Positions 1 to 64,000 of a stretch of DNA of 64,000 nt are shown piece after piece. Position 1 is the first letter of the stretch. The number at the start of each line of letters is the position of its first letter. The position numbers and the translations under genes are program-made. The stretch is taken from contig CACOAX010000001.1 in the NCBI GenBank assembly GCA_902625365.1, forward strand, positions 104,310-168,309. The letters are read 5' to 3'. The stretch is from an uncultured Alphaproteobacteria bacterium. Lineage in GTDB: Bacteria > Pseudomonadota > Alphaproteobacteria > HIMB59 > GCA-002718135. The notes beneath the pieces were generated by a model that saw nothing but the letters and a program-made list of their open reading frames with translations, did not search any database and had not been told where the DNA came from.

Positions 1-586
1 TAAGTTTTGAAAGTTCATTTTGTGGAAAAAAATTTATTAAATAAACACAATCTTTAGCTAATGAAGATTTAGAAGAGTATGAAAAAAATATTACTTCATG
101 AGTGCAATAATTATTTAATAGCTTTGCATACTTAGATTGAATTGGTCCTAGAAAAATTTTTCCAGGTAGTAGGTTTTTTTCTATAATTTTTTTTAGATCA
201 TTTTCATTTTCAAAAAATTCTATTTGTATAACAATATCACTTATACCAAGATTAAAAATTCCCAACTCATAAGTATTCAAGAATTGTTTTGTGGTTTTTT
301 TATCGTCATCTTTTGCAAATAAAGCAATAATTGTTTTATCTAAGACAATATCGTCTAAAATCTTATTCTGCTTATCTTGTTTGCTTTCTTTTTTTTCAAT
401 TACCTTATTTTCGCTTTTAGTTTTAATTGATTTTTCAGAAATAGTTATTTCTTGGGTATTTTTTGCGTCTTGTTTAGACAAATTTACTGGAGTACATGAA
501 ATTATAAATATAAATATACATAGAATGGATAGTATTTTTAATGGCCTCTCAATTGTAGCCACACCTATTGGCAATTTAGATGACAT
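1..586 (-). CDS. lipoprotein with periplasmic-binding-protein-like body (LpoA/LppC-like); N-terminal part only, runs off the left window edge
   Basis: Absent from the ORF track because no stop lies in the window. Hand translation of the minus strand is open from ATG 586 (alternative GTG 562) to base 1: MSSKLPIGVATIERPLKILSILCIFIFIISC/TPVNLSKQ... (signal peptide + lipobox Cys), later ...ELGIFNLGISDIVIQIEFF...LPGKIFLGPIQSKYAKLL. Divergent from rsmI as lpoA(yraM)/rsmI(yraL) in E. coli. Confidence 0.4.
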   Translation of the reverse strand, partial: MSSKLPIGVATIERPLKILSILCIFIFIISCTPVNLSKQDAKNTQEITISEKSIKTKSENKVIEKKESKQDKQNKILDDIVLDKTIIALFAKDDDKKTTKQFLNTYELGIFNLGISDIVIQIEFFENENDLKKIIEKNLLPGKIFLGPIQSKYAKLLNNYCTHEVIFFSYSSKSSLAKDCVYLINFFPQNELSKL

Positions 587-1367
587 AACCTACAGAGCAG
601 TAAAAGTACTTGAAGAATGTGATATCATTATTTGTGAAAATCCTAAACATTCACTTAAACTACTAAATAAATTAGACATTAAAAAGAAATTAATAGCTTT
701 GCACGATTATAATGAACATAAAATTATAGATAAGATTAAAGTTTTATTAAAAAGTAAAAATTGTGTCCTAATTTCTGATGCGGGCTCACCACTTATTTCA
801 GATCCTGGATATAATTTAGTACAATATTGTATTGCAAATAGTATTAAAGTTACATCTGTTCCTGGCCCCTCTTCAATTTTATCAGGTTTACAGTTATCTG
901 GATTACCAATATCAGAATTTGCTTTTTTTGGTTTTGTTCCAAAATCAAAAAAAAAGATCGAGGATCTTGTTAAGAATATTTCTCAAGAAAAAAGGACTTG
1001 TGTATTTTTTGTCTCAAGTCATAAATTAATTATTTTTCTAGATTGCCTAGAAAATGTTATGGGTGATAGATCAATTTCAATATGTAAAGAACTTACAAAG
1101 GTAAATGAATTTGTCTTTAGGGGAAATCCAGGCAATGTGAAAAATAAAATACTAGAAGATAAAGAAAATATTAAAGGAGAGTTTGTAGCTGTTATTGATA
1201 GACAAACATCAAAAAATCAAGATTTTGACAATATTGATTTGTATAGTAAAGAATTAAAAAAGATGGCTTCAAAATTTTCTTTGACCGACATCGTCGAAAT
1301 AGTACATAAATTTACAAAAATTAATAAAAACAAAATTTACAAATGGTTGTTAAAATTAAGAAAATAA
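525..1367 (+). CDS. rsmI: 16S rRNA (cytidine1402-2'-O)-methyltransferase RsmI
   Basis: LSIVATPIGNLDDITYRAVKVLEECDIIICE and LISDAGSPLISDPG (tetrapyrrole-methylase fold, RsmI family). ORF-track start 291 rejected; Met at 525 gives the canonical N-terminus. Confidence 0.9.
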   Translation: MDSIFNGLSIVATPIGNLDDITYRAVKVLEECDIIICENPKHSLKLLNKLDIKKKLIALHDYNEHKIIDKIKVLLKSKNCVLISDAGSPLISDPGYNLVQYCIANSIKVTSVPGPSSILSGLQLSGLPISEFAFFGFVPKSKKKIEDLVKNISQEKRTCVFFVSSHKLIIFLDCLENVMGDRSISICKELTKVNEFVFRGNPGNVKNKILEDKENIKGEFVAVIDRQTSKNQDFDNIDLYSKELKKMASKFSLTDIVEIVHKFTKINKNKIYKWLLKLRK

Positions 1368-1951
1368 TTAAAATTTTATTTATTCCAATATTTTTAATCA
1401 TAGCATCTGTAAATTATGGATGCTCACCAGCAAGTGTGCTTGCTACAGGTGGGGGTAGTGCAATGGTAGTTGCTGAAGGAGAAAGATCTTTTGGTACAGT
1501 GGTAGATGATGCGACCATTAAGGTAAATATTGCAGCAAAATTTTTAAATGCAGGAAACAATCTTTTTGTAAATATAAATACAAGTATTTTAGAGGGTAGG
1601 GTTTTATTAACTGGGCTTGTAGATAACCAAGAAATTAGAATTGATGCAGTAAGATTAGTTTGGGAAGTTGAAGGAGTTAAAGAAATTATAAATGAAATAG
1701 AAATTGGAAATAGAACAACACTTAAAGATTATGCTACTGATTTATGGATTAATACACAAGCAAGGGCTATAGCTGCTAAAACCGTTGGGATTAAAGCAAT
1801 TACATTTAATTTTGAAACTATACAGGGTAAAATTTATATAGCGGGTATTACAGCGCGCCCGGATCTTTTGGATGAAATGATTCTTGCTCTTAAAAATATA
1901 AAGGGTGTTAATGAAATTGTTAATTATGTAATTATAAGAGATAAACTATAA
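1343..1951 (+). CDS. BON-domain lipoprotein (DolP/YraP/OsmY-like)
   Basis: Signal peptide + lipobox (IIASVNYGC), two BON-like segments (ILEGRVLLTGLV, IQGKIYIAGIT); rsmI-neighbour context like E. coli yraP. Confidence 0.7.
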   Translation: MVVKIKKIIKILFIPIFLIIASVNYGCSPASVLATGGGSAMVVAEGERSFGTVVDDATIKVNIAAKFLNAGNNLFVNINTSILEGRVLLTGLVDNQEIRIDAVRLVWEVEGVKEIINEIEIGNRTTLKDYATDLWINTQARAIAAKTVGIKAITFNFETIQGKIYIAGITARPDLLDEMILALKNIKGVNEIVNYVIIRDKL

Positions 1952-1952
1952 T

Positions 1953-2303
1953 TTACCTTAAGCTTCCTATTTTTTCACCTGCTAAAATATGAATATGAAA
2001 ATGCGGAACTTCTTGTCCACCATCTTCTCCAGAGTTTGTTATCAACCTATAACCAGTATTTTCAATATTAATATTATTTATTACGAGTTGAACACTTTTA
2101 AAAAAAGATGTGATATTTTCATTATCTGCATTTTTTAAAAAATCAGAAAAGGTTGTACAAGGAAATTTTGGTATACCTAAAACATGTATTTTAGCTTGTG
2201 GATTAATATCATAAAAGAATAAGCTAAATTCGTCTTCATAAATTTTATCACAAGGAATTTCTTTTCTTAATATTTTGGCAAATATATTATTTTCATCATA
2301 CAT
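1953..2303 (-). CDS. HIT-family (histidine triad) nucleotide hydrolase
   Basis: C-terminal histidine triad VPHFHIHILAGEK; 116 aa typical size. Confidence 0.85.
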   Translation of the reverse strand: MYDENNIFAKILRKEIPCDKIYEDEFSLFFYDINPQAKIHVLGIPKFPCTTFSDFLKNADNENITSFFKSVQLVINNINIENTGYRLITNSGEDGGQEVPHFHIHILAGEKIGSLR

Positions 2304-2309
2304 AATATT

Positions 2310-2582
2310 TTATTTTCTATTATCTAATTCTTTGTGAATTTCATTGATAGTAATTTTTTTTGACCTTAATAGAATGAGGAGGTGATAAATTACATCAACA
2401 GCTTCTTCTATTGTTCTTTTTTTAGATCCTTTTAAAAAATCAATAATTAACTCAGAGGACTCTTCTCCAAATTTTTGAGCTATTTTTTTTGGTCCTAAAT
2501 TTAATAACTTATTGGTATACGAATTTTTTTTTCTTGTTTTTATTCTGTTATTTATGATTTCATTTAGTTCTTCGATTTTCAT
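2310..2582 (-). CDS. hisE: phosphoribosyl-ATP pyrophosphohydrolase
   Basis: KIAQKFGEESSELIIDF and EEAVDVIYHLLILL (MazG-like PRA-PH); directly downstream of hisF. Confidence 0.85.
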   Translation of the reverse strand: MKIEELNEIINNRIKTRKKNSYTNKLLNLGPKKIAQKFGEESSELIIDFLKGSKKRTIEEAVDVIYHLLILLRSKKITINEIHKELDNRK

Positions 2583-2587
2583 AAAAT

Positions 2588-3343
2588 TTAATCTCTGATA
2601 TTTATATTTTTATTTTTTAAATATTTCTTTACTTCTTTAATGCTTATTTCATTAAAATGAAAGACTGAGGCTGCTAATAATGCATCGGCCCTACCTTTAA
2701 CTACACCATCATAAAAATGATCTAGGTTTCCAACTCCTCCACTAGCTATAACAGGTATCTTTAAAAATTCTGACACTTTACTAAGTAATTCATTATCAAA
2801 ACCAGATTTTGTGCCATCCTTGTCCATTGATGTTAAAAGAATCTCGCCGGCTCCTAGCTTTTGAACTTTTTCAATCCAACTTAAAGCATTTAAATCAGTT
2901 TTCTTGGTCCCCCCATGAGAATAAACAAACCAATCATTATTGTGTTTTTTTGCATCAACAGCCACAACGATGCACTGGTTTCCAAAATATTCAGAAGCCT
3001 GTTTAATGATGTTTGGGTTTTTAATTGCTGCAGAATTTATAGAAACTTTGTCTGCACCAGCTTTAAGCAAGGCTTTTATATTTTCTATTGATGAAATTCC
3101 ACCGCCAACTGTAAGTGGGATAAAAACCTCATTTGCTGTCTTTTTAACTACATTGACCATAGTATCTCTATTCTCTAATGATGCACTAATATCCAGGAAA
3201 CATATTTCATCAGCTCCATTATCAGAATAGTGTTTTGCTTGTTCAACAGGATCTCCTGCATCAATTAAATTTAAAAAATTGATACCTTTTACAACTCTTC
3301 CATCTTTAACGTCCAAGCATGGGATGATTCTTATTTTTACCAT
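2588..3343 (-). CDS. hisF: imidazole glycerol phosphate synthase, cyclase subunit
   Basis: [44 protein letters not shown]. Confidence 0.95.
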
Positions 3344-3344
3344 T

Positions 3345-4085
3345 TTAGTTTAGAATTTTTTGCGCCTCTACTAAATCAATCTTTCCTTCATAGAAAGATT
3401 TACCCGAAATTATTCCTTCAATATTTTTTATATTAAGCTTCTTTAAATTTATTAGATCAGAGTAATCAGTTAAGCCACCCGCAATTATAATTTTTTTGTT
3501 AAATTTTTTAATTAATTTTATTTTATTTAGAAAATTATTAACAAAATCAAAATTTAAACCTTTTAGCATTCCATCATTTTGAATATCTGTAATTACATAT
3601 CCTTTTATTTTTGAGTTAGTATAAATATCAAGAATATCTTGTATTTTCTTTCCAGAATTTTCATCCCAACCCTTTATCATTATGTTATCTTCAAGAATAT
3701 CTAATGATATATATACTTTATCTGCGTACATATTTGATAAAATTATAACTTCATTTGGTTTTTCGATAGACATTGACCCAATAATCAAATTATCTATACC
3801 AGCTTCAAAATATTTTTTGGCTAAATCTAAATATCTAACACCGCCCCCCAATTGTATTGGTATTGAAATTGATTTTCTAATTTTTTTTATTGTTTCAAAA
3901 TTAACATTTGATCTACCAAAAGCAGCATCTAGATCAACCAAGTGAAGTTTTTTACAACCTATTTGTTCAAAGTAGATAGCTTGTTTTTCTGGGTCTTCGT
4001 TGTAAACAACACTGGAGTTATCTTTACCTTTAGAAAGTCTAACGCATTTATTATCTTTTAAATCAATGGCTGGTATAATTTGCAC
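3345..4085 (-). CDS. hisA: ProFAR isomerase
   Basis: (M)[38 protein letters not shown] start shares 1 nt with the stop of the upstream GNAT gene (TAGTG). Confidence 0.9.
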
Positions 4086-4627
4086 TACAGATTTTTATAA
4101 TAATAGTAACCCTTAATAAAACTTCCGTTAATGTAAGCATAGTATGGGTTTTCACCCCACTTGATATAATTTTTACTTGTAAAAAGTTTTATTGCTGCAT
4201 CCTGTGTTTCTCTTACGGCTAACTGCAATGATTTAATATTATCTTCTTTGGCAATTTGTTCAGTGTGATCAATCATTGTTTTAGCCAAACCATAACCCCT
4301 TGCCCATGGAGCAACAAATTGTCTTCTTATACGTGCAATATTTTTCCTAGACTCAATATTAGGGGCTTCATATGCAAGTTGAAGGGTTCCAGCTATAACA
4401 CCATTAAGTCTTCCAACAATAAGTTTAATATATTTATCATTTGTTCTTTTAGTCCAGTAATCAGTTAAAACATCTCTTGTGGGAACTCTTAACCAACCAA
4501 AACCTCCTCCAGCTTTAATTGCCTGTTCAGTAATGTTAGAAAGATCTGCCAAATCTACGTCTGTAAGTGTTTCAATGTTATCAACTGAAATATTAATCTT
4601 TTCTTTAAGTTGTGTAGACATGTTCAT
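4085..4627 (-). CDS. GNAT-family N-acetyltransferase embedded in the his operon
   Basis: Acetyl-CoA-binding region RRQFVAPWARGYGLAKTMIDH; 180 aa; 4-nt overlap with hisH, 1-nt with hisA. Confidence 0.7.
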   Translation of the reverse strand: MNMSTQLKEKINISVDNIETLTDVDLADLSNITEQAIKAGGGFGWLRVPTRDVLTDYWTKRTNDKYIKLIVGRLNGVIAGTLQLAYEAPNIESRKNIARIRRQFVAPWARGYGLAKTMIDHTEQIAKEDNIKSLQLAVRETQDAAIKLFTSKNYIKWGENPYYAYINGSFIKGYYYYKNL

Positions 4628-5253
4628 ACTCTAATAAATTCTTTTAGTAAGCTTAATCCTTGGGAGGAACTTTTTTCAGGATGAAACTGAACGCCATATA
4701 TATTTTCTTTTCCAACAATTGAAGCAAAATTTGTTCCATACTTAGTTTCTGCCAAAATATTATCTTTTTGAGCACAATCAAAATAATAAGAATGAACGAA
4801 GTAATAATCATTTTTATTAGAGATTAAGTTGTTGTATTTTGATTTTGTTGGTACAACCAAGTTCCATCCCATATGAGGAAGCTTTAAATTATCTTCAGGT
4901 AATGATTTAATTTGACCGTCTATCCAACCTAGACCTTCATGAACTCCATTTTCTTCACTCATGTTAGCTAACATTTGCATACCAACACATATTCCCAAAA
5001 ATGGCTTCTTTTTAATTAATGCAAACTCACAAAGCTCATCAATTAAGCCATCAGTTTTTTTTAAACCATTCATGCATGTAGAAAATGCTCCTTGGCCAGG
5101 TAATACAATGTGAGTTGAGTTTTTTACATCAATTAGTTTTTTTGAAATTAAAACGTCAGCATCAATATTATTATTTTTTGCTATTTTAATAAAAGATTTT
5201 TGTGCAGACAAAACATTTCCTGAGCCGTAATCGACAATAGTGATCTTTTTCAT
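4624..5253 (-). CDS. hisH: imidazole glycerol phosphate synthase, glutaminase subunit
   Basis: Class-I amidotransferase: FLGICVGMQML (Cys nucleophile), YGVQFHPEKSS. Confidence 0.95.
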   Translation of the reverse strand: MKKITIVDYGSGNVLSAQKSFIKIAKNNNIDADVLISKKLIDVKNSTHIVLPGQGAFSTCMNGLKKTDGLIDELCEFALIKKKPFLGICVGMQMLANMSEENGVHEGLGWIDGQIKSLPEDNLKLPHMGWNLVVPTKSKYNNLISNKNDYYFVHSYYFDCAQKDNILAETKYGTNFASIVGKENIYGVQFHPEKSSSQGLSLLKEFIRV

Positions 5254-5259
5254 TTAAAA

Positions 5260-5847
5260 TTAAAGAGTACCTTTTGATGATGGTATATTATCTTTTCTTC
5301 TGTTATCAATTTCGACAGCAAATCTTAAACTTTTGGCAAAAGCCTTAAAGCATGATTCAATGATATGGTGATTGTTTTTTCCATACAAGTTTTCGATATG
5401 TAAATTACATTTAGATTCATTTGAAAATGCTTTGAAAAATTCATGGAATAACTCTGTGTCCATTTCACCAATTTTTTTTAGACCAAGATTAACATTCCAC
5501 ACAAGCTCAGGCCTTCCACTTAAATCAATAACACATCTTGATAAGCATTCATCCATTGGAACATATGAAAAACCATACCTATTTATTCCTTTCTTATCAT
5601 CTAATGCTTTGTTTATAGCTAAAGCAATTGAGTAAGCGGTATCTTCAACTGAATGATGAAGGTCTACATTAGTATCTCCTTCACATTTTAAATCTATATC
5701 TATCAAACTGTGATGAGATAATAATTCCAGCATATGATCAAAAAAACCAATTTGTGTTGAAATTTTAGATTGGCCAGTACCATCTAAATTAACCTCACAG
5801 GTAATCTTGGTTTCTTTAGTGTTTCTATCAACTTTTCCTTTTCGCAT
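5260..5847 (-). CDS. hisB: imidazoleglycerol-phosphate dehydratase
   Basis: [39 protein letters not shown]. Confidence 0.95.
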
Positions 5848-5891
5848 TTTTGCCTAATATCAGTGAAATATGATTTATTCTAGGTAAATTA

Positions 5892-5920
5892 CTTGATAAA
5901 AATAATTAAATAGCCATCTT
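5892..5920 (+). promoter_or_regulatory. possible sigma-32-type heat-shock promoter for hslVU
   Basis: CTTGATA (5892-5898) - 14/15 nt - GCCATCTT (5913-5920), resembling CTTGAAA-N13-15-CCCCATNT; hslVU is a classical RpoH regulon member. Only ~8 nt before the ATG, so geometry is awkward. Confidence 0.25.
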
Positions 5921-5928
5921 ATTTAAGA

Positions 5929-6477
5929 ATGAAAAAAAACATTATTAAGTCAACAACTATCGTAGGTATTAGAAAAGATAATCTCGTTGTTATTGCTGGT
6001 GATGGTCAGGCCAGTCTTGGTAATACGGTAATGAAATCAAATGTTAAAAAAATTAGAAGACTCGGAGCAGAGGAATCAGTTATTTCTGGATTTGCAGGAT
6101 CTACTGCTGATGCATTTGCTTTGTTTGAAAGATTAGAAGGCAAATTAGATCAATATAAAAACCAACTTAAGAGAGCTTGTGTAGAGCTAGCTAAAGATTG
6201 GAGAACAGATAGATATCTAAGAAGGTTAGAAGCAATGATGATTGTGGCTGACAAGGATGTAAGCTTGTTGTTGTCTGGTACTGGTGATGTAATTGAATCT
6301 GATGATGGAATACTTGCAATAGGTTCTGGTGGTCCATATGCAAATAGTGCTGCAAAAGCATTGATGAAAAATACAAAAATGGATGCAAAAGAAATTGCTT
6401 TAGAATCACTTAATATAGCTGCAGATATTTGTATTTATACAAACCATAATATCATTTCAGAAACAATTGAGCTTTAG
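5929..6477 (+). CDS. hslV: ATP-dependent protease subunit HslV
   Basis: [20 protein letters not shown] (Thr nucleophile after short N-terminal extension), GSGGPYA. Confidence 0.95.
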
Positions 6478-6479
6478 AT

Positions 6480-7793
6480 ATGGAATCTAGTTTTAGCCCA
6501 AGGGAAATTGTTTCAGAGCTAGATAAATTTATTATTGGTCAAAATAATGCCAAAAAAGCAGTTGCTGTTGCATTAAGAAACAGATGGAGAAGAAAACAAC
6601 TTGATGACTCTTTAAAAGAAGAAATTGTTCCAAAAAATATTTTAATGGTGGGCCCTACTGGTTGTGGAAAGACTGAAATATCAAGAAGGCTCGCTAAGTT
6701 GGCAAATGCTCCATTTATTAAAGTTGAAGCAACAAAGTTTACTGAAGTTGGATATGTTGGAAGAGATGTAGAACAAATTATCAGAGACTTAGTTGAAATA
6801 AGTATTACAAAAACGAAAATACAAATGGGTCAAGAAGTGAAAGCTAAAGCAGAGAAAAATGCAGAAGAAAGAATCTTAGATGTTTTGGTTTCAAAAAGCT
6901 CAACACCAGCAACACGTGATAATTTTAGAAAGAAACTTAGGTCAGGTGAATTGAATGATAAAGAAGTAGAAATACCAGTATCTTCAAATCCAAATCTTAG
7001 TTTACCTACTATGGATATACCTGGAATGCCTGGGTCTCAAATGGGAATGATTAACCTAGGAGATATTTTTGGCAAAGGAGTTGGTGGCCAAAAAAAGATG
7101 AAAAAAATGAGCATTAAAGATTCTCATGCTTATTTGTTAAGTGAAGAAACTGATAAGCTTTTAGATAAAGATAAAATTAACTCAAGAGCCTTAGAAGATG
7201 TTGAAGAAAATGGTATCGTCTTCATAGATGAAATAGATAAGATTACTTCTAGAGCAGAAAGAGGTGGTGCAGATGTATCTCGTGAAGGTGTTCAAAGAGA
7301 CTTATTGCCTCTAATTGAAGGAACCTCAGTAACAACAAAGTATGGAGTTGTAAAAACGGATTATGTGTTATTTATTGCTTCTGGTGCTTTTCATTTATCA
7401 AAACCATCCGATATGCTTCCTGAGCTGCAAGGTAGATTACCAATAAGAGTCGAGCTTGATAGCCTTAGTAAAAAAGATTTTAAACTTATTCTTACAGAAA
7501 CACAAAATAGTTTGATTAAGCAGTATCAAGGTCTTCTCGGAACAGAGAAGGTTGATTTAAAATTTGAAGAAAGTGGTATAGATACTATAGCGTCTCTCTC
7601 TACAGAGATAAACCAGAACGTAGAAAATATAGGGGCAAGAAGGCTACATACTGTAATGGAAAAATTGCTTGAAGAAGTTAGTTATACAGCATCAGATATA
7701 GGCCCTACAGAAATTATAATTAACAAAGAATACGTTGAAAATAGCCTGGGAGAACTTATTAAAAGTCAGGACTTATCCAAGTTTATATTGTAA
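6480..7793 (+). CDS. hslU: ATP-dependent protease ATPase subunit HslU
   Basis: Walker [12 protein letters not shown], Walker [11 protein letters not shown]; 437 aa. Confidence 0.95.
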
Positions 7794-7822
7794 AGCTCAT
7801 TTAATTTTTTAATAATTGTGAA

Positions 7823-9157
7823 ATGAGTATTTTTAAAAGCATCAAATTTGAATTACTTATTTTAGTATTAGTTACATTAAGTATTTTTGTTTCTTTTAAT
7901 TTGGACCTTTGGTTTTATACTAACTTATTAAACTTAAATCAGTTGAGTAATGGTGTTTTTTTAAAAGAATTTTTTTCAGAAATAACAAAACTTGGGAGCT
8001 CATCTTGGTATTTTTCTATCTCAATAATAGGGTTTGTTGTTTTTTATATAAATAGCAAGCTTCAAATAATAAGAGTTAAATCAACAAACAGCCTTTCTAA
8101 TTTTTTTATTTCTTCTTTTATTTATATTTTGACAGTTGGGGTAATTACTCAGATTATAAAACATGTGGTGGGAAGGCCCAGACCAAATCATGCTAATTTC
8201 GAAGATGTTTTTAGTTTTAAATATTTTAGCTTAGAATCAGATTTTCATTCTTTCCCTTCTGGACACTCTTCTACAATATTTATAGTTTGCTTTATTTTGG
8301 TTTCTGTTCTTCCAAAATTAAGATATTTTTTTTATTTTTTAGCGTCTTTTGTTGCTTTTAGTCGAGTTGTTGTTGGTGCACATTTTTTTACAGATATTGT
8401 TGCTGGGGCAATTTTAGCCTTAATATTATTTAAGATTTTAAATAAATTAATAGAAAATAAATATAATAATTACAAGTTGTCAAATTTAATTCCTGAGAAA
8501 AATTCTGAGATTTTTTATTATATTCTGATTTTGTTCTTTAGTTGTGTGTTTGTGACTGCTGGCCCATCCTTAGATTTATATGTATCAGCTTTGTTTTATA
8601 AGGGGGCAGCACAATTTGAATTACAAAGTTTTGATTTAGCTTCAATATTGTTTCGAGATATTTTATTACCACTAATACTTATTTATATTTTAATTTTACC
8701 AATAGTTGGTCACTTCTTTAAAATTGATAGAATTTTTTTTAATTTTAAATTTTCTATTAAGGAAATAGCTTTATTGTGGATTTCTCAAATTATCAGTGTT
8801 TTAATTTTTGTTAATCTTATACTAAAAAATTTTTGGGGTAGGGCAAGACCAAACGATGTAGTGGAGTTGGGTGGAAAAGAATCTTTTTCTCCATGGTTTG
8901 AAATAAGTAACGCTTGTGAAACAAATTGCTCCTTTGTTTCAGGTGATGCTTCAGTTGGATTTTCAGTTATAATTCTTTATTTTATTACAAGAAAAATAAT
9001 TTTTCTCTATGCAAGTTTTGTTGCTGGTTTTGTATTTGGCTTAATAAGAATAATGGCTGGTGGTCATTTTTTAAGTGACATTTTTTTTGCTGGCTTTTTT
9101 ATTGTAATTTTAAATATAATTTTGTTTGAATTGTATAAAAAATATTATGTTAAATAA
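7823..9157 (+). CDS. integral membrane protein with two tandem PAP2 (acid phosphatase/lipid phosphatase) domains
   Basis: Domain 1: KHVVGRPRPN / PSGHSS / SRVVVGAHFFTD (full KX6RP-PSGH-SRX5HX3D). Domain 2: KNFWGRARPND / VSGDAS / IRIMAGGHFLSD (His of SGH replaced by Asp). Many TM segments. Confidence 0.75.
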   Translation: MSIFKSIKFELLILVLVTLSIFVSFNLDLWFYTNLLNLNQLSNGVFLKEFFSEITKLGSSSWYFSISIIGFVVFYINSKLQIIRVKSTNSLSNFFISSFIYILTVGVITQIIKHVVGRPRPNHANFEDVFSFKYFSLESDFHSFPSGHSSTIFIVCFILVSVLPKLRYFFYFLASFVAFSRVVVGAHFFTDIVAGAILALILFKILNKLIENKYNNYKLSNLIPEKNSEIFYYILILFFSCVFVTAGPSLDLYVSALFYKGAAQFELQSFDLASILFRDILLPLILIYILILPIVGHFFKIDRIFFNFKFSIKEIALLWISQIISVLIFVNLILKNFWGRARPNDVVELGGKESFSPWFEISNACETNCSFVSGDASVGFSVIILYFITRKIIFLYASFVAGFVFGLIRIMAGGHFLSDIFFAGFFIVILNIILFELYKKYYVK

Positions 9158-10532
9158 AATTTTATTACCATCATTTATTGTTTTACTTTTATTAAAAATT
9201 GGTGCCTTAAAGTTTACTACCTTTAATTTGTTTGGTGATGAAGCACAGTATTGGTTATGGTCAAAAAATATTGACTTTGGTTATTTTTCGAAACCCCCTT
9301 TTTTGTCCTGGATAATAAGAGTTTATACAGAAATATTAGGCAGTAGTTTTGTTTCATTAAAGCTTCTCCCATTGTTTGTTTATTTATTGATTTCCTGGAG
9401 TATTTATAATCTTTTAATTAACGCTGGATTAAACAAAAAAGATTCATTCGCAGGTTGTTTAATTTTTTTATTTATACCCGCTGTTTCTTTTTCATCTTTT
9501 ATAATTAGTACTGATCTTTTTTTATTATTATTTTGGACACTTTCACTTAATGAATTAGTGAAGATCAATGGTGAACATAGTTTAAAAAATTTTATATTAT
9601 TAGGTATTTTTCTGGGGTTAGGTTTTTTATCAAAATACGCAGCTATATATTTTGTGATTTGTTTAGTTGTTTTAATTTTATTTGATAAAAGATTTAGAAA
9701 AATTTTTTTGGATAATTTATTTGGTTTTTGTCTTACCTTTTTATGTGTATTTGTAATTATCGTACCAAATATTATTTGGAACTTTAATAATGATTGGATA
9801 ACACTTCAGCATACTTCGGATAATGCAAATTTTGGAAATATTGAAATAGATCTGATTAGAGGTTTAGAATTTTTATTAATTCAAGTTTTAATGTTAGGCC
9901 CGTTTATGGTTTTGGGTGGGATATTTGGATTTAATAAATGGAACTATATTCAAAAAATTTTTCTAATATTTTCTATGCCTATAATTTTAATTGTTTTAGT
10001 AGAAGCTATTATTGTCAGAGCTAATGCAAATTGGGCTGCTCCAGCTTTAATTTCTTTATTTGCTCTTTTATATATTAGAATTAATAATTCTTTTTTAAAG
10101 ATAGCTAATTACATGTTTAATTTCATTGTCTGTTTAATTCTTTTTGTGATGATTGGAATGAGTTATCCGTCTAAAATTTTTGACCGAATAAGTGGTATAA
10201 ATGATTATGCTCTAAAAATTTACAGTGGTTCTTCAGATGGTGTTGTAAAAAATATAGTGGTTTCAGATAGGCTTTTATTTTCAAGCCTTAATTTTGAATT
10301 AAGAGATAAGGATATTAATTTCTATATGCCACATAAAGAAGGTAGTGAAATAACAAACCACTTTAAAATAGTATCTCCTCTTAATAAAAATATAAATGAA
10401 AACTTTACTTTAATTGGGAGCCCTTCAGATATTAATTATTTAGAGAAAGAATATAAGGTGTTAAAAATAAATTCACCTGATCAGAAATTTACAAAAAGAA
10501 AACTTGATGTTTACGAGGTTGTGTTTGAATAA
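9147..10532 (+). CDS. ArnT/PMT-like membrane glycosyltransferase (GT39/GT83 type)
   Basis: N-terminal FGDEAQYWLWSKNIDFGYFSKPPFLSW loop typical of undecaprenyl-phosphate-sugar-dependent transferases; ~12 TM segments. ATG 9147 preferred over TTG 9126. Confidence 0.7.
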   Translation: MLNKILLPSFIVLLLLKIGALKFTTFNLFGDEAQYWLWSKNIDFGYFSKPPFLSWIIRVYTEILGSSFVSLKLLPLFVYLLISWSIYNLLINAGLNKKDSFAGCLIFLFIPAVSFSSFIISTDLFLLLFWTLSLNELVKINGEHSLKNFILLGIFLGLGFLSKYAAIYFVICLVVLILFDKRFRKIFLDNLFGFCLTFLCVFVIIVPNIIWNFNNDWITLQHTSDNANFGNIEIDLIRGLEFLLIQVLMLGPFMVLGGIFGFNKWNYIQKIFLIFSMPIILIVLVEAIIVRANANWAAPALISLFALLYIRINNSFLKIANYMFNFIVCLILFVMIGMSYPSKIFDRISGINDYALKIYSGSSDGVVKNIVVSDRLLFSSLNFELRDKDINFYMPHKEGSEITNHFKIVSPLNKNINENFTLIGSPSDINYLEKEYKVLKINSPDQKFTKRKLDVYEVVFE

Positions 10533-11178
10533 ATTTCTAGTATTTTTTATTATATTTGTAATTAACACATCCTATGCAAAAAATTTTAGTGCAGAATATA
10601 AAGTCAGTACAACAGGAATAAAAATTGGTAATTTTAGTTGGTCATTAAATATTAATGATAATATTTATCAAACAGAAATTAATTTGAAAAATTCTGGCAT
10701 TTTTTCACCTTTATATAAATTTGAGGGAAGCTATCTTTCAGCTGGGGTTATTGAAAACAACATATTTAAGACCCAGAATTATAAACAGTTTTGGAAAACT
10801 AATAAGAAAACAAAAATAGTAAAAATGTCTTTTGATGATTATTTAATTGAATTAAAACAAGAGCCTATAGAAGAAGAAATAGCCAGAGTAGACCTAGAAG
10901 AGTTATATTTATATTTTGACCCAATTACCTCTTTTATAAATATTTTAAATGGAGAAAATGAGGCAAAAACAATTGATGGGAGAAGAATTTACACACTTAA
11001 ACAAAACAAAAGTGAGGATGGAAATATAATTTTAGAAATTGAAGACTATGTAAATATTTGGGCTGACCATAAAAGAAATGATTTAAAAAAAATTGAATTT
11101 TTAGTTAAAGATGATTTACTTCCATATGAAATTCTTATTCATTTTAAAAAAAGGGTATTTAAGTTAGAAAGAATTTAA
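10507..11178 (+). CDS. secreted hypothetical protein (DUF3108-like by recollection)
   Basis: Signal peptide FLVFFIIFVINTSYA; beta-rich alternating pattern (AEYKVSTTGIKIGNFSWSLN...). Function unassigned. Confidence 0.4.
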   Translation: MFTRLCLNKFLVFFIIFVINTSYAKNFSAEYKVSTTGIKIGNFSWSLNINDNIYQTEINLKNSGIFSPLYKFEGSYLSAGVIENNIFKTQNYKQFWKTNKKTKIVKMSFDDYLIELKQEPIEEEIARVDLEELYLYFDPITSFINILNGENEAKTIDGRRIYTLKQNKSEDGNIILEIEDYVNIWADHKRNDLKKIEFLVKDDLLPYEILIHFKKRVFKLERI

Positions 11179-11714
11179 AACTTTTTTTTTCTTAAATAGA
11201 CAAAAAGAGCTCCGTCACCCCCATGTTCAAAACCTGCATCTTGATATGTTAGGATATATTTCTTAAGATTGTCTTCGTTTATCCAGTTTATTATTGAGTT
11301 TTTAATCTTTCCATAGAAAAGTTTAGGGTTTGTGTCTTGTTCATTTTGAATTTTTTTATGAACACCCTTGCCAGTAATTATAAGCAAACATCTTCTATTC
11401 TTGTTATAATTTTTTTTCACCTCACTTATAAATTTTTCATGCGCTTCGACTAAACCGTACCCGTGAAGATCAATTCTTCTGTCTATATTAATTTTTCCCC
11501 GCTTAAGCTCCTTATTAACCTCGCCAAATGATAATTTAAACTCTGAGCTACTAACTTTGTGTTCAGTTATTGTTTTTTTGCTAGTATTTTTAGTATTAGT
11601 TTTTTTATCTAATTTTACATTTTTTTTATTAGTTGTTTTTGTTTTAACTATAGAAGTATCTTTTTTAAAAGGTTTTACACCTTTCATGTTTTTTAGAAAA
11701 AAATCTTCTTCCAT
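11175..11714 (-). CDS. Smr-domain protein
   Basis: IDLHGYGLVEAHEKF ... LLIITGKG (Smr/MutS2 C-terminal nuclease domain). Confidence 0.75.
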   Translation of the reverse strand: MEEDFFLKNMKGVKPFKKDTSIVKTKTTNKKNVKLDKKTNTKNTSKKTITEHKVSSSEFKLSFGEVNKELKRGKINIDRRIDLHGYGLVEAHEKFISEVKKNYNKNRRCLLIITGKGVHKKIQNEQDTNPKLFYGKIKNSIINWINEDNLKKYILTYQDAGFEHGGDGALFVYLRKKKF

Positions 11715-12142
11715 TATTTTTTTGTATAGTTTTTAATTAAATTTTTTACTCTTTCCGGTGTTTGCAAATACCACAAACTGTCTAACATCTCTAGTGATGC
11801 CATGAATTTTTGTTTTTTGTTTAGAAAATAAAGCATTTTCTTAAATTTAGAGACACCTTTTGCTCCAAGTTGAAAAATCATTTCTATTAATAATTCCTTC
11901 TCTGAAGTTGTGTGGTCTTTTTCAAAAAAATTTTTTTTGTATTGTTCGTGTGCTTTTTTAAAGTCTATCTCAAACAATTCTTCAAAATATTTTTTTTTAA
12001 ATTTTTTAATGTAATATTTATTTTCTTTTTCTGTAATAAGGTGACCATAACCAATAGTATAAAACCCTAATTGATCTTGATAAGGCTTATCAGAATAACC
12101 CTCGTTTTTTTTAATTCGGTCTTTGAGTTCTTTAAAGGACAA
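11714..12142 (-). CDS. GH24 (T4-type) lysozyme-like protein
   Basis: NEGYSDKPYQDQLGFYTIGYGHL aligns with the T4 lysozyme Glu/Asp/Thr catalytic segment; no signal peptide visible. Confidence 0.6.
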   Translation of the reverse strand: MSFKELKDRIKKNEGYSDKPYQDQLGFYTIGYGHLITEKENKYYIKKFKKKYFEELFEIDFKKAHEQYKKNFFEKDHTTSEKELLIEMIFQLGAKGVSKFKKMLYFLNKKQKFMASLEMLDSLWYLQTPERVKNLIKNYTKK

Positions 12143-12145
12143 ATA

Positions 12146-12727
12146 TTAAGTTTGAGTTAATATCCATATAGGACTAGAAGAGTTTATTGGTTTTTCAAAA
12201 GTCCAGGTGTCTTTATTTTTAACAATAGAACCCTCATCATTATTTAGCATCTGTTCACTAATAAAATTGACCGATATTGATATTGTGTCATTTTCTACTT
12301 TCGCGTCTGCGATGCCCTCTACAACAAGTGAATAAAATTGTGATTCTGGGTTGTTTGTTTTTTCATCAATCGCTTTTTCAAAAGCAGAATAAACATCTTT
12401 AGATACAAGGTTTTTCAGTGTTTTTTTATCTCCATTGTTGAAAGATGAAATTATAATCTCAAAAGCTTTCTTGGCACCATCAAGAAACTCTCGGTGATTA
12501 AAATTATTTACTTTTTTATATACGGCCTCAAGCTTTGTCTCATTATCCATTAAAGAAGGTATTTTTTGAACATCTTCTTGTTTTTTGGTTTCTTGAGGTT
12601 TTGGCTGTGATATATTTTTTTGAAATCCTGTTCTTTTTCCAAGAACACTCCTCAGTCTATAAATAATAAATCCAGCAATAGCTGCAAAAATCAAAATATC
12701 AAAAAATTGTAAGTCACCGTAAATCAT
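12146..12727 (-). CDS. Tim44-like domain membrane protein
   Basis: N-terminal TM (FDILIFAAIAGFIIYRL) + ~150-aa C-terminal domain; conserved alphaproteobacterial position beside dnaQ/smr. Confidence 0.7.
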   Translation of the reverse strand: MIYGDLQFFDILIFAAIAGFIIYRLRSVLGKRTGFQKNISQPKPQETKKQEDVQKIPSLMDNETKLEAVYKKVNNFNHREFLDGAKKAFEIIISSFNNGDKKTLKNLVSKDVYSAFEKAIDEKTNNPESQFYSLVVEGIADAKVENDTISISVNFISEQMLNNDEGSIVKNKDTWTFEKPINSSSPIWILTQT

Positions 12728-12757
12728 CTGATTTTAATATAATAACTTTTTTAAATA

Positions 12758-13432
12758 TTAATAGTTATATTTTTTCCAAAGAGGTTTTTTTAGTTTTTTT
12801 AACATTTCTTTGTGAGCTAAATAATCTTCTTCATTAACCTCTATGATTTTGGTTTTTGTTTCGTTTTTGTTGTTAATTTGTGTGTTTTTTTCATCACTGT
12901 TTGAGTTTAATTCCATAGAAAACTGCTTACCCCCTCTAAGCTCTAAATAAACTGCAGCTAAAAGCTGAGAGTCAAGCAGGGCTCCATGGAATGATCTGTC
13001 TGATAAATCAATATTAAACCTTCTGCACAAATAGTCGAGGTTAGCTATTCTTGTATTTAGAACTTCTCTTGCAAGGGAAACGGTATCAACTACAGGATTA
13101 TCTAAATGAGGTAATCCTAAGATTGACAACTCATTATTTATAAAACCTAAATCAAATGATGCATTGTGAATTATCAATGTGTCGTTTTTCAAAAAATTTA
13201 AGAGCTCCTTGTGGTTTTCTTCAAATGGTTTTTGTTGATTAAGAAAATCATCTGAAAGACCCACAATGTTTTTTGCTCCTTCGCTTATACTTCTGTCTGG
13301 TTTGCAATAAAATTGGAGCGTGTTTCCTGTAGGAATATAGTTTTTGAGTTCCACACAACCAACTTCTATTATTCTGTCACCAGTCTTATAATCAAGGCCT
13401 GTGGTTTCTGTATCAATTACTATTTCTCTCAT
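12758..13432 (-). CDS. dnaQ: DNA polymerase III epsilon subunit (3'-5' exonuclease)
   Basis: Exo motifs IVIDTETTGLD, IIHNASFDLGFI, HGALLDSQLLAAVY. Confidence 0.9.
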   Translation of the reverse strand: MREIVIDTETTGLDYKTGDRIIEVGCVELKNYIPTGNTLQFYCKPDRSISEGAKNIVGLSDDFLNQQKPFEENHKELLNFLKNDTLIIHNASFDLGFINNELSILGLPHLDNPVVDTVSLAREVLNTRIANLDYLCRRFNIDLSDRSFHGALLDSQLLAAVYLELRGGKQFSMELNSNSDEKNTQINNKNETKTKIIEVNEEDYLAHKEMLKKLKKPLWKKYNY

Positions 13433-13439
13433 TATTAAA

Positions 13440-14030
13440 CTAAAGTTTGCTTATTAGCTTATTAATCTTAATTTTATAATCTTTTAATGTCGAGTTGTTA
13501 TAAATAACATAATCAGATTTCTTTTTTCTGATAACATCTGATGTTTGAGATCGGGTTATATTCTTAAATTGGTTTTCGGTCATTTTTCTTGTTTTTTTTA
13601 ATCTTTTTAATCTTACTCGTTTCGTGGCTATTATCGATATTACTTTGTTGAACTGTTTCTCTAAATTGTTTTCAAACAATAGTGGTATATCAATAAAAAT
13701 TAATTTTGTTTTTTTTTGTTTTTCTTTTTTTATAAAATCAGACCTCTTTTTTCTAACTATTTTAAATATGTATAACTCGAGCTTTTTTCTTATCTGTTTA
13801 TTTTCAAAAATAATCTTTGATATAATTTTTTTATCTATGTTTTTTTTTGAAATGGACTTAGACAAACCTATGGTTTGTAAATAAGTAATAAATTTTTTTT
13901 CAGGGTTTTTATATATTTTGGCCACCTGCTCATCTGAGCTGTGAATTTTAAAACCACTTTCTTTTAATTTACTACAAAAGGTTGATTTACCCGACCCTAT
14001 ACCACCTGTTATTGCTATGGTTTTTGTCAT
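13440..14030 (-). CDS. coaE: dephospho-CoA kinase
   Basis: P-loop IAITGGIGSGKST; size and synteny (aroE-coaE-dnaQ). Confidence 0.85.
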   Translation of the reverse strand: MTKTIAITGGIGSGKSTFCSKLKESGFKIHSSDEQVAKIYKNPEKKFITYLQTIGLSKSISKKNIDKKIISKIIFENKQIRKKLELYIFKIVRKKRSDFIKKEKQKKTKLIFIDIPLLFENNLEKQFNKVISIIATKRVRLKRLKKTRKMTENQFKNITRSQTSDVIRKKKSDYVIYNNSTLKDYKIKINKLISKL

Positions 14031-14812
14031 TAAATTTTTTTATAAATAGCGTTAAGCATTTCTGCATCTACAGATGGGTTTTTACCAAACCACATTTTAA
14101 AACACGGTTTGGCCTGTTCTATCAACATTGATATTCCATAAATCTTTTTATTCTTCGGAAACTGCTTGAGAAATGAGGTGTTTTTTGGACTGTAAACAAT
14201 GTCGCTTACAATTGTGGATTTGGCGATAAGTTTTAAGTGTTTTTTTAACATAGGGTTTATTGGTGTAGTGTTAATTATTAAAAAAACTCCTTCAAGGTGT
14301 GTTTCAAGATCGCTATATTTTTTTGTATACTCAGTGTTTTTTGAATACTTAATTTTTTTCTTAGATCTGTTGAAAATTAAAATGTCCTTAAAGCCCCTCT
14401 TCTTTAAAACATAGTGAATAGCATGTGATGCACCCCCATAACCTAAAATAATAACTTTTCTATTTTTAGTTTTTTTTATATTTGGTAGGGTTTTGTAGTA
14501 TCCTGTCCAATCAGTATTGGTTCCGTTTATAGTTTTTTTATTTGTTACACAGTTTACAGCACCAATTTTTTTTGCATGAGCATCTATTTTGCCAAGGTGT
14601 TTTATAATTTTGTTTTTAAACGGGATGGTTACATTTAGACCAAGCGTATCTTTTTTTTCCAAAACCTCTTTTATTTTTTTATGAAAGTTTTTTTCTGTAA
14701 GCTCCAAATATCCATAATTTGCATTAATGTTATATTTTTTAAACCAATAGTTAAATATTGTTGGTGAAAGACTTTTAGATACCCTGTTTCCAACTACGTA
14801 AAGTTTTTTCAT
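14030..14812 (-). CDS. aroE: shikimate dehydrogenase
   Basis: VVGNRVSKSLSPTIFN substrate motif, NAD(P) loop ILGYGGASHA. Confidence 0.85.
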   Translation of the reverse strand: MKKLYVVGNRVSKSLSPTIFNYWFKKYNINANYGYLELTEKNFHKKIKEVLEKKDTLGLNVTIPFKNKIIKHLGKIDAHAKKIGAVNCVTNKKTINGTNTDWTGYYKTLPNIKKTKNRKVIILGYGGASHAIHYVLKKRGFKDILIFNRSKKKIKYSKNTEYTKKYSDLETHLEGVFLIINTTPINPMLKKHLKLIAKSTIVSDIVYSPKNTSFLKQFPKNKKIYGISMLIEQAKPCFKMWFGKNPSVDAEMLNAIYKKI

Positions 14813-15399
14813 TTTTTTGAATATAAGTAATCTAGCAAATTAAATAAAGGCAATCCCATAACATTAAAATAATCTCCTTTTATGCTCTCAATAATATTGG
14901 GTCCCAGGCTCTCTATTTGATAACACCCAACAGAGCTTAGTATTTGTTTACCTGTTTTTTTTAAGTATGTTTTTATTTCGCTATTATTAAGCTTTCTTAT
15001 TTTAACATGAGTTTTTTCGTAATTTTCCCAAACTTTAGAGCCATTTAAACAAATAGTTAAGCCAGATACTATTAAGTGTGTCTTTCCTGATAGAGACTTG
15101 ATTTTTTTTTGGGCTTTCTCAATAGAGTTTGCTTTATCTAAAATTTTTCCATTGTGATAAATGACTGTATCACAGCCCAAAACAATCTTATTGGCATACA
15201 GTTTTTTTATACTTACACTTCTTGCTTTTTCATAAGAAAGTTTTTTTGCAAAAATCTCAGGCTTTGTATTTCTATTAATAGTTTGTTTAATGTCCTCTTC
15301 GTTGCAATTTGGTTTTTTTTGTGTGAAATCTAATCCTGCATTTTTTAATATTTTGTATCTAGATTTACTTGAACTAGCTAATATAAATTTTTGGTGCAT
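14809..15399 (-). CDS. maf: Maf-family nucleoside triphosphate pyrophosphatase
   Basis: FILASSSKSRYKIL, LGCDTV; internal Met 15399 gives the canonical N-terminus (ORF track start 15432). Confidence 0.85.
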   Translation of the reverse strand: MHQKFILASSSKSRYKILKNAGLDFTQKKPNCNEEDIKQTINRNTKPEIFAKKLSYEKARSVSIKKLYANKIVLGCDTVIYHNGKILDKANSIEKAQKKIKSLSGKTHLIVSGLTICLNGSKVWENYEKTHVKIRKLNNSEIKTYLKKTGKQILSSVGCYQIESLGPNIIESIKGDYFNVMGLPLFNLLDYLYSKK

Positions 15400-15432
15400 A
15401 AGTGTGTTAATAAAAATTATAGTTATAAACAC

Positions 15433-15821
15433 TATTAGATATAATTTGAATTTAAGAAATAGTTCTTTTGTTTTAAAAATGTGTTGTTAACAAGTTAATA
15501 AATTGTCTGAATATTATAGGGTGGGTGTTAATATAATTATTATACAAAATTAATAACAAGTTATTAAAAATCTATTACATTGCAAATTATTTAAAAATAA
15601 TAATTTTTTTTAAATATTCTTTAAATTAACGTATTTATTAGTGTGGTTATTTATATGTTGGTAAATAATGAATAATACAACAATAAAGCTGTAATTAAGC
15701 TTTTTAACCTTACAACTAATACTACAATTAAATATATAAATTATATATTTATTATTATTTTGACATTAACTTCAATTTTGATTAATAAAATATTTCATTT
15801 CTAAACTACCCCAACAACATT
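15433..15821. other. 389-bp non-coding gap: candidate chromosomal origin region and/or rho promoter plus long leader
   Basis: Largest core-genome spacer in the window, at a minus-to-plus gene orientation switch. Flanked by the gene sets that flank Caulobacter Cori. Contains one DnaA-box-like TGTGGTTAT (15642-15650) and a C-rich/G-poor segment next to rho. Confidence 0.3.
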
Positions 15822-17078
15822 ATGAATTTACAGGAATTAAAAGGAAAAGAACCCCAAGAGCTTTTAAAACAAGCAGATAAGCTTGGAATAGAAAACCCAT
15901 CATCTCTTAGAAAACAAGACTTAATGTTTTCAATTTTAAAAACAATTGCTGAAGAAGGTGAAATTATTACTGGTTTAGGTGTTATTGAAATTATGCAAGA
16001 TGGTTTCGGTTTTTTAAGGTCTTCAGAATCAAATTATCTTCCGGGTCCAGATGATATCTATATTTCTCCATCACAAATTAAAAAATTTAGCTTAAGAACG
16101 GGTGATAGTGTTGAAGGTGAAATTAGATCTCCAAAGCAAGGAGAAAGATATTTTGCTATAACTAAAATTAACAAAATAAACGGTCAAGAAACTGATTTAG
16201 TTAAGAACAGGGTTAACTTTGAAGATTTAACACCATTGTATCCTGAAGCGAGGTTCAAACTTGAACAAGAAAAACCTATGCCGGATAACACAGAAAGAAT
16301 AATTGATATTATTGCTCCTCTTGGAAAAGGACAAAGACAATTAATTGTTGCACAACCTTTTACTGGTAAAACAATAATTATGCAAAAAATTGCAAATGCT
16401 ATTACTGCTAATAGTCCAGACGCTAAACTGATTGTCTTACTAATTGACGAAAGACCTGAAGAAGTAACTGATATGCAAAGATCAGTAAAAGGTGAGGTAA
16501 TTAGCTCAACTTTTGATGAACCTGCTTCACGCCACGTTCAAGTTGCAGAAATGGTAATAGAAAAAGCTAAAAGACTGGTTGAATATAAACACGATGTTGT
16601 AATCCTTCTTGATTCAATCACAAGACTTGGAAGAGCTTATAATACAGTTGTTCCATCCAGTGGAAAGGTATTAACAGGTGGTGTTGATGCTAACGCTTTA
16701 CAAAGACCAAAAAGATTTTTCGGAGCTGCAAGAAACGTTGAAAAAGGGGGATCACTTACAATTATTGCCACTGCTTTAATAGACACTGGAAGTAGAATGG
16801 ATGAGGTTATATTTGAAGAATTTAAAGGTACTGGTAACAGTGAAATGGTTCTAGATAGAAAACTTAGCCAAAAAAGAACTTACCCAGCTTTTGATATTGG
16901 TAAGTCAGGAACAAGAAAAGAAGAATTATTACTTGATAAAGACGAGCTTGGGAAAATCTTTATTTTAAGAAAAATACTAGCCCCAATGGGAAGTACAGAA
17001 GCCATGGAGTTCTTGTTAGATAAAATGAAAAACACAAAAACTAACAGCGAATTCTTCCAAAGCATGGGAACCAAATAA
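15822..17078 (+). CDS. rho: transcription termination factor Rho
   Basis: GFGFLRS RNA-binding domain, [15 protein letters not shown]-loop, [10 protein letters not shown]. Confidence 0.97.
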
Positions 17079-17125
17079 ATATAATTTTTTCTTTTTTTTT
17101 AATTTTTTTTTAATAATAGAGAGAT

Positions 17126-18547
17126 GTGTTTTCCAAAAAAAATTTTGTTTTTTTATTAATATTCCTATTTCCAATAAACTTATTTGCCAATAATTATGAA
17201 AAAAACATAGAAAAACTCGGAATTACACTTTCTGGTCATTATATTGACGACACAATGAAAAATGAGAATGGCAAATATGTTTTGCCAAGCAACTCATGGT
17301 TTAGAAAACATATTAGTAATGATCTTCGGGTTTTTTATAAAACAGGATCTGGATATGGAGACTGGGACGGCAATGGAAAGCTTGATTACGTTGGTTTTGG
17401 GGCTGGTGTAGCTTGCCAAAGTGGAGGAAAATTAAAAGAAGGAAGAGTTGGTTGTGAAAACATTAACTCAATATACAACCCAATACTTCCCTTTTCAGTA
17501 AACGAAAATTTTAACTTTTCAAAAATGAGAACTGTTTTTGATTATAATAACACTGAAAAAAATGGGTTTGCATCAACTGTTCAAAGAATAATAATTGAAG
17601 ATTTTAATAGTGACGGAATAGACGATATCTTTGTTCCTAATGCATCAGTTGCTATAAATAAAGGCAAGTTCACTTACAAAGCAATTAACCACGTATTCAT
17701 ATCAACTGGTCCAAATAAATGGAAACAATCAAAGCACACAGGACATTTAGTTGATAAAAAAACAGCAACCTATCAAGGCTTCTCTCACGGTTCCGATGCA
17801 GGTGATGTTGATAATGACGGAGATGTTGATGTAGTAACAACCGACTTTTCAGGAGCTATATGTCATTTTAATGATGGAAAAGGAAACTTCAAAGCGAAGA
17901 AATGTACAGGCAACACAACTTTCACTGTAACTTTAGGAGATTTTAATAATGACGGAAATTTAGATATGGTTACTGGAAACGCACACTACAATCAAGACTA
18001 TAGAAAATATTCTCAACAAGGAAATGTTGTAAAAGAAACCACTAAATCACATAACATATCCCTTTATCATGGAAATGGAAAAGGAAAGTTTAAGAAAATA
18101 CAAACATTAGAACCGGCTAAGGTAAAAAAATTTATTTTTTCAGAGGTACCAGAAATGACATCTTTTGACTTTGATAATGACGGAGACCTTGATGTTATTA
18201 GTTCGGTTGTAGGAATGTATTACTCAGGCTCGGCTTGGGTTGTATATGAAAACAAAAATGGCAAACTAGAGCTAGTCGATGTAAATATTATTTTACCACC
18301 ACTTGATGAATGGCAAGACCCAAAAATTTGGGGTCAAATGGTCCAAACAGAGACAACTCAATGGAACACATATTGTAATAAAAGTATACTAATTGATGTT
18401 AATAGCGATGGCTTAATGGACGCATTATGCTCTAATGTTGCCCAAGATTTTAAAAGTGCTAATTTGTTTCTTCTCAATAAAGGAAATATGCAGTTCGATG
18501 TTTTAAACCCCGATCAAGTTAATATGTGGGTAGACTGGTTGGAATAA
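17126..18547 (+). CDS. secreted FG-GAP/VCBS-repeat protein
   Basis: Signal peptide; repeated Ca-binding-like DxDxDG loops: DFNSDGIDDIFV, DVDNDGDVDVVTTD, GDFNNDGNLDMVTG, FDFDNDGDLDVISS, DVNSDGLMDALCS. GTG start. Confidence 0.7.
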   Translation: MFSKKNFVFLLIFLFPINLFANNYEKNIEKLGITLSGHYIDDTMKNENGKYVLPSNSWFRKHISNDLRVFYKTGSGYGDWDGNGKLDYVGFGAGVACQSGGKLKEGRVGCENINSIYNPILPFSVNENFNFSKMRTVFDYNNTEKNGFASTVQRIIIEDFNSDGIDDIFVPNASVAINKGKFTYKAINHVFISTGPNKWKQSKHTGHLVDKKTATYQGFSHGSDAGDVDNDGDVDVVTTDFSGAICHFNDGKGNFKAKKCTGNTTFTVTLGDFNNDGNLDMVTGNAHYNQDYRKYSQQGNVVKETTKSHNISLYHGNGKGKFKKIQTLEPAKVKKFIFSEVPEMTSFDFDNDGDLDVISSVVGMYYSGSAWVVYENKNGKLELVDVNIILPPLDEWQDPKIWGQMVQTETTQWNTYCNKSILIDVNSDGLMDALCSNVAQDFKSANLFLLNKGNMQFDVLNPDQVNMWVDWLE

Positions 18548-18622
18548 AAATTAAATTATAAAAGACACCAGCTTTAATATTTCTTATTTACATAATTCTG
18601 TCTTGGGTTTAATTCCCAAAAA

Positions 18623-19909
18623 ATGAATGCTTCAAAGGACACAATTTTTGCTCTTGCTACGCAAAGAGGTAAATCAGGTATAGCCGTCTTTAGGGTTTCA
18701 GGAAAAGCCTCTCACAGATTAATAAAATCAATATCTTCAAAAAAAAAATTTAAAACAAACTTTGCCACATTAAATAATTTATTAGATGGAAAGAGTGTTG
18801 TAGATCAAACGCTAACAACTTTTTTTAAATCGCCAAAAAGCTACACAGGAGAAGATATGGTGGAAATATCTTGTCATGGAAGCGTTTCTGTAATTAACAA
18901 AATAACTAAAACCCTATTAAAAAAACAGATCAGACTTGCTGAACCTGGGGAGTTTACCAAAAGAGCTCTAATGAATGATAAGCTTAGTGTTTTACAAGCT
19001 GAAACAATTAATGATTTAGTTAATGCAGAAACTGAAAATCAAAGAAAGATTGCCATTGGTAATTTAAGTGGAAACTTAGATAGGTTTATAAATGAAATAT
19101 CAAACAAACAAAAAAAACTTCTAGCGGATATAGAGGCCATAATTGATTTTGCTGATGAAGAACTTCCTAAAGAAATATATAGTAACATAAGAGAACAAAA
19201 TAAGAACATATATAAACAAATTGAAAAAATTATCGAAAGATCAACCTTATCTAGACAAATCCATGACGGTTTTACAATAACTATTATTGGAAAGCCAAAC
19301 ACAGGAAAGTCTTCCTTTATTAATTATATTAATAATAAGGAGGTTTCTATAGTTACTAATATACCAGGAACCACAACAGATTTAGTAAGCTCTACACTAG
19401 ACATACAAGGAGATAAATACACATTTATTGATACAGCTGGAATAAGAAAATATAAGAATTTAATTGAAAAAATAGGTATTGAAAGATCCTTAGAGAGCGC
19501 TGAAAAGTCTGATTTAAATATAGTTTTTCTCAAAAACAATGAAAAGAAAAACTACAGTAAAATTAAATCAAAAATATTTGTTAAATCAAAATATGATACA
19601 AATAAAAAGAAAATTAGCGGTGTGCATAGTATCTCATCAGTATCCGGTTATGGAATTGAGCCTCTTATTAAAACCATATCTTCACAATTAAAGAAAAAAC
19701 CAATTTCTGGACCAACCTTTTCACGTGAAAGACATATGGAAAGCCTAAAGAAATCCTTTGTACTACTTAAAGGTTTAGATTTAAAAGAAATAGATATTGC
19801 TGCTGAAAATGTTAGAAGATCAATTATGTATATTGATGGAATTAATCAAAAAATTGATATTGAGAAAATTTTAGATATAATATTTAGTGATTTTTGTATA
19901 GGTAAGTAA
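18623..19909 (+). CDS. mnmE: tRNA modification GTPase MnmE
   Basis: G1 IIGKPNTGKSSFIN, G3 FIDTAGIRK, C-terminal FCIGK. Confidence 0.93.
   Translation: MNASKDTIFALATQRGKSGIAVFRVSGKASHRLIKSISSKKKFKTNFATLNNLLDGKSVVDQTLTTFFKSPKSYTGEDMVEISCHGSVSVINKITKTLLKKQIRLAEPGEFTKRALMNDKLSVLQAETINDLVNAETENQRKIAIGNLSGNLDRFINEISNKQKKLLADIEAIIDFADEELPKEIYSNIREQNKNIYKQIEKIIERSTLSRQIHDGFTITIIGKPNTGKSSFINYINNKEVSIVTNIPGTTTDLVSSTLDIQGDKYTFIDTAGIRKYKNLIEKIGIERSLESAEKSDLNIVFLKNNEKKNYSKIKSKIFVKSKYDTNKKKISGVHSISSVSGYGIEPLIKTISSQLKKKPISGPTFSRERHMESLKKSFVLLKGLDLKEIDIAAENVRRSIMYIDGINQKIDIEKILDIIFSDFCIGK
19717..19732. promoter_or_regulatory. parS-like site 1 (inside 3' end of mnmE)
   Basis: CTTTTCACGTGAAAGA: 13/16 to TGTTTCACGTGAAACA; inner 12-bp palindrome TTTCACGTGAAA perfect. 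Confidence 0.5.
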
Positions 19910-19923
19910 TTTCACGTGAAAAG
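19908..19923. promoter_or_regulatory. parS-like site 2 (mnmE/mnmG junction)
   Basis: AATTTCACGTGAAAAG: 12/16 to parS consensus; identical inner 12-bp palindrome, 191 bp from site 1. Confidence 0.5.
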
Positions 19924-19927
19924 AGAC

Positions 19928-21793
19928 ATGGACAATAAATTTGATGTAATTGTAATTGGTGGGGGGCATGCAGGCGTAGAAGCAGCATGCTCATCTGCAA
20001 GAACTGGGTCAAAAACAGCTTTAATTACTCACAAAGTTGATAAAATAGGAGAAATGTCATGCAATCCTGCAATTGGAGGTCTTGGAAAAGGACATCTTGT
20101 AAAGGAAATAGATGCTTTAGATGGAATTATGGCCAAAGCTACAGACAGATCCTGTATACAATTTAGAATGTTAAACTCCAGCAGAGGTGCTGCTGTAAGA
20201 GGTCCAAGGGCACAAACAGACCGTATTTTATATAAAAATGCCATAAACGAGCTTGTGTCTGAGCAAAAAAATCTTCAAATTATTGAGGGATCAGTTGAAG
20301 ATTTAATTGTTTTAAATAATCAGGTAAATGGAGTTGTTTTGGGTGATAACAAAAAGATATCATCCAAATCTGTGGTTTTAACTACAGGTACTTTCTTACA
20401 AGGGTTAATAAGAATAGGCTCTGAGAAACAAGAAGCCGGAAGAGTTGGTGATAAGCCATCAATAAAGCTTGCAAAAAGGCTTAAAGAGCTAAAGTTTTCA
20501 ATAGGCAGATTGAAAACAGGAACACCCCCAAGATTACTTAAAAAAACTATAAATTTCAATGATTTAGATGAACAACACCCAGATAAAAAGCCTGTTCCAT
20601 TTTCTTTTATCAACAGAGATATCCACATTCCTCAAATATCATGTTTTATTACTCATACTAATAAAAATACCCATGAAATCATCGCACAGAACCTAAACCT
20701 ATCACCAATGTATTCGGGAGAAATACAATCAATGGGAGCTAGGTATTGCCCATCTATTGAAGATAAAATTCATAAATTCAAAAATAAATCATCACACCAA
20801 ATATTTTTGGAGCCAGAAGGACTAGATAGTGATTTAATATATCCAAACGGAATATCCTCTTCACTTCCAACTGAAATTCAAGAGCAATTTGTTAAAACGA
20901 TTAAAGGTTTAGAGAGTGTTACAATTACACAACCTGCTTATGCAATTGAATATGATTTTGTTGACCCACAAGAACTAACACACACACTTGAAACAAAAAA
21001 AATTAAAAATTTATTCTTTGCAGGGCAGATAAATGGAACAACCGGATACGAAGAAGCAGCTGCACAAGGCATAATGGCTGGGATAAATGCATCACTTAAA
21101 ACAACATCTAATAAAGAATTCATAATACCTAGGTCTTCCGGATATATAGGTGTTTTGATAGACGATTTGGTTACAAAAGGAACTAAAGAGCCATATAGAA
21201 TGTTCACTTCAAGGTCCGAATATAGACTTTTACTTCGGGCTGATAATGCAGATTTAAGACTTACACCTCTTGGAATTGATATAGGTTGTGTTGATATAGA
21301 TAGGCAAAGAGAATTTGAAAAAAAATCCACAAGGATAAAAGAAGGGTTTAAGTTTGTAAAAAATCACAAATTCTCACCAGACGCACTTCTTAAAAAGGGG
21401 ATAAAAATAAACAAAGATGGAAAGAAAAGAAATATCATAGACCTTTTGTCGTTTTCTAATATTACAACCACCAAGCTCAAAAAAATACTTCCTGAATTAA
21501 GTGATTTAGAAGACGATGTAATAGAACAAATAGAAATTGAAGCTAAGTATTCAGGTTATCTTGATAGGCAAAGAATGGATATTCAAGATTTTGAAAAAGA
21601 AGAAAGTTTAACAATTCCAAAATCAACTAATTATAAACTAGTTGGCAGCTTATCTAATGAGATAATAGAAAAATTATCAAAAATTAAACCACCCACACTT
21701 GGTGCGGCTTCAAGAATATCAGGTGTAACACCAGCAGCCACTATAGCCTTGCTCAGATATATTAAAAAAAATAAAAATAAAAAAGCAGCATAA
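19928..21793 (+). CDS. mnmG: tRNA uridine 5-carboxymethylaminomethyl modification enzyme MnmG
   Basis: [19 protein letters not shown] motif; 620 aa. ATG 19928 preferred; the GTG at 19916 used by the ORF track is the GTG of the CACGTG palindrome. Confidence 0.96.
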
Positions 21794-21794
21794 T

Positions 21795-22400
21795 TTGGAT
21801 AAAAGCTCTGTAATAAAAAAATATAATCTTAGTAGAAAGCAAATTGATTTAATAGATAACTACATACTGAAGTTAGAAAAAAGCAACCAAATACATAATT
21901 TAGTAGGGCCTTCCACAATTAATATTGCATGGGATAGACACATTAATGATTCATTACAATTATCTGAGTTTATTTTGAAAAAAAATGCATCAATAATAGA
22001 TTTTGGCACTGGCGCAGGTTTACCAGGAGTGATCTTATATATTTTTGGGTATACAAACATATTGTTGATAGACTCTAAAATGAAAAAAATAAAATTTATA
22101 AAAGAATTTGCACACGAACAGAATTTAGAAATTAAAACTATTTGCACAAGGGTAGAGAAAATCAAAAATCAAAAATTTGACTTTATTGTCTGCCGAGCTT
22201 TTGCTCCACTATTAAAACTATTAGATTATTCACGGTTTTTTAACAAAAAAAATACATCACTACTTTTTCTAAAAGGAAGAAGTGTTAAGAAAGAAATACA
22301 AGATGCAAAAAAATCCTTTAGCTTTGAGTATGATCTTTATCCAAGTCAAAGTGAAGGCGACGGTTATGTGTTAAAAATAAACAAATATAAAAAACTGTGA
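21795..22400 (+). CDS. rsmG: 16S rRNA (guanine527-N7)-methyltransferase RsmG
   Basis: SAM motif IIDFGTGAGLPGV; TTG start; gidA-gidB-parA-parB synteny. Confidence 0.9.
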   Translation: MDKSSVIKKYNLSRKQIDLIDNYILKLEKSNQIHNLVGPSTINIAWDRHINDSLQLSEFILKKNASIIDFGTGAGLPGVILYIFGYTNILLIDSKMKKIKFIKEFAHEQNLEIKTICTRVEKIKNQKFDFIVCRAFAPLLKLLDYSRFFNKKNTSLLFLKGRSVKKEIQDAKKSFSFEYDLYPSQSEGDGYVLKINKYKKL

Positions 22401-23170
22401 AAAAAATTATCTCTATATCTAACCAAAAAGGTGGTGTTGGCAAAACCACAACTACAATAAACCTTGCCACTTCATTAGCTGCGGTGAAAAAAAATGTTTT
22501 AATCGTTGATGCTGACCCACAAGGTAATGCGAGTACAGGATTAGGACTTTCTTATGATGAAAGAAAACCATCAATCTATGAAATGATTCATGAAAAGAAA
22601 CTTCTTACAGAAGGAATAAAGGAAACATTAATTCCTGGTCTCAAAATAATTGGAGCAAACACAGATTTGGCGGCAGCGGAGGTAGAGTTGACAAATTTTG
22701 AAAACCGAGAGTATGTATTTAAATCAATATTTGCTGAAATTGATAATTTTGATTTTATTTTTGTAGACTGTCCACCAGCACTTGGTTTGCTAACCATTAA
22801 TTCATTAGTAGCATCCAATACTACACTAATTCCTCTTCAATCAGAGTTTTTTGCTCTAGAAGGCCTTTCAGCTTTGATGCAAACAATCAAATTAATTCAA
22901 CAAAATTATAATAATAATCTTCAAATCGAAGGGATACTATTAACAATGCTGGATAAAAGAAACTCATTGAGTTCTTTAGTTGAGAAAGATGTAAGGCATC
23001 ATTTTGGTGATCAAGTCTATAAAACAACAATTCCGAGAAATGTAAAAATATCTGAGGCTCCCAGTCATGGAAAACCAGCACTAATATATGATACACAAGC
23101 CGCAGGTTCTTTGGCTTATATAGAGCTTGCAAAAGAAGTAATTTTAAATCAAAATAAAAACCATGAATAA
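22397..23170 (+). CDS. parA: chromosome partitioning ATPase ParA
   Basis: Deviant Walker A ISNQKGGVGKTTTTINLA; GTG start overlapping rsmG stop (GTGA). Confidence 0.95.
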   Translation: MKKIISISNQKGGVGKTTTTINLATSLAAVKKNVLIVDADPQGNASTGLGLSYDERKPSIYEMIHEKKLLTEGIKETLIPGLKIIGANTDLAAAEVELTNFENREYVFKSIFAEIDNFDFIFVDCPPALGLLTINSLVASNTTLIPLQSEFFALEGLSALMQTIKLIQQNYNNNLQIEGILLTMLDKRNSLSSLVEKDVRHHFGDQVYKTTIPRNVKISEAPSHGKPALIYDTQAAGSLAYIELAKEVILNQNKNHE

Positions 23171-24002
23171 AGAAAACAAACTAGGAATGGGCCTAGGAGC
23201 TCTTTTATCATCTACAAATAATAATTCTGACAGCAACAATGGGATTCAAAAAATTAATATATCTCAAATAATACCCAATCCTTCTCAACCAAGAAAAAAC
23301 TTTAAAGATGAAGATCTTAAAGAGCTTTCCTCTTCAATTAAAAATCAAGGATTAATCCAGCCTATAATCATTAAACCAATAAAAGATGATCAATACCAGA
23401 TTATTGCGGGAGAAAGAAGATGGAGGGCTTGTCAATTAAATGGAATGCATGAAGTAGATTGTGTTATCAAAAATCTTGATGACACTAATGTTCTAGAAGC
23501 GGCCTTAATTGAAAACATCCAAAGAGAAGACCTAAATGTTATTGAGGAAGCTAATGCCTATAAAGGACTAATTGATATCAAAGGCATTAACAACGAAAAT
23601 CTTGCTAAACTAATTGGTAAAAGCTCAAGCCATGTTTCAAATATTTTACGCCTTTTAGAGCTTGATATAAAAATACAACAAATGGTAATAAATGGCGATC
23701 TATCAATGGGTCACGCGAGAGCTCTTATTGGCGTTCCAGATGCTATTAATAAGGCTAAAGAAATTATTGAGAAAAAACTTAGTGTAAGACAAATAGAAAA
23801 AATAACATCTGAATTTAAAAAAAATAAAACAAAAAAAGTTTCTAAGGATCCAAACATAACCGATCTTGAAAAGGAGCTTTCAGATAAAATAGGTTTAAAA
23901 ACATCAATCCAATTTAATGAGAGTGGCTCATCTGGCTCGCTAACTCTTTATTACTCTGATTTAAACCAATTAGACGATTTAATGAAAAGACTTAAGAAAT
24001 AG
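23163..24002 (+). CDS. parB: chromosome partitioning protein ParB
   Basis: ParB box IIAGERRWRA, HTH region, C-terminal dimerisation segment. Confidence 0.95.
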   Translation: MNKENKLGMGLGALLSSTNNNSDSNNGIQKINISQIIPNPSQPRKNFKDEDLKELSSSIKNQGLIQPIIIKPIKDDQYQIIAGERRWRACQLNGMHEVDCVIKNLDDTNVLEAALIENIQREDLNVIEEANAYKGLIDIKGINNENLAKLIGKSSSHVSNILRLLELDIKIQQMVINGDLSMGHARALIGVPDAINKAKEIIEKKLSVRQIEKITSEFKKNKTKKVSKDPNITDLEKELSDKIGLKTSIQFNESGSSGSLTLYYSDLNQLDDLMKRLKK

Positions 24003-24936
24003 TAATTTTTTTAATATTCAAAAGAAAACGAAGACCAGCTATCAATGATAAGCTACTATGCCTCCTCAAAAGGCTTTCTGTTGATAAAAGCAGCCTTAAA
24101 AGTAATTTTTTCTTTCTCGAATTATATTTTCTATAAATATCAATCAGGTATTTTTTTTCCCTAAATAAATAAACAGGAATTTTTTTTTTATATTCATTTT
24201 CATTTTTACTATCTATAATCATTTGGCAGTGAAATTTAATAAAATAGTAAAGATCATTAACGTCTGAGTTGGTTATTATTTTATTTTTATACAAATCAAC
24301 AATTTCTTTGTTTTTTTTTAATAAATTAAAAAAGATTTTTTCTTTACCAGAGTCATCAACGGTTAATATTTTTTTAATATTTTTTAATATAATTTCTTGC
24401 TTGTCTAACTCCAAAATCTTAATCAAACAATTTTCGAAAAAAATATATTTAGTATCGAGTCTATCTATCAAAAACCAATAGACTTCTTGTGAAACTTCTA
24501 ATTTATTTTTGTTTAAAAAATAATTCAAAATTTTTATTTTTGAGTCCCTGTCCAATTCATAACAATCAATCAAATAAGAATCTTTATCCAAGTCAAATAT
24601 GTTTTTTAATTTTTTTATTTTTTGTGAATTTTCTTGAAAAAAAATAAAGTTATTTCGGGTTACCCTTATTTTTTTTAGATTATCTTCTGTAATTCCTTTA
24701 TAATCACTGACAACATATAAGTTTTCTTTCTCAAAAAGACCGACCTCATCAACAAATCCACTTATTGTGTTAATATTTTTTATTTGAACATCTTTATCTT
24801 TTTGAATTTCCTCAATAATTTTTGAGCGCATTTTTTCCATAAGCGTTTTTTCATTACCACTAATAAAATAAAATTTTTTATCTGGCTTAAACTTATCACT
24901 TAAAAGTATGGCTAAAGGACTAATTTTCATCAGCAA
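23992..24936 (-). CDS. holA: DNA polymerase III delta subunit
   Basis: 314 aa; conserved leuS-lptE-holA order as in E. coli; sequence itself weakly diagnostic. Confidence 0.7.
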   Translation of the reverse strand: MLMKISPLAILLSDKFKPDKKFYFISGNEKTLMEKMRSKIIEEIQKDKDVQIKNINTISGFVDEVGLFEKENLYVVSDYKGITEDNLKKIRVTRNNFIFFQENSQKIKKLKNIFDLDKDSYLIDCYELDRDSKIKILNYFLNKNKLEVSQEVYWFLIDRLDTKYIFFENCLIKILELDKQEIILKNIKKILTVDDSGKEKIFFNLLKKNKEIVDLYKNKIITNSDVNDLYYFIKFHCQMIIDSKNENEYKKKIPVYLFREKKYLIDIYRKYNSRKKKLLLRLLLSTESLLRRHSSLSLIAGLRFLLNIKKITIS

Positions 24937-25415
24937 GAATTTATATCTACGTTAGAAATTATAGATACAAATCTATTCAAATTTTCAGTTATTGCTAACT
25001 CATATTTTTTTTCTAAAGATGCATCTGTACCATAATTATATCCTGAAGATTTAGGTATAATAGAAAAACTAGATAACAATTCTTTATTAAATGTTACACA
25101 ATTTTCTTTATTTAGAATTAAAGTGTAAATAAATCTTAACTCATATCTAAGCTTTGATGTTGCTTGATTGGTTTCGACTGATCTTTTAATTTTATTCTCT
25201 TCAATATTTATTAAAAGCTTGAAAATATCCTCTTTGTTTTCACCAAAAAACATTGGTATATATGAATTAATAAAATTTACATCAAGCCCAGAAGTATTTA
25301 AATCTGTTTTTTCATATAGCGGGTTTATAAGGTTTTTATTTTCCTTATAGACAAATTCGATGTTGCTACATGCTGTAATAAAAACAAATAATATAACAGT
25401 GAATGATTTTTTCAT
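24930..25415 (-). CDS. lptE: LPS-assembly lipoprotein LptE
   Basis: Lipobox [11 protein letters not shown]; 161 aa; immediately downstream of leuS. Confidence 0.6.
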
Positions 25416-27925
25416 TTTACAACTAAATTTACTATTTTTCCAGGCACATAAATTTCTCTTAAAATATTTTTACCAAATAAATTCCTTTTAATTTTATCTA
25501 TATTTTTTACACTCTCAAAAACTTTTTCTTTTGAGAGATTTTCATTAACCTCTATTACCTCTTTTGTTTTTCCATTTATTTGTATAGCAATTCTTATTTT
25601 TGTTCTTTTCACTATATCTTCTTGAGGCCAAAATTCGTTAATACATAAAGTTTTATTTCCAATCTTAGACCATATTTCTTCGCTTATATGAGGAACAAAT
25701 GGTTGTAATATAATTGACAATTTTTCCAGTGACCATTGAAAATTTTTTTTTGAAAGTTTGTTTTTTAATAAAGCACCATTAAGAATGTTTACAAATTCAT
25801 AAATTTTTGCCACTGATTTATTAAATTGAAAAGCCTCAATATATTTTGAAACCTCATTAACAATTGTTTTTAATTCATTCAAAATCTTCTCATCTTTGCT
25901 ATAATCTGATTTATAATTTTTATATTTTTCTACAAATTCGTATAATTTATTTATAAATTTATAAGAAGCAGCTATTCCTGTATCTGTCCATTGCAAATCT
26001 CTTTCTGGCGGACTATCAGACAACATAAACCATCTAGCAGTATCTGCTCCATAAGAAGCAATTATATCATTTGGGTCAACTACATTTTTTTTAGATTTAC
26101 TCATTTTTTCAATTTTACCAGTCTCAACATTTTGATTATTCCTATCCTTTAAATACCCATTAACTCTTTCAACATCCTTTGGTTCTATCCACTCTCCACT
26201 TTTGTTTTTATAAGTAACGTGTGTAACCATGCCTTGAGTAAATAAACCCTTGAAAGGCTCATCTAAATCAAAATAATTTAGATCTCTTAAGGCTTTGGTA
26301 AAAAACCTTGAGTATAAAAGATGTAATATAGCGTGTTCAATACCACCAATATATTGATCAACTGGCAACCAATAATCTATATCTTTTTTATCAAAAGGTT
26401 TGTCTAGCCTCGCATTACAATATCTGAAGTAATACCAAGAGGATTCAAAAAAAGTATCAAATGTATCAGTTTCTCTTAGAGCTTTCATTCCTGTTTCGGG
26501 ACAACTAGTTTCTTTCCACCCTTCTATATTATTTAAAGCACTAGATGATTCAGTAAAGTTATCTATATCTGGAAGTTTGACAGGAAGCTGAGTATTTTCA
26601 ACAGGCAACACCTCCCCATCTTCCCTATAAATAATAGGAATAGGACAACCCCAAAACCTTTGCCTTGAAATTCCCCAGTCTCTTAATTTGAAATTTATTT
26701 TACTTCTTCCTATATTTTTATTTTCTATTTCTTTAATTATTTTTTCTTTTGCTTCATTTACATCTAAACCATCTATAAGAGGAGAATTAATAATTATACC
26801 ATCTTCTGTGTAAGCCTCTGTTTCAATTTTGAATTTATCTTCATTAATGTTACTTGGTTTAACTACTGGTATAATATCAAGCCCATACTCTCTTGCAAAA
26901 TCTAAATCTCTTTGATCATGGGCAGGACAACCAAAAATTGCTCCCAGACCATATTCTTTAAGAACAAAATTAGCTACAAAGATTGGTAATTTTTTATTTT
27001 CAATGAATGGATGGTTGGCAAACAAACCTGTATTAAAACCTTTTTTGTTTTTTTCAGGATTTAAGCTTTCACACTGTTTAATAAATTTTTTTAAATTATC
27101 GTTATTTTTTGAAATTTTGGTAACTAGTTCATGCTCACTTGAAAGAGCTAAAAAAGTTGCTCCATAAATTGTATCTGGCCGTGTAGTAAATATTTTTATT
27201 TTTGTATTATTTTCTACAATCTGGAAATCTATTTCCGCACCTATTGATTTACCTATCCAATTAGATTGCATCACCTTAACTTTATTTGGCCAGTTTTCTA
27301 AACTTTCTAATTCATTTAAAAGTTCTTCTGAGTACTTACTAATTTTTAAAAACCATTGGGATAATTTTTTCTTTTCAACAACAGCTCCTGATCTCCAACC
27401 TTTGCCATCAATCACCTGTTCGTTTGCTAGCACAGTTTTATCTACTGGATCCCAATTGACCTCAGCCTCTTTTTTATACGCCAGTCCTGCCTTAAACATA
27501 TCAATAAAAAACTTTTGTTCATGTTTATAATATTCAGGATGACAAGTGGCTATTTCTCTTTCCCAATCTAGAGACAAACCCATTTTCAAAAGCTGTTCTT
27601 TCATTGTATTAATATTTTGATAAGTCCAACTTTCAGGATGTTTTTTTTCAGTTAAAGCAGCATTTTCTGCGGGAAGACCGAAAGCATCCCACCCCATAGG
27701 ATGTAATACATTATATCCCTTCATCCTCTTATATCTTGCTACTACATCTCCCAAAGTATAGTTTCTAACATGCCCCATATGGATTTTTCCTGAGGGATAA
27801 GGGAACATTTCTAAAACATAGAACTTTTTTTTACTTTCATCCCTTGAAGATTGGAAAATTTTATAGCTTGACCATGCATCCTGCCATTTTTTTTCAACTA
27901 CTTTATGATTGTATCTTGATGACAC
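25412..27925 (-). CDS. leuS: leucyl-tRNA synthetase
   Basis: HIGH region [20 protein letters not shown] (KMSKSKKN); 837 aa. Confidence 0.97.
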
Positions 27926-27927
27926 TT

Positions 27928-28533
27928 TTAACTAGATTGAAGTTTTAATTTTTTTGCTTTGTTTAGTATAGCATTTTCTATTTTTATGTTGTTATCTTCA
28001 TCTGTTTTCGTATTTACCCATAAAGGGTTCTTAAATTCTTGACAAAAAGAAGTTACTTTGAGATTTTCAGTCTTGAGCTTTAAACCTGTTATAAAAATAT
28101 TCAGCTTGCACCTTTCTTGCTGGTTGTTTTCTGTTGAATACCAATCAGTTATAATTGTACCTCCTATTTGATCAGCAGAGTTGAGAGGCATAAAATCTAT
28201 TGTTTCTAGTGCAGCTCTCCAAAGAAACGGATTTACTGACATAGCTATTGCAGAAGTCGACGTGTTATTTTCCTGTTCGTTATTTAATATTCCACTTATT
28301 GAAATACCACCTTTAAGCAACCCACCACCAGTTTGAAGCCTGGTTTCAGCATCTCTCATGGCAAGATCCATATCTATTGCAGAATTAAATTTTGTGCCTG
28401 ATCTATCAATAATTGACTGTCTGGTTTGAGCTTGAGACCAAAGATCATCCATTTCTTCTTCACTCTTATTACTGTTACAAGCAAAAACAAATAATAGAAT
28501 AAACACTATGGTTAATCTTATCAAAATCATCAA
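27928..28533 (-). CDS. DUF3576-like lipoprotein
   Basis: Lipobox FVFACNSN; [18 protein letters not shown]; leuS-upstream position common in alphaproteobacteria (recollection). Confidence 0.55.
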
Positions 28534-28569
28534 CTATAATTATTGCATTGAGGCCTAAATGTAAAACAT

Positions 28570-28601
28570 AAAAAAAACGGCACTCGTTAAAGTGCCGTTT
28601 T
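28570..28601 (-). terminator. Rho-independent terminator of the porin-like gene
   Basis: Minus-strand RNA: stem ACGGCACU / loop UUAACG / AGUGCCGU (8 bp, extendable with A-U pairs) followed by U8 (A-run 28570-28577 on plus strand); 20 nt after the stop. Confidence 0.75.
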
Positions 28602-28621
28602 AAAAGATAAAAAATCTTTAA

Positions 28622-29680
28622 TTAAAATGCCATGTTAGCACCGATGTACCATGCAGATCCATCAGTTGAAGAAGAACCTTCGTCACTTGCTTCTACAGAA
28701 GTATAACCAAGAATTGCAGTTACACCAGAAGCCACAGCGTATGATACACTTGCAGAAGTTACATCTTTAGAATCATCAGATCCAGTGATAGAACCAATAG
28801 TGCTATCTTTTGCATCACCACTAGCAACACCAACATTAAATGTTAGATCGCCAGATACATATTTAATACCAGCTTTTACAACATCAGCAGCATACTCGTT
28901 AGCAGATGACGCGCCTGAACCCACTACGTTACCATCAGCAAAACCAACAGCAACTGTTAAGTCACCAGTTACAGCACTTAAACCTATGTGGAAACCACCT
29001 GTGTCATTATTCGCAGCAGTACCAGTTTTTGCACCATCAACTTCAGACCAACCACCACCAACTGTTACAGCACTGTCACCAAGATCAGTTACATAAGTAG
29101 CACCGATTGCAACGTGACCGTCAATTCTGTAAGTTGCAGTAGCAGCAGAACCACTGTCTGTTGAAGCTGAGAAAGACATTTTTAGTCCATCAGCTAAGAA
29201 ATCAGACGCAGTATGATACTCAATACCTTGTATAGTTGAGCCAGTCATAAAGTCTAATCCAGTTGGAGCTGCGTTAGTAGTTGCAGTAGCAACAGTTTCT
29301 GCACCAGCTGAACCTGGAACAGATACAGCATGTGAACCAGATGCGTTACCAGCATTTAGTACATCAAGCTTTGAGCCATCAGTGAATGCTAAAGAAAAAC
29401 CAGCATCCATGTCAGAAGATCCAACACTTGAGCTTGCAGCTGCTTCATTTACAATTGAAAAGCTACTTGAGATAGTCATTCCACCATCAGTAGTTTCAGA
29501 TAATGAAACACTAAAGTTGTTGTCGTTAACTTGGTTGTTTACGTCAGTTCCACCAGTTGGTGAATCAAACTCAAGACCAGTTTGGTGGTTACCACTCATA
29601 GTAGCAGTTACAGCTTCAGCAACTGAAGCGGCACCTAGCGTAGAAACTAGAGCAGTTCCCATTAATAGTTCTTTTTTCAT
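28622..29680 (-). CDS. outer-membrane beta-barrel porin-like protein
   Basis: Signal peptide MKKELLMGTALVSTLGAASVAEA; G/S/T/A/D-rich alternating strands; C-terminal YIGANMAF (terminal Phe signature); SD-like AAGGAG upstream; clearly higher GC than surroundings. Confidence 0.6.
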   Translation of the reverse strand: MKKELLMGTALVSTLGAASVAEAVTATMSGNHQTGLEFDSPTGGTDVNNQVNDNNFSVSLSETTDGGMTISSSFSIVNEAAASSSVGSSDMDAGFSLAFTDGSKLDVLNAGNASGSHAVSVPGSAGAETVATATTNAAPTGLDFMTGSTIQGIEYHTASDFLADGLKMSFSASTDSGSAATATYRIDGHVAIGATYVTDLGDSAVTVGGGWSEVDGAKTGTAANNDTGGFHIGLSAVTGDLTVAVGFADGNVVGSGASSANEYAADVVKAGIKYVSGDLTFNVGVASGDAKDSTIGSITGSDDSKDVTSASVSYAVASGVTAILGYTSVEASDEGSSSTDGSAWYIGANMAF

Positions 29681-29696
29681 AATTACTCCTTTTGAG

Positions 29697-29714
29697 TTAA
29701 TGAATATTCATTAA
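29697..29714. promoter_or_regulatory. perfect 18-bp palindrome TTAATGAATATTCATTAA upstream of the porin-like gene
   Basis: Read directly; 17-34 nt upstream of the start codon; followed by 7-bp-stem inverted repeat ATACAAG-N7-CTTGTAT (29715-29735). Function unknown (operator or 5'-UTR structure). Confidence 0.3.
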
Positions 29715-29836
29715 ATACAAGAAACAAACTTGTATTAGGTGAGTTTATTATTTAAAAATTGAATAAATTTCAAAAAAAGCATAATAAATTATTATATTTT
29801 TTTTAATTATGTTGTTTTTTTACAACATATAATATT

Positions 29837-30475
29837 ATGTTTAACGTAGATAAATTCAATGAAATCAACAAAATTTTAAAAAAACACAGTAATTCTGGTA
29901 AAATTATTGCTATTTCAAAAAATCACTCGGTAGAAAGCGTCCTAGAGGCTATTAGGCAAGGTGTATATATTTTTGGAGAAAATAGAGTCCAAGAGGCGCA
30001 AACTAAATTTTTGAAAATTAAGCAAAATAATCCAAAAATAGAACTTCACCTTACCGGCCCTTTACAAACAAATAAGGTTAAAATGGCTCTGTCATTATTT
30101 GATGTGTTCCACACTATAGATAGGGAAAAAATTGCAAAAGAATTTTCTAAACACCAGGACTTACTCAAAGATAAAAAATTTTTTGTGCAAATAAATACTG
30201 GAAAAGAAAAAACAAAAAGCGGAGTTTATCCCGAAGATACAAAAGATTTCTTATTTTTTTTAAAAAATGAAATTAAACTTCCTATTAAAGGCCTAATGTG
30301 TATTCCTCCGATTGAAGATGATCCAAAAAAACATTTTATTGAACTTAAAAATTTGGCAAGTCAAAATAGTATTTCTGAGCTTAGCATAGGTATGAGTGGA
30401 GACTACAAGGAAGCACTCCCTTTTAAACCTGCATATATAAGGCTTGGAACAATTCTGTTTGGTGAAAGAAATTGA
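29837..30475 (+). CDS. yggS: YggS-family pyridoxal-phosphate homeostasis protein
   Basis: FGENRVQEA, LHLTGPLQTNKVK, LSIGMSGDY. Confidence 0.9.
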   Translation: MFNVDKFNEINKILKKHSNSGKIIAISKNHSVESVLEAIRQGVYIFGENRVQEAQTKFLKIKQNNPKIELHLTGPLQTNKVKMALSLFDVFHTIDREKIAKEFSKHQDLLKDKKFFVQINTGKEKTKSGVYPEDTKDFLFFLKNEIKLPIKGLMCIPPIEDDPKKHFIELKNLASQNSISELSIGMSGDYKEALPFKPAYIRLGTILFGERN

Positions 30476-31068
30476 TTAATAAAATAAATATATTTTCAGA
30501 TAAAAAAATTAAATTTTTTTTTAATGATTTACTAGCTGATTATGAATTATTTTTTATGAACTATAATGAAATCGAAAAAGTATTAGACTATACTAGTGCT
30601 AATATTATTTTAATAAATGAGCTCAAAATCACTGAATTGATTAATTTTAAAGATCTGAATGATAATTTTCTAATATTGTCTACTTTTAAAAATACAAATT
30701 TTAAAGGAAAAAACTTATTTATAAAAACTCCAGCAACAATTAATTATATAAAAGCAAAAATAGAAAACTTTCTAGAAAATCTTAAAATTCAATTTCACGA
30801 TATTAGCATTGTTAATGAAAAATTAACAAATAAAAGTAACAATTCTTACTGTTATCTAACAAAATTAGAATCAGATATTTTAACTCATTTAATTATTGAG
30901 AAAGAAAGTACCAAAAAGTATATTAAAGAAAATATTTTAAAAATTAAAAATACAATTCAAACAAACTCTCTTGATAGTCATCTTACTAGAATAAGAAAAA
31001 AATTGAATCAAATCAATGCGTCCGTAAAGATACAATCAAAAAGTGATAAACTTCTTATTAAAAGTTAG
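30472..31068 (+). CDS. OmpR/PhoB-type winged-helix regulator with degenerate (pseudo-)receiver domain
   Basis: C-terminal LTKLESDILTHLI ... LDSHLTRIRKKL (Trans_reg_C pattern). In the N-terminal ~110 aa the expected phospho-acceptor position reads IILINEL (no Asp). TTG start overlapping yggS stop. Confidence 0.5.
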   Translation: MINKINIFSDKKIKFFFNDLLADYELFFMNYNEIEKVLDYTSANIILINELKITELINFKDLNDNFLILSTFKNTNFKGKNLFIKTPATINYIKAKIENFLENLKIQFHDISIVNEKLTNKSNNSYCYLTKLESDILTHLIIEKESTKKYIKENILKIKNTIQTNSLDSHLTRIRKKLNQINASVKIQSKSDKLLIKS

Positions 31069-31664
31069 TTTAAAAGTTTAGGGTTTATTAATTTAAAAAA
31101 TTTTTTATCAAAATCTTCGTTATAATTATGATTGAAAATTGATATTTGAAGAAATTCGTCATCAATAAACACCTCAATTTTCCTTAGTATTAGTGGTGTA
31201 TTTTCAAAATAAACTTTAATTATATACTCCCCTTCATCATGGATATTAATTCCACTTTTTTCAAGTATTACTTCATCTTTTTTTACTATAATTTTTCCAT
31301 CTTCAAAAAAAAATGGATTTCTAAAGATATCATAAAAAAACCACGCGTTCGTGTTTTTTGGATCAAAAAACTCATCCTCTTCTAGTTCATAATTATAATA
31401 CATAGCTTTATCTTCATCTAAAACTATTAAAATTTTAGATGGATATAAATATTCAGCTCTTACTCTTTCTCTTCCAATATAAATTCTGCCTTCACTTAAA
31501 TTTTCACTATCATTTTGAATAAACGATGCAGAAAAATTCTCTATCAAGTTTAAATGATTTAAAATCTTATATTTTAAATCCGTATTTCCATCAACTTTGT
31601 ATGAAAAAATTAAAAAAATAATAACATAAAAACAACTCAAGTATTTTTCATTTTTTGAGAACAT
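31065..31664 (-). CDS. lolA: outer-membrane lipoprotein carrier LolA-like
   Basis: Signal peptide then ENFSASFIQ...GRIYIGRERVRAEY; classical ftsK-lolA order. Internal Met 31664 preferred. Confidence 0.65.
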   Translation of the reverse strand: MFSKNEKYLSCFYVIIFLIFSYKVDGNTDLKYKILNHLNLIENFSASFIQNDSENLSEGRIYIGRERVRAEYLYPSKILIVLDEDKAMYYNYELEEDEFFDPKNTNAWFFYDIFRNPFFFEDGKIIVKKDEVILEKSGINIHDEGEYIIKVYFENTPLILRKIEVFIDDEFLQISIFNHNYNEDFDKKFFKLINPKLLN

Positions 31665-33882
31665 GTCTCTTACCCGCATTGTTTGCTTCACTTATGATGC
31701 CATCTTCTTCCATTTTTTCTATAATTCTAGCTGCTCTATTGTAGCCTATCTGAAGGTATCTTTGAACATAACTAGTAGAAACCTTTTGTTGTTTGATTAC
31801 TATTTCTACCGCCTTACTGTATAACTCATCATTATTGCTTGAAACTAAATCTTCTTTGATTACAGAACTCAAATCTTCTTCAGATAATGAGATTTCATTT
31901 TTATAATCAAATACAGCCTGTTTCTTTATATGAGTAACGACTCTATCAACTTCAGTTTCTGAAACAAAGCCTCCATGAAGTCTTTTTATTACACCACCAT
32001 TTTCTAAGAATAACATATCACCACTTCCCAGTAATTGTTCTGCACCCATTTCATTTAAGATTGTTCTACTATCAAATTTGCTTGATACTTTGTAACTAAT
32101 ACGACTTGGAAAATTTGCTTTTATAGTACCAGTTATAACATCAACACTAGGTCTTTGAGTTGCCGTTATTAAATGAATCCCTGAAGCTCTTGCCATTTGT
32201 GCTAATCTTTGAATCAATGATTCAACTTCTTTCCCAGCTACCATCATTAAATCTGCCATTTCATCAATTACAACAACAATATATGGCATTTTTTCAAGTT
32301 GTATTTCTTGCTTCTCAATTATTGGCATTCGTGAGTCATCATCTATTCCAGTTTGAACTTCTCTATAGAGTTTTCTACCAGACGAAATAGTTCTAAGAAC
32401 TTTTCCATTATAGGAGTCTATATTTTTTACGTTCAAAGAACTCATTAGTTTATACCTATTTTCCATTTCTCTAACAACCCACTTAAGAGCAAAAACTGCT
32501 TTCTTTGGATCTGTAACAACAGGTGTTAACAAATGAGGTATATCTTCATAAATACTTAACTCTAACATTTTAGGATCTATCAAAATTAACTTACATTCAT
32601 TAGGTTGAAATTTGTAAAGTATACTCAATATCATTGTATTAATACCTACTGATTTTCCTGAACCTGTTGTTCCAGCGATTAGTAAATGAGGCATACGTTC
32701 TAAATTTGCAAAGATACTTTTACCTGATATATCTTTACCAAGAGCTAACGTAAGAGACTCACTTTGTATTTTAAACTCTTCTTCCTCGATTAAATCACCA
32801 AACAAAACACTATCTCTTTTCATATTTGGAATCTCAATTCCCAAGCTCGTTTTTCCTGGTTGCGTTGAAATTCTTGCAGAAATAGATGACATTGCCCTAG
32901 CAATATCATCTGACAAACCTATTACTTTACTAGATTTGATACCAGCATTTGGTACAAATTCAAATAATGTTACAATTGGACCACTGCTAAAACCAATAAT
33001 TTTACCATCAACACCATATTCAGAAAGTGTCTTCTCTAATTTTATTGCTGCACTCTCATTTATTTTATCCAACTCTTTGTTTTTATTATTTCTTAAATTT
33101 GATTTTGAAAGAAGATCTGTTGATGGGAGATTAAAACTGAAACTTTCTATCTCAAGCTGTTTCTCAGGTTTTGATTTTACGTTTTTTTCTATGTTTAAAT
33201 TAACATAATTTCTTTTTCTTATCGTAGGCTCACTCCTTAAAGTTTTCTTAGCTGAACTTTTTTTAAACTGCACATATTTCAGCAACTTAAATATCGAAAA
33301 CAAAAATTTTAAGTATTTTAAAAACTTTAAAAAAGAAGTAATTTTATTTATCCAGGATAAATTTATTTTAAAAGATAATAATACTAAAACTATACCAAAT
33401 ATTAAAAGTAAAATATTAATAGTAAAATAAATGACAATATTTTCTGCCAGATTTAAATTAATACTTGTAAATAAGTCGACCAGGAATTGAGAAATTAGAC
33501 CTGTGTTTAAATATGTAATATCAACCGATCTTAGAGAAACATTTATAATAATTATACCTGTCAGATTTGATAAAAATTTTAAAACTACAAATCGATTAGC
33601 TATACCTAAAAATAACTTTCCACCCTCTGTTGTAATAAAAAATGCCAATAAATAGCTTAGTGTGCCAATAAAAATCAATGAATAACTTGAGAGATGTGCC
33701 CCAAAAAATCCCAAAAGATTGCCTACCTCAATGTTATTTACGTTGTACCTATATTGATTAAACCCAGGATCATTTGGAGAAAATGAATAAAGACTAGTAA
33801 TATAAATTAGGCCGAATAAAAATAAAACTATTCCTACAAAAAACTTAATTACAAAATTTCTAAATGAACCATACTTGAACAT
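31648..33882 (-). CDS. ftsK: DNA translocase FtsK
   Basis: N-terminal TM domain; Walker A LLIAGTTGSGKSVGIN, Walker B VVVIDEMADLMM; gamma winged helix STSYVQRYLQIGYNRAARIIEKME. Confidence 0.95.
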   Translation of the reverse strand: MFKYGSFRNFVIKFFVGIVLFLFGLIYITSLYSFSPNDPGFNQYRYNVNNIEVGNLLGFFGAHLSSYSLIFIGTLSYLLAFFITTEGGKLFLGIANRFVVLKFLSNLTGIIIINVSLRSVDITYLNTGLISQFLVDLFTSINLNLAENIVIYFTINILLLIFGIVLVLLSFKINLSWINKITSFLKFLKYLKFLFSIFKLLKYVQFKKSSAKKTLRSEPTIRKRNYVNLNIEKNVKSKPEKQLEIESFSFNLPSTDLLSKSNLRNNKNKELDKINESAAIKLEKTLSEYGVDGKIIGFSSGPIVTLFEFVPNAGIKSSKVIGLSDDIARAMSSISARISTQPGKTSLGIEIPNMKRDSVLFGDLIEEEEFKIQSESLTLALGKDISGKSIFANLERMPHLLIAGTTGSGKSVGINTMILSILYKFQPNECKLILIDPKMLELSIYEDIPHLLTPVVTDPKKAVFALKWVVREMENRYKLMSSLNVKNIDSYNGKVLRTISSGRKLYREVQTGIDDDSRMPIIEKQEIQLEKMPYIVVVIDEMADLMMVAGKEVESLIQRLAQMARASGIHLITATQRPSVDVITGTIKANFPSRISYKVSSKFDSRTILNEMGAEQLLGSGDMLFLENGGVIKRLHGGFVSETEVDRVVTHIKKQAVFDYKNEISLSEEDLSSVIKEDLVSSNNDELYSKAVEIVIKQQKVSTSYVQRYLQIGYNRAARIIEKMEEDGIISEANNAGKRHVLKK

Positions 33883-33929
33883 ATAGTTAGATTGTAATAC
33901 ATTTAGATTATGGTAATTCGAAGAAAATT

Positions 33930-35111
33930 ATGAAAGAAATTCAATCTAACATCAATATAATAGGGGGAGGTCTCATAGGGGCTATTACAGCATATTCACT
34001 TTCTAAACTTGGTAATAAAGTAGTAGTTTTAGAGCAAAATACCAAATTTAATCATAAAAATATTTTAGACAAAAGAACTACAGCAATTTCAGAGGGTACG
34101 AAAAAATTTCTTGAAGAATTAAATATTTGGAATGAAATTGGTAATTATGCAGAACCAATAAAGAATATTCAGATAATTGACAGAAATCAATCAAACAAAA
34201 TTTATTTTGACAACCAAAGAAGAAAATCCAATCTTGGTTATATAGTTAAAAACGAGTTTATACTTGATTGCTTGTATAAAAAATTACAAAAACAAGAAAA
34301 TGTAGAAATTTTTAATAATGTTTCTATTAAAGATATTTTTTATCAAGGCGATAGGATCATAACCAAGCAAAATAACCTCTATGTTAATACAAATATCCTA
34401 ATTGCATGTGATGGGAAAAACAGCTCTATAAGAAAAATTTTTAAAACACCAGTTTATAGAAAAGATTATAAAAAAAAGGCAATTGTTATAAATTTTTATC
34501 ACTCAAAGAATCACAATAACACTGCTTACGAGTTCTTCTTTAAAAATGGACCTCTTGCAATTTTACCAATGCAAAAAAACAAAAATCAGTTTCAAAGTTC
34601 CATGGTTTGGACAAACACTAATAAATTTATTAACTCTTTACTTTCTTTAGATGATAATAATCTTATTTCTATTCTAAACGAAAAGACACAGGGAAGTGTA
34701 GGTGAGATAAAAAAAATAATCACTAAACAAACCTTTCCTTTAAAAGCTCATTTAAACTCTAAATTTTTTGAGAATAGAATAATTTATTTAGGTGACTCAG
34801 CTCACTCATTTCACCCAATTGCAGGACAAGGGTGGAATTTAGGCATGCAAGATGTAGAAAGTGTATATAATCTAGTAAAAAAATATAACTCTTTAGGTTT
34901 GGAATTGGGAGATGAAATATTTTGTAAAGAATTTCAGAAAGATAATTTTTTCAAAGCCTATAGGTTGTATCAAATTACCGATAAAGTTGATAGTGTCTTT
35001 AAATTAGACAATACATTTTTTAATTATGCAAGATTTTCAGCTATTAATTTAATAGAGAGAAGTAAAAAATTAAAAAATCAGATAAGTGATTTTGCTATGG
35101 GTATTAATTAA
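33930..35111 (+). CDS. UbiH/UbiF/Coq6-family FAD-dependent ubiquinone hydroxylase
   Basis: IIGGGLIGA and LGDSAHSFHPIAGQGWNLG. Confidence 0.85.
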   Translation: MKEIQSNINIIGGGLIGAITAYSLSKLGNKVVVLEQNTKFNHKNILDKRTTAISEGTKKFLEELNIWNEIGNYAEPIKNIQIIDRNQSNKIYFDNQRRKSNLGYIVKNEFILDCLYKKLQKQENVEIFNNVSIKDIFYQGDRIITKQNNLYVNTNILIACDGKNSSIRKIFKTPVYRKDYKKKAIVINFYHSKNHNNTAYEFFFKNGPLAILPMQKNKNQFQSSMVWTNTNKFINSLLSLDDNNLISILNEKTQGSVGEIKKIITKQTFPLKAHLNSKFFENRIIYLGDSAHSFHPIAGQGWNLGMQDVESVYNLVKKYNSLGLELGDEIFCKEFQKDNFFKAYRLYQITDKVDSVFKLDNTFFNYARFSAINLIERSKKLKNQISDFAMGIN

Positions 35112-35697
35112 TAGTTTTACTATTATTATCTTCAACTATCTCAAGTTCCAAAATCGAATGAAGTTTTTTATAAAAATCACTTAAATTTTTTGTTTCCAAA
35201 AGAACCTGTTTTTCAATATCACTAAAAGGGGATATCATTGCTATAAACTTTATAATTTGATTAAAATCAATATTTTGAATTTCTTCCAAGTTTAAGTTAA
35301 TTTTTTTGACTTTAATATATTGGCTATACTTATCTAAAAGATTATTTTTTTGTTTTTCATTTATAATGTTTTTATTTTCCTCAAAATCCAACATTTCAGC
35401 CTCAACCAACCTAAACTTATATTTTTTTTCTAACTCTTTCTTAACTTTAAAACAATTAGTACCCTGTAGACTAATTAAATATCGCCCATCTGTTGTTTCA
35501 CTAAAACTATGAATTTTTCCAATACAACCAATATTATAGAGTTTATTTTTTTCATCAGATTGTATCATGCCTATGTACCTTTCCTTTGAAAGAGCGTAGT
35601 CAACCATCTCAATATATCTTTTTTCAAATATATTCAGAGGCAAGCTTGTTCCTGGAAAAAGGACGGCACCGTTTAAAGGAAAAATAGGGATTTCCAT
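35104..35697 (-). CDS. Lon N-terminal (LON substrate-binding) domain protein
   Basis: IPIFPLNGAVLFPGTSLPLNIFEKRYIEMV. Confidence 0.8.
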   Translation of the reverse strand: MEIPIFPLNGAVLFPGTSLPLNIFEKRYIEMVDYALSKERYIGMIQSDEKNKLYNIGCIGKIHSFSETTDGRYLISLQGTNCFKVKKELEKKYKFRLVEAEMLDFEENKNIINEKQKNNLLDKYSQYIKVKKINLNLEEIQNIDFNQIIKFIAMISPFSDIEKQVLLETKNLSDFYKKLHSILELEIVEDNNSKTIN

Positions 35698-35698
35698 G

Positions 35699-36565
35699 TT
35701 ATGAAAACATTAATTGTGAAAGTTTTTTCCTATATTGAATAGTAATTTGATCAGTATTTCCAAGTACAGCAAAAAATTCTACCATCTTATTTTTTATACT
35801 ATCCTTATTTTTTGGATAATTTTTTAGAAGCAAATCCATTCCATTTTCATATTGTTTCATTGAAAAATATTTATCCGATATTTCTAAAACTAAATCAATA
35901 TTATTTGGCTCACTCTCAAGTTTGCCAAGCAACTCATTTATATTTGGTCCGGATGAATTATTTTTCACAATTTCCATTTTTTTTAAAACCTGTTTAACCT
36001 CATCCTTATTTTGTACATCTTTTTCTAACGAACTAATGAACATCTCAACTTCTTCAAATTGTTTAAGTTCAATCAAACACTCTAAATAAAAACAAATACC
36101 TTTGATCTCGTCTGAGTTTTTAGAAATAAATTCTAGAAGAGTGTCTTTAGTTTCTTCAAACTTATTTTCAGCCATAGCACTTTCTATTTCATTATAAAAT
36201 TCAGTGAAGTCTTCATTAATTTTAGACCCTAAACACTTTTCAATAAATTCAATTATTTGGCCTTCAGGAATAACGCCCTGAAATGCATTAACAATTTGTT
36301 TATCTTTGAAAGCGTAGACAGTAGGAATTGATTGAATTCTTAATTGCGCAGCAATTTGTTGATTTTCATCAATATTTATTTTTACTAAAGTGATTTTATC
36401 CCCTGATTTTGATATTATTTTTTCTAAAATTGGTGTTAATTGTTTACAAGGACCACACCAAGGAGCCCAAAAATCAACAACAATTAATTTTCTCTCACTT
36501 GCCTCAATAACCTGATCATTAAACTCTGCTTCAGTAACATCGATTATATTTGTATTTTCACTCAT
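35699..36565 (-). CDS. thioredoxin-domain plus TPR-like co-chaperone (YbbN/CnoX-like)
   Basis: FWAPWCGPCKQL active site followed by ~170-aa helical repeat region. Confidence 0.85.
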   Translation of the reverse strand: MSENTNIIDVTEAEFNDQVIEASERKLIVVDFWAPWCGPCKQLTPILEKIISKSGDKITLVKINIDENQQIAAQLRIQSIPTVYAFKDKQIVNAFQGVIPEGQIIEFIEKCLGSKINEDFTEFYNEIESAMAENKFEETKDTLLEFISKNSDEIKGICFYLECLIELKQFEEVEMFISSLEKDVQNKDEVKQVLKKMEIVKNNSSGPNINELLGKLESEPNNIDLVLEISDKYFSMKQYENGMDLLLKNYPKNKDSIKNKMVEFFAVLGNTDQITIQYRKKLSQLMFS

Positions 36566-37074
36566 AAAGATTTGACTATACTATAACTATCCAAAGAAAA
36601 AATATGAATTTTTTTATTATTTTCAAGGAGGAAGTTAATAAACTCTGAAGTCTTTATACTTATAGTTGTTGTGTTAATTAGGGGGTGGAAGTTAATTAAT
36701 TCACTGTTAAAAAGTTTTTCATCTAAGTAAAATTCAACAACATTATGCTTGTCGTTAAGAAGGGCAAATGGGGAGACTGATCCTGGCTTTATACCTAAAA
36801 ACTGCTCTAAATATTCAGCATTTGCAAATGATAAATTCTTAGCATCGATTGATTTAGAAAATAGCTTTAAATCAACCTTTGCATTTTCTTCACAACTAAA
36901 AAGAAAAAAATTATTTTTTTTATTTTTTAAAAATAAATTTTTTGTATGTGCCCCTTTAATCTCACCTCTTAAATTTTCAGAATCTTCAACTGTAAATAAA
37001 GGATCATGATCATGTATTTGAAAATCTATATTTTTTATACTAAGTAATTCAAATAAATCTGTCTTTGTAAGCAT
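36562..37074 (-). CDS. YbaK/ProX-family aminoacyl-tRNA editing domain protein
   Basis: HTKNLFLKNKK ... GIKPGSVSPFALLND. Confidence 0.75.
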   Translation of the reverse strand: MLTKTDLFELLSIKNIDFQIHDHDPLFTVEDSENLRGEIKGAHTKNLFLKNKKNNFFLFSCEENAKVDLKLFSKSIDAKNLSFANAEYLEQFLGIKPGSVSPFALLNDKHNVVEFYLDEKLFNSELINFHPLINTTTISIKTSEFINFLLENNKKIHIFSLDSYSIVKSL

Positions 37075-37131
37075 AAATAATATTATATTTATTAAGAAAT
37101 AAGGTATTTAAATACAATTACAAAATTAACA

Positions 37132-38607
37132 ATGGGAAAAAAAGCAGTAGTTATAGGAAGTGGTTTTGGAGGTATTGCGATTAGTCTAAGACTAAAAAAA
37201 TTAGGCTATGATACAACAATTATTGAAAAACTAGACCAGCTTGGAGGAAGAGCAAGAGTTTTTGAAGTGAATGGTTTTAAACATGATGCTGGACCAACAG
37301 TTATAACAGCACCATTTCTTTTTGATGAATTATTTAGTCTATTTGGAAAAAAAAGAGAAGATTATTTGAGTTTTGTTCCTCTTGAGCCCTGGTATAGATA
37401 TTATTTTCATGATGGTAAAACTTTTGATTATTGTTCTACTATCGAAAAGACTAATAACGAAATAAGCAAATATGATAATAGAGACATCAAAGGATATTCT
37501 AAACTTTTAAATCAATCAAAAAAAATTTTTGATGTAGGGTTCACACAATTAGCTGACAAACCATTTATTTCTTTTTTTAAAATGTTAGGCGTTATTCCTA
37601 ATTTAATTATTTTAAAAAGTTATCTCACAGTATCTCAACTTGTAAATAGTTATCTAAAAAATCCATATCTTAGAAAAGCATTTTCAATTCACCCACTTTT
37701 AGTTGGAGGTGATCCTCACACAACAACATCTATTTACGCTTTGATTCATTATTTAGAGAGAAAATGGGGTGTATTTTTTTGTATGGGTGGAACTGGTAAA
37801 ATCGTATCTGAACTAAAACAATTAATGATTGATTGTGGTATTAAAATAAAAACAAATACAGAGGCAAAAGAATTTATTGTTGAAAATAATAGGATAACAA
37901 AAATATTAACAAACAATGAAGAGATTTCCAATATAGATCTGGTTGTTTGTAATGCTGATCCACCCATGGTTTACTCCAAACTTTTAAAAAAACAAAATTT
38001 AACAAGACCTGTATTAAAAGAAAAAAACTTATTGTATTCAATGGGGCTCTTTGTTCTTTTCTTTGGTACGAAAAAACAATACCATAAAGTTGCTCATCAT
38101 ACTATTTGGATGACTGAAAGATTTAAATCTTTACTTCATGATATATTTAAAAATAAAATATTATCTGAAGATTTTTCTTTATATATTCATAGACCTACCG
38201 CAACTGATAAGTCGTTTGCTCCGGAAGGATGTGATAGTTTTTATGTTCTATGCCCAGTACCCAATTTACAAGGCAAAATTGATTGGGATATTGAATCAGA
38301 AAACCTTAAAAATAAGATAGTTAAAGAATTATCACAAACAATTATGCCAGATTTAGAAAAGAGTATTACAGATGTTTTTTGGATGAACCCTAAAGATTTT
38401 AAAAACGATTATAATTCTATGCACGGAGCAGGATTTTCTATAGCCCCAATTTTTACACAGTCAGCTTGGTTTAGATATCACAACAAAGACAAAAAAATTA
38501 AAAATTTATATTTTTCTGCAGCAGGTTCTCATCCAGGGGCTGGAATACCAGGTGTTCTTTCCTCAGCTAAAGTTGTTGAAAATATCATCAAATCTGAATT
38601 AAAATAA
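37132..38607 (+). CDS. crtI: phytoene desaturase
   Basis: AVVIGSGFGGIA...GGRA dinucleotide fold; C-terminal GSHPGAGIPGV. Confidence 0.92.
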   Translation: MGKKAVVIGSGFGGIAISLRLKKLGYDTTIIEKLDQLGGRARVFEVNGFKHDAGPTVITAPFLFDELFSLFGKKREDYLSFVPLEPWYRYYFHDGKTFDYCSTIEKTNNEISKYDNRDIKGYSKLLNQSKKIFDVGFTQLADKPFISFFKMLGVIPNLIILKSYLTVSQLVNSYLKNPYLRKAFSIHPLLVGGDPHTTTSIYALIHYLERKWGVFFCMGGTGKIVSELKQLMIDCGIKIKTNTEAKEFIVENNRITKILTNNEEISNIDLVVCNADPPMVYSKLLKKQNLTRPVLKEKNLLYSMGLFVLFFGTKKQYHKVAHHTIWMTERFKSLLHDIFKNKILSEDFSLYIHRPTATDKSFAPEGCDSFYVLCPVPNLQGKIDWDIESENLKNKIVKELSQTIMPDLEKSITDVFWMNPKDFKNDYNSMHGAGFSIAPIFTQSAWFRYHNKDKKIKNLYFSAAGSHPGAGIPGVLSSAKVVENIIKSELK

Positions 38608-38609
38608 CA

Positions 38610-39491
38610 ATGATTGATTTAGAACTAAATTCGTCAACCGACCTTAAAAGAGAAGGTAAAAGTTTTTATTGGGCAAGTTTTTTTTTACCAAACAGTTCGA
38701 AAAAAAATGCTGGTATTCTATATTCGATTTGTAGATATTTTGATGATATTGCTGATAAGCATAGCCAAGACCAATCTAACTATCTTAAAAACTCAATTGA
38801 GGAAATTAAAAATAATAAAAACAATAAGGTAAATGTTTTTTTAAAAAAAAATAACATTAATAATGCTATTCTTATCGATTTAATTGACGGATTAATTTTG
38901 GATCAGAAGAATATTAGAATTCAAAATAAGGAGGAGCTTATAAAATACTCTTACCATGTTGCTGGGACTGTTGGTTTAATGATGTCTAAAATTATAGGAG
39001 TAAAACATAAAGAAGCATCAAAATCTGCAATTGATTTAGGAATTGGTATGCAATTAACAAATATAGCACGCGATGTTTATGAAGATTCAAAAATTAAAAG
39101 AATATATTTACCAGCTAGTTGGATACCTAATATTTCTTTAAAAGACTTAAACAATCTAAATAAATTTACTTCAGAAAATGATGAAAAAATATCAAATGCA
39201 ATTCATAAAGTAATAACTTTATCAGAAAAGTTTTATGAAAATGGTTTTGCTGGTTTGAAATATATACCCCTCTCTACTAGACTAGGAATATTCATTGCGG
39301 CTAATGTTTATAGAGGTATTGGTATAAAAATAAAATCTAATAAAAAAAAATATTTGAGAGAAAGAATATATTTAAACTCATTAGAAAAATCTTTTATTAC
39401 AATTAAATCACTTTTCCTTTTTATCTTTATCCCTTTGATGAATTATAAATATGAAACAATAAGAGATATTCTTCCAAATGAAAATTTATAA
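38610..39491 (+). CDS. crtB: phytoene synthase
   Basis: YSICRYFDDIAD and NIARDVYED (two Asp-rich squalene/phytoene synthase motifs). Confidence 0.9.
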   Translation: MIDLELNSSTDLKREGKSFYWASFFLPNSSKKNAGILYSICRYFDDIADKHSQDQSNYLKNSIEEIKNNKNNKVNVFLKKNNINNAILIDLIDGLILDQKNIRIQNKEELIKYSYHVAGTVGLMMSKIIGVKHKEASKSAIDLGIGMQLTNIARDVYEDSKIKRIYLPASWIPNISLKDLNNLNKFTSENDEKISNAIHKVITLSEKFYENGFAGLKYIPLSTRLGIFIAANVYRGIGIKIKSNKKKYLRERIYLNSLEKSFITIKSLFLFIFIPLMNYKYETIRDILPNENL

Positions 39492-40560
39492 AGCTGCTAT
39501 AATCGGTTTAGGCCCTAGTGGTTTAGCAGTAAATAAAATTCTTTACGGAAATGGCTTTAATGAAATTATTGCATTTGAAAGTGAAAACATAAATAAAAGA
39601 GATAATTTTTTTGGTTTTTGGTTAACAGATTGGATGAGGCCTTTTGAAAATATTATTGAAAAAAAATGGCATAAGTGGACTATTGGAAACAAAAATCTTG
39701 ATATAACACATACAAGTTTAGACAAACCTTATTGTGTCATAAGTTTTAAAACTTGGAAAAATTTCTGTTTAGAAACAAAAAATAACTTAGAAATAGTAAA
39801 TAAACAAGTTGTTCAATATTTTCCTGAACAAAATTATTTTAAAATAATTACTGCTGATAACAAAATATATTACGCTCAAAACATATATGATTCACGATCA
39901 ACAAAAGAAAAAAAAGGTGAATTGTTACAACATTTTTTTGGAATTAATATTACGGTAGCAGATAATACTTTTAATGAAAATAAATTAACCTTAATGCACT
40001 TTACAGAAGAAAAAAATGTTTTACACTTTATGTACATCCTGCCATTTAGTCATAATAAAGCGCTTGTTGAATCGACGGTCTTTTCAAAAGAAGTTTTTCA
40101 GAGCTCTTGGTATAGACAAAAAATAAATGATTATTTGAAGAGAAATAATATTAATACATTTAAAGAACAGAGTTCAGAAAAAGGAGTAATCCCAATGTTT
40201 TTTGCAGAGGAGAAAAGATCAGTTAATTCTAATATCTTCAATATTGGTATTAGAGGAGGTGCCTGCAAGCCTTCTACTGGATATGCCTTTTCATTTCTTA
40301 TAAAACAAATCCAATTGTTAAAAAGTTCAAAGAAAAACTATGTAAATATCCATAATTTTTTAGAAAGAAAAATGGATAAAGTTTTTATTAATTTTTTAAA
40401 AAATAACAGAGAAGATGGAAGGTCATTTATAAAGCTCGCATCTAATCTAAATGGAAATGAATTCCAAAGTTTTATGATGGGTGAATCAAATTTACTAACT
40501 AAGTTAAAAATTATAAACAGTATGCCCAAGCTTCCTTTTATAAAAGAATTATTTAAATAA
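39478..40560 (+). CDS. crtY: lycopene beta-cyclase
   Basis: AAIIGLGPSGLA; size and position between crtB and blh. Confidence 0.8.
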   Translation: MKIYKAAIIGLGPSGLAVNKILYGNGFNEIIAFESENINKRDNFFGFWLTDWMRPFENIIEKKWHKWTIGNKNLDITHTSLDKPYCVISFKTWKNFCLETKNNLEIVNKQVVQYFPEQNYFKIITADNKIYYAQNIYDSRSTKEKKGELLQHFFGINITVADNTFNENKLTLMHFTEEKNVLHFMYILPFSHNKALVESTVFSKEVFQSSWYRQKINDYLKRNNINTFKEQSSEKGVIPMFFAEEKRSVNSNIFNIGIRGGACKPSTGYAFSFLIKQIQLLKSSKKNYVNIHNFLERKMDKVFINFLKNNREDGRSFIKLASNLNGNEFQSFMMGESNLLTKLKIINSMPKLPFIKELFK

Positions 40561-40561
40561 T

Positions 40562-41380
40562 ATGTTAGCCGACCTTACAATTTTAAATATTATTTCTTTT
40601 TTACTAATTTTTTTCATTGGTCTTCCACATGGCTCATTTGATGGTGCAGTTGCTTCCTTAGTAGGTTTTAGAAACAGAATTCAATTTCTAAAATTTATAT
40701 TTTACTACCTATTTTTATTTTTTCTAGTCATTTTATTTTGGTTATATTTTCCTATTATTGCGCTAACAATTTTTATTATAATGACTATTGTCCATTTTGG
40801 ATTATGTGATTGGACAAATTTTAAAATAAACAAATATAAGTATACAATAAGCTTTACTTATGGAATGACTATTATTTTCGGAATAATATTTTTCAACGAA
40901 GATCAATCTTTTTTGATATTTGAATATTTGACAAATAATAATATTTATTCAATCCAAAAATATTTTTTTATCCCATATTTTCTAACATTATTATCTATAA
41001 TATATTTTATTTATCTCTCCTTTTTCGAAAAGAAATTACGAAAAGGAATTATTGAGATTCTATTTCTATTATTAATTTTTTATTTTTTTGATCCATTACT
41101 AAGCTTTGCAATATATTTCTGTTTTTTTCACACTTACAAACATTTGAAACATCTTATTAAAAATATTTACTTAAATTTAAAAAACAAATACTTCGTTATT
41201 TACTCCACAATAATTTTTACAGTAATTTCTTGGATTGGAGGTTTAGGAATTGTTTACTATTTATTTCAAAATTTATCATTGTATGAGTCGATATTAAAAG
41301 TGATTTTTATTGGACTAGCTGCATTAACACTTCCTCATATGTTACTTGTTGATCTTATTTACAGAAGAAGATTTAAATAA
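40562..41380 (+). CDS. blh: Brp/Blh-family beta-carotene 15,15'-dioxygenase (retinal synthesis)
   Basis: Polytopic membrane protein with the four conserved His contexts GLPHGSFDG, IVHFGLCDW, FFHTYKHL, TLPHMLL. Confidence 0.85.
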   Translation: MLADLTILNIISFLLIFFIGLPHGSFDGAVASLVGFRNRIQFLKFIFYYLFLFFLVILFWLYFPIIALTIFIIMTIVHFGLCDWTNFKINKYKYTISFTYGMTIIFGIIFFNEDQSFLIFEYLTNNNIYSIQKYFFIPYFLTLLSIIYFIYLSFFEKKLRKGIIEILFLLLIFYFFDPLLSFAIYFCFFHTYKHLKHLIKNIYLNLKNKYFVIYSTIIFTVISWIGGLGIVYYLFQNLSLYESILKVIFIGLAALTLPHMLLVDLIYRRRFK

Positions 41381-41434
41381 ATAATTTTCTCAAATATTGA
41401 CTTATAGATTCAAAGTGATAATTGTGTAATTTAA

Positions 41435-41509
41435 GCGGGCGTAGCTCAGGGGTAGAGCGCAACCTTGCCAAGGTTGAAGTCGAGGGTTCGAATCCCTTCG
41501 CCCGCTCCA
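41435..41509 (+). tRNA. tRNA-Gly (anticodon GCC), CCA encoded
   Basis: Folded by hand: GCGGGCG-TA-GCTC-AGGGGTA-GAGC-G-CAACC-TTGCCAA-GGTTG-AAGTC-GAGGG-TTCGAAT-CCCTT-CGCCCGC-T-CCA. Confidence 0.95.
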
Positions 41510-41510
41510 A
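41459..41510 (+). repeat. att-like core, copy 1 (within tRNA-Gly)
   Basis: 52 nt GCAACCTTGCCAAGGTTGAAGTCGAGGGTTCGAATCCCTTCGCCCGCTCCAA, identical to 42814-42865. Confidence 0.9.
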
Positions 41511-41546
41511 CAAAACTCCCAAAAACTGTAAAGTATATAAAAACAA

Positions 41547-41567
41547 GGGACACTAGCGGGACACTTA
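41547..41567 (+). repeat. arm-type-like motif, left copy
   Basis: GGGACACTAGCGGGACACTTA; two xxGGGACA half-sites 11 nt apart (41545, 41556). Confidence 0.6.
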
Positions 41568-41614
41568 AAGTTAAATTTACTTAATTTTAAATTGATTAAT
41601 GTTACAATTATAAA

Positions 41615-42652
41615 ATGAAATTTTTACTTGGTTTTGTGATTATAATATTGTCACTTAGCCTTAATGCTAATGACTCAAAACTTTGTTCAATTAATGATGG
41701 AGAAAAGTATCGAGTATCACCTTCTTGTGGTCAGTCAACTGGAGAAAAAATTGCTAATATTAGTGAGGCATATTGTATAAGTGCTCCTTTAAATTTTAGA
41801 AAAAGAAGTCCAGTACAAATAAAAGCAAATCAATTAAAAAAATATAAGGATTCATTTACAAGCAATTGGACCGATAATGAAACGTTACGGGGTTTGAATT
41901 TTGATAATATCAAAATGAAGTGTGATTATTTAATAACCTTAAAACAAAAAAATGATTATGTAGTTTGCTCAAACAAATCAACAAAAAATGGTAGAGAGAA
42001 ATGTTTCAACAACAATGGCCTTTATATAAATAATTTTGTTTCTTTGCGTGTAGCTGAAATGCTTAACATTCAAAATAATAAATTCATTACACTTAAAGCT
42101 TCAAATAAAACTGAAAACGAAAATGAGGAAACAACTTATATTACTGAAGTAAACCAAAATAAAAAAACAATCAAAACTGATACTAATTTGAATCCAAGCT
42201 CACAAATAGTAACTCAAGTTTTAAGTAAAGATAAAATAAAAGAAGAGTTAAAATATTATAAAGAACTATTTGACGAAGAATTAATTGAAAAATCCGAATA
42301 TGATGAGTTAAGAAAAGCACTTCTTGCTGGAATAAAAGAAGGATCGGTTACAAAAACAATAATAATGAATAAACCACAAGATGTTTTTATAAATTCTCAA
42401 AGTGACATAACTAAACTCGAAGAGCAACTTAAACTGGAACAAAGAAAAGTTAAAGCAATGGAAGATCAAGCAGCTGCAACCAAAAACAACAATGCAATTA
42501 TAAAAAAACAACAAAGTAATAAAGCTTGGGGTGCAATTATGGGTTTGGGGTTAAATATGATGACTGGTAATATTGGACCGGGATCAAACCAAAGGCAAAC
42601 TAATTGTTATGGTACTGGTAGTGGCTTTAATTGCACGTCTTACGACTGGTAG
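41615..42652 (+). CDS. secreted Cys-rich protein with SHOCT-like segment, coiled coil and C-terminal glycine-zipper
   Basis: Signal peptide MKFLLGFVIIILSLSLNA; 8 Cys in N-domain; ELKYYKELFDEELIEKSEYDELRKALLAGI (SHOCT-like); AWGAIMGLGLNMMTGNIGPG. Confidence 0.55.
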   Translation: MKFLLGFVIIILSLSLNANDSKLCSINDGEKYRVSPSCGQSTGEKIANISEAYCISAPLNFRKRSPVQIKANQLKKYKDSFTSNWTDNETLRGLNFDNIKMKCDYLITLKQKNDYVVCSNKSTKNGREKCFNNNGLYINNFVSLRVAEMLNIQNNKFITLKASNKTENENEETTYITEVNQNKKTIKTDTNLNPSSQIVTQVLSKDKIKEELKYYKELFDEELIEKSEYDELRKALLAGIKEGSVTKTIIMNKPQDVFINSQSDITKLEEQLKLEQRKVKAMEDQAAATKNNNAIIKKQQSNKAWGAIMGLGLNMMTGNIGPGSNQRQTNCYGTGSGFNCTSYDW

Positions 42653-42665
42653 ACTTAAGTAATTT

Positions 42666-42725
42666 GTGAGTTGCCCCATTGCCGGTTTTCAAGACCGGTG
42701 CTTTCAACCGCTCAGCCATCTCTCT
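42666..42725 (-). pseudogene. truncated tRNA-Ser(UGA): 5' two-thirds only (no T arm or 3' acceptor strand)
   Basis: Minus strand: AGAGAGA-TG-GCTGAGCGGTTGAAAGC-A-CCGGT-CTTGAAA-ACCGG-C-AATGGGGCAACTCAC, then unrelated sequence. Confidence 0.7.
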
Positions 42726-42729
42726 TTGC

Positions 42730-42750
42730 GGGACAGTAGCGGGACACTTA
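42730..42750 (+). repeat. arm-type-like motif, right copy
   Basis: GGGACAGTAGCGGGACACTTA (20/21 to left copy); GCGGGACA at 42728 and 42739. Confidence 0.6.
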
Positions 42751-42813
42751 GTTTACAAAATATTTAATTATGCTATTTAAAAACTAAGAAAAGGCGCTTC
42801 TCCATGGTAACGG

Positions 42814-42865
42814 GCAACCTTGCCAAGGTTGAAGTCGAGGGTTCGAATCCCTTCGCCCGCTCCAA
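42814..42865 (+). repeat. att-like core, copy 2 (perfect)
   Basis: 52/52 identical to 41459-41510; similarity stops sharply at the 5' base of the anticodon stem. Confidence 0.9.
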
Positions 42866-42965
42866 TAAACCTTACAAACTCTCTCTTTTTTCTGTTAAGC
42901 TTTTTTAAAGCTTTCTAATTTTAAATTCTTGTTATGACATCAGTGTGACAGAAAAAAATAGTCTT

Positions 42966-43574
42966 TTACAGACTTCTAACTAATTTCCTGACTTTTAACA
43001 TATGCTTATCAAATATTTTTTTATCCATATTAGGCAAAACTGAATAAAATCGAATATATTTTGTTTTTAAACCACCTAATTTAAATACTACTTTCTTAAT
43101 TCTTCTAAATGGTATGTTATCAAAAATTGAAAAATTTTGGTAACTAATCATTGGGCCCCCATAAGTAATCGAAATAATTCCAAGTTTACCCCTCATTGCT
43201 CCTGGAACAGGGTAACCATAGTTCTTAAAATATTTATTACCTGGTATTAGAGATTTATAAGAAAAAAACCATTTTGGATGAAGTACCCAATCTACCCAAT
43301 TTTCTAGAATTGCATTAAGCCTCAAATTATGACAACTTCCAATTAACATCATAACAGAACATCTTTCTAATCTTTTTCTGTATTCAAGAACAAGTTTTGG
43401 AGGAGGGTTAATATTTTGATTATAAAATGGAAGCCGCTCCTTTTCCTCAAAGAGATTAACCAAGTCAATTTCATGACCAAGTCTCTTTGCTTCATCTATA
43501 AACGTATCTCTAATTGCTGAATTAAAAGAGTCTTTATAATTGTGATGACCGAAAGCAATAAAAATTTTTTTCAT
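42966..43574 (-). CDS. flavodoxin-like-fold NAD(P)H (quinone) oxidoreductase family protein
   Basis: MKKIFIAFGHHN...; ...NAILENWVDWVL (Flavodoxin_2-like). Internal Met 43574 removes overlap with upstream gene. Confidence 0.6.
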   Translation of the reverse strand: MKKIFIAFGHHNYKDSFNSAIRDTFIDEAKRLGHEIDLVNLFEEKERLPFYNQNINPPPKLVLEYRKRLERCSVMMLIGSCHNLRLNAILENWVDWVLHPKWFFSYKSLIPGNKYFKNYGYPVPGAMRGKLGIISITYGGPMISYQNFSIFDNIPFRRIKKVVFKLGGLKTKYIRFYSVLPNMDKKIFDKHMLKVRKLVRSL

Positions 43575-43581
43575 TAAAATT

Positions 43582-43884
43582 TTATAATATTTTTGTAAAC
43601 CCTTCAAATTCTGGATGACCTAAATAAAGATGTTTATTACTACCTGCATTTTTATGGGAGAGACGAAATTTTTCTGATTTTGTCCAGTTAACGAAATCTT
43701 CTTCAGAATTCCATATGCTATGAGAGGCATACAGGGTATATTCATCTGTAGTTTTACCTTTAATCAAGTTAAAGTTTTTAAACCCTGGAACTTTATCTAA
43801 GTGTGCTTCTCTATTTTCCCAAACCTTTTCAAAATCATTTTCTTTACCAATAACAATCTTAAATCTATTCATAGCGATAAACAT
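43582..43884 (-). CDS. ABM (antibiotic-biosynthesis-monooxygenase) domain protein
   Basis: 100 aa ferredoxin-like: MNRFKIVIGKENDFEKVWENRE...SIWNSEEDFVNWTKSEKF. Confidence 0.65.
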   Translation of the reverse strand: MFIAMNRFKIVIGKENDFEKVWENREAHLDKVPGFKNFNLIKGKTTDEYTLYASHSIWNSEEDFVNWTKSEKFRLSHKNAGSNKHLYLGHPEFEGFTKIL

Positions 43885-44047
43885 TATATATATCTAACCA
43901 ATAAAAATATTTTTTTTTCATACATCATATGAAATATTTGTTATGTTTATATTTATTATTAATTTAGAATTAACTAATTTTTTTTTATTTAAAATAAAAA
44001 TTTTTACTAAATTAATAATTCCATCAAAAACAATAATCTAATCTTGT

Positions 44048-44095
44048 CCTTGCCAATGTCGAAGTGGAGGGTTAGAATCCCTTAGCTGATTACAA
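44048..44095 (+). repeat. att-like core, copy 3 (degenerate)
   Basis: CCTTGCCAATGTCGAAGTGGAGGGTTAGAATCCCTTAGCTGATTACAA; ungapped 37/48 to the tRNA-Gly 3' half (hand alignment). Confidence 0.6.
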
Positions 44096-44298
44096 TTAAT
44101 AGAAGTTAAAATCTAATAAAACCTATCTAGTTCTTCAGCAAAAAGTGTTAATTTCACCAAAGTATGTTTTATTTTCCTTTATACATCTGAGGTTTGAAAC
44201 GTCTACTCACTTAAATAAAATATACAAACCTTCTCAAATGTATGTTAATTTTCTAAAATTCTATTAAAAACTATTGCTACCACCAGCTAATTGTTTTT

Positions 44299-44763
44299 TT
44301 AAATTTTTTTTTCTAAAAAATTTAATTTTTTAATTTTAGATGATGAAATGCTCTTAGTATAAGGAATATCTATAACTTTTCCTCTCCATTTTTTGATTAA
44401 ATTGATTAATTTTTGCCTTTCTTTTTTTTGAGGTCCTTTTTTCCAATCACTTCCATGAACGAAAAAATCAACTTTTAATTTTTCAGCAATTTTACAATAT
44501 ATTAAACCATTCAAAGGAATAATATAATCTACATTTTTTATTTGTGAGATTATTTCCTTTCTTTGTCTAAAATTTAAAACTGGATCTCCTTTATAAGATT
44601 TTAATCCACTATCTGTCATTAATCCAACAATTATAGAACCATATCTACTTGCTTTCTTGATTATTCTAATGTGCCCATGATGTAAAAAATCTACAGCCAT
44701 TGGTAAAAAAACAATTGGTCTTTTAATTTTTTTAATATTTTTTAAATTTTTTTTTGAAATCAT
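44299..44763 (-). CDS. cytidylyltransferase-family protein (TagD/glycerol-3-phosphate cytidylyltransferase-like)
   Basis: AVDFLHHGHIRII (HxGH), FVHGSDW, YTKSISSSKIKK (RTxGISTT-like). Confidence 0.75.
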   Translation of the reverse strand: MISKKNLKNIKKIKRPIVFLPMAVDFLHHGHIRIIKKASRYGSIIVGLMTDSGLKSYKGDPVLNFRQRKEIISQIKNVDYIIPLNGLIYCKIAEKLKVDFFVHGSDWKKGPQKKERQKLINLIKKWRGKVIDIPYTKSISSSKIKKLNFLEKKI

Positions 44764-44916
44764 TTATTCCTTTAAACTTAGTAAACAAAAACCATTAGTT
44801 TATATAAATGCTTTATATTTTTTAAATTTAAAATTTAGCATAATCATTTACATGTGATTTAAAACAAAAATTTACAGAAATATTTTAATTAGTATTTATC
44901 AAAACTCATTTCTAGA

Positions 44917-44966
44917 AATTTTGCCAAGATTGAAATCAAGCTTTCTAATCATTTTGACCACTACAA
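44917..44966 (+). repeat. att-like core, copy 4 (more degenerate)
   Basis: AATTTTGCCAAGATTGAAATCAAGCTTTCTAATCATTTTGACCACTACAA; ungapped 36/50 to the tRNA-Gly 3' half (hand alignment). Confidence 0.5.
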
Positions 44967-45095
44967 GAACCTCCAGAAGTTCCACTTTATATTTAATAAG
45001 TTTTAAATTTTTGTTTTAGTCTTTATGTATAATATTTACTAAAAAACTACTTTATTATTTAAAAAATAATTTAAAATATTTTTGAATTCTTACTT

Positions 45096-46106
45096 TCAGT
45101 TTTTCTTTAAATCTAAAATTTTTTTTACTATAAATTTTGAATATATTTCTGATTTAAACTGTTCTGCTTCTTTTGAGTTTAAAAAATTTTTAATATTTTC
45201 TAAGTAATTTTCGTACTTTTTTTCATTAATTGATTTTAAATATGCAACTAATTCTGTATAATTTTTATACTTATTTTTATCAATATAACAGTTACTTGGA
45301 ATGTATTTATCAATATTATCTGCGCCTAAATATATCGGAACTACATTTGCAAAAAAACAATGAAAAATTTTTTCAGTAATATAACCATTGTAATTAATAG
45401 CATTTTCATAACAAATACTAAATTTATACATAGATAAAGTTTGAATTTTATCAAAAATATCACCCTTGTAAGATTTTGACTTAATGTTAAAAAAAGATAT
45501 TGGATGAAGTAGTTTTGAATATAAAAAATTTAATAATTTATTAGAACTTATTAATTTATTCCAATTTCTTCCATATAAGTCAAATTCATCGGGAATAATT
45601 TTTTCCAACCATTTAATAGCATTGTATCTTTCAGAATATAATTCATTCTCATCATTAATTTTTTTATTCTCACTTATTAAAGTCAAAAATTTTTTTTTAT
45701 TAAAAGGGGTTTTTAATGTTTTCTGAGGAAATTTATATGTAAGTTGAAATTTAAAATATTTTTTATTATCAACATAATTATCATTCCATGTAAATATTAT
45801 ATCAAATAAATCATGATATGATTCAATCCAGTTTTTTTTATGTATAGTAGGGTTCTCAGCTATAATTAAAGCTGAGACTGCTCTGCTGTTAATCTTAAGT
45901 TTTTTTGGAATATCCACATATATATTTATTTCGCTTTTACTAATTTTATTAATATCTGGTGTAGCTATATTTATATTATTATTAGAGAGTTCACGTTTTA
46001 GGCATAAATATTTGTATCTATATCCATCTGGATCATTAGATTTTTCTACATTAAATATTTCATTACTAGTATTGGCAAAATTAGTTATTAGTGTTGCTTG
46101 TAACAT
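45096..46106 (-). CDS. GT10-family alpha-1,3-fucosyltransferase-like glycosyltransferase
   Basis: YKFSICYENAINYNGYITEKIFHCFFANVVPIYLG matches the FucT motif (YKF..FENS....Y.TEK ... P.Y.G). Confidence 0.7.
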   Translation of the reverse strand: MLQATLITNFANTSNEIFNVEKSNDPDGYRYKYLCLKRELSNNNINIATPDINKISKSEINIYVDIPKKLKINSRAVSALIIAENPTIHKKNWIESYHDLFDIIFTWNDNYVDNKKYFKFQLTYKFPQKTLKTPFNKKKFLTLISENKKINDENELYSERYNAIKWLEKIIPDEFDLYGRNWNKLISSNKLLNFLYSKLLHPISFFNIKSKSYKGDIFDKIQTLSMYKFSICYENAINYNGYITEKIFHCFFANVVPIYLGADNIDKYIPSNCYIDKNKYKNYTELVAYLKSINEKKYENYLENIKNFLNSKEAEQFKSEIYSKFIVKKILDLKKN

Positions 46107-46195
46107 AGAATATAATTGTTATACTAACAATACATCAATATTTATTTTATAATAACAAAGTTTTAATTTCAAAATTTAAATAATCTGTGTTTATA

Positions 46196-46771
46196 TTAAT
46201 CGTTAAAGTAAACATATTGATTTATATTAGGATACTTTTTCTTTAAATCTAAAAATATTTCATTCCAGTCACTCTGAGTTTTCAAGCATAGGTGTATATT
46301 TTTTCCATCATCAAAATATTTTGAAGCTGGAATTGTTGCAATTACAAAAAAAATAAACTTGTTTGACAATTTAAATAGTTCATCAATAAAATTCATAACA
46401 TCCTTTTCAGGAATATGCTCTATAACGTCTGTGCAAATTATACCATCAAATCTTTTATTTGGATAAGTTGAAAATTTTTCTACTCCAGGATCATACAAGA
46501 AGATATTTTCGATACCCCAAAAATCTGATAAATTTTTGAATTCGTTATCTCCAATTTTAAATTTATTACTATATAAAAAGGCTTTTCCACAACCAAAATC
46601 TACTATTGAATTAGCATTATTAATTTTTATAATTTCTTTAATTTTAACAATCCATTTGGTCAGAGAATATCCAAGAAACGTACTTTCTCCAGGCAGGTTT
46701 TTAATGCCATTTTTATGAAAAATTTTATACTTTTCAATAACTTTATAATAATAATCTGAGTAATTTTCCAT
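46196..46771 (-). CDS. class I SAM-dependent methyltransferase
   Basis: Motif I IVDFGCGKAF; DGIICTDVIEHIPE. Confidence 0.8.
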   Translation of the reverse strand: MENYSDYYYKVIEKYKIFHKNGIKNLPGESTFLGYSLTKWIVKIKEIIKINNANSIVDFGCGKAFLYSNKFKIGDNEFKNLSDFWGIENIFLYDPGVEKFSTYPNKRFDGIICTDVIEHIPEKDVMNFIDELFKLSNKFIFFVIATIPASKYFDDGKNIHLCLKTQSDWNEIFLDLKKKYPNINQYVYFND

Positions 46772-46842
46772 TTCTGTTTACTTTACTATATCAACTTAAT
46801 TATAAACATAAATATAATTAAAAATATTACAAAATAAAATAT

Positions 46843-47688
46843 ATGACATTTAATCCTATAGCCGCTATAAACGTTCTTGAGTGTAGAAATATAATAAAAA
46901 ATGAAAATCCTGAAGCAATTGATTTAGGTTCGCAAACATCTTCTATAAGTAGTACTTTTATATCTAGCTTAATTCATCAAAACTCTAAATTAAAAGATTC
47001 ACAAAAAAAAAATTTAGAAAATCTGAAAAATAAAAATGGTTTTAGTACTAAAGATTACTTTCAATCTATTGGTTTCAGTAATTACAAGTCTATAGATATA
47101 AATGGTGTATATGAAAGCTATCAATTTGATCTAAATAAAAATATTTCAAAAACTTATAATTTTAATCAAAAATATGATCTTGTTATTAATAACGGAACAG
47201 GTGAACATGTATTTAATCAATATGCATTATATTTGAATTTTCACAACTTAACTAAAACTGATGGTATAATGTTAAATATACTACCTTTTATCGATTGGAT
47301 TAATCATGGTTTTTATAACTTTAATCCCATTTTTTTTGCTGATTTAGCAGCATCAAATAAATATAAAATTGAAAAAATATCATTAGCAAATAGAGATGGT
47401 GCTGAGTTGAAGTTAGATGCTAGTGATTATGAAATAATGTTTGAACAAATTAAACCTCGTATAAATGATTCTAAATTTAATAAAATGATTGAAATAGCTA
47501 AAACTAAGATTGGCAAAAATATTCTTCTTGTTGTGGTGTTAAAAAAACTCTTCGATAATAAATTTAAAACACCACTTCAAGGAAAGTATTTAAGTGATGT
47601 TTCATCATTTAAAACAGATTACAATTATCAAGGGAAGGGTAGTGCAAATGCTAAAAATCAAATTTCTGATAATAACAAAAGAAAATGA
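46843..47688 (+). CDS. methyltransferase-fold protein with degenerate SAM motif I
   Basis: AIDLGSQTSS (in place of DxGxGxG), YDLVINNGTGEHVFNQ. Confidence 0.4.
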   Translation: MTFNPIAAINVLECRNIIKNENPEAIDLGSQTSSISSTFISSLIHQNSKLKDSQKKNLENLKNKNGFSTKDYFQSIGFSNYKSIDINGVYESYQFDLNKNISKTYNFNQKYDLVINNGTGEHVFNQYALYLNFHNLTKTDGIMLNILPFIDWINHGFYNFNPIFFADLAASNKYKIEKISLANRDGAELKLDASDYEIMFEQIKPRINDSKFNKMIEIAKTKIGKNILLVVVLKKLFDNKFKTPLQGKYLSDVSSFKTDYNYQGKGSANAKNQISDNNKRK

Positions 47689-47692
47689 AAAA

Positions 47693-48454
47693 TTACTCTT
47701 CTAGAAAATTTCTATAATTGAATAATTCAAAGTTAAATTCACCAATTATATTTATATACTTCCTGTAGAATTTAGTTTTACTTCTTTTACTTACACCGTG
47801 AATAGAAAAAGGAGAGTTTAAAAACATTACTAGCCTATTTTGTTTATACTCTATTTCTTCAATCAAATTTACTTTTTCTTCTCTAACTCTAGATTTACCA
47901 TAAAAACTTGGCTTATCTTTAAAATCATATGTCATTAAATTTCCACCTTCAGAGTTATCTTTTTCATCTTTCATATATAAAAGAGCAGCATAAAATTCAA
48001 CTGGGTTATCCAAATGTGGTTCAATGACTTTAGTATCGCCACTAGTAGGCGTATTAATTACAAATTGACAATCTAGATTAAAGTAGTTTTTACTTTCAAA
48101 CCTAACTCCAATATTATTTTTATTAAATAATCTTTCTCTTTCTACTTTATAAATTTTTTTAATTGACTCTCCAAAAATTTCATAAAAATCTTCTAAGAAC
48201 TCATAACTTGTATGAAATTTTATAAATTCTTTCCACTCGCTACTAATTTCATTATCTCTAAGTGAATTATATGCATTATATCTGTAAGCAAAATTTTCTT
48301 TATATTCATTATTACCTATTATTTTTTCATATTTTGGAAAATCCGCATTTAATTTATTATAAATATCTTCAGGCAGAGCATCATCAATTATTAAATATGG
48401 AAATTTATCAAACTTAAATTTTATTTTTTGTTTATTTTGTAAAACACTGTACAT
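47693..48454 (-). CDS. 2OG-Fe(II) oxygenase-fold protein
   Basis: HxD...H facial triad candidates IEPHLDNP ... FSIHGVS, trailing basic residue. Confidence 0.55.
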   Translation of the reverse strand: MYSVLQNKQKIKFKFDKFPYLIIDDALPEDIYNKLNADFPKYEKIIGNNEYKENFAYRYNAYNSLRDNEISSEWKEFIKFHTSYEFLEDFYEIFGESIKKIYKVERERLFNKNNIGVRFESKNYFNLDCQFVINTPTSGDTKVIEPHLDNPVEFYAALLYMKDEKDNSEGGNLMTYDFKDKPSFYGKSRVREEKVNLIEEIEYKQNRLVMFLNSPFSIHGVSKRSKTKFYRKYINIIGEFNFELFNYRNFLEE

Positions 48455-48534
48455 AAAAATTAGATAAAGTTTAAGATTAGATATCAGAAATGAATTTATT
48501 TATAAAGTAAGTAATTAGTTTATAATGTTATTAA

Positions 48535-49296
48535 ATGGAAAAACCGGTTGTTATTTACACTGATCATATAGTTAATAAAACATTATGTTATAATTTTGCA
48601 AAAGGATCAGGTTCGCTTATGTGTCATGTTAGTAAATTTAGAGATTATAACAAAGCAATTGCAACTTATGGTATTTTAAGAGGTACGCTTGAAATAATTA
48701 AAAAGGTTAGAAATTTTTACTATATGGACCATGGTTATTTTAATCAGTCGAAAAGATCTTTTGAAAATAATCGTACAAATATAATCAATTTAGACGGTTA
48801 TTTTAGAATAGTTTACAACAACTTTATACATAATGGCAAAGGTAACTATCCTGATGATAGACTAAAAAAATTAAATCTTAAAATTCACGATCAAAGAAAA
48901 TCTGGTAATCATATAATTCTTTCTGAACCATCGAATGCTATGAAAAAATTATATAATGTACCAAATTGGACTGAAGATACATTAAAATTAGTAAGAAAAT
49001 ATACAGATAGAAAACTTGTGGTACATAATAAATTTTCAAATAAACCATTAAATGTATTATTTAAAGATGCTTGGGCATTTGTGAGTTTGCAATCAACTGC
49101 TGGTTTTATTGCAATGTCCGAAGGAATTCCCTCATATTTTACTGAAAATACTTTATGTAATATAGGACAAATCCGGAATATTGAAAAGCCAAGTATAGAT
49201 TATGAGATTTTTAACAACTTAGCATATGGTCAGTGGACACTTAAAGAAATTGAAACTGGAGAGGCATGGGAATATATTTCGAGAAATTTTTTTTGA
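48535..49296 (+). CDS. hypothetical protein (possibly glycosyltransferase-like C-terminal half)
   Basis: Clean 253-aa ORF in island; no motif I can name with confidence. Confidence 0.4.
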   Translation: MEKPVVIYTDHIVNKTLCYNFAKGSGSLMCHVSKFRDYNKAIATYGILRGTLEIIKKVRNFYYMDHGYFNQSKRSFENNRTNIINLDGYFRIVYNNFIHNGKGNYPDDRLKKLNLKIHDQRKSGNHIILSEPSNAMKKLYNVPNWTEDTLKLVRKYTDRKLVVHNKFSNKPLNVLFKDAWAFVSLQSTAGFIAMSEGIPSYFTENTLCNIGQIRNIEKPSIDYEIFNNLAYGQWTLKEIETGEAWEYISRNFF

Positions 49297-49301
49297 TTTA
49301 G

Positions 49302-49895
49302 CTAAGCCTGTATTGTAACATTAAAACTTATTACAATTCTCTCATCATTAGACAGATTTTCGTTAACAGAATGATCAACATAGCTAGGAAATAATATTAG
49401 AGCCCCTTCTTTAGGTGTAATGCTATTAATATGAGCATTAAGTAAATTAGAGCCTACAGCCTCTGGATAATAAAAGACTGGTGCAGGTCTAGGATCATAA
49501 AAGACAATATCACCACAGTTTTTTGGTGCACGTATATAGTAGGCTCCACTTATGGTGCTATTACCATGTTGGTGTCTTGAATTTGTTGAACCTCCAGTAT
49601 TAATTATGGCCCACATATTGCTTATTTTAATAGATTGTTTTTCCTTTTCCCAATTCATATCTATCATTACTTTCTCAATAGACGGTGAAATATTTTTAAT
49701 AAAGTTTTTAGGCTCTGTTTCTTGCATGTTAAAATCTTTTGAATGCCAACCTTTATTATTACTTTTTTTTATTCCTGTTTTATCTTTAATTTGAGATTCT
49801 TTAATGTAAGTATACATTTCTGCATTAATACTTTCAAAATTTTCAAGTTGTATTGTCCAAACAGGAGTAGGAAAGAGAAGATTTGGTTTGTTCAT
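49302..49895 (-). CDS. 2OG-Fe(II) oxygenase-like protein (TIGR02466-type family by recollection)
   Basis: LLFPTPVW N-terminus, NSRHQHGNS, ILFPSYVDHSV. Confidence 0.65.
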   Translation of the reverse strand: MNKPNLLFPTPVWTIQLENFESINAEMYTYIKESQIKDKTGIKKSNNKGWHSKDFNMQETEPKNFIKNISPSIEKVMIDMNWEKEKQSIKISNMWAIINTGGSTNSRHQHGNSTISGAYYIRAPKNCGDIVFYDPRPAPVFYYPEAVGSNLLNAHINSITPKEGALILFPSYVDHSVNENLSNDERIVISFNVTIQA

Positions 49896-50117
49896 ATTTT
49901 ATATTTATATCAATTTGCTGAATCAGTAAACAAAACTTAGTTAAATGTAATCGTGTTAAGTTTTTAATCTAGTCTTTTAGTCTAAAATATTTTTTAATTA
50001 TTTCGATAGTATTTTTAATTCTATAGTCATGCTGTTTAAAATTCTTCCTACCTGAGGTAATTTCGTGATGATTTTTAATTAACATTTTAAGATATTTTGG
50101 AATTTTATTTTTTTTAA

Positions 50118-51035
50118 TCAATGTTTAAATAGTCTATTTTTTGAAAAGTATAATGAAATTTTATTCTTTATTGAAAATGCTATTACCTTTTTATCATTTA
50201 TTGATCCACTCGGTTGAACTACCACATTACAACCATTTTTATAAAGTAGCTTGATACTATCTGTAAAAGGAAAAAATCCATCTGATGCACAAACAAAAAT
50301 TCCTTTTCTAAAATATTTATTCATATTTTTAATAGCTTCTTTTAATGCATCCACTCTATTAGTTTGTCCATGTCCTAATCCTAAAGTTTGTTTATTTCTG
50401 GATAGTACAATAGCATTTGACTTTAAATGCTTTACAACTTTTAGTGAGAAAATTAAGTCATCAATTGATTTTACAGAACCTCTTTTTTTTGAGACCAATT
50501 TAAGAAAATTTTTATTGATTGGTGTCAAATCTGTTGTTTGATACAGATCTCCAAATAGAGTTGATTTATACTCAATAGGCATTTTTTTAATATTAGGCAT
50601 TTTCAATAAAATTAAATTCTTCTTCTTTTCTAATATCTTAAGAGCATCTTGATCATAATCTGAGGCGACAATCATTTCATAAAAGTTTTTAAATATTTTT
50701 TTTGCAAGGCTATAAGAAACTCTACGATTAAGCAAAATTATCCCTCCAAAAGCGCTTATAGGATCACTTTCATAAGATTTATTAAAAGCTACCTCGATAT
50801 TTTTTGCCGAAGCAATACCACAAGGATTTGTATGTTTCAGAATTATTGATGTAGGTTCACGAAATTCTTTTAAGCATTTTAATCCACTATCAAGATCAAT
50901 AAGATTATTATAACTCATTTTTTTTCCATTAATCTTGTATTTTAAAACAGAGGTTTTTGTATTGCTATGTAAATAACTGTTTTGATTTGGGTTTTCACCG
51001 TATCTTAATTTAATTTTTTTGTTTTTATTATTCAT
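50118..51035 (-). CDS. purH: AICAR formyltransferase (C-terminal domain of PurH as a separate ORF)
   Basis: KLRYGENPNQ, KHTNPCGIA, SDPISAFGGII, ASDGFFPF, C-terminal LFKH. Confidence 0.9.
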   Translation of the reverse strand: MNNKNKKIKLRYGENPNQNSYLHSNTKTSVLKYKINGKKMSYNNLIDLDSGLKCLKEFREPTSIILKHTNPCGIASAKNIEVAFNKSYESDPISAFGGIILLNRRVSYSLAKKIFKNFYEMIVASDYDQDALKILEKKKNLILLKMPNIKKMPIEYKSTLFGDLYQTTDLTPINKNFLKLVSKKRGSVKSIDDLIFSLKVVKHLKSNAIVLSRNKQTLGLGHGQTNRVDALKEAIKNMNKYFRKGIFVCASDGFFPFTDSIKLLYKNGCNVVVQPSGSINDKKVIAFSIKNKISLYFSKNRLFKH

Positions 51036-51624
51036 TCAACCAATTAGAAATAACTTTATCATATTTAGAAGTCTCATTAAAAACTTTTAATGCCATTTTT
51101 TTTCTGAAAAAAATATCAGTTGTTCCACTATTTTTATTTAAATTTGTAATTAATTTTTTATAATCCATAATATCTATTATTGGAGTAATATATCTGAAAT
51201 TTTTTCCTGCTGCCCTTAACAGAGCTGGTCCCCCTATATCAATCATTTCTATTATTTTATCGCTATTATGTTTTCCTAAATATTTCTTAAATGGATATAG
51301 ATTTACAACAACGATATCTATTTTAGGGAAATTTAATAATTGAAACTGTTTTAGATGAGTTTTGTTATCTCTTTTGTAGAGCAAAGAGCTGTATATTAGT
51401 GGGTTTAAAGTTTTAACCCTACCATCAAACATTTCTTTAAATTTAGTTAGTTTTGAAATATCTTTACATTTAAAACCCAAACTACGTATTTTTGCTCCCG
51501 TAGAGCCACTTGAAATAAAATTATAATTATATCTATTTAAATTATCACAGAGATATCTTAAATTTTTTTTTTCGAATACAGAGATTAAAGCAAATTTTTT
51601 GTTTAGATTTTTTCTAAGGACCAT
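51028..51624 (-). CDS. purH: IMP cyclohydrolase (MGS-like N-terminal domain of PurH as a separate ORF)
   Basis: FALISVFEKKN, DGRVKTLNP, VVVNLYPF, MIDIGGPALLRAAGKN; stops in the interdomain linker; 8-nt overlap ATGAATAA with the next ORF. Confidence 0.85.
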   Translation of the reverse strand: MVLRKNLNKKFALISVFEKKNLRYLCDNLNRYNYNFISSGSTGAKIRSLGFKCKDISKLTKFKEMFDGRVKTLNPLIYSSLLYKRDNKTHLKQFQLLNFPKIDIVVVNLYPFKKYLGKHNSDKIIEMIDIGGPALLRAAGKNFRYITPIIDIMDYKKLITNLNKNSGTTDIFFRKKMALKVFNETSKYDKVISNWLNE

Positions 51625-53129
51625 TTTTCCATAACCTTTTTATCTGATAATATACCTTTAATTACAATTTGTTTAGTAGGTTTGGTGATATTATTATCCA
51701 CTGATATACTATCTTCTATAATTAATTCAGCATCACTTTTAAAAAGCCAAATATTTTTTAATTTCGTTTTTATAATTATATTTTTTTTATTATTAGTAAA
51801 ATTCAAAATCATTTCGTCTGCTAAGTGAAACCTAATATGATATATTAATCTATCATTTTTATTTTTATAAGAAATTAAACTATCTTCTCCACTTAATTTA
51901 TTTTCATTTTTTGAAATAATTATTTTTCTTTTAATTATTTTATTAAATTTCTTTAAATACCCATTATGTGATGCCTCTAATACCTCTTTTTGTTGATCAG
52001 TTTCCTTTCTAAAGACTACTGATTGAGGAAATTTTGTATGTGGATGATTTTCTTTTATCTCACTGATATTGGTATTTTGTAAAACAATAGTTGAGTGAGC
52101 AGCACTATATCTTAGATATTCTGGATTTTTACCAAAACTTTCTGAAGCGCCACAATTAGTAATTATTTTCTCACCAAATCCACTTAGTTCAAACGACAAA
52201 GTTCCTGCGCTCAGGTTAGAACTTATCATATCTGAGCTAGGTTGAACTACGTCAAAAAAAATTTTTTTATATTTATCTGAATAAAATGCTATTCCATTAT
52301 TTATATTAGAAAATTCTCTTTTTTTTAAATAACTTTCTTTATTTAAAGATTTGTAAATACTTTTTGTATAAATATTATTTGATCCATTAAACAGCGGTAA
52401 TGTACCATCGTAATGAAAGTATTCGTTCAATATAGATGTCATTTTAAGAATTATTTTATCAAATATGTTTGATTGCTCTAATTTAAAAAAAAGAAGTATA
52501 TTTTTTATTTCATTCAGATTGTTAATAAATTTAGAATGTTCTAACAAATTATAACTCTTGTGCATACCTAACTTATCTACCTGATTATCAACAATAAATT
52601 TTACATATTTTATTTTATTTTCATTTGTTCTATTTAAAATAGAACAAGATAACAAATATGCCACAAGATCAAACGAAGTTAATTCAGTTATTTTTTTGTA
52701 ATTAAAATCGAACAATATTCTTTGAATATGAAAATAAATTATAGAATCTAGCTTCTTTTTATCATTCACTTTTGACGAGGAGTTTATATAGTCATAATTA
52801 TATAAAAGATTTATTAATCTTTTTGACGGTGAATCATCTAGCCAGGGAAAGCCCAACTTTTTTTTATTTACCCTATACCAACCAAAAATAGCTTTTTTTG
52901 ATAAATTTATTCCAATTTTACCTCCAAGTTTATTTGAAAAATTTAAGAAATCAAAATTATGAATATTTTTATTGTTATAAAAATCTTTTTTAAAAATAAA
53001 TGATTTTATTTTTTTGTGATTTGTAAAATCAATTTTTCTAAAATTAAGATCTAAATAAGATAAGTTTTTGTTAGTATTAAATTTTGATGTTATGTTAAGA
53101 AATATTATTTTTTTTAAAGTTAAAATCAT
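51603..53129 (-). CDS. heparinase II/III-like family protein
   Basis: AGTLSFELSGFGEKIITNCG ... YSAAHSTIVL; rsmB-heparinase-like-purH order is conserved in alphaproteobacteria (recollection). Confidence 0.7.
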   Translation of the reverse strand: MILTLKKIIFLNITSKFNTNKNLSYLDLNFRKIDFTNHKKIKSFIFKKDFYNNKNIHNFDFLNFSNKLGGKIGINLSKKAIFGWYRVNKKKLGFPWLDDSPSKRLINLLYNYDYINSSSKVNDKKKLDSIIYFHIQRILFDFNYKKITELTSFDLVAYLLSCSILNRTNENKIKYVKFIVDNQVDKLGMHKSYNLLEHSKFINNLNEIKNILLFFKLEQSNIFDKIILKMTSILNEYFHYDGTLPLFNGSNNIYTKSIYKSLNKESYLKKREFSNINNGIAFYSDKYKKIFFDVVQPSSDMISSNLSAGTLSFELSGFGEKIITNCGASESFGKNPEYLRYSAAHSTIVLQNTNISEIKENHPHTKFPQSVVFRKETDQQKEVLEASHNGYLKKFNKIIKRKIIISKNENKLSGEDSLISYKNKNDRLIYHIRFHLADEMILNFTNNKKNIIIKTKLKNIWLFKSDAELIIEDSISVDNNITKPTKQIVIKGILSDKKVMEKWSLEKI

Positions 53130-54391
53130 TTTATTTTTTTTAGATATGATGCAAAATATCCATCTATATTACAATTTAAAATCATATTAGGCATAGTAAT
53201 CATACAATTATTCTTAATTAATTTTAAGTAATTATCTTCATTTTCTACAAGCTTGAAATCAGCTTTTAAAAAATTTGAATTTGTTTTGAGAAACTTATCG
53301 ACTTGATCAACTGTTTCGATCTTTAAAAAAGAACAAACCATATAAATTATATATCCATTTTTGTTCAATAAAGTTGAAGCTTTACCTAACATATTCTCTT
53401 GCAATGAAATTAGTTCATTAAAATTTGGACCATTTTTTTTGAATAAAATCTCAGGATTTTTTCTAATTGTTCCAACAGCAGAACATGGGGCATCAATTAT
53501 GATTATGTCATATTTTTCTTTATCATCAAATTTAGTAAAATCTCTATTTAGTATTCGAGCACTTAATTGTAGACGTTTTAAATTATCTTTAAGGGTTTTA
53601 ATTCTAGTTTTATTAATATCATTTAGAACAACATCGTGTTTCTTAGATAATATTTGAAAAGATTTTCCTCCTGGGGCCGCACATGCATCTAAAAATTTTT
53701 TATTATTTTTCTCTTGAAAATTATGCAGTGGAAGAAATGAGCTAAAATCTTGAACCCACCAATCACCATTAATGAAAGATTTCTTATTTTGGATATCCTT
53801 TTTATTTAATAAAAAACCTGAAATTTTTGACGTTCTAATTAAATTATCTTCGAATTTGCTCAACTTATCTTCATTTTTAAAAACAATATGAATATCTGGT
53901 TCCTTATAAAAATAATTTAAAAATTGTTTTTTTTCAAAATAAGATAAAGAATAGGTTTTTTTTTGAAACCAAGATTGAAAATCACTAAAGTTAATTTTTA
54001 TTTCCTTTAAATCATTTTTATTTTTAGCTATTTTTTTTAAACTAGCATTAATTAAGCCTGGATAAAGCCTCAATTTTTTTGCTATTTCAACTGAACAATT
54101 TATTACAGCATATTCTTTAAAGTCCAAAAATACAATTTGAGTTATTGCGCTTATTAATAAAATCTTTTCCTGATCTCTTAATTTTTTTTTTATATATTTT
54201 TTAATTATTTTAATACAATGTAAATGAAACCTCATTGAGTTTAGTGTTACATTATACAAAAAGGAAATATCTTCTGTTTTTTGTTTATTAATTTTTTTTT
54301 TGATTGAAGAATTATTTAGTGTTTTATTAAATTTATAAACTGAAAATAGTATATTATGAATTTCAAATCTAATTTTTAAACCTTTTACCAT
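53126..54391 (-). CDS. rsmB: 16S rRNA (cytosine967-C5)-methyltransferase RsmB/Sun
   Basis: LDACAAPGGKSF, IIIDAPCSAVGTIRKNPE; NusB-like N-terminal domain. Confidence 0.88.
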   Translation of the reverse strand: MVKGLKIRFEIHNILFSVYKFNKTLNNSSIKKKINKQKTEDISFLYNVTLNSMRFHLHCIKIIKKYIKKKLRDQEKILLISAITQIVFLDFKEYAVINCSVEIAKKLRLYPGLINASLKKIAKNKNDLKEIKINFSDFQSWFQKKTYSLSYFEKKQFLNYFYKEPDIHIVFKNEDKLSKFEDNLIRTSKISGFLLNKKDIQNKKSFINGDWWVQDFSSFLPLHNFQEKNNKKFLDACAAPGGKSFQILSKKHDVVLNDINKTRIKTLKDNLKRLQLSARILNRDFTKFDDKEKYDIIIIDAPCSAVGTIRKNPEILFKKNGPNFNELISLQENMLGKASTLLNKNGYIIYMVCSFLKIETVDQVDKFLKTNSNFLKADFKLVENEDNYLKLIKNNCMITMPNMILNCNIDGYFASYLKKIK

Positions 54392-54460
54392 TACAACAAA
54401 TAATTTCTATTTATTTAAAATAATTATATAATAAAGAATAAAAATAAAATATATTGAGTT

Positions 54461-55012
54461 ATGCGAGGGAATCTTGAGACAATTGTTGGTGCTATGTTTG
54501 CTGGTAAAACGAGTGAACTATTAAAAAGAATTCTTTGGGCAAAACACCAAAATAAAAAAATTATAGTAATCAAACCAAGCATAGATGATAGATATTCAAA
54601 CGAAAAAATAATTACTCATAATGATCTAAGCCACCAATGTTACGCAATGACTGATTGGGCAACAACTCTTAAAAAATTCATTTTCGAAAAAAAAGAAGTT
54701 GATATGGTTTTTCTAGACGAGATTCAGTTTATGAATACGAATGACACACTTAGTAATGTTGAGATAATTTTGAGTAAGGGTATAGACGTAGTTTGTGCTG
54801 GTCTTGATCAAGACTCTAGAGGAAAACCATGGGAAACTTCATCAATGCTTCTTGGATTATCTGACAAGATTGTCAAAATTTATGGATTTTGTAATGTGTG
54901 CGGTTTAGAAGCTACTAAAACATTTCGAAAAACAGAAGGCGGTCAAAGAACCCAGGTTGGTGCAGCTAATATATATGAGCCAAGGTGTTTGAAACATTGG
55001 GAGCCTAGATAA
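54461..55012 (+). CDS. tdk: thymidine kinase
   Basis: P-loop GAMFAGKTSELL, VFLDEIQF, C-terminal Cys pairs (CNVCG ... EPRC). Confidence 0.92.
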   Translation: MRGNLETIVGAMFAGKTSELLKRILWAKHQNKKIIVIKPSIDDRYSNEKIITHNDLSHQCYAMTDWATTLKKFIFEKKEVDMVFLDEIQFMNTNDTLSNVEIILSKGIDVVCAGLDQDSRGKPWETSSMLLGLSDKIVKIYGFCNVCGLEATKTFRKTEGGQRTQVGAANIYEPRCLKHWEPR

Positions 55013-56935
55013 CTAAATATTTTTTCTATTATCTATCAAATCATTTACAACAGAGGGATCAGCAAGAGTCGATGTGTCTCCTAAATTCTCAAAATCATTA
55101 CATGCAATTTTTCTCAGAATCCTTCTCATTATTTTCCCTGAACGTGTTTTAGGCAGACCAGACGTAATATGGATAAAATCGGGTGTTGCAATTGGTCCAA
55201 TCCTCTCTCTTATTGTTTTTTTTAAATCATTCACCAAATCATCAGATGTATCAACACCAACTTTTAGAGAAACATAGCAATATAGACCATTACCTTTAAT
55301 TTCATGGGGATAGCCAACAACTGCAGCCTCAGATACATCTTTGTGAGACACAAATGCACTTTCTATTTCAGCAGACCCTAAATTATGTCCTGATACAATT
55401 ATTACATCATCAACTCTTCCAGTAATCCAGTAGTAGCCGTCTTTATCCCTTCTACACCCATCGCCAGTAAAGTATTTTCCATCAAACTGTGAAAAATATG
55501 TATCAATAAATCTTTTATGATCACCATAAACAGTTCTCATTTGACCAGGCCATGATCTTTTCATACAAAGCATTCCTTCGCATTCACCCTCTAATTCTTC
55601 TCCTTCTTTATTTACTATACAGGGCTCAACTCCAAAAAAAGGTTTTGATGCAGATCCTGGTTTTAGTTCCATCGCTCCAGTTTGAGGAGATATTAGAATA
55701 CCACCAGTCTCAGTTTGCCACCACGTATCTACAATAGGACATTTTGAATTCCCAGGAACTTCAAAATACCATTTCCATGCTTCTGGATTAATTGGCTCAC
55801 CTACACTTCCTAAAAGTTTTAATGATGATCTATTAGTTTTTTTGACATATTCATCTCCTTCTCGCATTAGAGCTCTAATCGCAGTAGGGGCAGTATAAAA
55901 TATGTTAACTTTGTGCTTATCCACTATTTGCCAAAATCTAGAAAAATCAGGATAATTTGGAACACCCTCAAACATTAATGTTGTGGCACCATTAGCAAGC
56001 GGCCCATAGATAATGTAGCTATGACCCGTAATCCAACCAATATCAGCTGTACACCAATAAATATCGTCTGGCTTATAATTAAATATGTATTCATGGGTCA
56101 TTGATGCATAAACCAAATACCCACCACTTGTGTGCATTACTCCTTTAGGTTTTCCTGTAGAGCCTGAGGTATACAAAATAAATAATGGATCTTCTGCATT
56201 TAAAACCTCAGGTTCGCAAATATCCTCAACCTCATTAACTAGATCTTCATAAAAAATATCTCTATTTAATTTTAGTTCTATCTCTTTATTTGTCCTTTTG
56301 ACTATTAAACATTTTTTAACTTCAGGACAAGATTCTAGCGCTTGATCAACTGTTAGTTTTAACGGAATTTTTTTACCACCTCTTACACCTTCATCAGCAG
56401 TTATAATATACTCAGATCCACAATCTTGTATTCTTCCTGCTATTGACTCTGCTGAAAAACCACCAAAGATTATAGAATGGACAGCACCAATTCTAGCGCA
56501 TGCTAACATAGTGTAAGCTAACTCAGGTATCATTGTTAAATATATTGTAACTCTGTCACCTTTTTTTATTCCAATTTTTTTTAATACGTTTGCTGCTTTA
56601 GAAACATTTATTAAAAGTTCTTTATAGGTTATTTTTTTTGTATCTCCAGGTTCATCTCCTTCCCAAATTATTGCGACTCTATCAGGATTCTCTTTCGCGT
56701 GTCTATCTATACAGTTATATGAAACATTCAGTTTTCCATCTTCATACCATTTTATACTTACGTCCTTATTAGAATATCTTGTATTTCTTATCTTAGTATA
56801 TTTTTCATACCAATCTATTCTACTGCCATGTTTATTCCAGAATTCGTCACCATTCTCTATGGATTCCTGGTATAGAGAAATATATCTTTCTGAATTTACT
56901 TTACTTTCCTTTATCCATTCTTCTTTAATTTTCAT
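55013..56935 (-). CDS. acs: acetyl-CoA synthetase
   Basis: [16 protein letters not shown]-binding motif, [12 protein letters not shown]; 640 aa. Confidence 0.97.
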
Positions 56936-56974
56936 TATCTAATAAGAATATTTGTAAAAATATAAAAATTCAAC

Positions 56975-57859
56975 TTATTTATAATTAAATTTATTCATAA
57001 TTTTTTTAAATTTATCTTCTATTTTAATAATTTGTTCTTTGCTCAATTTATTCTTCCATTGATTTTTTGTACCTGATTTAAAAAACCGCCTTCCAACTTG
57101 TGCTTCTTCGAAACCATCATTTAATTCTATTTCCTTTAATTTTTGAAAGTCTGTTGTTTTCAAAATATTAACAATTTTACTATCTAAATTCTGAAATTTA
57201 AAACCAAATCTATCAATAAAAAAATTTGCTATAGCTTTGATCGTTTCTTCCTTTTTATAAACAAGGTCCTCAAACCTCAGTATTAAAAGAGGACAATCCC
57301 AATTAATTGAAGTCCATGAGACAACATGTTTATCCCATCTTGAAAGAAAGGATGAAGGTTTATTTTCAATGTCAAAAATTTTATTTTCTCTTTCAATCCA
57401 TGATAGTGTTGCTAAATCATTAGTCATGAATTCAATACTTTCATTAAATGTTTTACTAGTATGATTAGCCCAAGAAATACATACATCTCTTGGATCTCTG
57501 ATAATATAAATTATTCCCCTTGTATTTTCTTCTGAAGTAAAAAAATTATTATTAATACTAAAGTTACCTGAATGAGTTTTAAAAAATTTAAAATCCTCAT
57601 TAAATCCTAGATTCCTTTTTTCCTGTATTTTAAGCAAATATTTATAAAAAATTGTTGTACTTTTTAATTTATTTAAATCATTTCCTATTAATTTTTTTAT
57701 TTTAGATACAAAATATGTGTCTTCAAAAGTAGTAATAGTTTCAAGAAGTTTGAAATTAAAAACTCCATTTTCAGTAAAAAAAAGAGAAGAGAGGATTGCT
57801 CTAAGAAGTGTGTTCCCGCTTTTAGGATAGGATGCTAGCCAAAAAATATGTTTAGTCAT
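56975..57859 (-). CDS. PAPS-dependent sulfotransferase-domain protein
   Basis: 5'-PSB SYPKSGNTLLRA, 3'-PB IYIIRDPRDVCIS. Confidence 0.8.
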   Translation of the reverse strand: MTKHIFWLASYPKSGNTLLRAILSSLFFTENGVFNFKLLETITTFEDTYFVSKIKKLIGNDLNKLKSTTIFYKYLLKIQEKRNLGFNEDFKFFKTHSGNFSINNNFFTSEENTRGIIYIIRDPRDVCISWANHTSKTFNESIEFMTNDLATLSWIERENKIFDIENKPSSFLSRWDKHVVSWTSINWDCPLLILRFEDLVYKKEETIKAIANFFIDRFGFKFQNLDSKIVNILKTTDFQKLKEIELNDGFEEAQVGRRFFKSGTKNQWKNKLSKEQIIKIEDKFKKIMNKFNYK

Positions 57860-57864
57860 ACCGA

Positions 57865-58281
57865 TTAATTATATGACATTGATGACAATTTTATTATCTC
57901 TTTCCACTCAATTTTATTTATGGGCATAACAGAAAGCCTACTTTGTTTAACAAGAGCAATATTTTTGAGTTTTTTATTTTCTTTTATCTGATCGAGAGAG
58001 ACTGGGTTTTTTAATTTTTTTGTTGCTTTAACATCAACCACAACAAAACGTTCTGTTTTATCAGTAGGATCTGGGTAATATTCTTTTACAACCTTAACAA
58101 TACCAACAATACTTCTTTCTGTTACTGAATGATAAAAAAAACATAAGTCATTTTTTTTCATTTCTTTTAAATTATTTCTAGCTTGATAATTTCGGACCCC
58201 ATCCCACATCGATGCCCCTTCTTTGACTTGATTATCCCAAGACCAGGCACTAGGTTCAGATTTCAACAACCAATATTTCAT
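57865..58281 (-). CDS. EVE (PUA-like) domain protein
   Basis: MKYWLLKSEPSAWSW ... WDGVRNYQARNNL ... CFFYHS. Confidence 0.85.
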   Translation of the reverse strand: MKYWLLKSEPSAWSWDNQVKEGASMWDGVRNYQARNNLKEMKKNDLCFFYHSVTERSIVGIVKVVKEYYPDPTDKTERFVVVDVKATKKLKNPVSLDQIKENKKLKNIALVKQSRLSVMPINKIEWKEIIKLSSMSYN

Positions 58282-58320
58282 TTTAATATTCTATAGTTCA
58301 AATTTATTACAAGATTAATT

Positions 58321-59349
58321 TTATAATACACTTCTTACTCCTAATCTAGGCATTGGTTTAAAAAATAAATCATTTCTGTCTTTTTTATAAAATTTCATAC
58401 ATGCCCAAGCAATCATTGCCGCATTGTCTCCCATCATTTCTTTTATAGGATAATAAATTTCAATATTTCTCTCGACGAAAAAATTTTCTATTTTACTTCG
58501 AATATATTTGTTGTTTGATACTCCTCCTACTACCGAAATTGATCTTATATTTTTATTTTCATAACTTAATCTTTTTAATCCTCTTTCTAACTTTTCAATA
58601 AGAATTTCAGTAATATTTTTTTGAAATGATGCTGATAAATCTTCTACAAAATTTTTATCAATTTTATTTTTTTTTGTTAAAAGATTTATATTCGTTTTAA
58701 TACCTGAAAATGAAAAATTAAAATTTTTTTCTTTAACTAATGGTTTTGGTAAATCAAATTTGTCCTCATTCCCTTTAAGTGCTTGATATTCAATTTCACT
58801 ACCACCAGGATATGATAGACCAATCAATTTTGCTGTTTTGTCAAAAGCTTCTCCTATTGCATCATCAACACTTTGACCCAATAGCTCTATTTCATTCTCA
58901 CTTTCCATCAAATAAACTTGAGTATGACCTCCAGTTAAAAGCAAGATGAGATTTGGAAATTTAATATTGTTATTAAAACTCGTAGACAATATATGTCCTT
59001 CAAGATGATTAGTTGGAATGAATGGTTTGTTAAAAGAAATTGCTAAAGATTTGGTAAAAGTTGAGCCAACCAATAAACTCCCTATAAGTCCGGGCCCACA
59101 AGTAGCAGTAAAAACATCTATTCCTTTTGGTTCTATTTTTTTATTACTAAATAAATCATTTGTTATACTTTGTATTTTTTCCAAATGTGATCTTGAAGCT
59201 AACTCTGGAACAACCCCACCATGTTTTTTATGAATTTCCTGAGAAAAAGTAATATGCTCTACAATAGATCTGTTTTCCATTAAGCATATTGATGTTTCGT
59301 CGCACGAAGTTTCTGCTGCAAATACAAGCATATTTTTTTGGTACAGCAT
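58321..59349 (-). CDS. tsaD: tRNA N6-adenosine threonylcarbamoyltransferase TsaD
   Basis: AAETSCDETS, HLEGH, VVGGVSNN. Alternative start Met 59331. Confidence 0.95.
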   Translation of the reverse strand: MLYQKNMLVFAAETSCDETSICLMENRSIVEHITFSQEIHKKHGGVVPELASRSHLEKIQSITNDLFSNKKIEPKGIDVFTATCGPGLIGSLLVGSTFTKSLAISFNKPFIPTNHLEGHILSTSFNNNIKFPNLILLLTGGHTQVYLMESENEIELLGQSVDDAIGEAFDKTAKLIGLSYPGGSEIEYQALKGNEDKFDLPKPLVKEKNFNFSFSGIKTNINLLTKKNKIDKNFVEDLSASFQKNITEILIEKLERGLKRLSYENKNIRSISVVGGVSNNKYIRSKIENFFVERNIEIYYPIKEMMGDNAAMIAWACMKFYKKDRNDLFFKPMPRLGVRSVL

Positions 59350-59392
59350 TTTACACTGTTAAACAACAAACTAATAATGCTAAAAAAACACC

Positions 59393-60277
59393 ATGAAAAA
59401 AGTTTTTGATAGTTTTTATGTTTTTTCTAAATTTTCATTAAGTTTCATTCTTTTATTATGTGTTTTTTTCTTAATTTATCTTCTCTATACAAATTATCAA
59501 AATGAAGATGAGTTGTCCAAACTTCAGACTGAATTAGAAAATGAACTTAGGGAAAATATTAACGAAAATTCTGAATTTATAAAAAATATATCTAAAGAAA
59601 TATTAGAAACAAAAACAGCTTTAACAAATATCGAAAAACTTATTAAAGCAAATTCAAATAAAGAATCAAAAGTTGATTTGACGTCAATTAATGAAAGTAT
59701 AAAAAAGTTAAATAATAATTTCAATTCTCTAAGTTATGAGATTTCTTCTATTAAAAATAAAAATATTGAAGATCAGCCTAATAATAATCCTGAGTTAGTA
59801 AATCAATCCATCAAAGAAGTAGTTGAGTTAATAAAAATCAAATACGAAAATAACAAGGATTTTGATAGAGAACTCAAATATCTTGAAACAATTTTAGAAA
59901 ATAACAAAAATCCTATTTTGGAAAAATTATCAATTCTAAAAAGAAATAAATACAAAGGGCATTTATATTTAGAAAATCAATTTAATAATGAAGTTAATTT
60001 ATATTTGAAGAATATTGTGAATGAAAACGATAGTTTATTTAACAAAATCTTTTTACCGTACATAAACCTTTCTCCATCTTCAGAAAATATTATTTCTGAT
60101 GAAAAAATATTAATATTAGAGGAAACTAAATTTTTTATTAAAAATAGAAATATAATAAAAGCTTATGACAGCATAAGTAGGATAAGTAATTATAAAGTTT
60201 TTTTTAAAGTATCTTTAAATGAAATGAATAATTTTAATAATTTTATAACAGAAATATCAAAATTAAATAATGTATAG
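59393..60277 (+). CDS. membrane-anchored coiled-coil protein (HemX / alphaproteobacterial Mic60-like position)
   Basis: One N-terminal TM (LSFILLLCVFFLIYLLY), long coiled coil, ~90-aa C-terminal domain; directly upstream of and overlapping hemY-like gene. Confidence 0.4.
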   Translation: MKKVFDSFYVFSKFSLSFILLLCVFFLIYLLYTNYQNEDELSKLQTELENELRENINENSEFIKNISKEILETKTALTNIEKLIKANSNKESKVDLTSINESIKKLNNNFNSLSYEISSIKNKNIEDQPNNNPELVNQSIKEVVELIKIKYENNKDFDRELKYLETILENNKNPILEKLSILKRNKYKGHLYLENQFNNEVNLYLKNIVNENDSLFNKIFLPYINLSPSSENIISDEKILILEETKFFIKNRNIIKAYDSISRISNYKVFFKVSLNEMNNFNNFITEISKLNNV

Positions 60278-61571
60278 ACTTTCAATTTTTGTATTGCAGC
60301 TTTTATTATTAATCATAGCGCTCACTTTTATTTTTACCAATCCATTTATTGTATCCTTAGATATAGGAAATTTAAAATATTCTTTTTCTTCAAATTTATT
60401 TTTCGTTGTTTTTTTATCATTTATTTTTCTATTATATTCTGTGATTTATCTATTTTTCCGATCAAGACTTTCACTTGGTAAATATTTTCTAAAAAAAAAA
60501 TATAATAAAATTGAAAAAGGCTACTTACACTTTGTTGATGCAATGATTGCTGTAGCTAATAAAGACAATAAATCTGCAATAAGATTTCATAAAAAAATGA
60601 CTACCTATTTAAAGGATGACCCCTCTTTATCTCTTTTATTAAAATCTGAGGTTTTAAAGATAGAGAAAAAATTTCCAGAATTAAATAATGTCTATGAAGA
60701 TATGATTAAATCAAAAAAAACAGAAGCACTAGGTTACAGGGGGTTAATGGAACAAAATTTAAAAAATCATGATTATCATCATGCTTTTTTATATGGAGAA
60801 AAATTATTTTCTTTAAACCCTAATATTGAAAAGCTTTATGAAACATTAATATTTATTGCCGCCAAAACAAAGAATTGGAATCAATTAATTACATTATCAG
60901 AAAAAGCATTTTCAAATAAAATTATAAACAAAAATGATCTTAGTGAAAATAAATCAATTGGGTATTACGAGATAGCAAAAATAAAATCTGACAGTGATAT
61001 AAAAGATGCTTTAAAAAATATTCTTAAAGCAATTGAGTTAAAGAAAAACTTTCCTCCATATATAAAATTACATTTAGAAATTCTTTCTAACTTAAATGAT
61101 AAAAGAAATTTAAGTAAACAAATCAAGAAGTATTGGAATTTAAACCAAAGTTCTTTACTTAGATCTATTTTAACAAAAATATTAATTGAGAATGATTTAA
61201 GTGAAATGAAATTCATAAATGATTTAGTTAAAAATAATCTAAATTCAGAAGAATCAAAAAAAATTTTAGTGTATTTTGCTATAAAAAATTTAAACTGGGA
61301 CTTAGCTAGAGAAAATATTTCAGGCATGATTGGTGCTAATCCAACAAAAGAAATCTGTTACTTTATGTCAGATATAGAACTAGGAGAAAATAGTGATAAA
61401 CAGAAAAGTGATGCTTGGATTATGAGAGCTGAAAATGCCAGTATGGAAAATACATGGATTTGTAGAATTACAAATCAAACCCAAGATGAGTGGAGCAGTT
61501 TATCAAATTCTGGAAATTATAATTCTCTTGTTTGGACATCTCATAAAATGTTAAGACAAAATAATATATAA
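60270..61571 (+). CDS. HemY-N-domain / TPR membrane protein (hemY-like)
   Basis: Two N-terminal TMs, TPR-like middle, C-terminal WICRITNQTQDEWSSLS...LVW typical of alphaproteobacterial HemY-like proteins. Confidence 0.7.
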   Translation: MYRLSIFVLQLLLLIIALTFIFTNPFIVSLDIGNLKYSFSSNLFFVVFLSFIFLLYSVIYLFFRSRLSLGKYFLKKKYNKIEKGYLHFVDAMIAVANKDNKSAIRFHKKMTTYLKDDPSLSLLLKSEVLKIEKKFPELNNVYEDMIKSKKTEALGYRGLMEQNLKNHDYHHAFLYGEKLFSLNPNIEKLYETLIFIAAKTKNWNQLITLSEKAFSNKIINKNDLSENKSIGYYEIAKIKSDSDIKDALKNILKAIELKKNFPPYIKLHLEILSNLNDKRNLSKQIKKYWNLNQSSLLRSILTKILIENDLSEMKFINDLVKNNLNSEESKKILVYFAIKNLNWDLARENISGMIGANPTKEICYFMSDIELGENSDKQKSDAWIMRAENASMENTWICRITNQTQDEWSSLSNSGNYNSLVWTSHKMLRQNNI

Positions 61572-61572
61572 T

Positions 61573-62268
61573 ATGAAACTTCATTTCTTTATAGGTTATG
61601 ACTCTAAAGAGGACATAGCTTACAGAGTATGTAAACATTCATTATTAAAACACTCTAGCATTGATATAAATATCACTTCTCTAAAATTAGATGAACTTGT
61701 TGCTAAAAATCTTTATACGAGAGATGTCGATCCATTAGCTTCTACTCAATTTACGTATTCAAGATTTTTAGTTCCTAAACTTATGAATTTTCAAGGCTGG
61801 GCAGTTTTTTGTGATTGTGATTTTATTTTTTTAGATGATGTTTCAAATTTGTTAAATAATTTAGATGAATCTAAAGCAGTTTACTGTGTTCAACATGATT
61901 ATACTCCCAAAGAAAGGCACAAGATGGATGGTCAGAAACAAACGATATATCCAAGAAAAAATTGGTCCAGTTTTATTTTATATAATTGTGCTCATCCAAG
62001 TACTAAAAGCCTTACTGTTGAAAAAGTAAATAATGAAACTGGCGCATATCTCCACCAATTTAAATGGTGTAAAAATAATGAAATTGGATCACTAGATGAA
62101 AGATGGAATTGGTTAGAGGGTTGGACTTCAGGTCATAATAATCAAAAGCCTTTTGCCGTTCATTATACTCGAGGTGGTCCATGGTTTTCTGAATGGCAAG
62201 ATGTCGAATATGCAAAAGAGTGGCTTGAAGAAAGAGATGATTATCTTTCAAAAAAATTTAATCTTTAG
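61573..62268 (+). CDS. GT-A fold (GT8-like) nucleotide-sugar glycosyltransferase
   Basis: DxD in FCDCDFIF, FTYSRFLVP, HYTRGGPWF. Confidence 0.6.
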   Translation: MKLHFFIGYDSKEDIAYRVCKHSLLKHSSIDINITSLKLDELVAKNLYTRDVDPLASTQFTYSRFLVPKLMNFQGWAVFCDCDFIFLDDVSNLLNNLDESKAVYCVQHDYTPKERHKMDGQKQTIYPRKNWSSFILYNCAHPSTKSLTVEKVNNETGAYLHQFKWCKNNEIGSLDERWNWLEGWTSGHNNQKPFAVHYTRGGPWFSEWQDVEYAKEWLEERDDYLSKKFNL

Positions 62269-62290
62269 ATCGAAAAAAAATTTAAAAATT

Positions 62291-64000
62291 TTAATTATTT
62301 GAAAAGTCAAATTTATTTTTTCCTTTTACAATTTTGTTAATATATTCAATAGTTTCACTTACTGAAATTTCTATTCCTAAAACCTTTACATTTTTATACC
62401 ATATTGACGATCCATTATTAGTATTCCAATAATAATATGTAGATGATTTTTTAGGACAAATGAGTATAGTAGGTATTCCGAGAGCTCCTGCAAAATGTGC
62501 TGTCGAATTACTTACGGTTATAAATAAATCTAAGTTTTTTAACAAACCCATACAAGATTCAATATCATTGAATAAATCTAAATCATCAAATGTTTTTAGA
62601 TATTTTTTTTGACTCGAAATATATTTTTTATCTTCTTCAATACTTCCATATTGTAAGTTTATAATCACCCTATCATCAGCAAATAAAGGCTCGAAATCTC
62701 TTATAGATAATGATTTTAAACTTCCATAGATATTTACAATACTTTTCCATGAAATACCTACTTTAAGCTTTTCATTATAACTAGATAATATTTTTTTATA
62801 CTTATCTATTAAATCTTTTCTGGCTAATAAAAATTTTTTATTTTTAAAGTCAACTTTTCTTTTTCTAAAAAACTTGACCATACTTCCTGCATATACCACA
62901 CTTTCAAACTTTGATATTTTAGAACTATTTGAATAGTATCCATCTTCTACAAAAATATTTTTTTCAAAAGAACGACTAAATATCGAAACGAGTCTTTTAT
63001 CAGCCTCAATTTTAATATTTTCAAATCTTTCAATAATATCTTGATAAACTGAACTAAAAAGTATTTCTTCACCAATTCCTTGTTCTCTTAAAATTAGCAA
63101 GTTCTCCTTTGGTCCTATTTTCAAATTATCGAAAAGCTTATTTTTAACTAATTCGAAACTAGTCAATTTAATTTTATTTTTTTCTATTAATAACCTTGAA
63201 TCAAACAAGTTCCATGAGTTGGAAAATTTATTTAATTTCAATTGAAGAGTGCAATATGCATATTGTAATTTATAGTCGTGAGGATTTATTTCAATAGCCC
63301 TGTCATAGTAAATTTTTGCCTCTTCCAATCTACCTTCTCTGCAATAACATATTGCTATATTTGATAAAATTTCTTGATTATTTGGATCTATATTTAACCC
63401 TTGATTATAAATTTTTATTGCTTCCAATATCTTATCCTGAAGACTTAAAACATTACCAAGATTTATTAAAGTTTTAATATTTTTAGTGTCAATATTATAT
63501 CCATCTAAAAATACTTCATATGCTTCATTCAATTTTTCTAGTTCAAGTAAACAGACACCCAAATTGTTATAACTATCAACATATTGTTTGTTTATTTTGA
63601 TTGCATTCTCAAAGTAATCTTTAGCTATATCTAATTTATTATTTTTGAGGGATATTAAGCCTTTAATATTATATCCAAAGTAGTCGTCATTTTTTAATTT
63701 TGAAATGTTTTCTATACATTTTGTTGCTTCAGCATATTCATTTTTTAATAAATGAATATAAGCTTTATCACGTGTTGCCTCATAATTATTTTTTTCTATC
63801 TTAAGAATTATATTAATATTTTCTAACGCTTCATTTAATGATGATTTGATTAAAAATAATTTATAAATGTTAGTAAGAAGATCGATATTATTATTTTCGA
63901 TTAATAAAATTTTTTTTAAAGAGTTTATTGTCGTATCTATATCGCCCATCTTTTGGGATATTTGTGATAATACATTTAGAACTTTTATATTCTTCTTATA
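62291..64000 (-). CDS. TPR-repeat protein with C-terminal GT9-like (heptosyltransferase-fold) domain; 5' end probably beyond the window
   Basis: Multiple 34-aa TPR units. C-terminal VGISWKS ... LQYG ... VSNSTAHFAGALGIPT. Frame stays open upstream of Met 63949 to base 64000 (YKKNIKVLNVLSQISQK-M). Confidence 0.6.
   Translation of the reverse strand, partial: YKKNIKVLNVLSQISQKMGDIDTTINSLKKILLIENNNIDLLTNIYKLFLIKSSLNEALENINIILKIEKNNYEATRDKAYIHLLKNEYAEATKCIENISKLKNDDYFGYNIKGLISLKNNKLDIAKDYFENAIKINKQYVDSYNNLGVCLLELEKLNEAYEVFLDGYNIDTKNIKTLINLGNVLSLQDKILEAIKIYNQGLNIDPNNQEILSNIAICYCREGRLEEAKIYYDRAIEINPHDYKLQYAYCTLQLKLNKFSNSWNLFDSRLLIEKNKIKLTSFELVKNKLFDNLKIGPKENLLILREQGIGEEILFSSVYQDIIERFENIKIEADKRLVSIFSRSFEKNIFVEDGYYSNSSKISKFESVVYAGSMVKFFRKRKVDFKNKKFLLARKDLIDKYKKILSSYNEKLKVGISWKSIVNIYGSLKSLSIRDFEPLFADDRVIINLQYGSIEEDKKYISSQKKYLKTFDDLDLFNDIESCMGLLKNLDLFITVSNSTAHFAGALGIPTILICPKKSSTYYYWNTNNGSSIWYKNVKVLGIEISVSETIEYINKIVKGKNKFDFSNN

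Follow-up and report, generated by a model that had tools for sequence, protein, structure and literature searches.

A serial-integration hotspot of a known type between tRNA-Gly(GCC) and purH in SAR11

Transfer RNA genes are preferred targets of integration (PMC8477408, citing Williams 2002). In tandem tRNA-targeting integrative elements, co-oriented copies of the 3′ part follow an intact tRNA gene, with a block of identity that begins at the anticodon stem and extends to the 3′ end; intact members carry an integrase beside the att site, and newer elements lie nearest to the tRNA. An anticodon-loop class of tRNA integration sites has reportedly been distinguished. Tycheposons of Prochlorococcus (10.1101/2020.12.28.424599) occupy island tRNAs in a streamlined oligotrophic-ocean genome, with only a partial tRNA between adjacent elements, and arrivals push older elements inward, leaving degenerate remnants and scattered partial tRNAs. 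Additive flexible genomic islands form a variable stack beside a tRNA gene, with recurring tRNA 3′-end repeats and metabolic, surface-modification or defence cargo. Integron arrays hold short, mostly single-gene units, each bounded by a recombination site and gathered on one platform, where the newest tend to lie nearest to the insertion point and the order of cassettes varies among genomes. CIMEs are cis-mobilisable, att-flanked units that descend from ICEs or IMEs whose recombination module was lost; described in streptococci beside conjugative elements, they keep both att sites and stand in tandem with, or replace, integrase-bearing relatives. SAR11 has been reported to be without canonical mobile elements (PMC11796062).

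In this study, we analysed a 64,000-nt stretch of DNA (the window) and compared it with 68 related SAR11 single-cell genomes sharing the blh / tRNA-Gly / purH locus. We consider it very probable that the interval from tRNA-Gly(GCC) to purH is an additive island that arose by repeated site-specific integration of small tRNA-targeting elements. The locus is a genuine serial-integration hotspot of an already known type; this mechanism of gene gain is familiar, and here it is clear in SAR11 (Pelagibacter), thought to be nearly free of mobile DNA. The traits of tandem tRNA-targeting elements given above all recur here, but the units are tiny and mostly integrase-less, yet recur discretely in many genomes, and the host is a streamlined SAR11 cell. 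The traits of tycheposons recur as well, in a likeness that is one of description and not of tycheposon integrase sequences; their hallmark genes are absent from the window's cassettes, and an integrase accompanied by a DUF5906 protein, which may be a replication (primase/helicase-type) protein, at one related locus (L066) is only suggestive. Stack, repeats and cargo agree with additive flexible islands, for which earlier reports give the repeats, but not cassette families, arm motifs, integrase remnants or scar decay. The resemblance to integron arrays in unit structure, gradient of age and variable order does not extend to identity, which was ruled out since the window has no integrase, its repeats derive from a tRNA and its cargo genes occupy both strands; moreover, there is no intI, attI or Pc promoter here, the site is a tRNA 3′ half and not a folded attC, and the integrases are lambda-type enzymes with an arm-binding domain, carried by the elements and not by the platform. 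Integrase-less units with both att sites, which stand in tandem with relatives that carry an integrase or replace them, also liken the array to CIMEs, in contrast to which no conjugation genes are seen here.

Table 1. Positions of features at the tRNA-Gly(GCC)–purH interval (window coordinates).
Feature	Position	Strand	Evidence or remark
Intact tRNA-Gly(GCC)	41435–41509	+	ARAGORN; Rfam 70.9 bits
Cassette A, family F5, 1303 nt	41511–42813	+	Perfect 52-nt repeats on both flanks
Left-end tandem motif GGGACACTAGCGGGACACTTA, cassette A, candidate P′ arm-type integrase site	41547–41567	+	Direct repeat
Cassette A cargo ORF, 345 aa	41615–42652	+	Hydrophobic N-terminus
tRNA-Ser(TGA) fragment, positions 4–58	42668–42722	-	Rfam 22.8 bits
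Right-end tandem motif GGGACAGTAGCGGGACACTTA, cassette A, candidate P arm-type site	42730–42750	+	Tandem repeat
Degenerate tRNA-Gly 5′ half, conserved TAAGAAAAGG just before	42790–42813	+	Pseudo-tRNA together with copy 2
att copy 2, attR of cassette A	42814–42865	+	52/52 match
Cassette B, short variant of family F3	42866–44043	-	91–94% identity to F3 cassettes
Cassette B left-end tandem motif TATGACA/TGTGACA	42933–42950		
Flavodoxin-like NAD(P)H dehydrogenase gene, cassette B	42966–43607		Pfam
ABM monooxygenase gene, cassette B	43582–43884		Pfam
att copy 3, decayed attR of cassette B	44044–44095	+	38/52 ungapped
Cassette C, cytidylyltransferase gene at 44299–44763	44096–44914	-	Pfam
att copy 4, most decayed scar	44915–44966	+	37/52 ungapped
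Lineage-specific segment, GT10 fucosyltransferase-like gene at 45096–46106	44967–46129	-	Pfam; comparison with 68 loci
Semi-conserved flexible block adjoining purH	46130–50117	.	72–84% identity to purH-proximal region of many loci
purH, two overlapping ORFs	50118–51624	-	Conserved distal boundary of island

The intact tRNA-Gly(GCC) acts as attB/attL, and a direct repeat of its 3′ part stands opposite to it, as in tRNA-targeting elements. The initial annotation of the window had called this tRNA, a perfect 52-nt direct repeat of its 3′ half and two degenerate copies, all in the same orientation and each in a long non-coding gap. These claims held: the 52-mer at 41459–41510 is identical to copy 2, all four 3′-half copies share one orientation, and the gaps measure 313, 414 and 332 nt at a window median of 7 nt. 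Of its counts for the decayed copies, 36/50 at 44917–44966 was reproduced and 37/48 at 44048–44095 is actually 38/48, while its repeat, drawn to the CCA plus one base, had to be shortened, since the shared core stops at CCA and the 52nd base goes with the downstream cassette. With limits set by 164 copies from the 68 loci, the recombination core starts at the anticodon stem and ends with the CCA, at about 41459–41509, and this block of identity matches the anticodon-loop class of tRNA integration sites. Elsewhere in the window, on both strands, the best match to the 52-mer is 27/52 (mean 12.1, sd 3.0). Copies 3 and 4, with local-alignment scores of 29 and 22, lie far above background, at z = 22.5 and 18.1 against dinucleotide shuffles of each gap; 0/1000 shuffles reached the observed score in either case, and tiles of real sequence elsewhere in the window scored at most 10. 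An nhmmer profile of the repeat, trained solely on copies from other genomes, recovered 44048–44095 (E = 6e-9) and 44917–44966 (E = 7e-6) and found no fifth copy in the window, in accordance with the reported lack of a distal repeat past copy 4. A second tRNA-Gly called by ARAGORN at 42790–42864 was rejected as a pseudo-tRNA, scoring 25.1 bits against the Rfam threshold of 29 bits, with its first three acceptor pairs broken; many cassettes have the degenerate tRNA-Gly 5′ half conserved at their right end.

Across the 68 loci, 164 repeat copies lie on the tRNA strand and 0 on the other, all of them between tRNA and purH. The copies comprise only the 3′ portion of the tRNA and break off sharply at the anticodon stem, and near full-length second copies occur in a few loci (L006, L053). 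The interval is highly variable: island length from tRNA-Gly to purH ranges from 2.6 to 9.4 kb, and cassette families F1, F2, F3 and F5 recur in slots 1 to 4 in differing orders, as units mostly of 0.5–2 kb with one or two genes and without integrase. Of the homology breakpoints, 26.6% lie no more than 5 nt from a repeat edge, compared to 0.6% at random (44-fold), and both breakpoint polymorphism at the att repeats and a variable cassette stack beside the tRNA were thereby observed. Cassettes have spread horizontally, with pairs of F1 and F2 showing 99.4–99.6% identity versus 82–84% for the core, some pairs residing in different slots.

Within the window, cassette A is a recent arrival, with 99.3% identity over 1284 nt to the slot 1 cassette of L042; in the flanking core, identity is only 89% on the upstream and 75% on the downstream side. 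These two otherwise nearly identical cassettes differ in the 20 nt immediately upstream of the repeat core, a sign that cassette backbones also undergo homologous recombination. The cargo ORF of cassette A matched no Pfam family, and its tRNA-Ser(TGA) fragment, 98% identical to cassette-borne and chromosomal tRNA-Ser, is a relic of the backbone that the cassettes share. Cassette B is older and belongs to a widespread family, being 91–94% identical to the first 1150 nt of 1.99-kb F3 cassettes (L021, L024, L031, L038, L067) and with the same right-end flank; orthologous F3 right-end repeats in other genomes score 49, 49, 41 and 33. Cassette C is older still and lineage-specific, being absent from all 68 related loci, and its arrangement recurs in two metagenome contigs.

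Searching the window by tblastn with five island integrases gave neither a match nor a remnant, in agreement with the initial annotation, which had noted no integrase in the 64 kb, and no excisionase was found there; we therefore infer integrase activity at this locus from its relatives. In related genomes, tyrosine integrases of two lineages sit at cassette ends. Pfam Phage_integrase was detected at the locus in L066 (E = 1.6e-16) and L035 (E = 1.8e-24), L058, L036 and L065 have full-length homologues, and all five full-length integrase elements occupy slot 1. N-terminal integrase stumps were observed in at least nine other loci, nearly always at the left end of a cassette. The intact relatives, 5–7.5 kb in size and composed of an integrase plus cargo such as a DUF5906 protein, MMPL transporter or MORN-repeat protein, are small non-phage elements. 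Restriction-modification genes are present among the island ORFs overall.

The two ends of cassette A have matching GGGACAC motifs in tandem, likely integrase arm sites. The same motif adjoins a tRNA-Tyr and a same-family integrase on an unrelated contig of another taxon with 57% GC. Among SAR11 sequences, no intact element combining the GGGACAC arm motif with the tRNA-Gly core was found, and metagenome contigs gave no exact-pattern match to a cassette A attP or circular junction, a search in which short circles are easily missed. The TGTGAC arms of cassette B are common to integrase-bearing elements in L035 and L065. More generally, tandem GC-containing 6-mers spaced by 10–12 nt were found at 44/62 left and 35/62 right ends, with the same 6-mer at both ends of 24/62 cassettes versus 4% of shuffled pairings and 0/48 cassette centres. 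We suggest that these tandem motifs may serve as arm sites.

We propose a model in which each element would bring an attP core of roughly 50 nt, equivalent to the tRNA from anticodon stem to CCA end, and a tyrosine integrase would recombine it with the tRNA, the crossover most likely taking place in the anticodon loop, as the core boundaries suggest. Integration would restore an intact tRNA at the left and leave a 3′-half copy (attR) at the right end of the element, and later arrivals would mostly enter at the tRNA, shifting earlier ones towards purH. Integrase genes would then be deleted, as presumably happened in all three of cassettes A, B and C, giving one- or two-gene cassettes that keep the core and the tandem arm-type motifs, while the idle attR scars would erode under the AT-biased mutation pressure of SAR11. 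Cassettes without an integrase could still move, whether in trans or through the repeats by homologous recombination. Serial integration at one tRNA attB with scars pushed outward, as originally put forward for this window, is supported by the scores of the decayed copies far above shuffled background, the variability of the interval, the breakpoints, the integrases of relatives, the slot-wise decay and its AT bias. Repeat decay is AT-biased, with 182 GC to AT versus 23 AT to GC changes overall (9/14 changes GC to AT in copy 3, 14/15 in copy 4), which is what dead sites should show. With rising slot number, mean core identity drops (51.9, 50.0, 47.5 and 41.5 of 52). The monotonic decay described initially is only a trend: 13 of the 26 arrays with at least three copies are non-monotonic, and some hold perfect copies distal to decayed ones. 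Therefore, either insertion takes place at distal copies as well, or arrays are reshuffled.

In a different reading, present-day cassette turnover proceeds by RecA-dependent homologous recombination and integrases only seeded the system long ago. Identical 50-nt repeats and a roughly 170-nt conserved backbone would then provide portable homology for swapping, deleting and inserting cassettes out of incoming DNA, and SAR11 displays very high recombination rates. Integrases are missing from most arrays, this window included, cassette orders are shuffled with perfect copies beyond decayed ones, the 20-nt segment upstream of the core has been swapped, and recombination anchored in the tRNA and copy 2 could have brought in cassette A. 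Nevertheless, repeats of about 50 nt are on the short side for RecA to exchange efficiently, the core is bounded as an integrase site would be and not as arbitrary homology, cassettes that lack an integrase but have intact repeats mostly retain matched tandem motifs at each end too, and full-length integrases persist in about 5 to 7 of the 68 cells, mostly in slot 1. We regard this reading as possible, though somewhat doubtful.

A pelagiphage source had also been considered initially. The copies could be scars, left together with moron genes when temperate pelagiphages inserted at tRNA-Gly and then decayed, an origin that we judge to be highly improbable. Pelagiphages of the HTVC019P and HTVC010P types do integrate at SAR11 tRNA genes with cores of 11–46 bp (10.1101/410191; PMC8477408), and the island integrases show 30–37% identity to integrases of Ralstonia and Burkholderia phage records. 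However, the texts consulted do not list tRNA-Gly among the attB sites of pelagiphages, no phage record in INPHARED shares a 28-nt word of the core, the exact 47-mer retrieves from IMG/VR only a high-GC contig with a complete tRNA, and with the 32-nt left part of the core one further contig, of 43% GC, is retrieved. Matches in IMG/VR are high-GC or have a different variable loop, and no AT-rich contig there carries the core. Prophage identity was rejected as no phage structural family is among the leading Pfam families of representative island ORFs of at least 250 aa, and the size and content of the intact relatives also argue against it. Local tandem duplication of tRNA-Gly followed by decay, to which the second ARAGORN call and the near full-length copies in L006 and L053 would lend themselves, is effectively refuted, as are chance matches: copying is limited to the 3′ portion with its sharp edge, the DNA between copies is unrelated among modules and horizontally mobile, and z-scores of 18 to 36 and the complete strand bias speak against both.

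The DNA distal to copy 4 had been annotated as a single module up to about 50117, a unit that did not hold: only 44967–46129 is lineage-specific, with no surviving distal repeat beyond it. The remainder was rejected as a tRNA-bounded cassette, since it recurs beside purH in many genomes. It contains methyltransferases, 2OG-Fe(II) oxygenases and ORFs without a Pfam family, and its last gene is found in 41 loci.

The interpretation put forward in the initial annotation, in which successive elements integrate into the attB of tRNA-Gly(GCC) and push older att scars outward, proved essentially right; the finding is real, with repeat copies well above background and homology breakpoints enriched at repeat edges. 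The window is AT-rich throughout (20-36% GC), crtI-crtB-crtY-blh reside upstream of the tRNA gene, and the four copies of the tRNA 3'-terminal 52 nt all lie on the plus strand. Across 128 kb, counting both strands, matches to this 52-mer averaged 12.1 (sd 3.0), and the next-best match in the window reached 27/52. The two decayed copies could be separated from shuffled background as had been asked of them, with z = 22.5 for copy 3 and 18.1 for copy 4 in local alignments against 1000 dinucleotide shuffles per gap (scores of 29 and 22, real-sequence tiles elsewhere scoring at most 10). An nhmmer profile built solely from copies of other genomes re-found both at the coordinates first assigned to them, 44048-44095 (E = 6e-9) and 44917-44966 (E = 7e-6), and returned no fifth, more decayed copy in the window that would bound the proposed 'module D'. 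The placement of the repeats in long gaps of a tightly packed genome was likewise borne out, since copies occupy three of the ten gaps of at least 200 nt, while the median gap is 7 nt. ARAGORN additionally called a second tRNA-Gly(GCC), which we rejected as a pseudo-tRNA at 25.1 bits versus the Rfam threshold of 29 bits; here a degenerate 5' half is joined to the att core, and the first three base pairs of the acceptor stem are disrupted.

For comparison, we used 68 blh / tRNA-Gly / purH loci from SAR11 single-cell genomes, collected by a search with the blh protein (numbered with the prefix L, as are further contigs). Counting matches of at least 30/52 to the 52-mer, these loci and the window together contain 164 copies on the tRNA strand and none on the other. 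Every copy falls in the interval bounded by the tRNA and purH, perfect copies being frequent even at distal places, and the distance between the two genes ranges from 2.6 kb, in a locus without any cassette (L055), to 9.4 kb. The DNA between consecutive copies groups into recurrent cassette families (F-numbers in the Table), whose slots, i.e. places counted from the tRNA, and orders vary between loci. Of 1062 internal homology breakpoints, 26.6% fall within 5 nt of a repeat edge, compared to 0.6% at random. Consequently, the interval is variable rather than invariant, and its breakpoints are related to the repeats. On its left side, the island is bordered by the retinal biosynthesis cluster, which is conserved there in 68 of 68 loci.

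Table. Features of the tRNA-Gly island and of compared sequences (window coordinates unless an L-number is given)
Feature	Position	Strand	Characteristics
Retinal biosynthesis cluster (crtI, crtB, crtY, blh)	37132-41380		complete, immediately 5' of tRNA-Gly
tRNA-Gly(GCC)	41435-41509	plus	intact (ARAGORN; Rfam 70.9 bits)
Repeat copy 1	41459-41510	plus	tRNA 3'-terminal 52 nt
Module A (family F5)	41511-42813		345-aa protein, no Pfam family
Tandem motif, module A	41547 and 42730		GGGACAC
tRNA-Ser(TGA) piece, module A	42668-42722	minus	positions 4-58 only
Pseudo-tRNA-Gly	42790-42864		rejected
20 nt 5' of core, module A	42794-42813		counterpart L042 12233-12252
Repeat copy 2	42814-42865	plus	perfect
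Module B	42866-44043		flavodoxin-like protein, ABM monooxygenase
Repeat copy 3	44044-44095	plus	38/52, ungapped, decayed
Module C	44096-44914		cytidylyltransferase
Repeat copy 4	44915-44966	plus	37/52, ungapped, decayed
'Module D'	44967 to ~50117		GT10 glycosyltransferase, methyltransferases, 2OG-Fe(II) oxygenases, two ORFs without Pfam family
purH, AICARFT part	50118-51035	minus	305 aa
purH, MGS/IMP cyclohydrolase part	51028-51624	minus	198 aa
Family F1			~0.5 kb, 86-aa ORF; tandem motif GTAGCC
Family F2			~1.25 kb, sulfotransferase; tandem motif GTCCCAC
Family F3			~2 kb; tandem motif TGTGAC, as in the L035/L065 elements
Cassette order	L004		F1, F2
Cassette order	L022		F2, F1
Cassette order	L042		F5, F1, F10, F2
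Short-class scars	L002 11692; L007 13170/14621/15493; L044 13271-17057; others
tRNA-Ser(TGA) copy, F2	L004 12598-12687		positions 4-90
Native sulfotransferase/tRNA-Ser(TGA)	L164 8001-8925
Motif near tRNA-Tyr	L157 1-700		57% GC contig
Motif near tRNA-Trp	L148 936-1055
tRNA-Gly(GCC) 3' halves, IMG/VR	L070 569-596; L131 1126-1153		32-37% GC

The core common to the 164 copies begins with the anticodon stem, on its 5' side, and extends through CCA. Variants at core positions 1-3 go with the upstream cassette and the base after CCA with the downstream one, the pattern that Williams (2002) reportedly described for anticodon-loop crossover. The monotonic decay away from the tRNA that had been claimed holds for averages, the mean identity of long-class copies falling by slot from 51.9 over 50.0 and 47.5 to 41.5 of 52, but not for individual arrays, as 13 of the 26 with at least three copies are non-monotonic. 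Substitutions overall comprise 182 changes from GC to AT versus 23 from AT to GC (GC to AT: 9/14 in copy 3, 14/15 in copy 4), and such AT-biased decay is the expectation for non-functional relics in an AT-rich genome. Other loci additionally hold 17 scars of a second class, which cover about 24 nt of the tRNA (T-loop to 3' end) and are absent from the window; tandem CAATA(T/G)AGTT repeats precede most of the copies inspected. This short class implies a different integrase type acting on the same tRNA.

The right ends of cassettes have a conserved backbone in common, composed, in this order, of a minus-strand tRNA-Ser(TGA)-like segment, a tandem 6-8-mer with 11-nt spacing, TAAGAAAAGG, a degenerate tRNA-Gly 5' half and the core. 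The tandem motif is usually repeated at the left end, about 37 nt past the core. Tandem motifs could be located at 44 of 62 left and 35 of 62 right ends, and 24 of 62 cassettes display the same motif at both, compared to 4% of shuffled pairings and none of 48 cassette centres. Furthermore, the exact motif GGGACAnTAGCGGGACACTT (= GGGACACTAGCGGGACACTT) is found in an unrelated high-GC bacterium (L157), where it follows tRNA-Tyr by about 50 nt and precedes a same-family integrase by about 230 nt, and GGGACACTAGCGGGACACTT recurs 25 nt past tRNA-Trp in another contig (L148). Given this pairing at cassette ends and the proximity to tRNAs and a same-family integrase elsewhere, we read the motifs as candidate arm-type integrase sites.

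Within the window, module A is 99.3% identical over 1284/1303 nt to the slot 1 cassette of L042, while the flanking core of the two genomes is only 89.3% identical upstream and 75.3% downstream, which indicates a recent horizontal arrival, as judged from sequence identity. Module B is a short F3 variant, sharing 91-94% identity with F3 cassettes over its first 1150 nt. Its terminal nucleotides match the F3 right end, which makes copy 3 the orthologue of the repeat on the right of F3; this repeat scores 49, 49, 41 and 33 in other genomes and 38 in the window, and we therefore see one scar decayed to differing degrees. None of the 68 loci contains module C or the GT10 gene, and their arrangement is also present in two metagenome contigs. 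The proposal of a fourth cassette, 'module D', had to be abandoned, since the stretch from 46130 to purH is 72-84% identical to the purH-proximal region of many loci. The purH gene itself is split into two ORFs with an 8-nt overlap. A two-gene purH is also called in metagenome contig L162 (305 + 204 aa), and the split thus looks native rather than a sequencing error.

The statement that the 64 kb hold no integrase stands, as tblastn searches (E up to 50) that used five integrases from the island as queries returned only noise, without any remnant. In the other loci, phmmer with the integrase of the unrelated contig L001 gave no match among island ORFs, and island integrases were then detected by Pfam scans of the clustered ORFs. 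The L066 protein, 343 aa long, matches Phage_integrase and, weakly, the arm-binding domain; it starts 89 nt past the tRNA, and full-length homologues of it occupy the left end of slot 1 in L058 and L036. L035 (Pfam E = 1.8e-24) and L065 harbour another lineage, about 33% identical, which is encoded on the opposite strand and sits where slot 1 ends on the right. Partial copies occur in L063 and L010 at the ends of the available sequence. N-terminal integrase stumps of 48-124 aa are present in at least nine loci, nearly all at the left end of a cassette. Intact elements measure 5-7.5 kb, with cargo including a DUF5906 protein, an MMPL transporter and a MORN-repeat protein; restriction-modification, McrBC and DndB genes also occur among the island ORFs overall.

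The tRNA-Ser piece of the backbone could mark a second att site, i.e. cassettes targeting tRNA-Ser as well, or host DNA picked up by an element. The copy in F2 is identical to the genuine tRNA-Ser(TGA) gene from position 4 to CCA and lies 7 nt past the sulfotransferase stop codon. A native and conserved SAR11 locus elsewhere (L164) shows the same arrangement, with a sulfotransferase of about 60% identity, 7 nt and then the genuine tRNA-Ser(TGA). The chromosomal tRNA-Ser locus carries neither tRNA-Ser nor tRNA-Gly repeats, which favours captured host DNA over a second att site as the reading of this piece; from the matching gene order, the cassette cargo looks like a captured chromosomal segment.

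How cassettes without an integrase move can be approached from their distribution. F1 and F2 copies are up to 99.4-99.6% identical, compared to 82-84% for the upstream core of the same genomes, and some near-identical pairs occupy different slots (e.g. L015 slot 1 and L037 slot 3). Such cassettes may move by integrases acting in trans or by homologous recombination at the repeats. The 20 nt 5' of the core differ between the two copies of cassette A in the window and L042, which are otherwise 99.3% identical, and each variant is found again at the ends of other, unrelated cassettes; this swap suggests homologous recombination among cassette backbones. A pattern search for the cassette A attP junction in metagenome contigs gave 0 matches. 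We tentatively consider, as a possible though rather unlikely model, that the tRNA-Gly locus is an integron-like platform without a resident integrase, at which miniature single-gene cassettes, each retaining a complete attP, are mobilised in trans. The attP may then comprise the 50-nt core and, on a conserved backbone about 170 nt long, arm sites P and P' that match each other, the backbone may have started by capture of the chromosomal sulfotransferase/tRNA-Ser(TGA) segment, and integrases of rare full-length relatives may shift cassettes between divergent SAR11 lineages. If true, such a platform would be a source of much of the paralogue-rich flexible gene pool in a cell otherwise without mobile elements.

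SAR11, the most abundant bacterial group of the ocean, is commonly portrayed as having almost no mobile elements, and gene acquisition by its hypervariable regions has been debated from indirect evidence. The mechanism itself is known and is displayed here in SAR11 with unusual clarity. The locus offers a concrete, sequence-resolved mechanism, featuring a 50-nt att core, candidate arm sites and integrase stumps, with integrases themselves present in a minority of cells and cassettes more than 99% identical between genomes whose flanking core genes are only 82-89% identical. Captured chromosomal DNA turned cargo, such as the sulfotransferase with its neighbouring tRNA-Ser, may be one way in which the extensive paralogy known from SAR11 islands arises. 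In long-read metagenomes, gene-gain events could be counted with the att core and the ends of cassettes as markers. Metagenome contigs with F2-type sulfotransferases are mostly 1.0-1.4 kb long, about cassette size, which suggests that the att repeats interrupt short-read assemblies and that the island is hence under-represented in them.

A phage with a matching attP, as envisaged initially, was found neither in INPHARED nor among AT-rich IMG/VR contigs. No INPHARED record has a 28-nt word in common with the core, megablast of the 52-mer was empty, and blastn of the tRNA retrieved tRNA genes only, at up to 87% identity. None of the AT-rich IMG/VR contigs carries the core; the one exact 47-mer match is a high-GC contig with a full tRNA next to an integrase. 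An exact 28-mer search gave 74 contigs, of which the AT-rich ones are not matches to this site, since they carry either tRNA-Gly(TCC) genes encoded by phages or 3' halves whose variable loop differs. The latter, L070 and L131, contain an attP-like tRNA-Gly(GCC) 3' half without 5' half, and their variable loop, differing from that of the SAR11 tRNA, points to another host as the probable target. The L066 integrase has one weak, irrelevant match in IMG/VR, and identity to phage integrases does not exceed 30-37%, the closest ones being those of Ralstonia and Burkholderia phage records. Serial integration at island tRNAs is described for Prochlorococcus tycheposons, with partial tRNAs between elements and older ones displaced inward (10.1101/2020.12.28.424599), and an additive island in Methylophilaceae is recognisable by repeated copies of the final 20 bp of tRNA-Lys (PMC10872708). 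A 2026 preprint argues from indirect evidence for tRNA-anchored phage insertion in the main hypervariable region (10.64898/2026.04.03.716430), and the literature covered (10.1101/410191; PMC8477408) names Cys, Leu, Arg, Asn and Met as known pelagiphage attB sites. We found no description of this tRNA-Gly locus in that literature; islands with partial tRNA repeats are reported in PMC11796062, possibly with this locus among them.

The chromosomal tRNA-Ser(TGA) site is another tRNA-anchored variable region. The SAR11 sequences L163 and L164 are 94.3% identical until 18 nt beyond the 5' end of this tRNA (~8943) and wholly different thereafter, and L163 carries a 352-aa Phage_integrase gene about 6.6 kb beyond the point of divergence.

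Follow-up and report, generated by a model that had tools for sequence, protein, structure and literature searches.

A 1,355-bp cassette at a SAR11 tRNA-Gly gene is probably a CIME-like integrative element served by an integrase in trans

What is a DNA segment that is bounded by perfect repeats, laid out like an attP and without an integrase gene of its own, and how would it move? We asked this of positions 41511-42865 of the window (the whole 64,000-nucleotide, 64-kb stretch of DNA analyzed here). No bacterial group in the ocean is more abundant than SAR11. The part of a recent study available to us (PMC11796062, Microbiome 2025) describes SAR11 islands as lacking canonical mobile elements, with only one integrase, so the movement of their flexible genes is an open question. 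We consider it likely that the segment is a non-autonomous integrative cassette, similar to cis-mobilizable elements (CIMEs), at the 3' end of tRNA-Gly(GCC), and that its integrase is provided in trans. This reading was derived from sequence comparisons and is not backed by any experiment. The cassette is one member of a large population of modules that share a 52-nt core and carry a class-specific pair of arm repeats.

The segment is delimited by two 52-nt repeats that match perfectly, correspond to the 3' part of tRNA-Gly(GCC) and are spaced 1,355 nt apart (Table 1). This fulfills one expectation for an attP, namely a core that is identical to the attB target inside the tRNA gene and is found at both ends of the element. 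The right core is preceded by a decayed copy of the tRNA-Gly 5' half, which is 18/27 identical to the true one and had not been part of the original prediction for this locus. ARAGORN called a second tRNA at 42790-42864, which scored 25.1 bits with Rfam, below the threshold of 29. Differences between the window element and its copy in another SAR11 locus (L060) are confined to the final ~19 nt of this pseudo half. The AT-rich background also yields many short repeats.

Table 1 Features of the cassette and of the two modules that follow it in the window.
Feature	Position	Strand	Basis or remark
tRNA-Gly(GCC) gene, functional; attL role (host 5' part plus core)	41435-41509	+	ARAGORN; Rfam RF00005, 70.9 bits
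Core copy 1, 52-nt identity block	41459-41510	+	Spans the tRNA from its anticodon stem (5' side) to its 3' end
P'-arm repeat pair, AAGGGACActa GCGGGACActta	41545-41567	+	Half-sites at 41545 and 41556; 34-36 nt past the core
Cargo gene, 345-aa predicted secreted protein, function unassigned	41615-42652	+	Only interior ORF
tRNA-Ser(UGA)-like 5' fragment	42670-42727	-	Sequence reading; sub-threshold Rfam match at 42682-42716; abuts the P-arm pair
P-arm repeat pair, GCGGGACAgta GCGGGACActta	42728-42750	+	Half-sites at 42728 and 42739; 63 nt ahead of the right core
Decayed pseudo 5' half of tRNA-Gly	42790-42813	+	Abuts the right core; within the P arm
Core copy 2 (attR core)	42814-42865	+	52/52 perfect match
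M2, older module, TGTGACA arm class	42866-44095		Ends in decayed core 44044-44095 (38/52)
M2 flavodoxin-like gene	42966-43607	-	
M2 ABM monooxygenase gene	43582-43884	-	
M3, still older module	44096-44966		Ends in decayed core 44915-44966 (37/52)
M3 cytidylyltransferase-like gene	44299-44763	-	

Both arms of the segment carry the 21-mer GGGACA(C/G)TAGCGGGACACTTA (41547-41567 and 42730-42750) in direct orientation and with 20/21 positions identical, 36 nt past the left core and 63 nt ahead of the right core. The half-sites recur with an 11-nt period, reading AAGGGACA at 41545 and GCGGGACA at 41556, 42728 and 42739. GCGGGACA occurs three times in 64 kb versus 0.04 expected, and the expectations from our shuffle controls were 0.04 and 0.00. 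A search of the 64-kb window that allowed up to three mismatches recovered no copy of the 21-mer beyond these two.

The cargo protein begins with a signal-peptide-like N-terminus. It had no match in a Pfam search, and only five relatives were present in the protein collection. By exact-protein look-up, the cargo protein had a single match, a contig of 1,137 nt that is identical to the window, and the product of the window's blh gene had none. The tRNA-Ser(UGA)-like fragment comprises the D arm, the anticodon arm and the start of the variable arm, and several module classes conserve it in their P arms. A family profile search detected no integrase of the relevant family in the 64-kb window, and hallmark replication genes (primase/helicase) are absent from the element. 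The original prediction had described two perfect 52-nt repeats around an integrase-less element with one secreted-protein gene and a tRNA-Ser fragment; the same 21-nt motif was said to lie on both arms, 63 and 36 nt from the core, to consist of paired half-sites 11 nt apart start to start and to occur nowhere else in the window. All of this was confirmed by the coordinates, orientations, identities and profile search reported here.

We compared the window with 68 blh-anchored loci from related SAR11 single-cell genomes, which represent the same tRNA-Gly site, and defined bounded modules as those flanked by core copies matching at least 44/52 nt. The 52-mer of the window element also borders modules in these loci. 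The site holds zero to four modules per genome (one to four in 45/68 loci). Five of the 67 bounded modules encode a full integrase, seven contain integrase fragments and 55 have no integrase. The integrase-free modules have a median length of 1.2 kb, and 40/55 are no longer than 1.5 kb. Every module family is marked by a particular pair of direct repeats, which are 7-9 nt long and have an 11-nt period. The pairs match between both arms in 26 of 42 families, whereas over 5,000 permutation trials the mean was 5.0 and the maximum 13. The sequences of the pairs vary by family (for example, GGGACAC, GTAGCC, GTCCCAC, ATCGGCA, TCCGACA, TGTGACA and CGTCTCC). There are at least 12 arm-repeat classes on one common core, and GGGACA-type arms accompany at least seven different cargos. 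A further expectation for an attP is also met, as the arm motif is distinct from the core and changes with the integrase lineage, each integrase class examined having its own pair.

Some readings of these arms were not retained. We had considered GTCCCAC-type pairs to be inverted GGGACA sites and dropped this for a common NNNN-CAC(T)T frame in the same orientation, which is unproven. We did not count a conservation plot of the GGGACA-class arms as evidence, since this motif had been the criterion for choosing the sequences. P-to-P' distances in the mini-elements cluster about one helical turn apart, and the autonomous attPs of L095 and L103 (186 nt) are off this phase; we regard the phasing as suggestive only.

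Downstream of the right core lie two more decayed copies of the 52-mer, so the window element heads an array of serial insertions. The adjacent module, M2, has a repeat pair of its own (TATGACA/TGTGACA at 42933/42944). Neither this pair nor the decayed cores had been noted originally.

Comparison between genomes revealed that presence of the cassette is polymorphic, with exact borders. The copies of the cassette in the window and in L060 share 99.3% identity, whereas identity falls to 89.3% over 4.9 kb of upstream genes, so that the cassette is much less diverged than its flanks. Its right-hand neighbors differ in L060, and therefore the 52-nt core is the only homology shared on the right side. 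At three other loci (L049, L085 and L042), a module 91-94% identical to M2 directly follows tRNA-Gly and represents the empty site for the mini-element.

Patchiness of this kind would also be expected if the cassette were an inert remnant, left over from a deletion in an autonomous element and no longer moved by site-specific recombination. Homologous recombination, which is high in SAR11, could then spread it by way of the tRNA/blh flank and the 52-nt repeats, and RecA-mediated deletion between the repeats could cause differential loss. The comparison with L060 speaks against this, as a cassette so much more similar than its flanks has different right neighbors there, and cassettes of one type are found at different positions from array to array. 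In its favor, M2 and M3 are clearly decaying, many integrases at the tRNA-Gly site are truncated pseudogenes, and one module (L091) has the P arm of an autonomous, L107-type element without an integrase, indicating that deletion gives rise to such modules. A recent origin could be enough to explain the perfect repeats, and the intact arms of the window copy may reflect recent arrival rather than selection. On the other hand, 55/67 modules are integrase-free and most of them keep matching pairs on both arms. Overall, we find an inert remnant unlikely.

A non-autonomous cassette served in trans requires a source of integrase, and marine metagenomes contain a candidate. The contigs of loci L107-L113 are circular permutations of one ~6.7-kb (~6.69-kb) unit, which encodes a tyrosine integrase (P0029), with ORFs of 75 and 67 aa as neighbors, and a DUF5906 primase-like protein. 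Its attP consists of the P pair, a 52/52 core and GCGGGACACTAGCGGGACAG, with the integrase gene directly downstream, and the P' pair of the window nearly matches GCGGGACACTAGCGGGACAG. L095 and L102 have the same core, pair and integrase layout with a GGGGACA variant, and in the integrase-bearing members of several classes the pair immediately precedes the integrase gene. DUF5906 proteins are found in the autonomous relatives L084, L103, L107 and L114. As judged by sequence, the ~6.7-kb element is a plausible helper for the window element and the best candidate, and its presence in the source genome has not been shown.

Searches elsewhere did not add to it. In the phage collection, the element had BLAST matches only to tRNA-Gly genes and to no pelagiphage attP, and IMG/VR scans with the core plus a GGGACA pair, or with the integrase alignment, gave no hits. 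Matches to a 17-mer in IMG/VR were rejected as SAR11 helpers, being GC-rich unrelated contigs that merely show GCGGGACA arrays elsewhere, and L019 was rejected, being a GC-rich viral contig that merely shares the tRNA 3' end.

Several proposals of the original prediction could be assessed with these data. A satellite-like, non-autonomous element is supported comparatively, most bounded modules across the 68 genomes being integrase-free, and the attP-like layout with arm-type sites on both arms gains support from the 26/42 families that match versus ~5 by permutation. The suggested search for GCGGGACA-N3-GCGGGACA beside integrase genes was positive (L107-L113, same core). This favors an integrase encoded elsewhere, on comparative grounds, with binding and use by this copy unshown. 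Anticipated empty-site variants were found in other genomes, as was a near-identical copy in a diverged genome. We observed the layout, its recurrence, the matching of arms within families and the circularly permuted, matching element with an integrase; that the window copy is still mobilizable is an inference.

That the integrase N-domain reads the arm pairs is likewise inferred, with no binding data. Between arm classes, the first 32 residues of the integrases diverge far faster than the remainder (53% vs 85% and 62.5% vs 83.5% for residues 1-32 vs the rest). The N-domain is predicted to be beta-beta-beta-alpha (three strands and a helix), in a model that drew on truncated N-terminal fragments from a search with the N-terminal 70 aa; Foldseek gave no significant match to this model. 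Related integrases match Pfam Phage_integrase and Int_N and, weakly, Arm-DNA-bind_4 (E = 0.003). A GC-rich prophage (L014) has the order tRNA-Val, GGGACA pair, integrase, and its integrase has a weak Pfam match to an arm-binding domain (E = 0.00076).

Could the pairs be real binding sites for another protein, such as an excisionase or directionality factor, a small regulator or a replication initiator (iterons)? The pairs stand at fixed offsets on either side of the core, as arm-type sites do, and they lie directly upstream of the integrase in integrase-plus-cargo modules. GCGGGACA arrays with an 11-nt period do adjoin primase-helicase genes in the unrelated GC-rich viral contigs, and small ORFs in the autonomous elements of SAR11 bear a faint similarity to HTH proteins, both of which would suit such a protein. 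However, one module (L076.1) has no room for a small accessory gene after its integrase, the hypervariable integrase N-terminus changes whenever the pair changes, and the L014 arrangement again joins a GGGACA pair to an integrase with a possible arm-binding domain. We give this explanation little credence. Chance repeats or plain segmental duplication of the tRNA region, without mobile DNA, can be dismissed almost entirely, as nothing but an AT-rich background with many short repeats favors them and they are refuted by the shuffle expectations and by the recurrence of the architecture in dozens of independent genomes and metagenomes.

For the trans-mobilized cassette that we prefer, the following cycle may be proposed. 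An autonomous element of the same arm class would supply the tyrosine integrase, whose catalytic and core-binding domains would bind the core at the anticodon stem-loop region, while its small N-terminal beta-beta-beta-alpha domain would contact the GCGGGACA pairs of the two arms. A crossover between the 52-nt cores would release a 1,355-bp circle with a complete attP. The circle could re-insert at any tRNA-Gly core, including those of resident modules, which would produce tandem arrays.

Attachment sites of lambda-type (heterobivalent) tyrosine integrases have paired arm-type sites, as in mycobacteriophage L5. The window element resembles them in its attB-shared core within a tRNA gene and its direct-repeat pairs on both arms, spaced by about one helical turn, and the small, predicted N-terminal beta-sheet domain of the related integrases is positioned like the arm-binding domain of lambda Int. 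It differs in that the element carrying the sites encodes no integrase, and no sites for accessory factors were identified.

CIMEs, and their tandem accretion at att sites, have been described for ICESt1-related islands of Streptococcus thermophilus, and the portion of the source available to us includes a definition (PMC5704250) that the window element satisfies. Like CIMEs, it has attL/attR flanks, lacks integrase and transfer genes, lies in tandem at a tRNA gene and has autonomous kin at the same att site (L107-L113, with the same core and arm motif). Tandem accretion of integrative elements is already known. Unlike CIMEs, the SAR11 elements are miniature (0.5-1.5 kb) and mostly single-gene, integrase-free modules outnumber integrase-bearing ones ~11 to 1 at the locus (55 vs 5), and at least 12 arm-repeat classes share one core. 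Their autonomous relatives are small integrase-plus-primase circles and not conjugative, and mobilization has not been demonstrated, the tandem arrays and the 99.3% vs 89.3% identity lending it only indirect support.

Tycheposons were described in Prochlorococcus (bioRxiv 10.1101/2020.12.28.424599), and tycheposon-like or VEIME satellite elements have been reported in Pelagibacter (PMC9618062, PMC11876622). Like these elements, the SAR11 modules insert at tRNA or tmRNA genes of marine bacteria with streamlined genomes, stand in tandem with partial copies of the tRNA between them, include degraded remnants and have a backbone of integrase and primase/helicase with cargo; relatives assemble as circles or concatemers. 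The window element meets the tycheposon criterion of tRNA/tmRNA integration that leaves partial tRNA repeats inside a genomic island. It does not meet that of a primase/helicase, which only the autonomous relatives carry, and has no hallmark gene at all. Neither an arm-repeat code nor a dominance of integrase-less single-gene cassettes was found in the tycheposon/VEIME literature searched. Partial repeats of the bordering tRNA have been noted in four SAR11 islands and read as gene-cassette insertion (PMC11796062); arm repeats, their classes and a helper element are not described in the part of that study at hand. The original claim that such elements were uncharacterized in SAR11 was too strong, given these partial-tRNA cassettes and the integrase-bearing Pelagibacter elements. 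A range of arm-repeat specificities on one core appears to be undescribed in the literature searched.

The modules also resemble integron cassettes, as promoter-poor single-gene units that lack a recombinase, form arrays at one site and presumably depend on a tyrosine recombinase acting in trans; the resemblance is functional only. As far as a reading of the sequence goes, they show no attC hairpin, no attI and no resident IntI beside the array, and the site at which they recombine is a duplex attP of ~250 bp whose core derives from a tRNA. Reading of the window element alone revealed no attC-like site, its ends being tRNA-derived cores and arm repeats.

A wider hypothesis, which we advance tentatively and cannot yet endorse, is that the tRNA-Gly site of SAR11, and at least the tmRNA site, form an integron-like platform that relies on lambda-type recombination. 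Its single-gene cassettes, dozens in number and each with a complete attP, would share one tRNA-derived core and fall into at least a dozen compatibility groups defined by a short arm-repeat code. A fast-evolving N-domain of the integrase would read this code, and the integrases would come in trans from small circular integrase-primase elements that visit cells transiently. This platform would be a main route of flexible-gene exchange in the supposedly 'mobile-element-free' SAR11 genomes.

Cassettes at the tRNA-Gly site may help explain gene swapping in streamlined ocean bacteria. The one described here makes a mechanism testable, in which single-gene units keep only their recombination sites and borrow an integrase, and it supplies defined reagents (the 21-mer, the 52-nt core and the candidate integrase P0029). 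Arm classes on a common core, together with hypervariable integrase N-termini, constitute a dataset on how arm-binding specificity is encoded, and the classes could be used to annotate cassette borders in SAR11 pangenomes. Analogous modules also occur at the tmRNA gene, and two relatives of the window's cargo protein sit in such modules.

More than four fifths of the core-bounded modules found at the tRNA-Gly site of SAR11 genomes (55/67) carry no integrase, and the element at 41511-42865 is one of them. Re-reading of the region matched the original prediction exactly in its repeats, 21-mers, half-sites, single gene and tRNA-Ser fragment. The 21-mer GGGACA(C/G)TAGCGGGACACTTA lies 36 nt past the left core and 63 nt ahead of the right core, in two directly oriented copies (20/21 identical) that each contain two half-sites spaced 11 nt. 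The uniqueness noted for it was also borne out, as no other copy was detected in the 64-kb window even at three mismatches. The unit GCGGGACA occurs three times in the 64 kb, versus 0.04 expected from shuffles. A profile of eight integrases of the family found no integrase when run against all six reading frames of the window, and no Pfam family was found for the cargo protein. The right-hand core is preceded by a decayed tRNA-Gly 5' half, which ARAGORN reports as a second tRNA and which falls below the Rfam threshold. Two decayed 52-mers downstream, not mentioned in the prediction, imply that the mini-element is the most recent member of an array built by at least three successive insertions downstream of tRNA-Gly. 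The next module, M2, has a repeat pair of its own. The retinal-pathway genes crtB, crtY and blh lie upstream of tRNA-Gly; beyond the island, recognised conserved genes begin with purH at ~50.1 kb.

Features of the element and of the adjoining array
Feature	Position	Strand	Remarks
tRNA-Gly(GCC), functional	41435-41509		ARAGORN, Rfam
52-nt core copy 1, from the 5' side of the anticodon stem to the tRNA-Gly 3' end	41459-41510		last 52 nt of the tRNA-Gly region
Cargo ORF, 345 aa	41615-42652		signal-peptide-like start; sole ORF between the repeats
tRNA-Ser(UGA)-like 5' fragment	42670-42727	minus	directly adjoins the P-arm repeat pair
52-nt core copy 2	42814-42865		perfect repeat of copy 1, 1,355 nt downstream
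M2 repeat pair TATGACA/TGTGACA	42933/42944		
Decayed 52-mer	44044-44095		38/52
Decayed 52-mer	44915-44966		37/52

We fetched 68 SAR11 single-cell-genome loci using the blh protein as an anchor (70-97% protein identity); the motif was not used for selection. In 45 of 69 loci, counting the window, tRNA-Gly is followed by one to four core-bounded modules, whose bounding core copies agree with the 52-mer at 44-52 positions, the majority at 51-52. Only five of the bounded modules have a full-length integrase and seven retain fragments only. Among the modules that lack an integrase, the median length is 1,233 nt and the shortest is 505 nt. The array position of a given module type varies between arrays.

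About 20-70 nt past each left core lies a direct-repeat pair of 7-9 nt units with an 11-nt period. Its sequence varies by family (examples include GGGACAC, GCAATATAG, GTAGCC, GTCCCAC, ATCGGCA, ATCGACA, TCCGACA, TGTGACA, GGTCACA, CGTCTCC and GCGCCA), and the family's own pair is found again 73-121 nt ahead of the right core. In a strict test, an exact paired 6-mer was common to both arms in 17/45 families, all with period 11 (permutation 2.0). In a relaxed test, restricted to loci not chosen by motif, the arms matched in 26/42 families (permutation mean 5.0, maximum 13 in 5,000 trials). Modules without an arm match are mostly composites that have lost an internal core, or decayed units. Our principal reason for regarding the pairs as functional sites related to recombination is that the arms agree within families while the motif differs among them.

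The window's cassette recurs in L060, another of these loci, at 99.3% identity over 1,284 nt (nine mismatches, no gaps), whereas the 4.9 kb of upstream core genes are only 89.3% identical and the right-hand neighbours are unrelated. It is absent from genomes nearer to the window by blh identity (97%). In three loci (L049, L085 and L042), a module 91-94% identical to M2 comes immediately after tRNA-Gly; this is the empty site that the original prediction envisaged, here in related genomes. A further locus, L039, has a different GGGACA-class mini-element at the cassette's position. Together, these comparisons of sequence indicate that a discrete unit, bordered by the cores, has spread horizontally in recent times. 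Homologous recombination via the 52-nt cores cannot be fully excluded.

In several arm classes, some modules carry an intact tyrosine integrase directly past the P' pair (the arm repeats after the left core); in the TGTGACA class it is on the other arm. These integrases match Pfam Phage_integrase and Int_N, and weakly Arm-DNA-bind_4. One such module, L084.1, also encodes an 868-aa DUF5906 primase-like protein. A metagenome scan for a core followed by a GGGACA pair recovered more GGGACA-class mini-elements with other cargos, as well as contigs L095, L096 and L102. L095 and L102 have the order P pair, core, P' pair and 339-aa integrase, which is an attP-type junction. Homologues of this integrase are numerous in marine data, forming 210 clusters at E < 1e-20. 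Many database proteins (P0001-P0015) are 60-120-aa N-terminal fragments of the family, which fits frequent integrase truncation at these sites.

One homologue, P0029, is encoded on contigs L107-L113, which are circular permutations of a single ~6.69 kb unit. Its gene order is integrase, 75-aa and 67-aa proteins, an 840-aa DUF5906 primase-like protein, three small ORFs, a MORN-repeat protein and attP. This attP has a 52/52 core, the P pair GCGGGACAGTTCCGGGTACAGT and, 22 nt past the core, GCGGGACACTAGCGGGACAG, which nearly matches the window's 21-mer; ~45 nt further on is the integrase start codon. The search for a GGGACA-type pair beside an integrase gene, proposed with the original prediction, was therefore positive, and at the same 52-nt core. 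The unit is now a candidate helper element for the cassette system, and the reading of the window's element as non-autonomous and integrase-borrowing is supported on comparative evidence. Among related elements, L103 assembles as a circle (42-nt terminal overlap) and L114-L117 as a concatemer with a period of 7,339 nt.

We compared 11 integrases with known arms. Each arm class has a different N-terminal sequence, and residues 1-32 diverge much faster than the remainder. Identity over residues 1-32 is 53% versus 85% over the rest for L084 and L095 (CGTCTCC and GGGGACAC arms), and 62.5% versus 83.5% for L103 and L095 (GTGTCCCA and GGGGACAC). The conserved remainder fits the common core sequence. 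The N-terminal region is modelled as three antiparallel strands followed by a helix (pLDDT 80-88), the same topology as in the arm-binding domains of lambda and Tn916; a Foldseek search with this model gave no significant match. In a PDB-sequence profile search, lambda Int from residue 74 onward aligned with these integrases from residue 62 onward, so the N-terminal 61 residues occupy the place of the lambda arm-binding domain. Binding of the arm pairs by the integrase N-domain is the most likely reading, though only an inference from sequence and modelling. An excisionase or regulator could bind the pairs instead; the autonomous elements have small ORFs with faint HTH similarity, and we keep this alternative alive.

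If the integrase does read the pairs, a GCGGGACA-class helper would bind both arm pairs and, around the anticodon stem-loop, the core. The crossover may fall in the anticodon loop, as suggested by the identity block beginning at the anticodon stem; this placement draws on the tRNA sublocation classes reportedly defined by Williams in 2002. Excision by the integrase would give a 1,355-bp circle bearing a complete attP, which it would re-insert at any tRNA-Gly core, and insertion at a resident module's core would build arrays. Alternatively, the cassette may be co-excised with a neighbouring autonomous element, in the manner of a cis-mobilizable element (CIME).

Prochlorococcus tycheposons include tandem elements parted by partial tRNAs and degraded remnants (bioRxiv 10.1101/2020.12.28.424599), and Pelagibacter has integrase-associated elements and virion-encapsidated satellites (PMC9618062, PMC11876622). 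A 2025 study describes gene cassettes delimited by partial tRNA repeats in four SAR11 islands, and reports no canonical mobile elements and only one integrase there (PMC11796062). Tandem elements and partial-tRNA borders are thus already known. One narrow search of an incomplete literature collection, the sole check on whether the arm-repeat grammar, the arm classes or the predominance of single-gene modules without an integrase had been described, found no paper that combines arm-type sites with Pelagibacter. The interest lies mainly in the single element proving to belong to a cassette system that is widespread and rule-governed, at an integration hotspot of SAR11.

The tRNA-Ser(UGA)-like fragment also occurs in the P arms of nine other modules (L022.2, L031.1, L034.2, L039.1, L054.1, L059.1, L060.1, L066.1 and L080.2). 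It is kept across several arm classes and has a decayed form in L033-type mini-elements; the autonomous attPs of L095 and L107 lack it. Possibly it acts as a cargo-gene terminator, or it was left by an ancestor that targeted tRNA-Ser. The ~19 nt immediately before the right core (the pseudo tRNA-Gly 5' half) come in about five types across modules, shuffled relative to arm classes, and are the sole cassette part differing between the window (42794-42813) and L060 (12234-12252). In integrase-bearing modules (for example L031, L044, L055 and, at 465-490 as oriented, L095), the motif CTTTTCCTAGAAAG(A/T)GAGAA lies just upstream of the integrase start codon. It is an inverted match to TTTCTCTAGGAAAAGG, which many P arms carry ~35 nt before the right core, and may be one more site of protein binding or regulation.

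The older island part (45096-49895) has very low GC (0.21-0.26) and typical flexible-island cargo: a GT10 fucosyltransferase-like gene, methyltransferase genes and two 2OG-Fe(II) oxygenase genes. Beyond it, purH (AICAR transformylase/IMP cyclohydrolase; 50118-51624, minus strand) is broken into a pair of overlapping ORFs (51028-51624 and 50118-51035), which suggests a frameshift through sequencing error or a pseudogene. In L118 it is one 507-aa ORF.

Homologues of the cargo protein occur in analogous modules at the alphaproteobacterial tmRNA gene (L123 1-2400 and L124 1-2300), with pairs of ACGGCACA at an 11-nt period on both sides and a repeated tmRNA-end core as boundary. This is the same cassette grammar at a second site, with cargo common to both. 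In L122 (6850-7010), a related integrase adjoins a different, Leu-like partial tRNA, and a pair of GGTAGCAC lies directly upstream of its start codon. L014 has tRNA-Val, a GGGACA pair and then an integrase with an arm-binding domain (weak Pfam match), and soil contigs L093 and L094 have tRNA-Gly followed by three GGGGACA units. Unrelated GC-rich viral contigs from IMG/VR (L002, L003, L006, L012, L017 and L018; GC 0.46-0.69) contain 3-8 GCGGGACA-like units with an 11-nt period, and several of these arrays adjoin primase-helicase genes.
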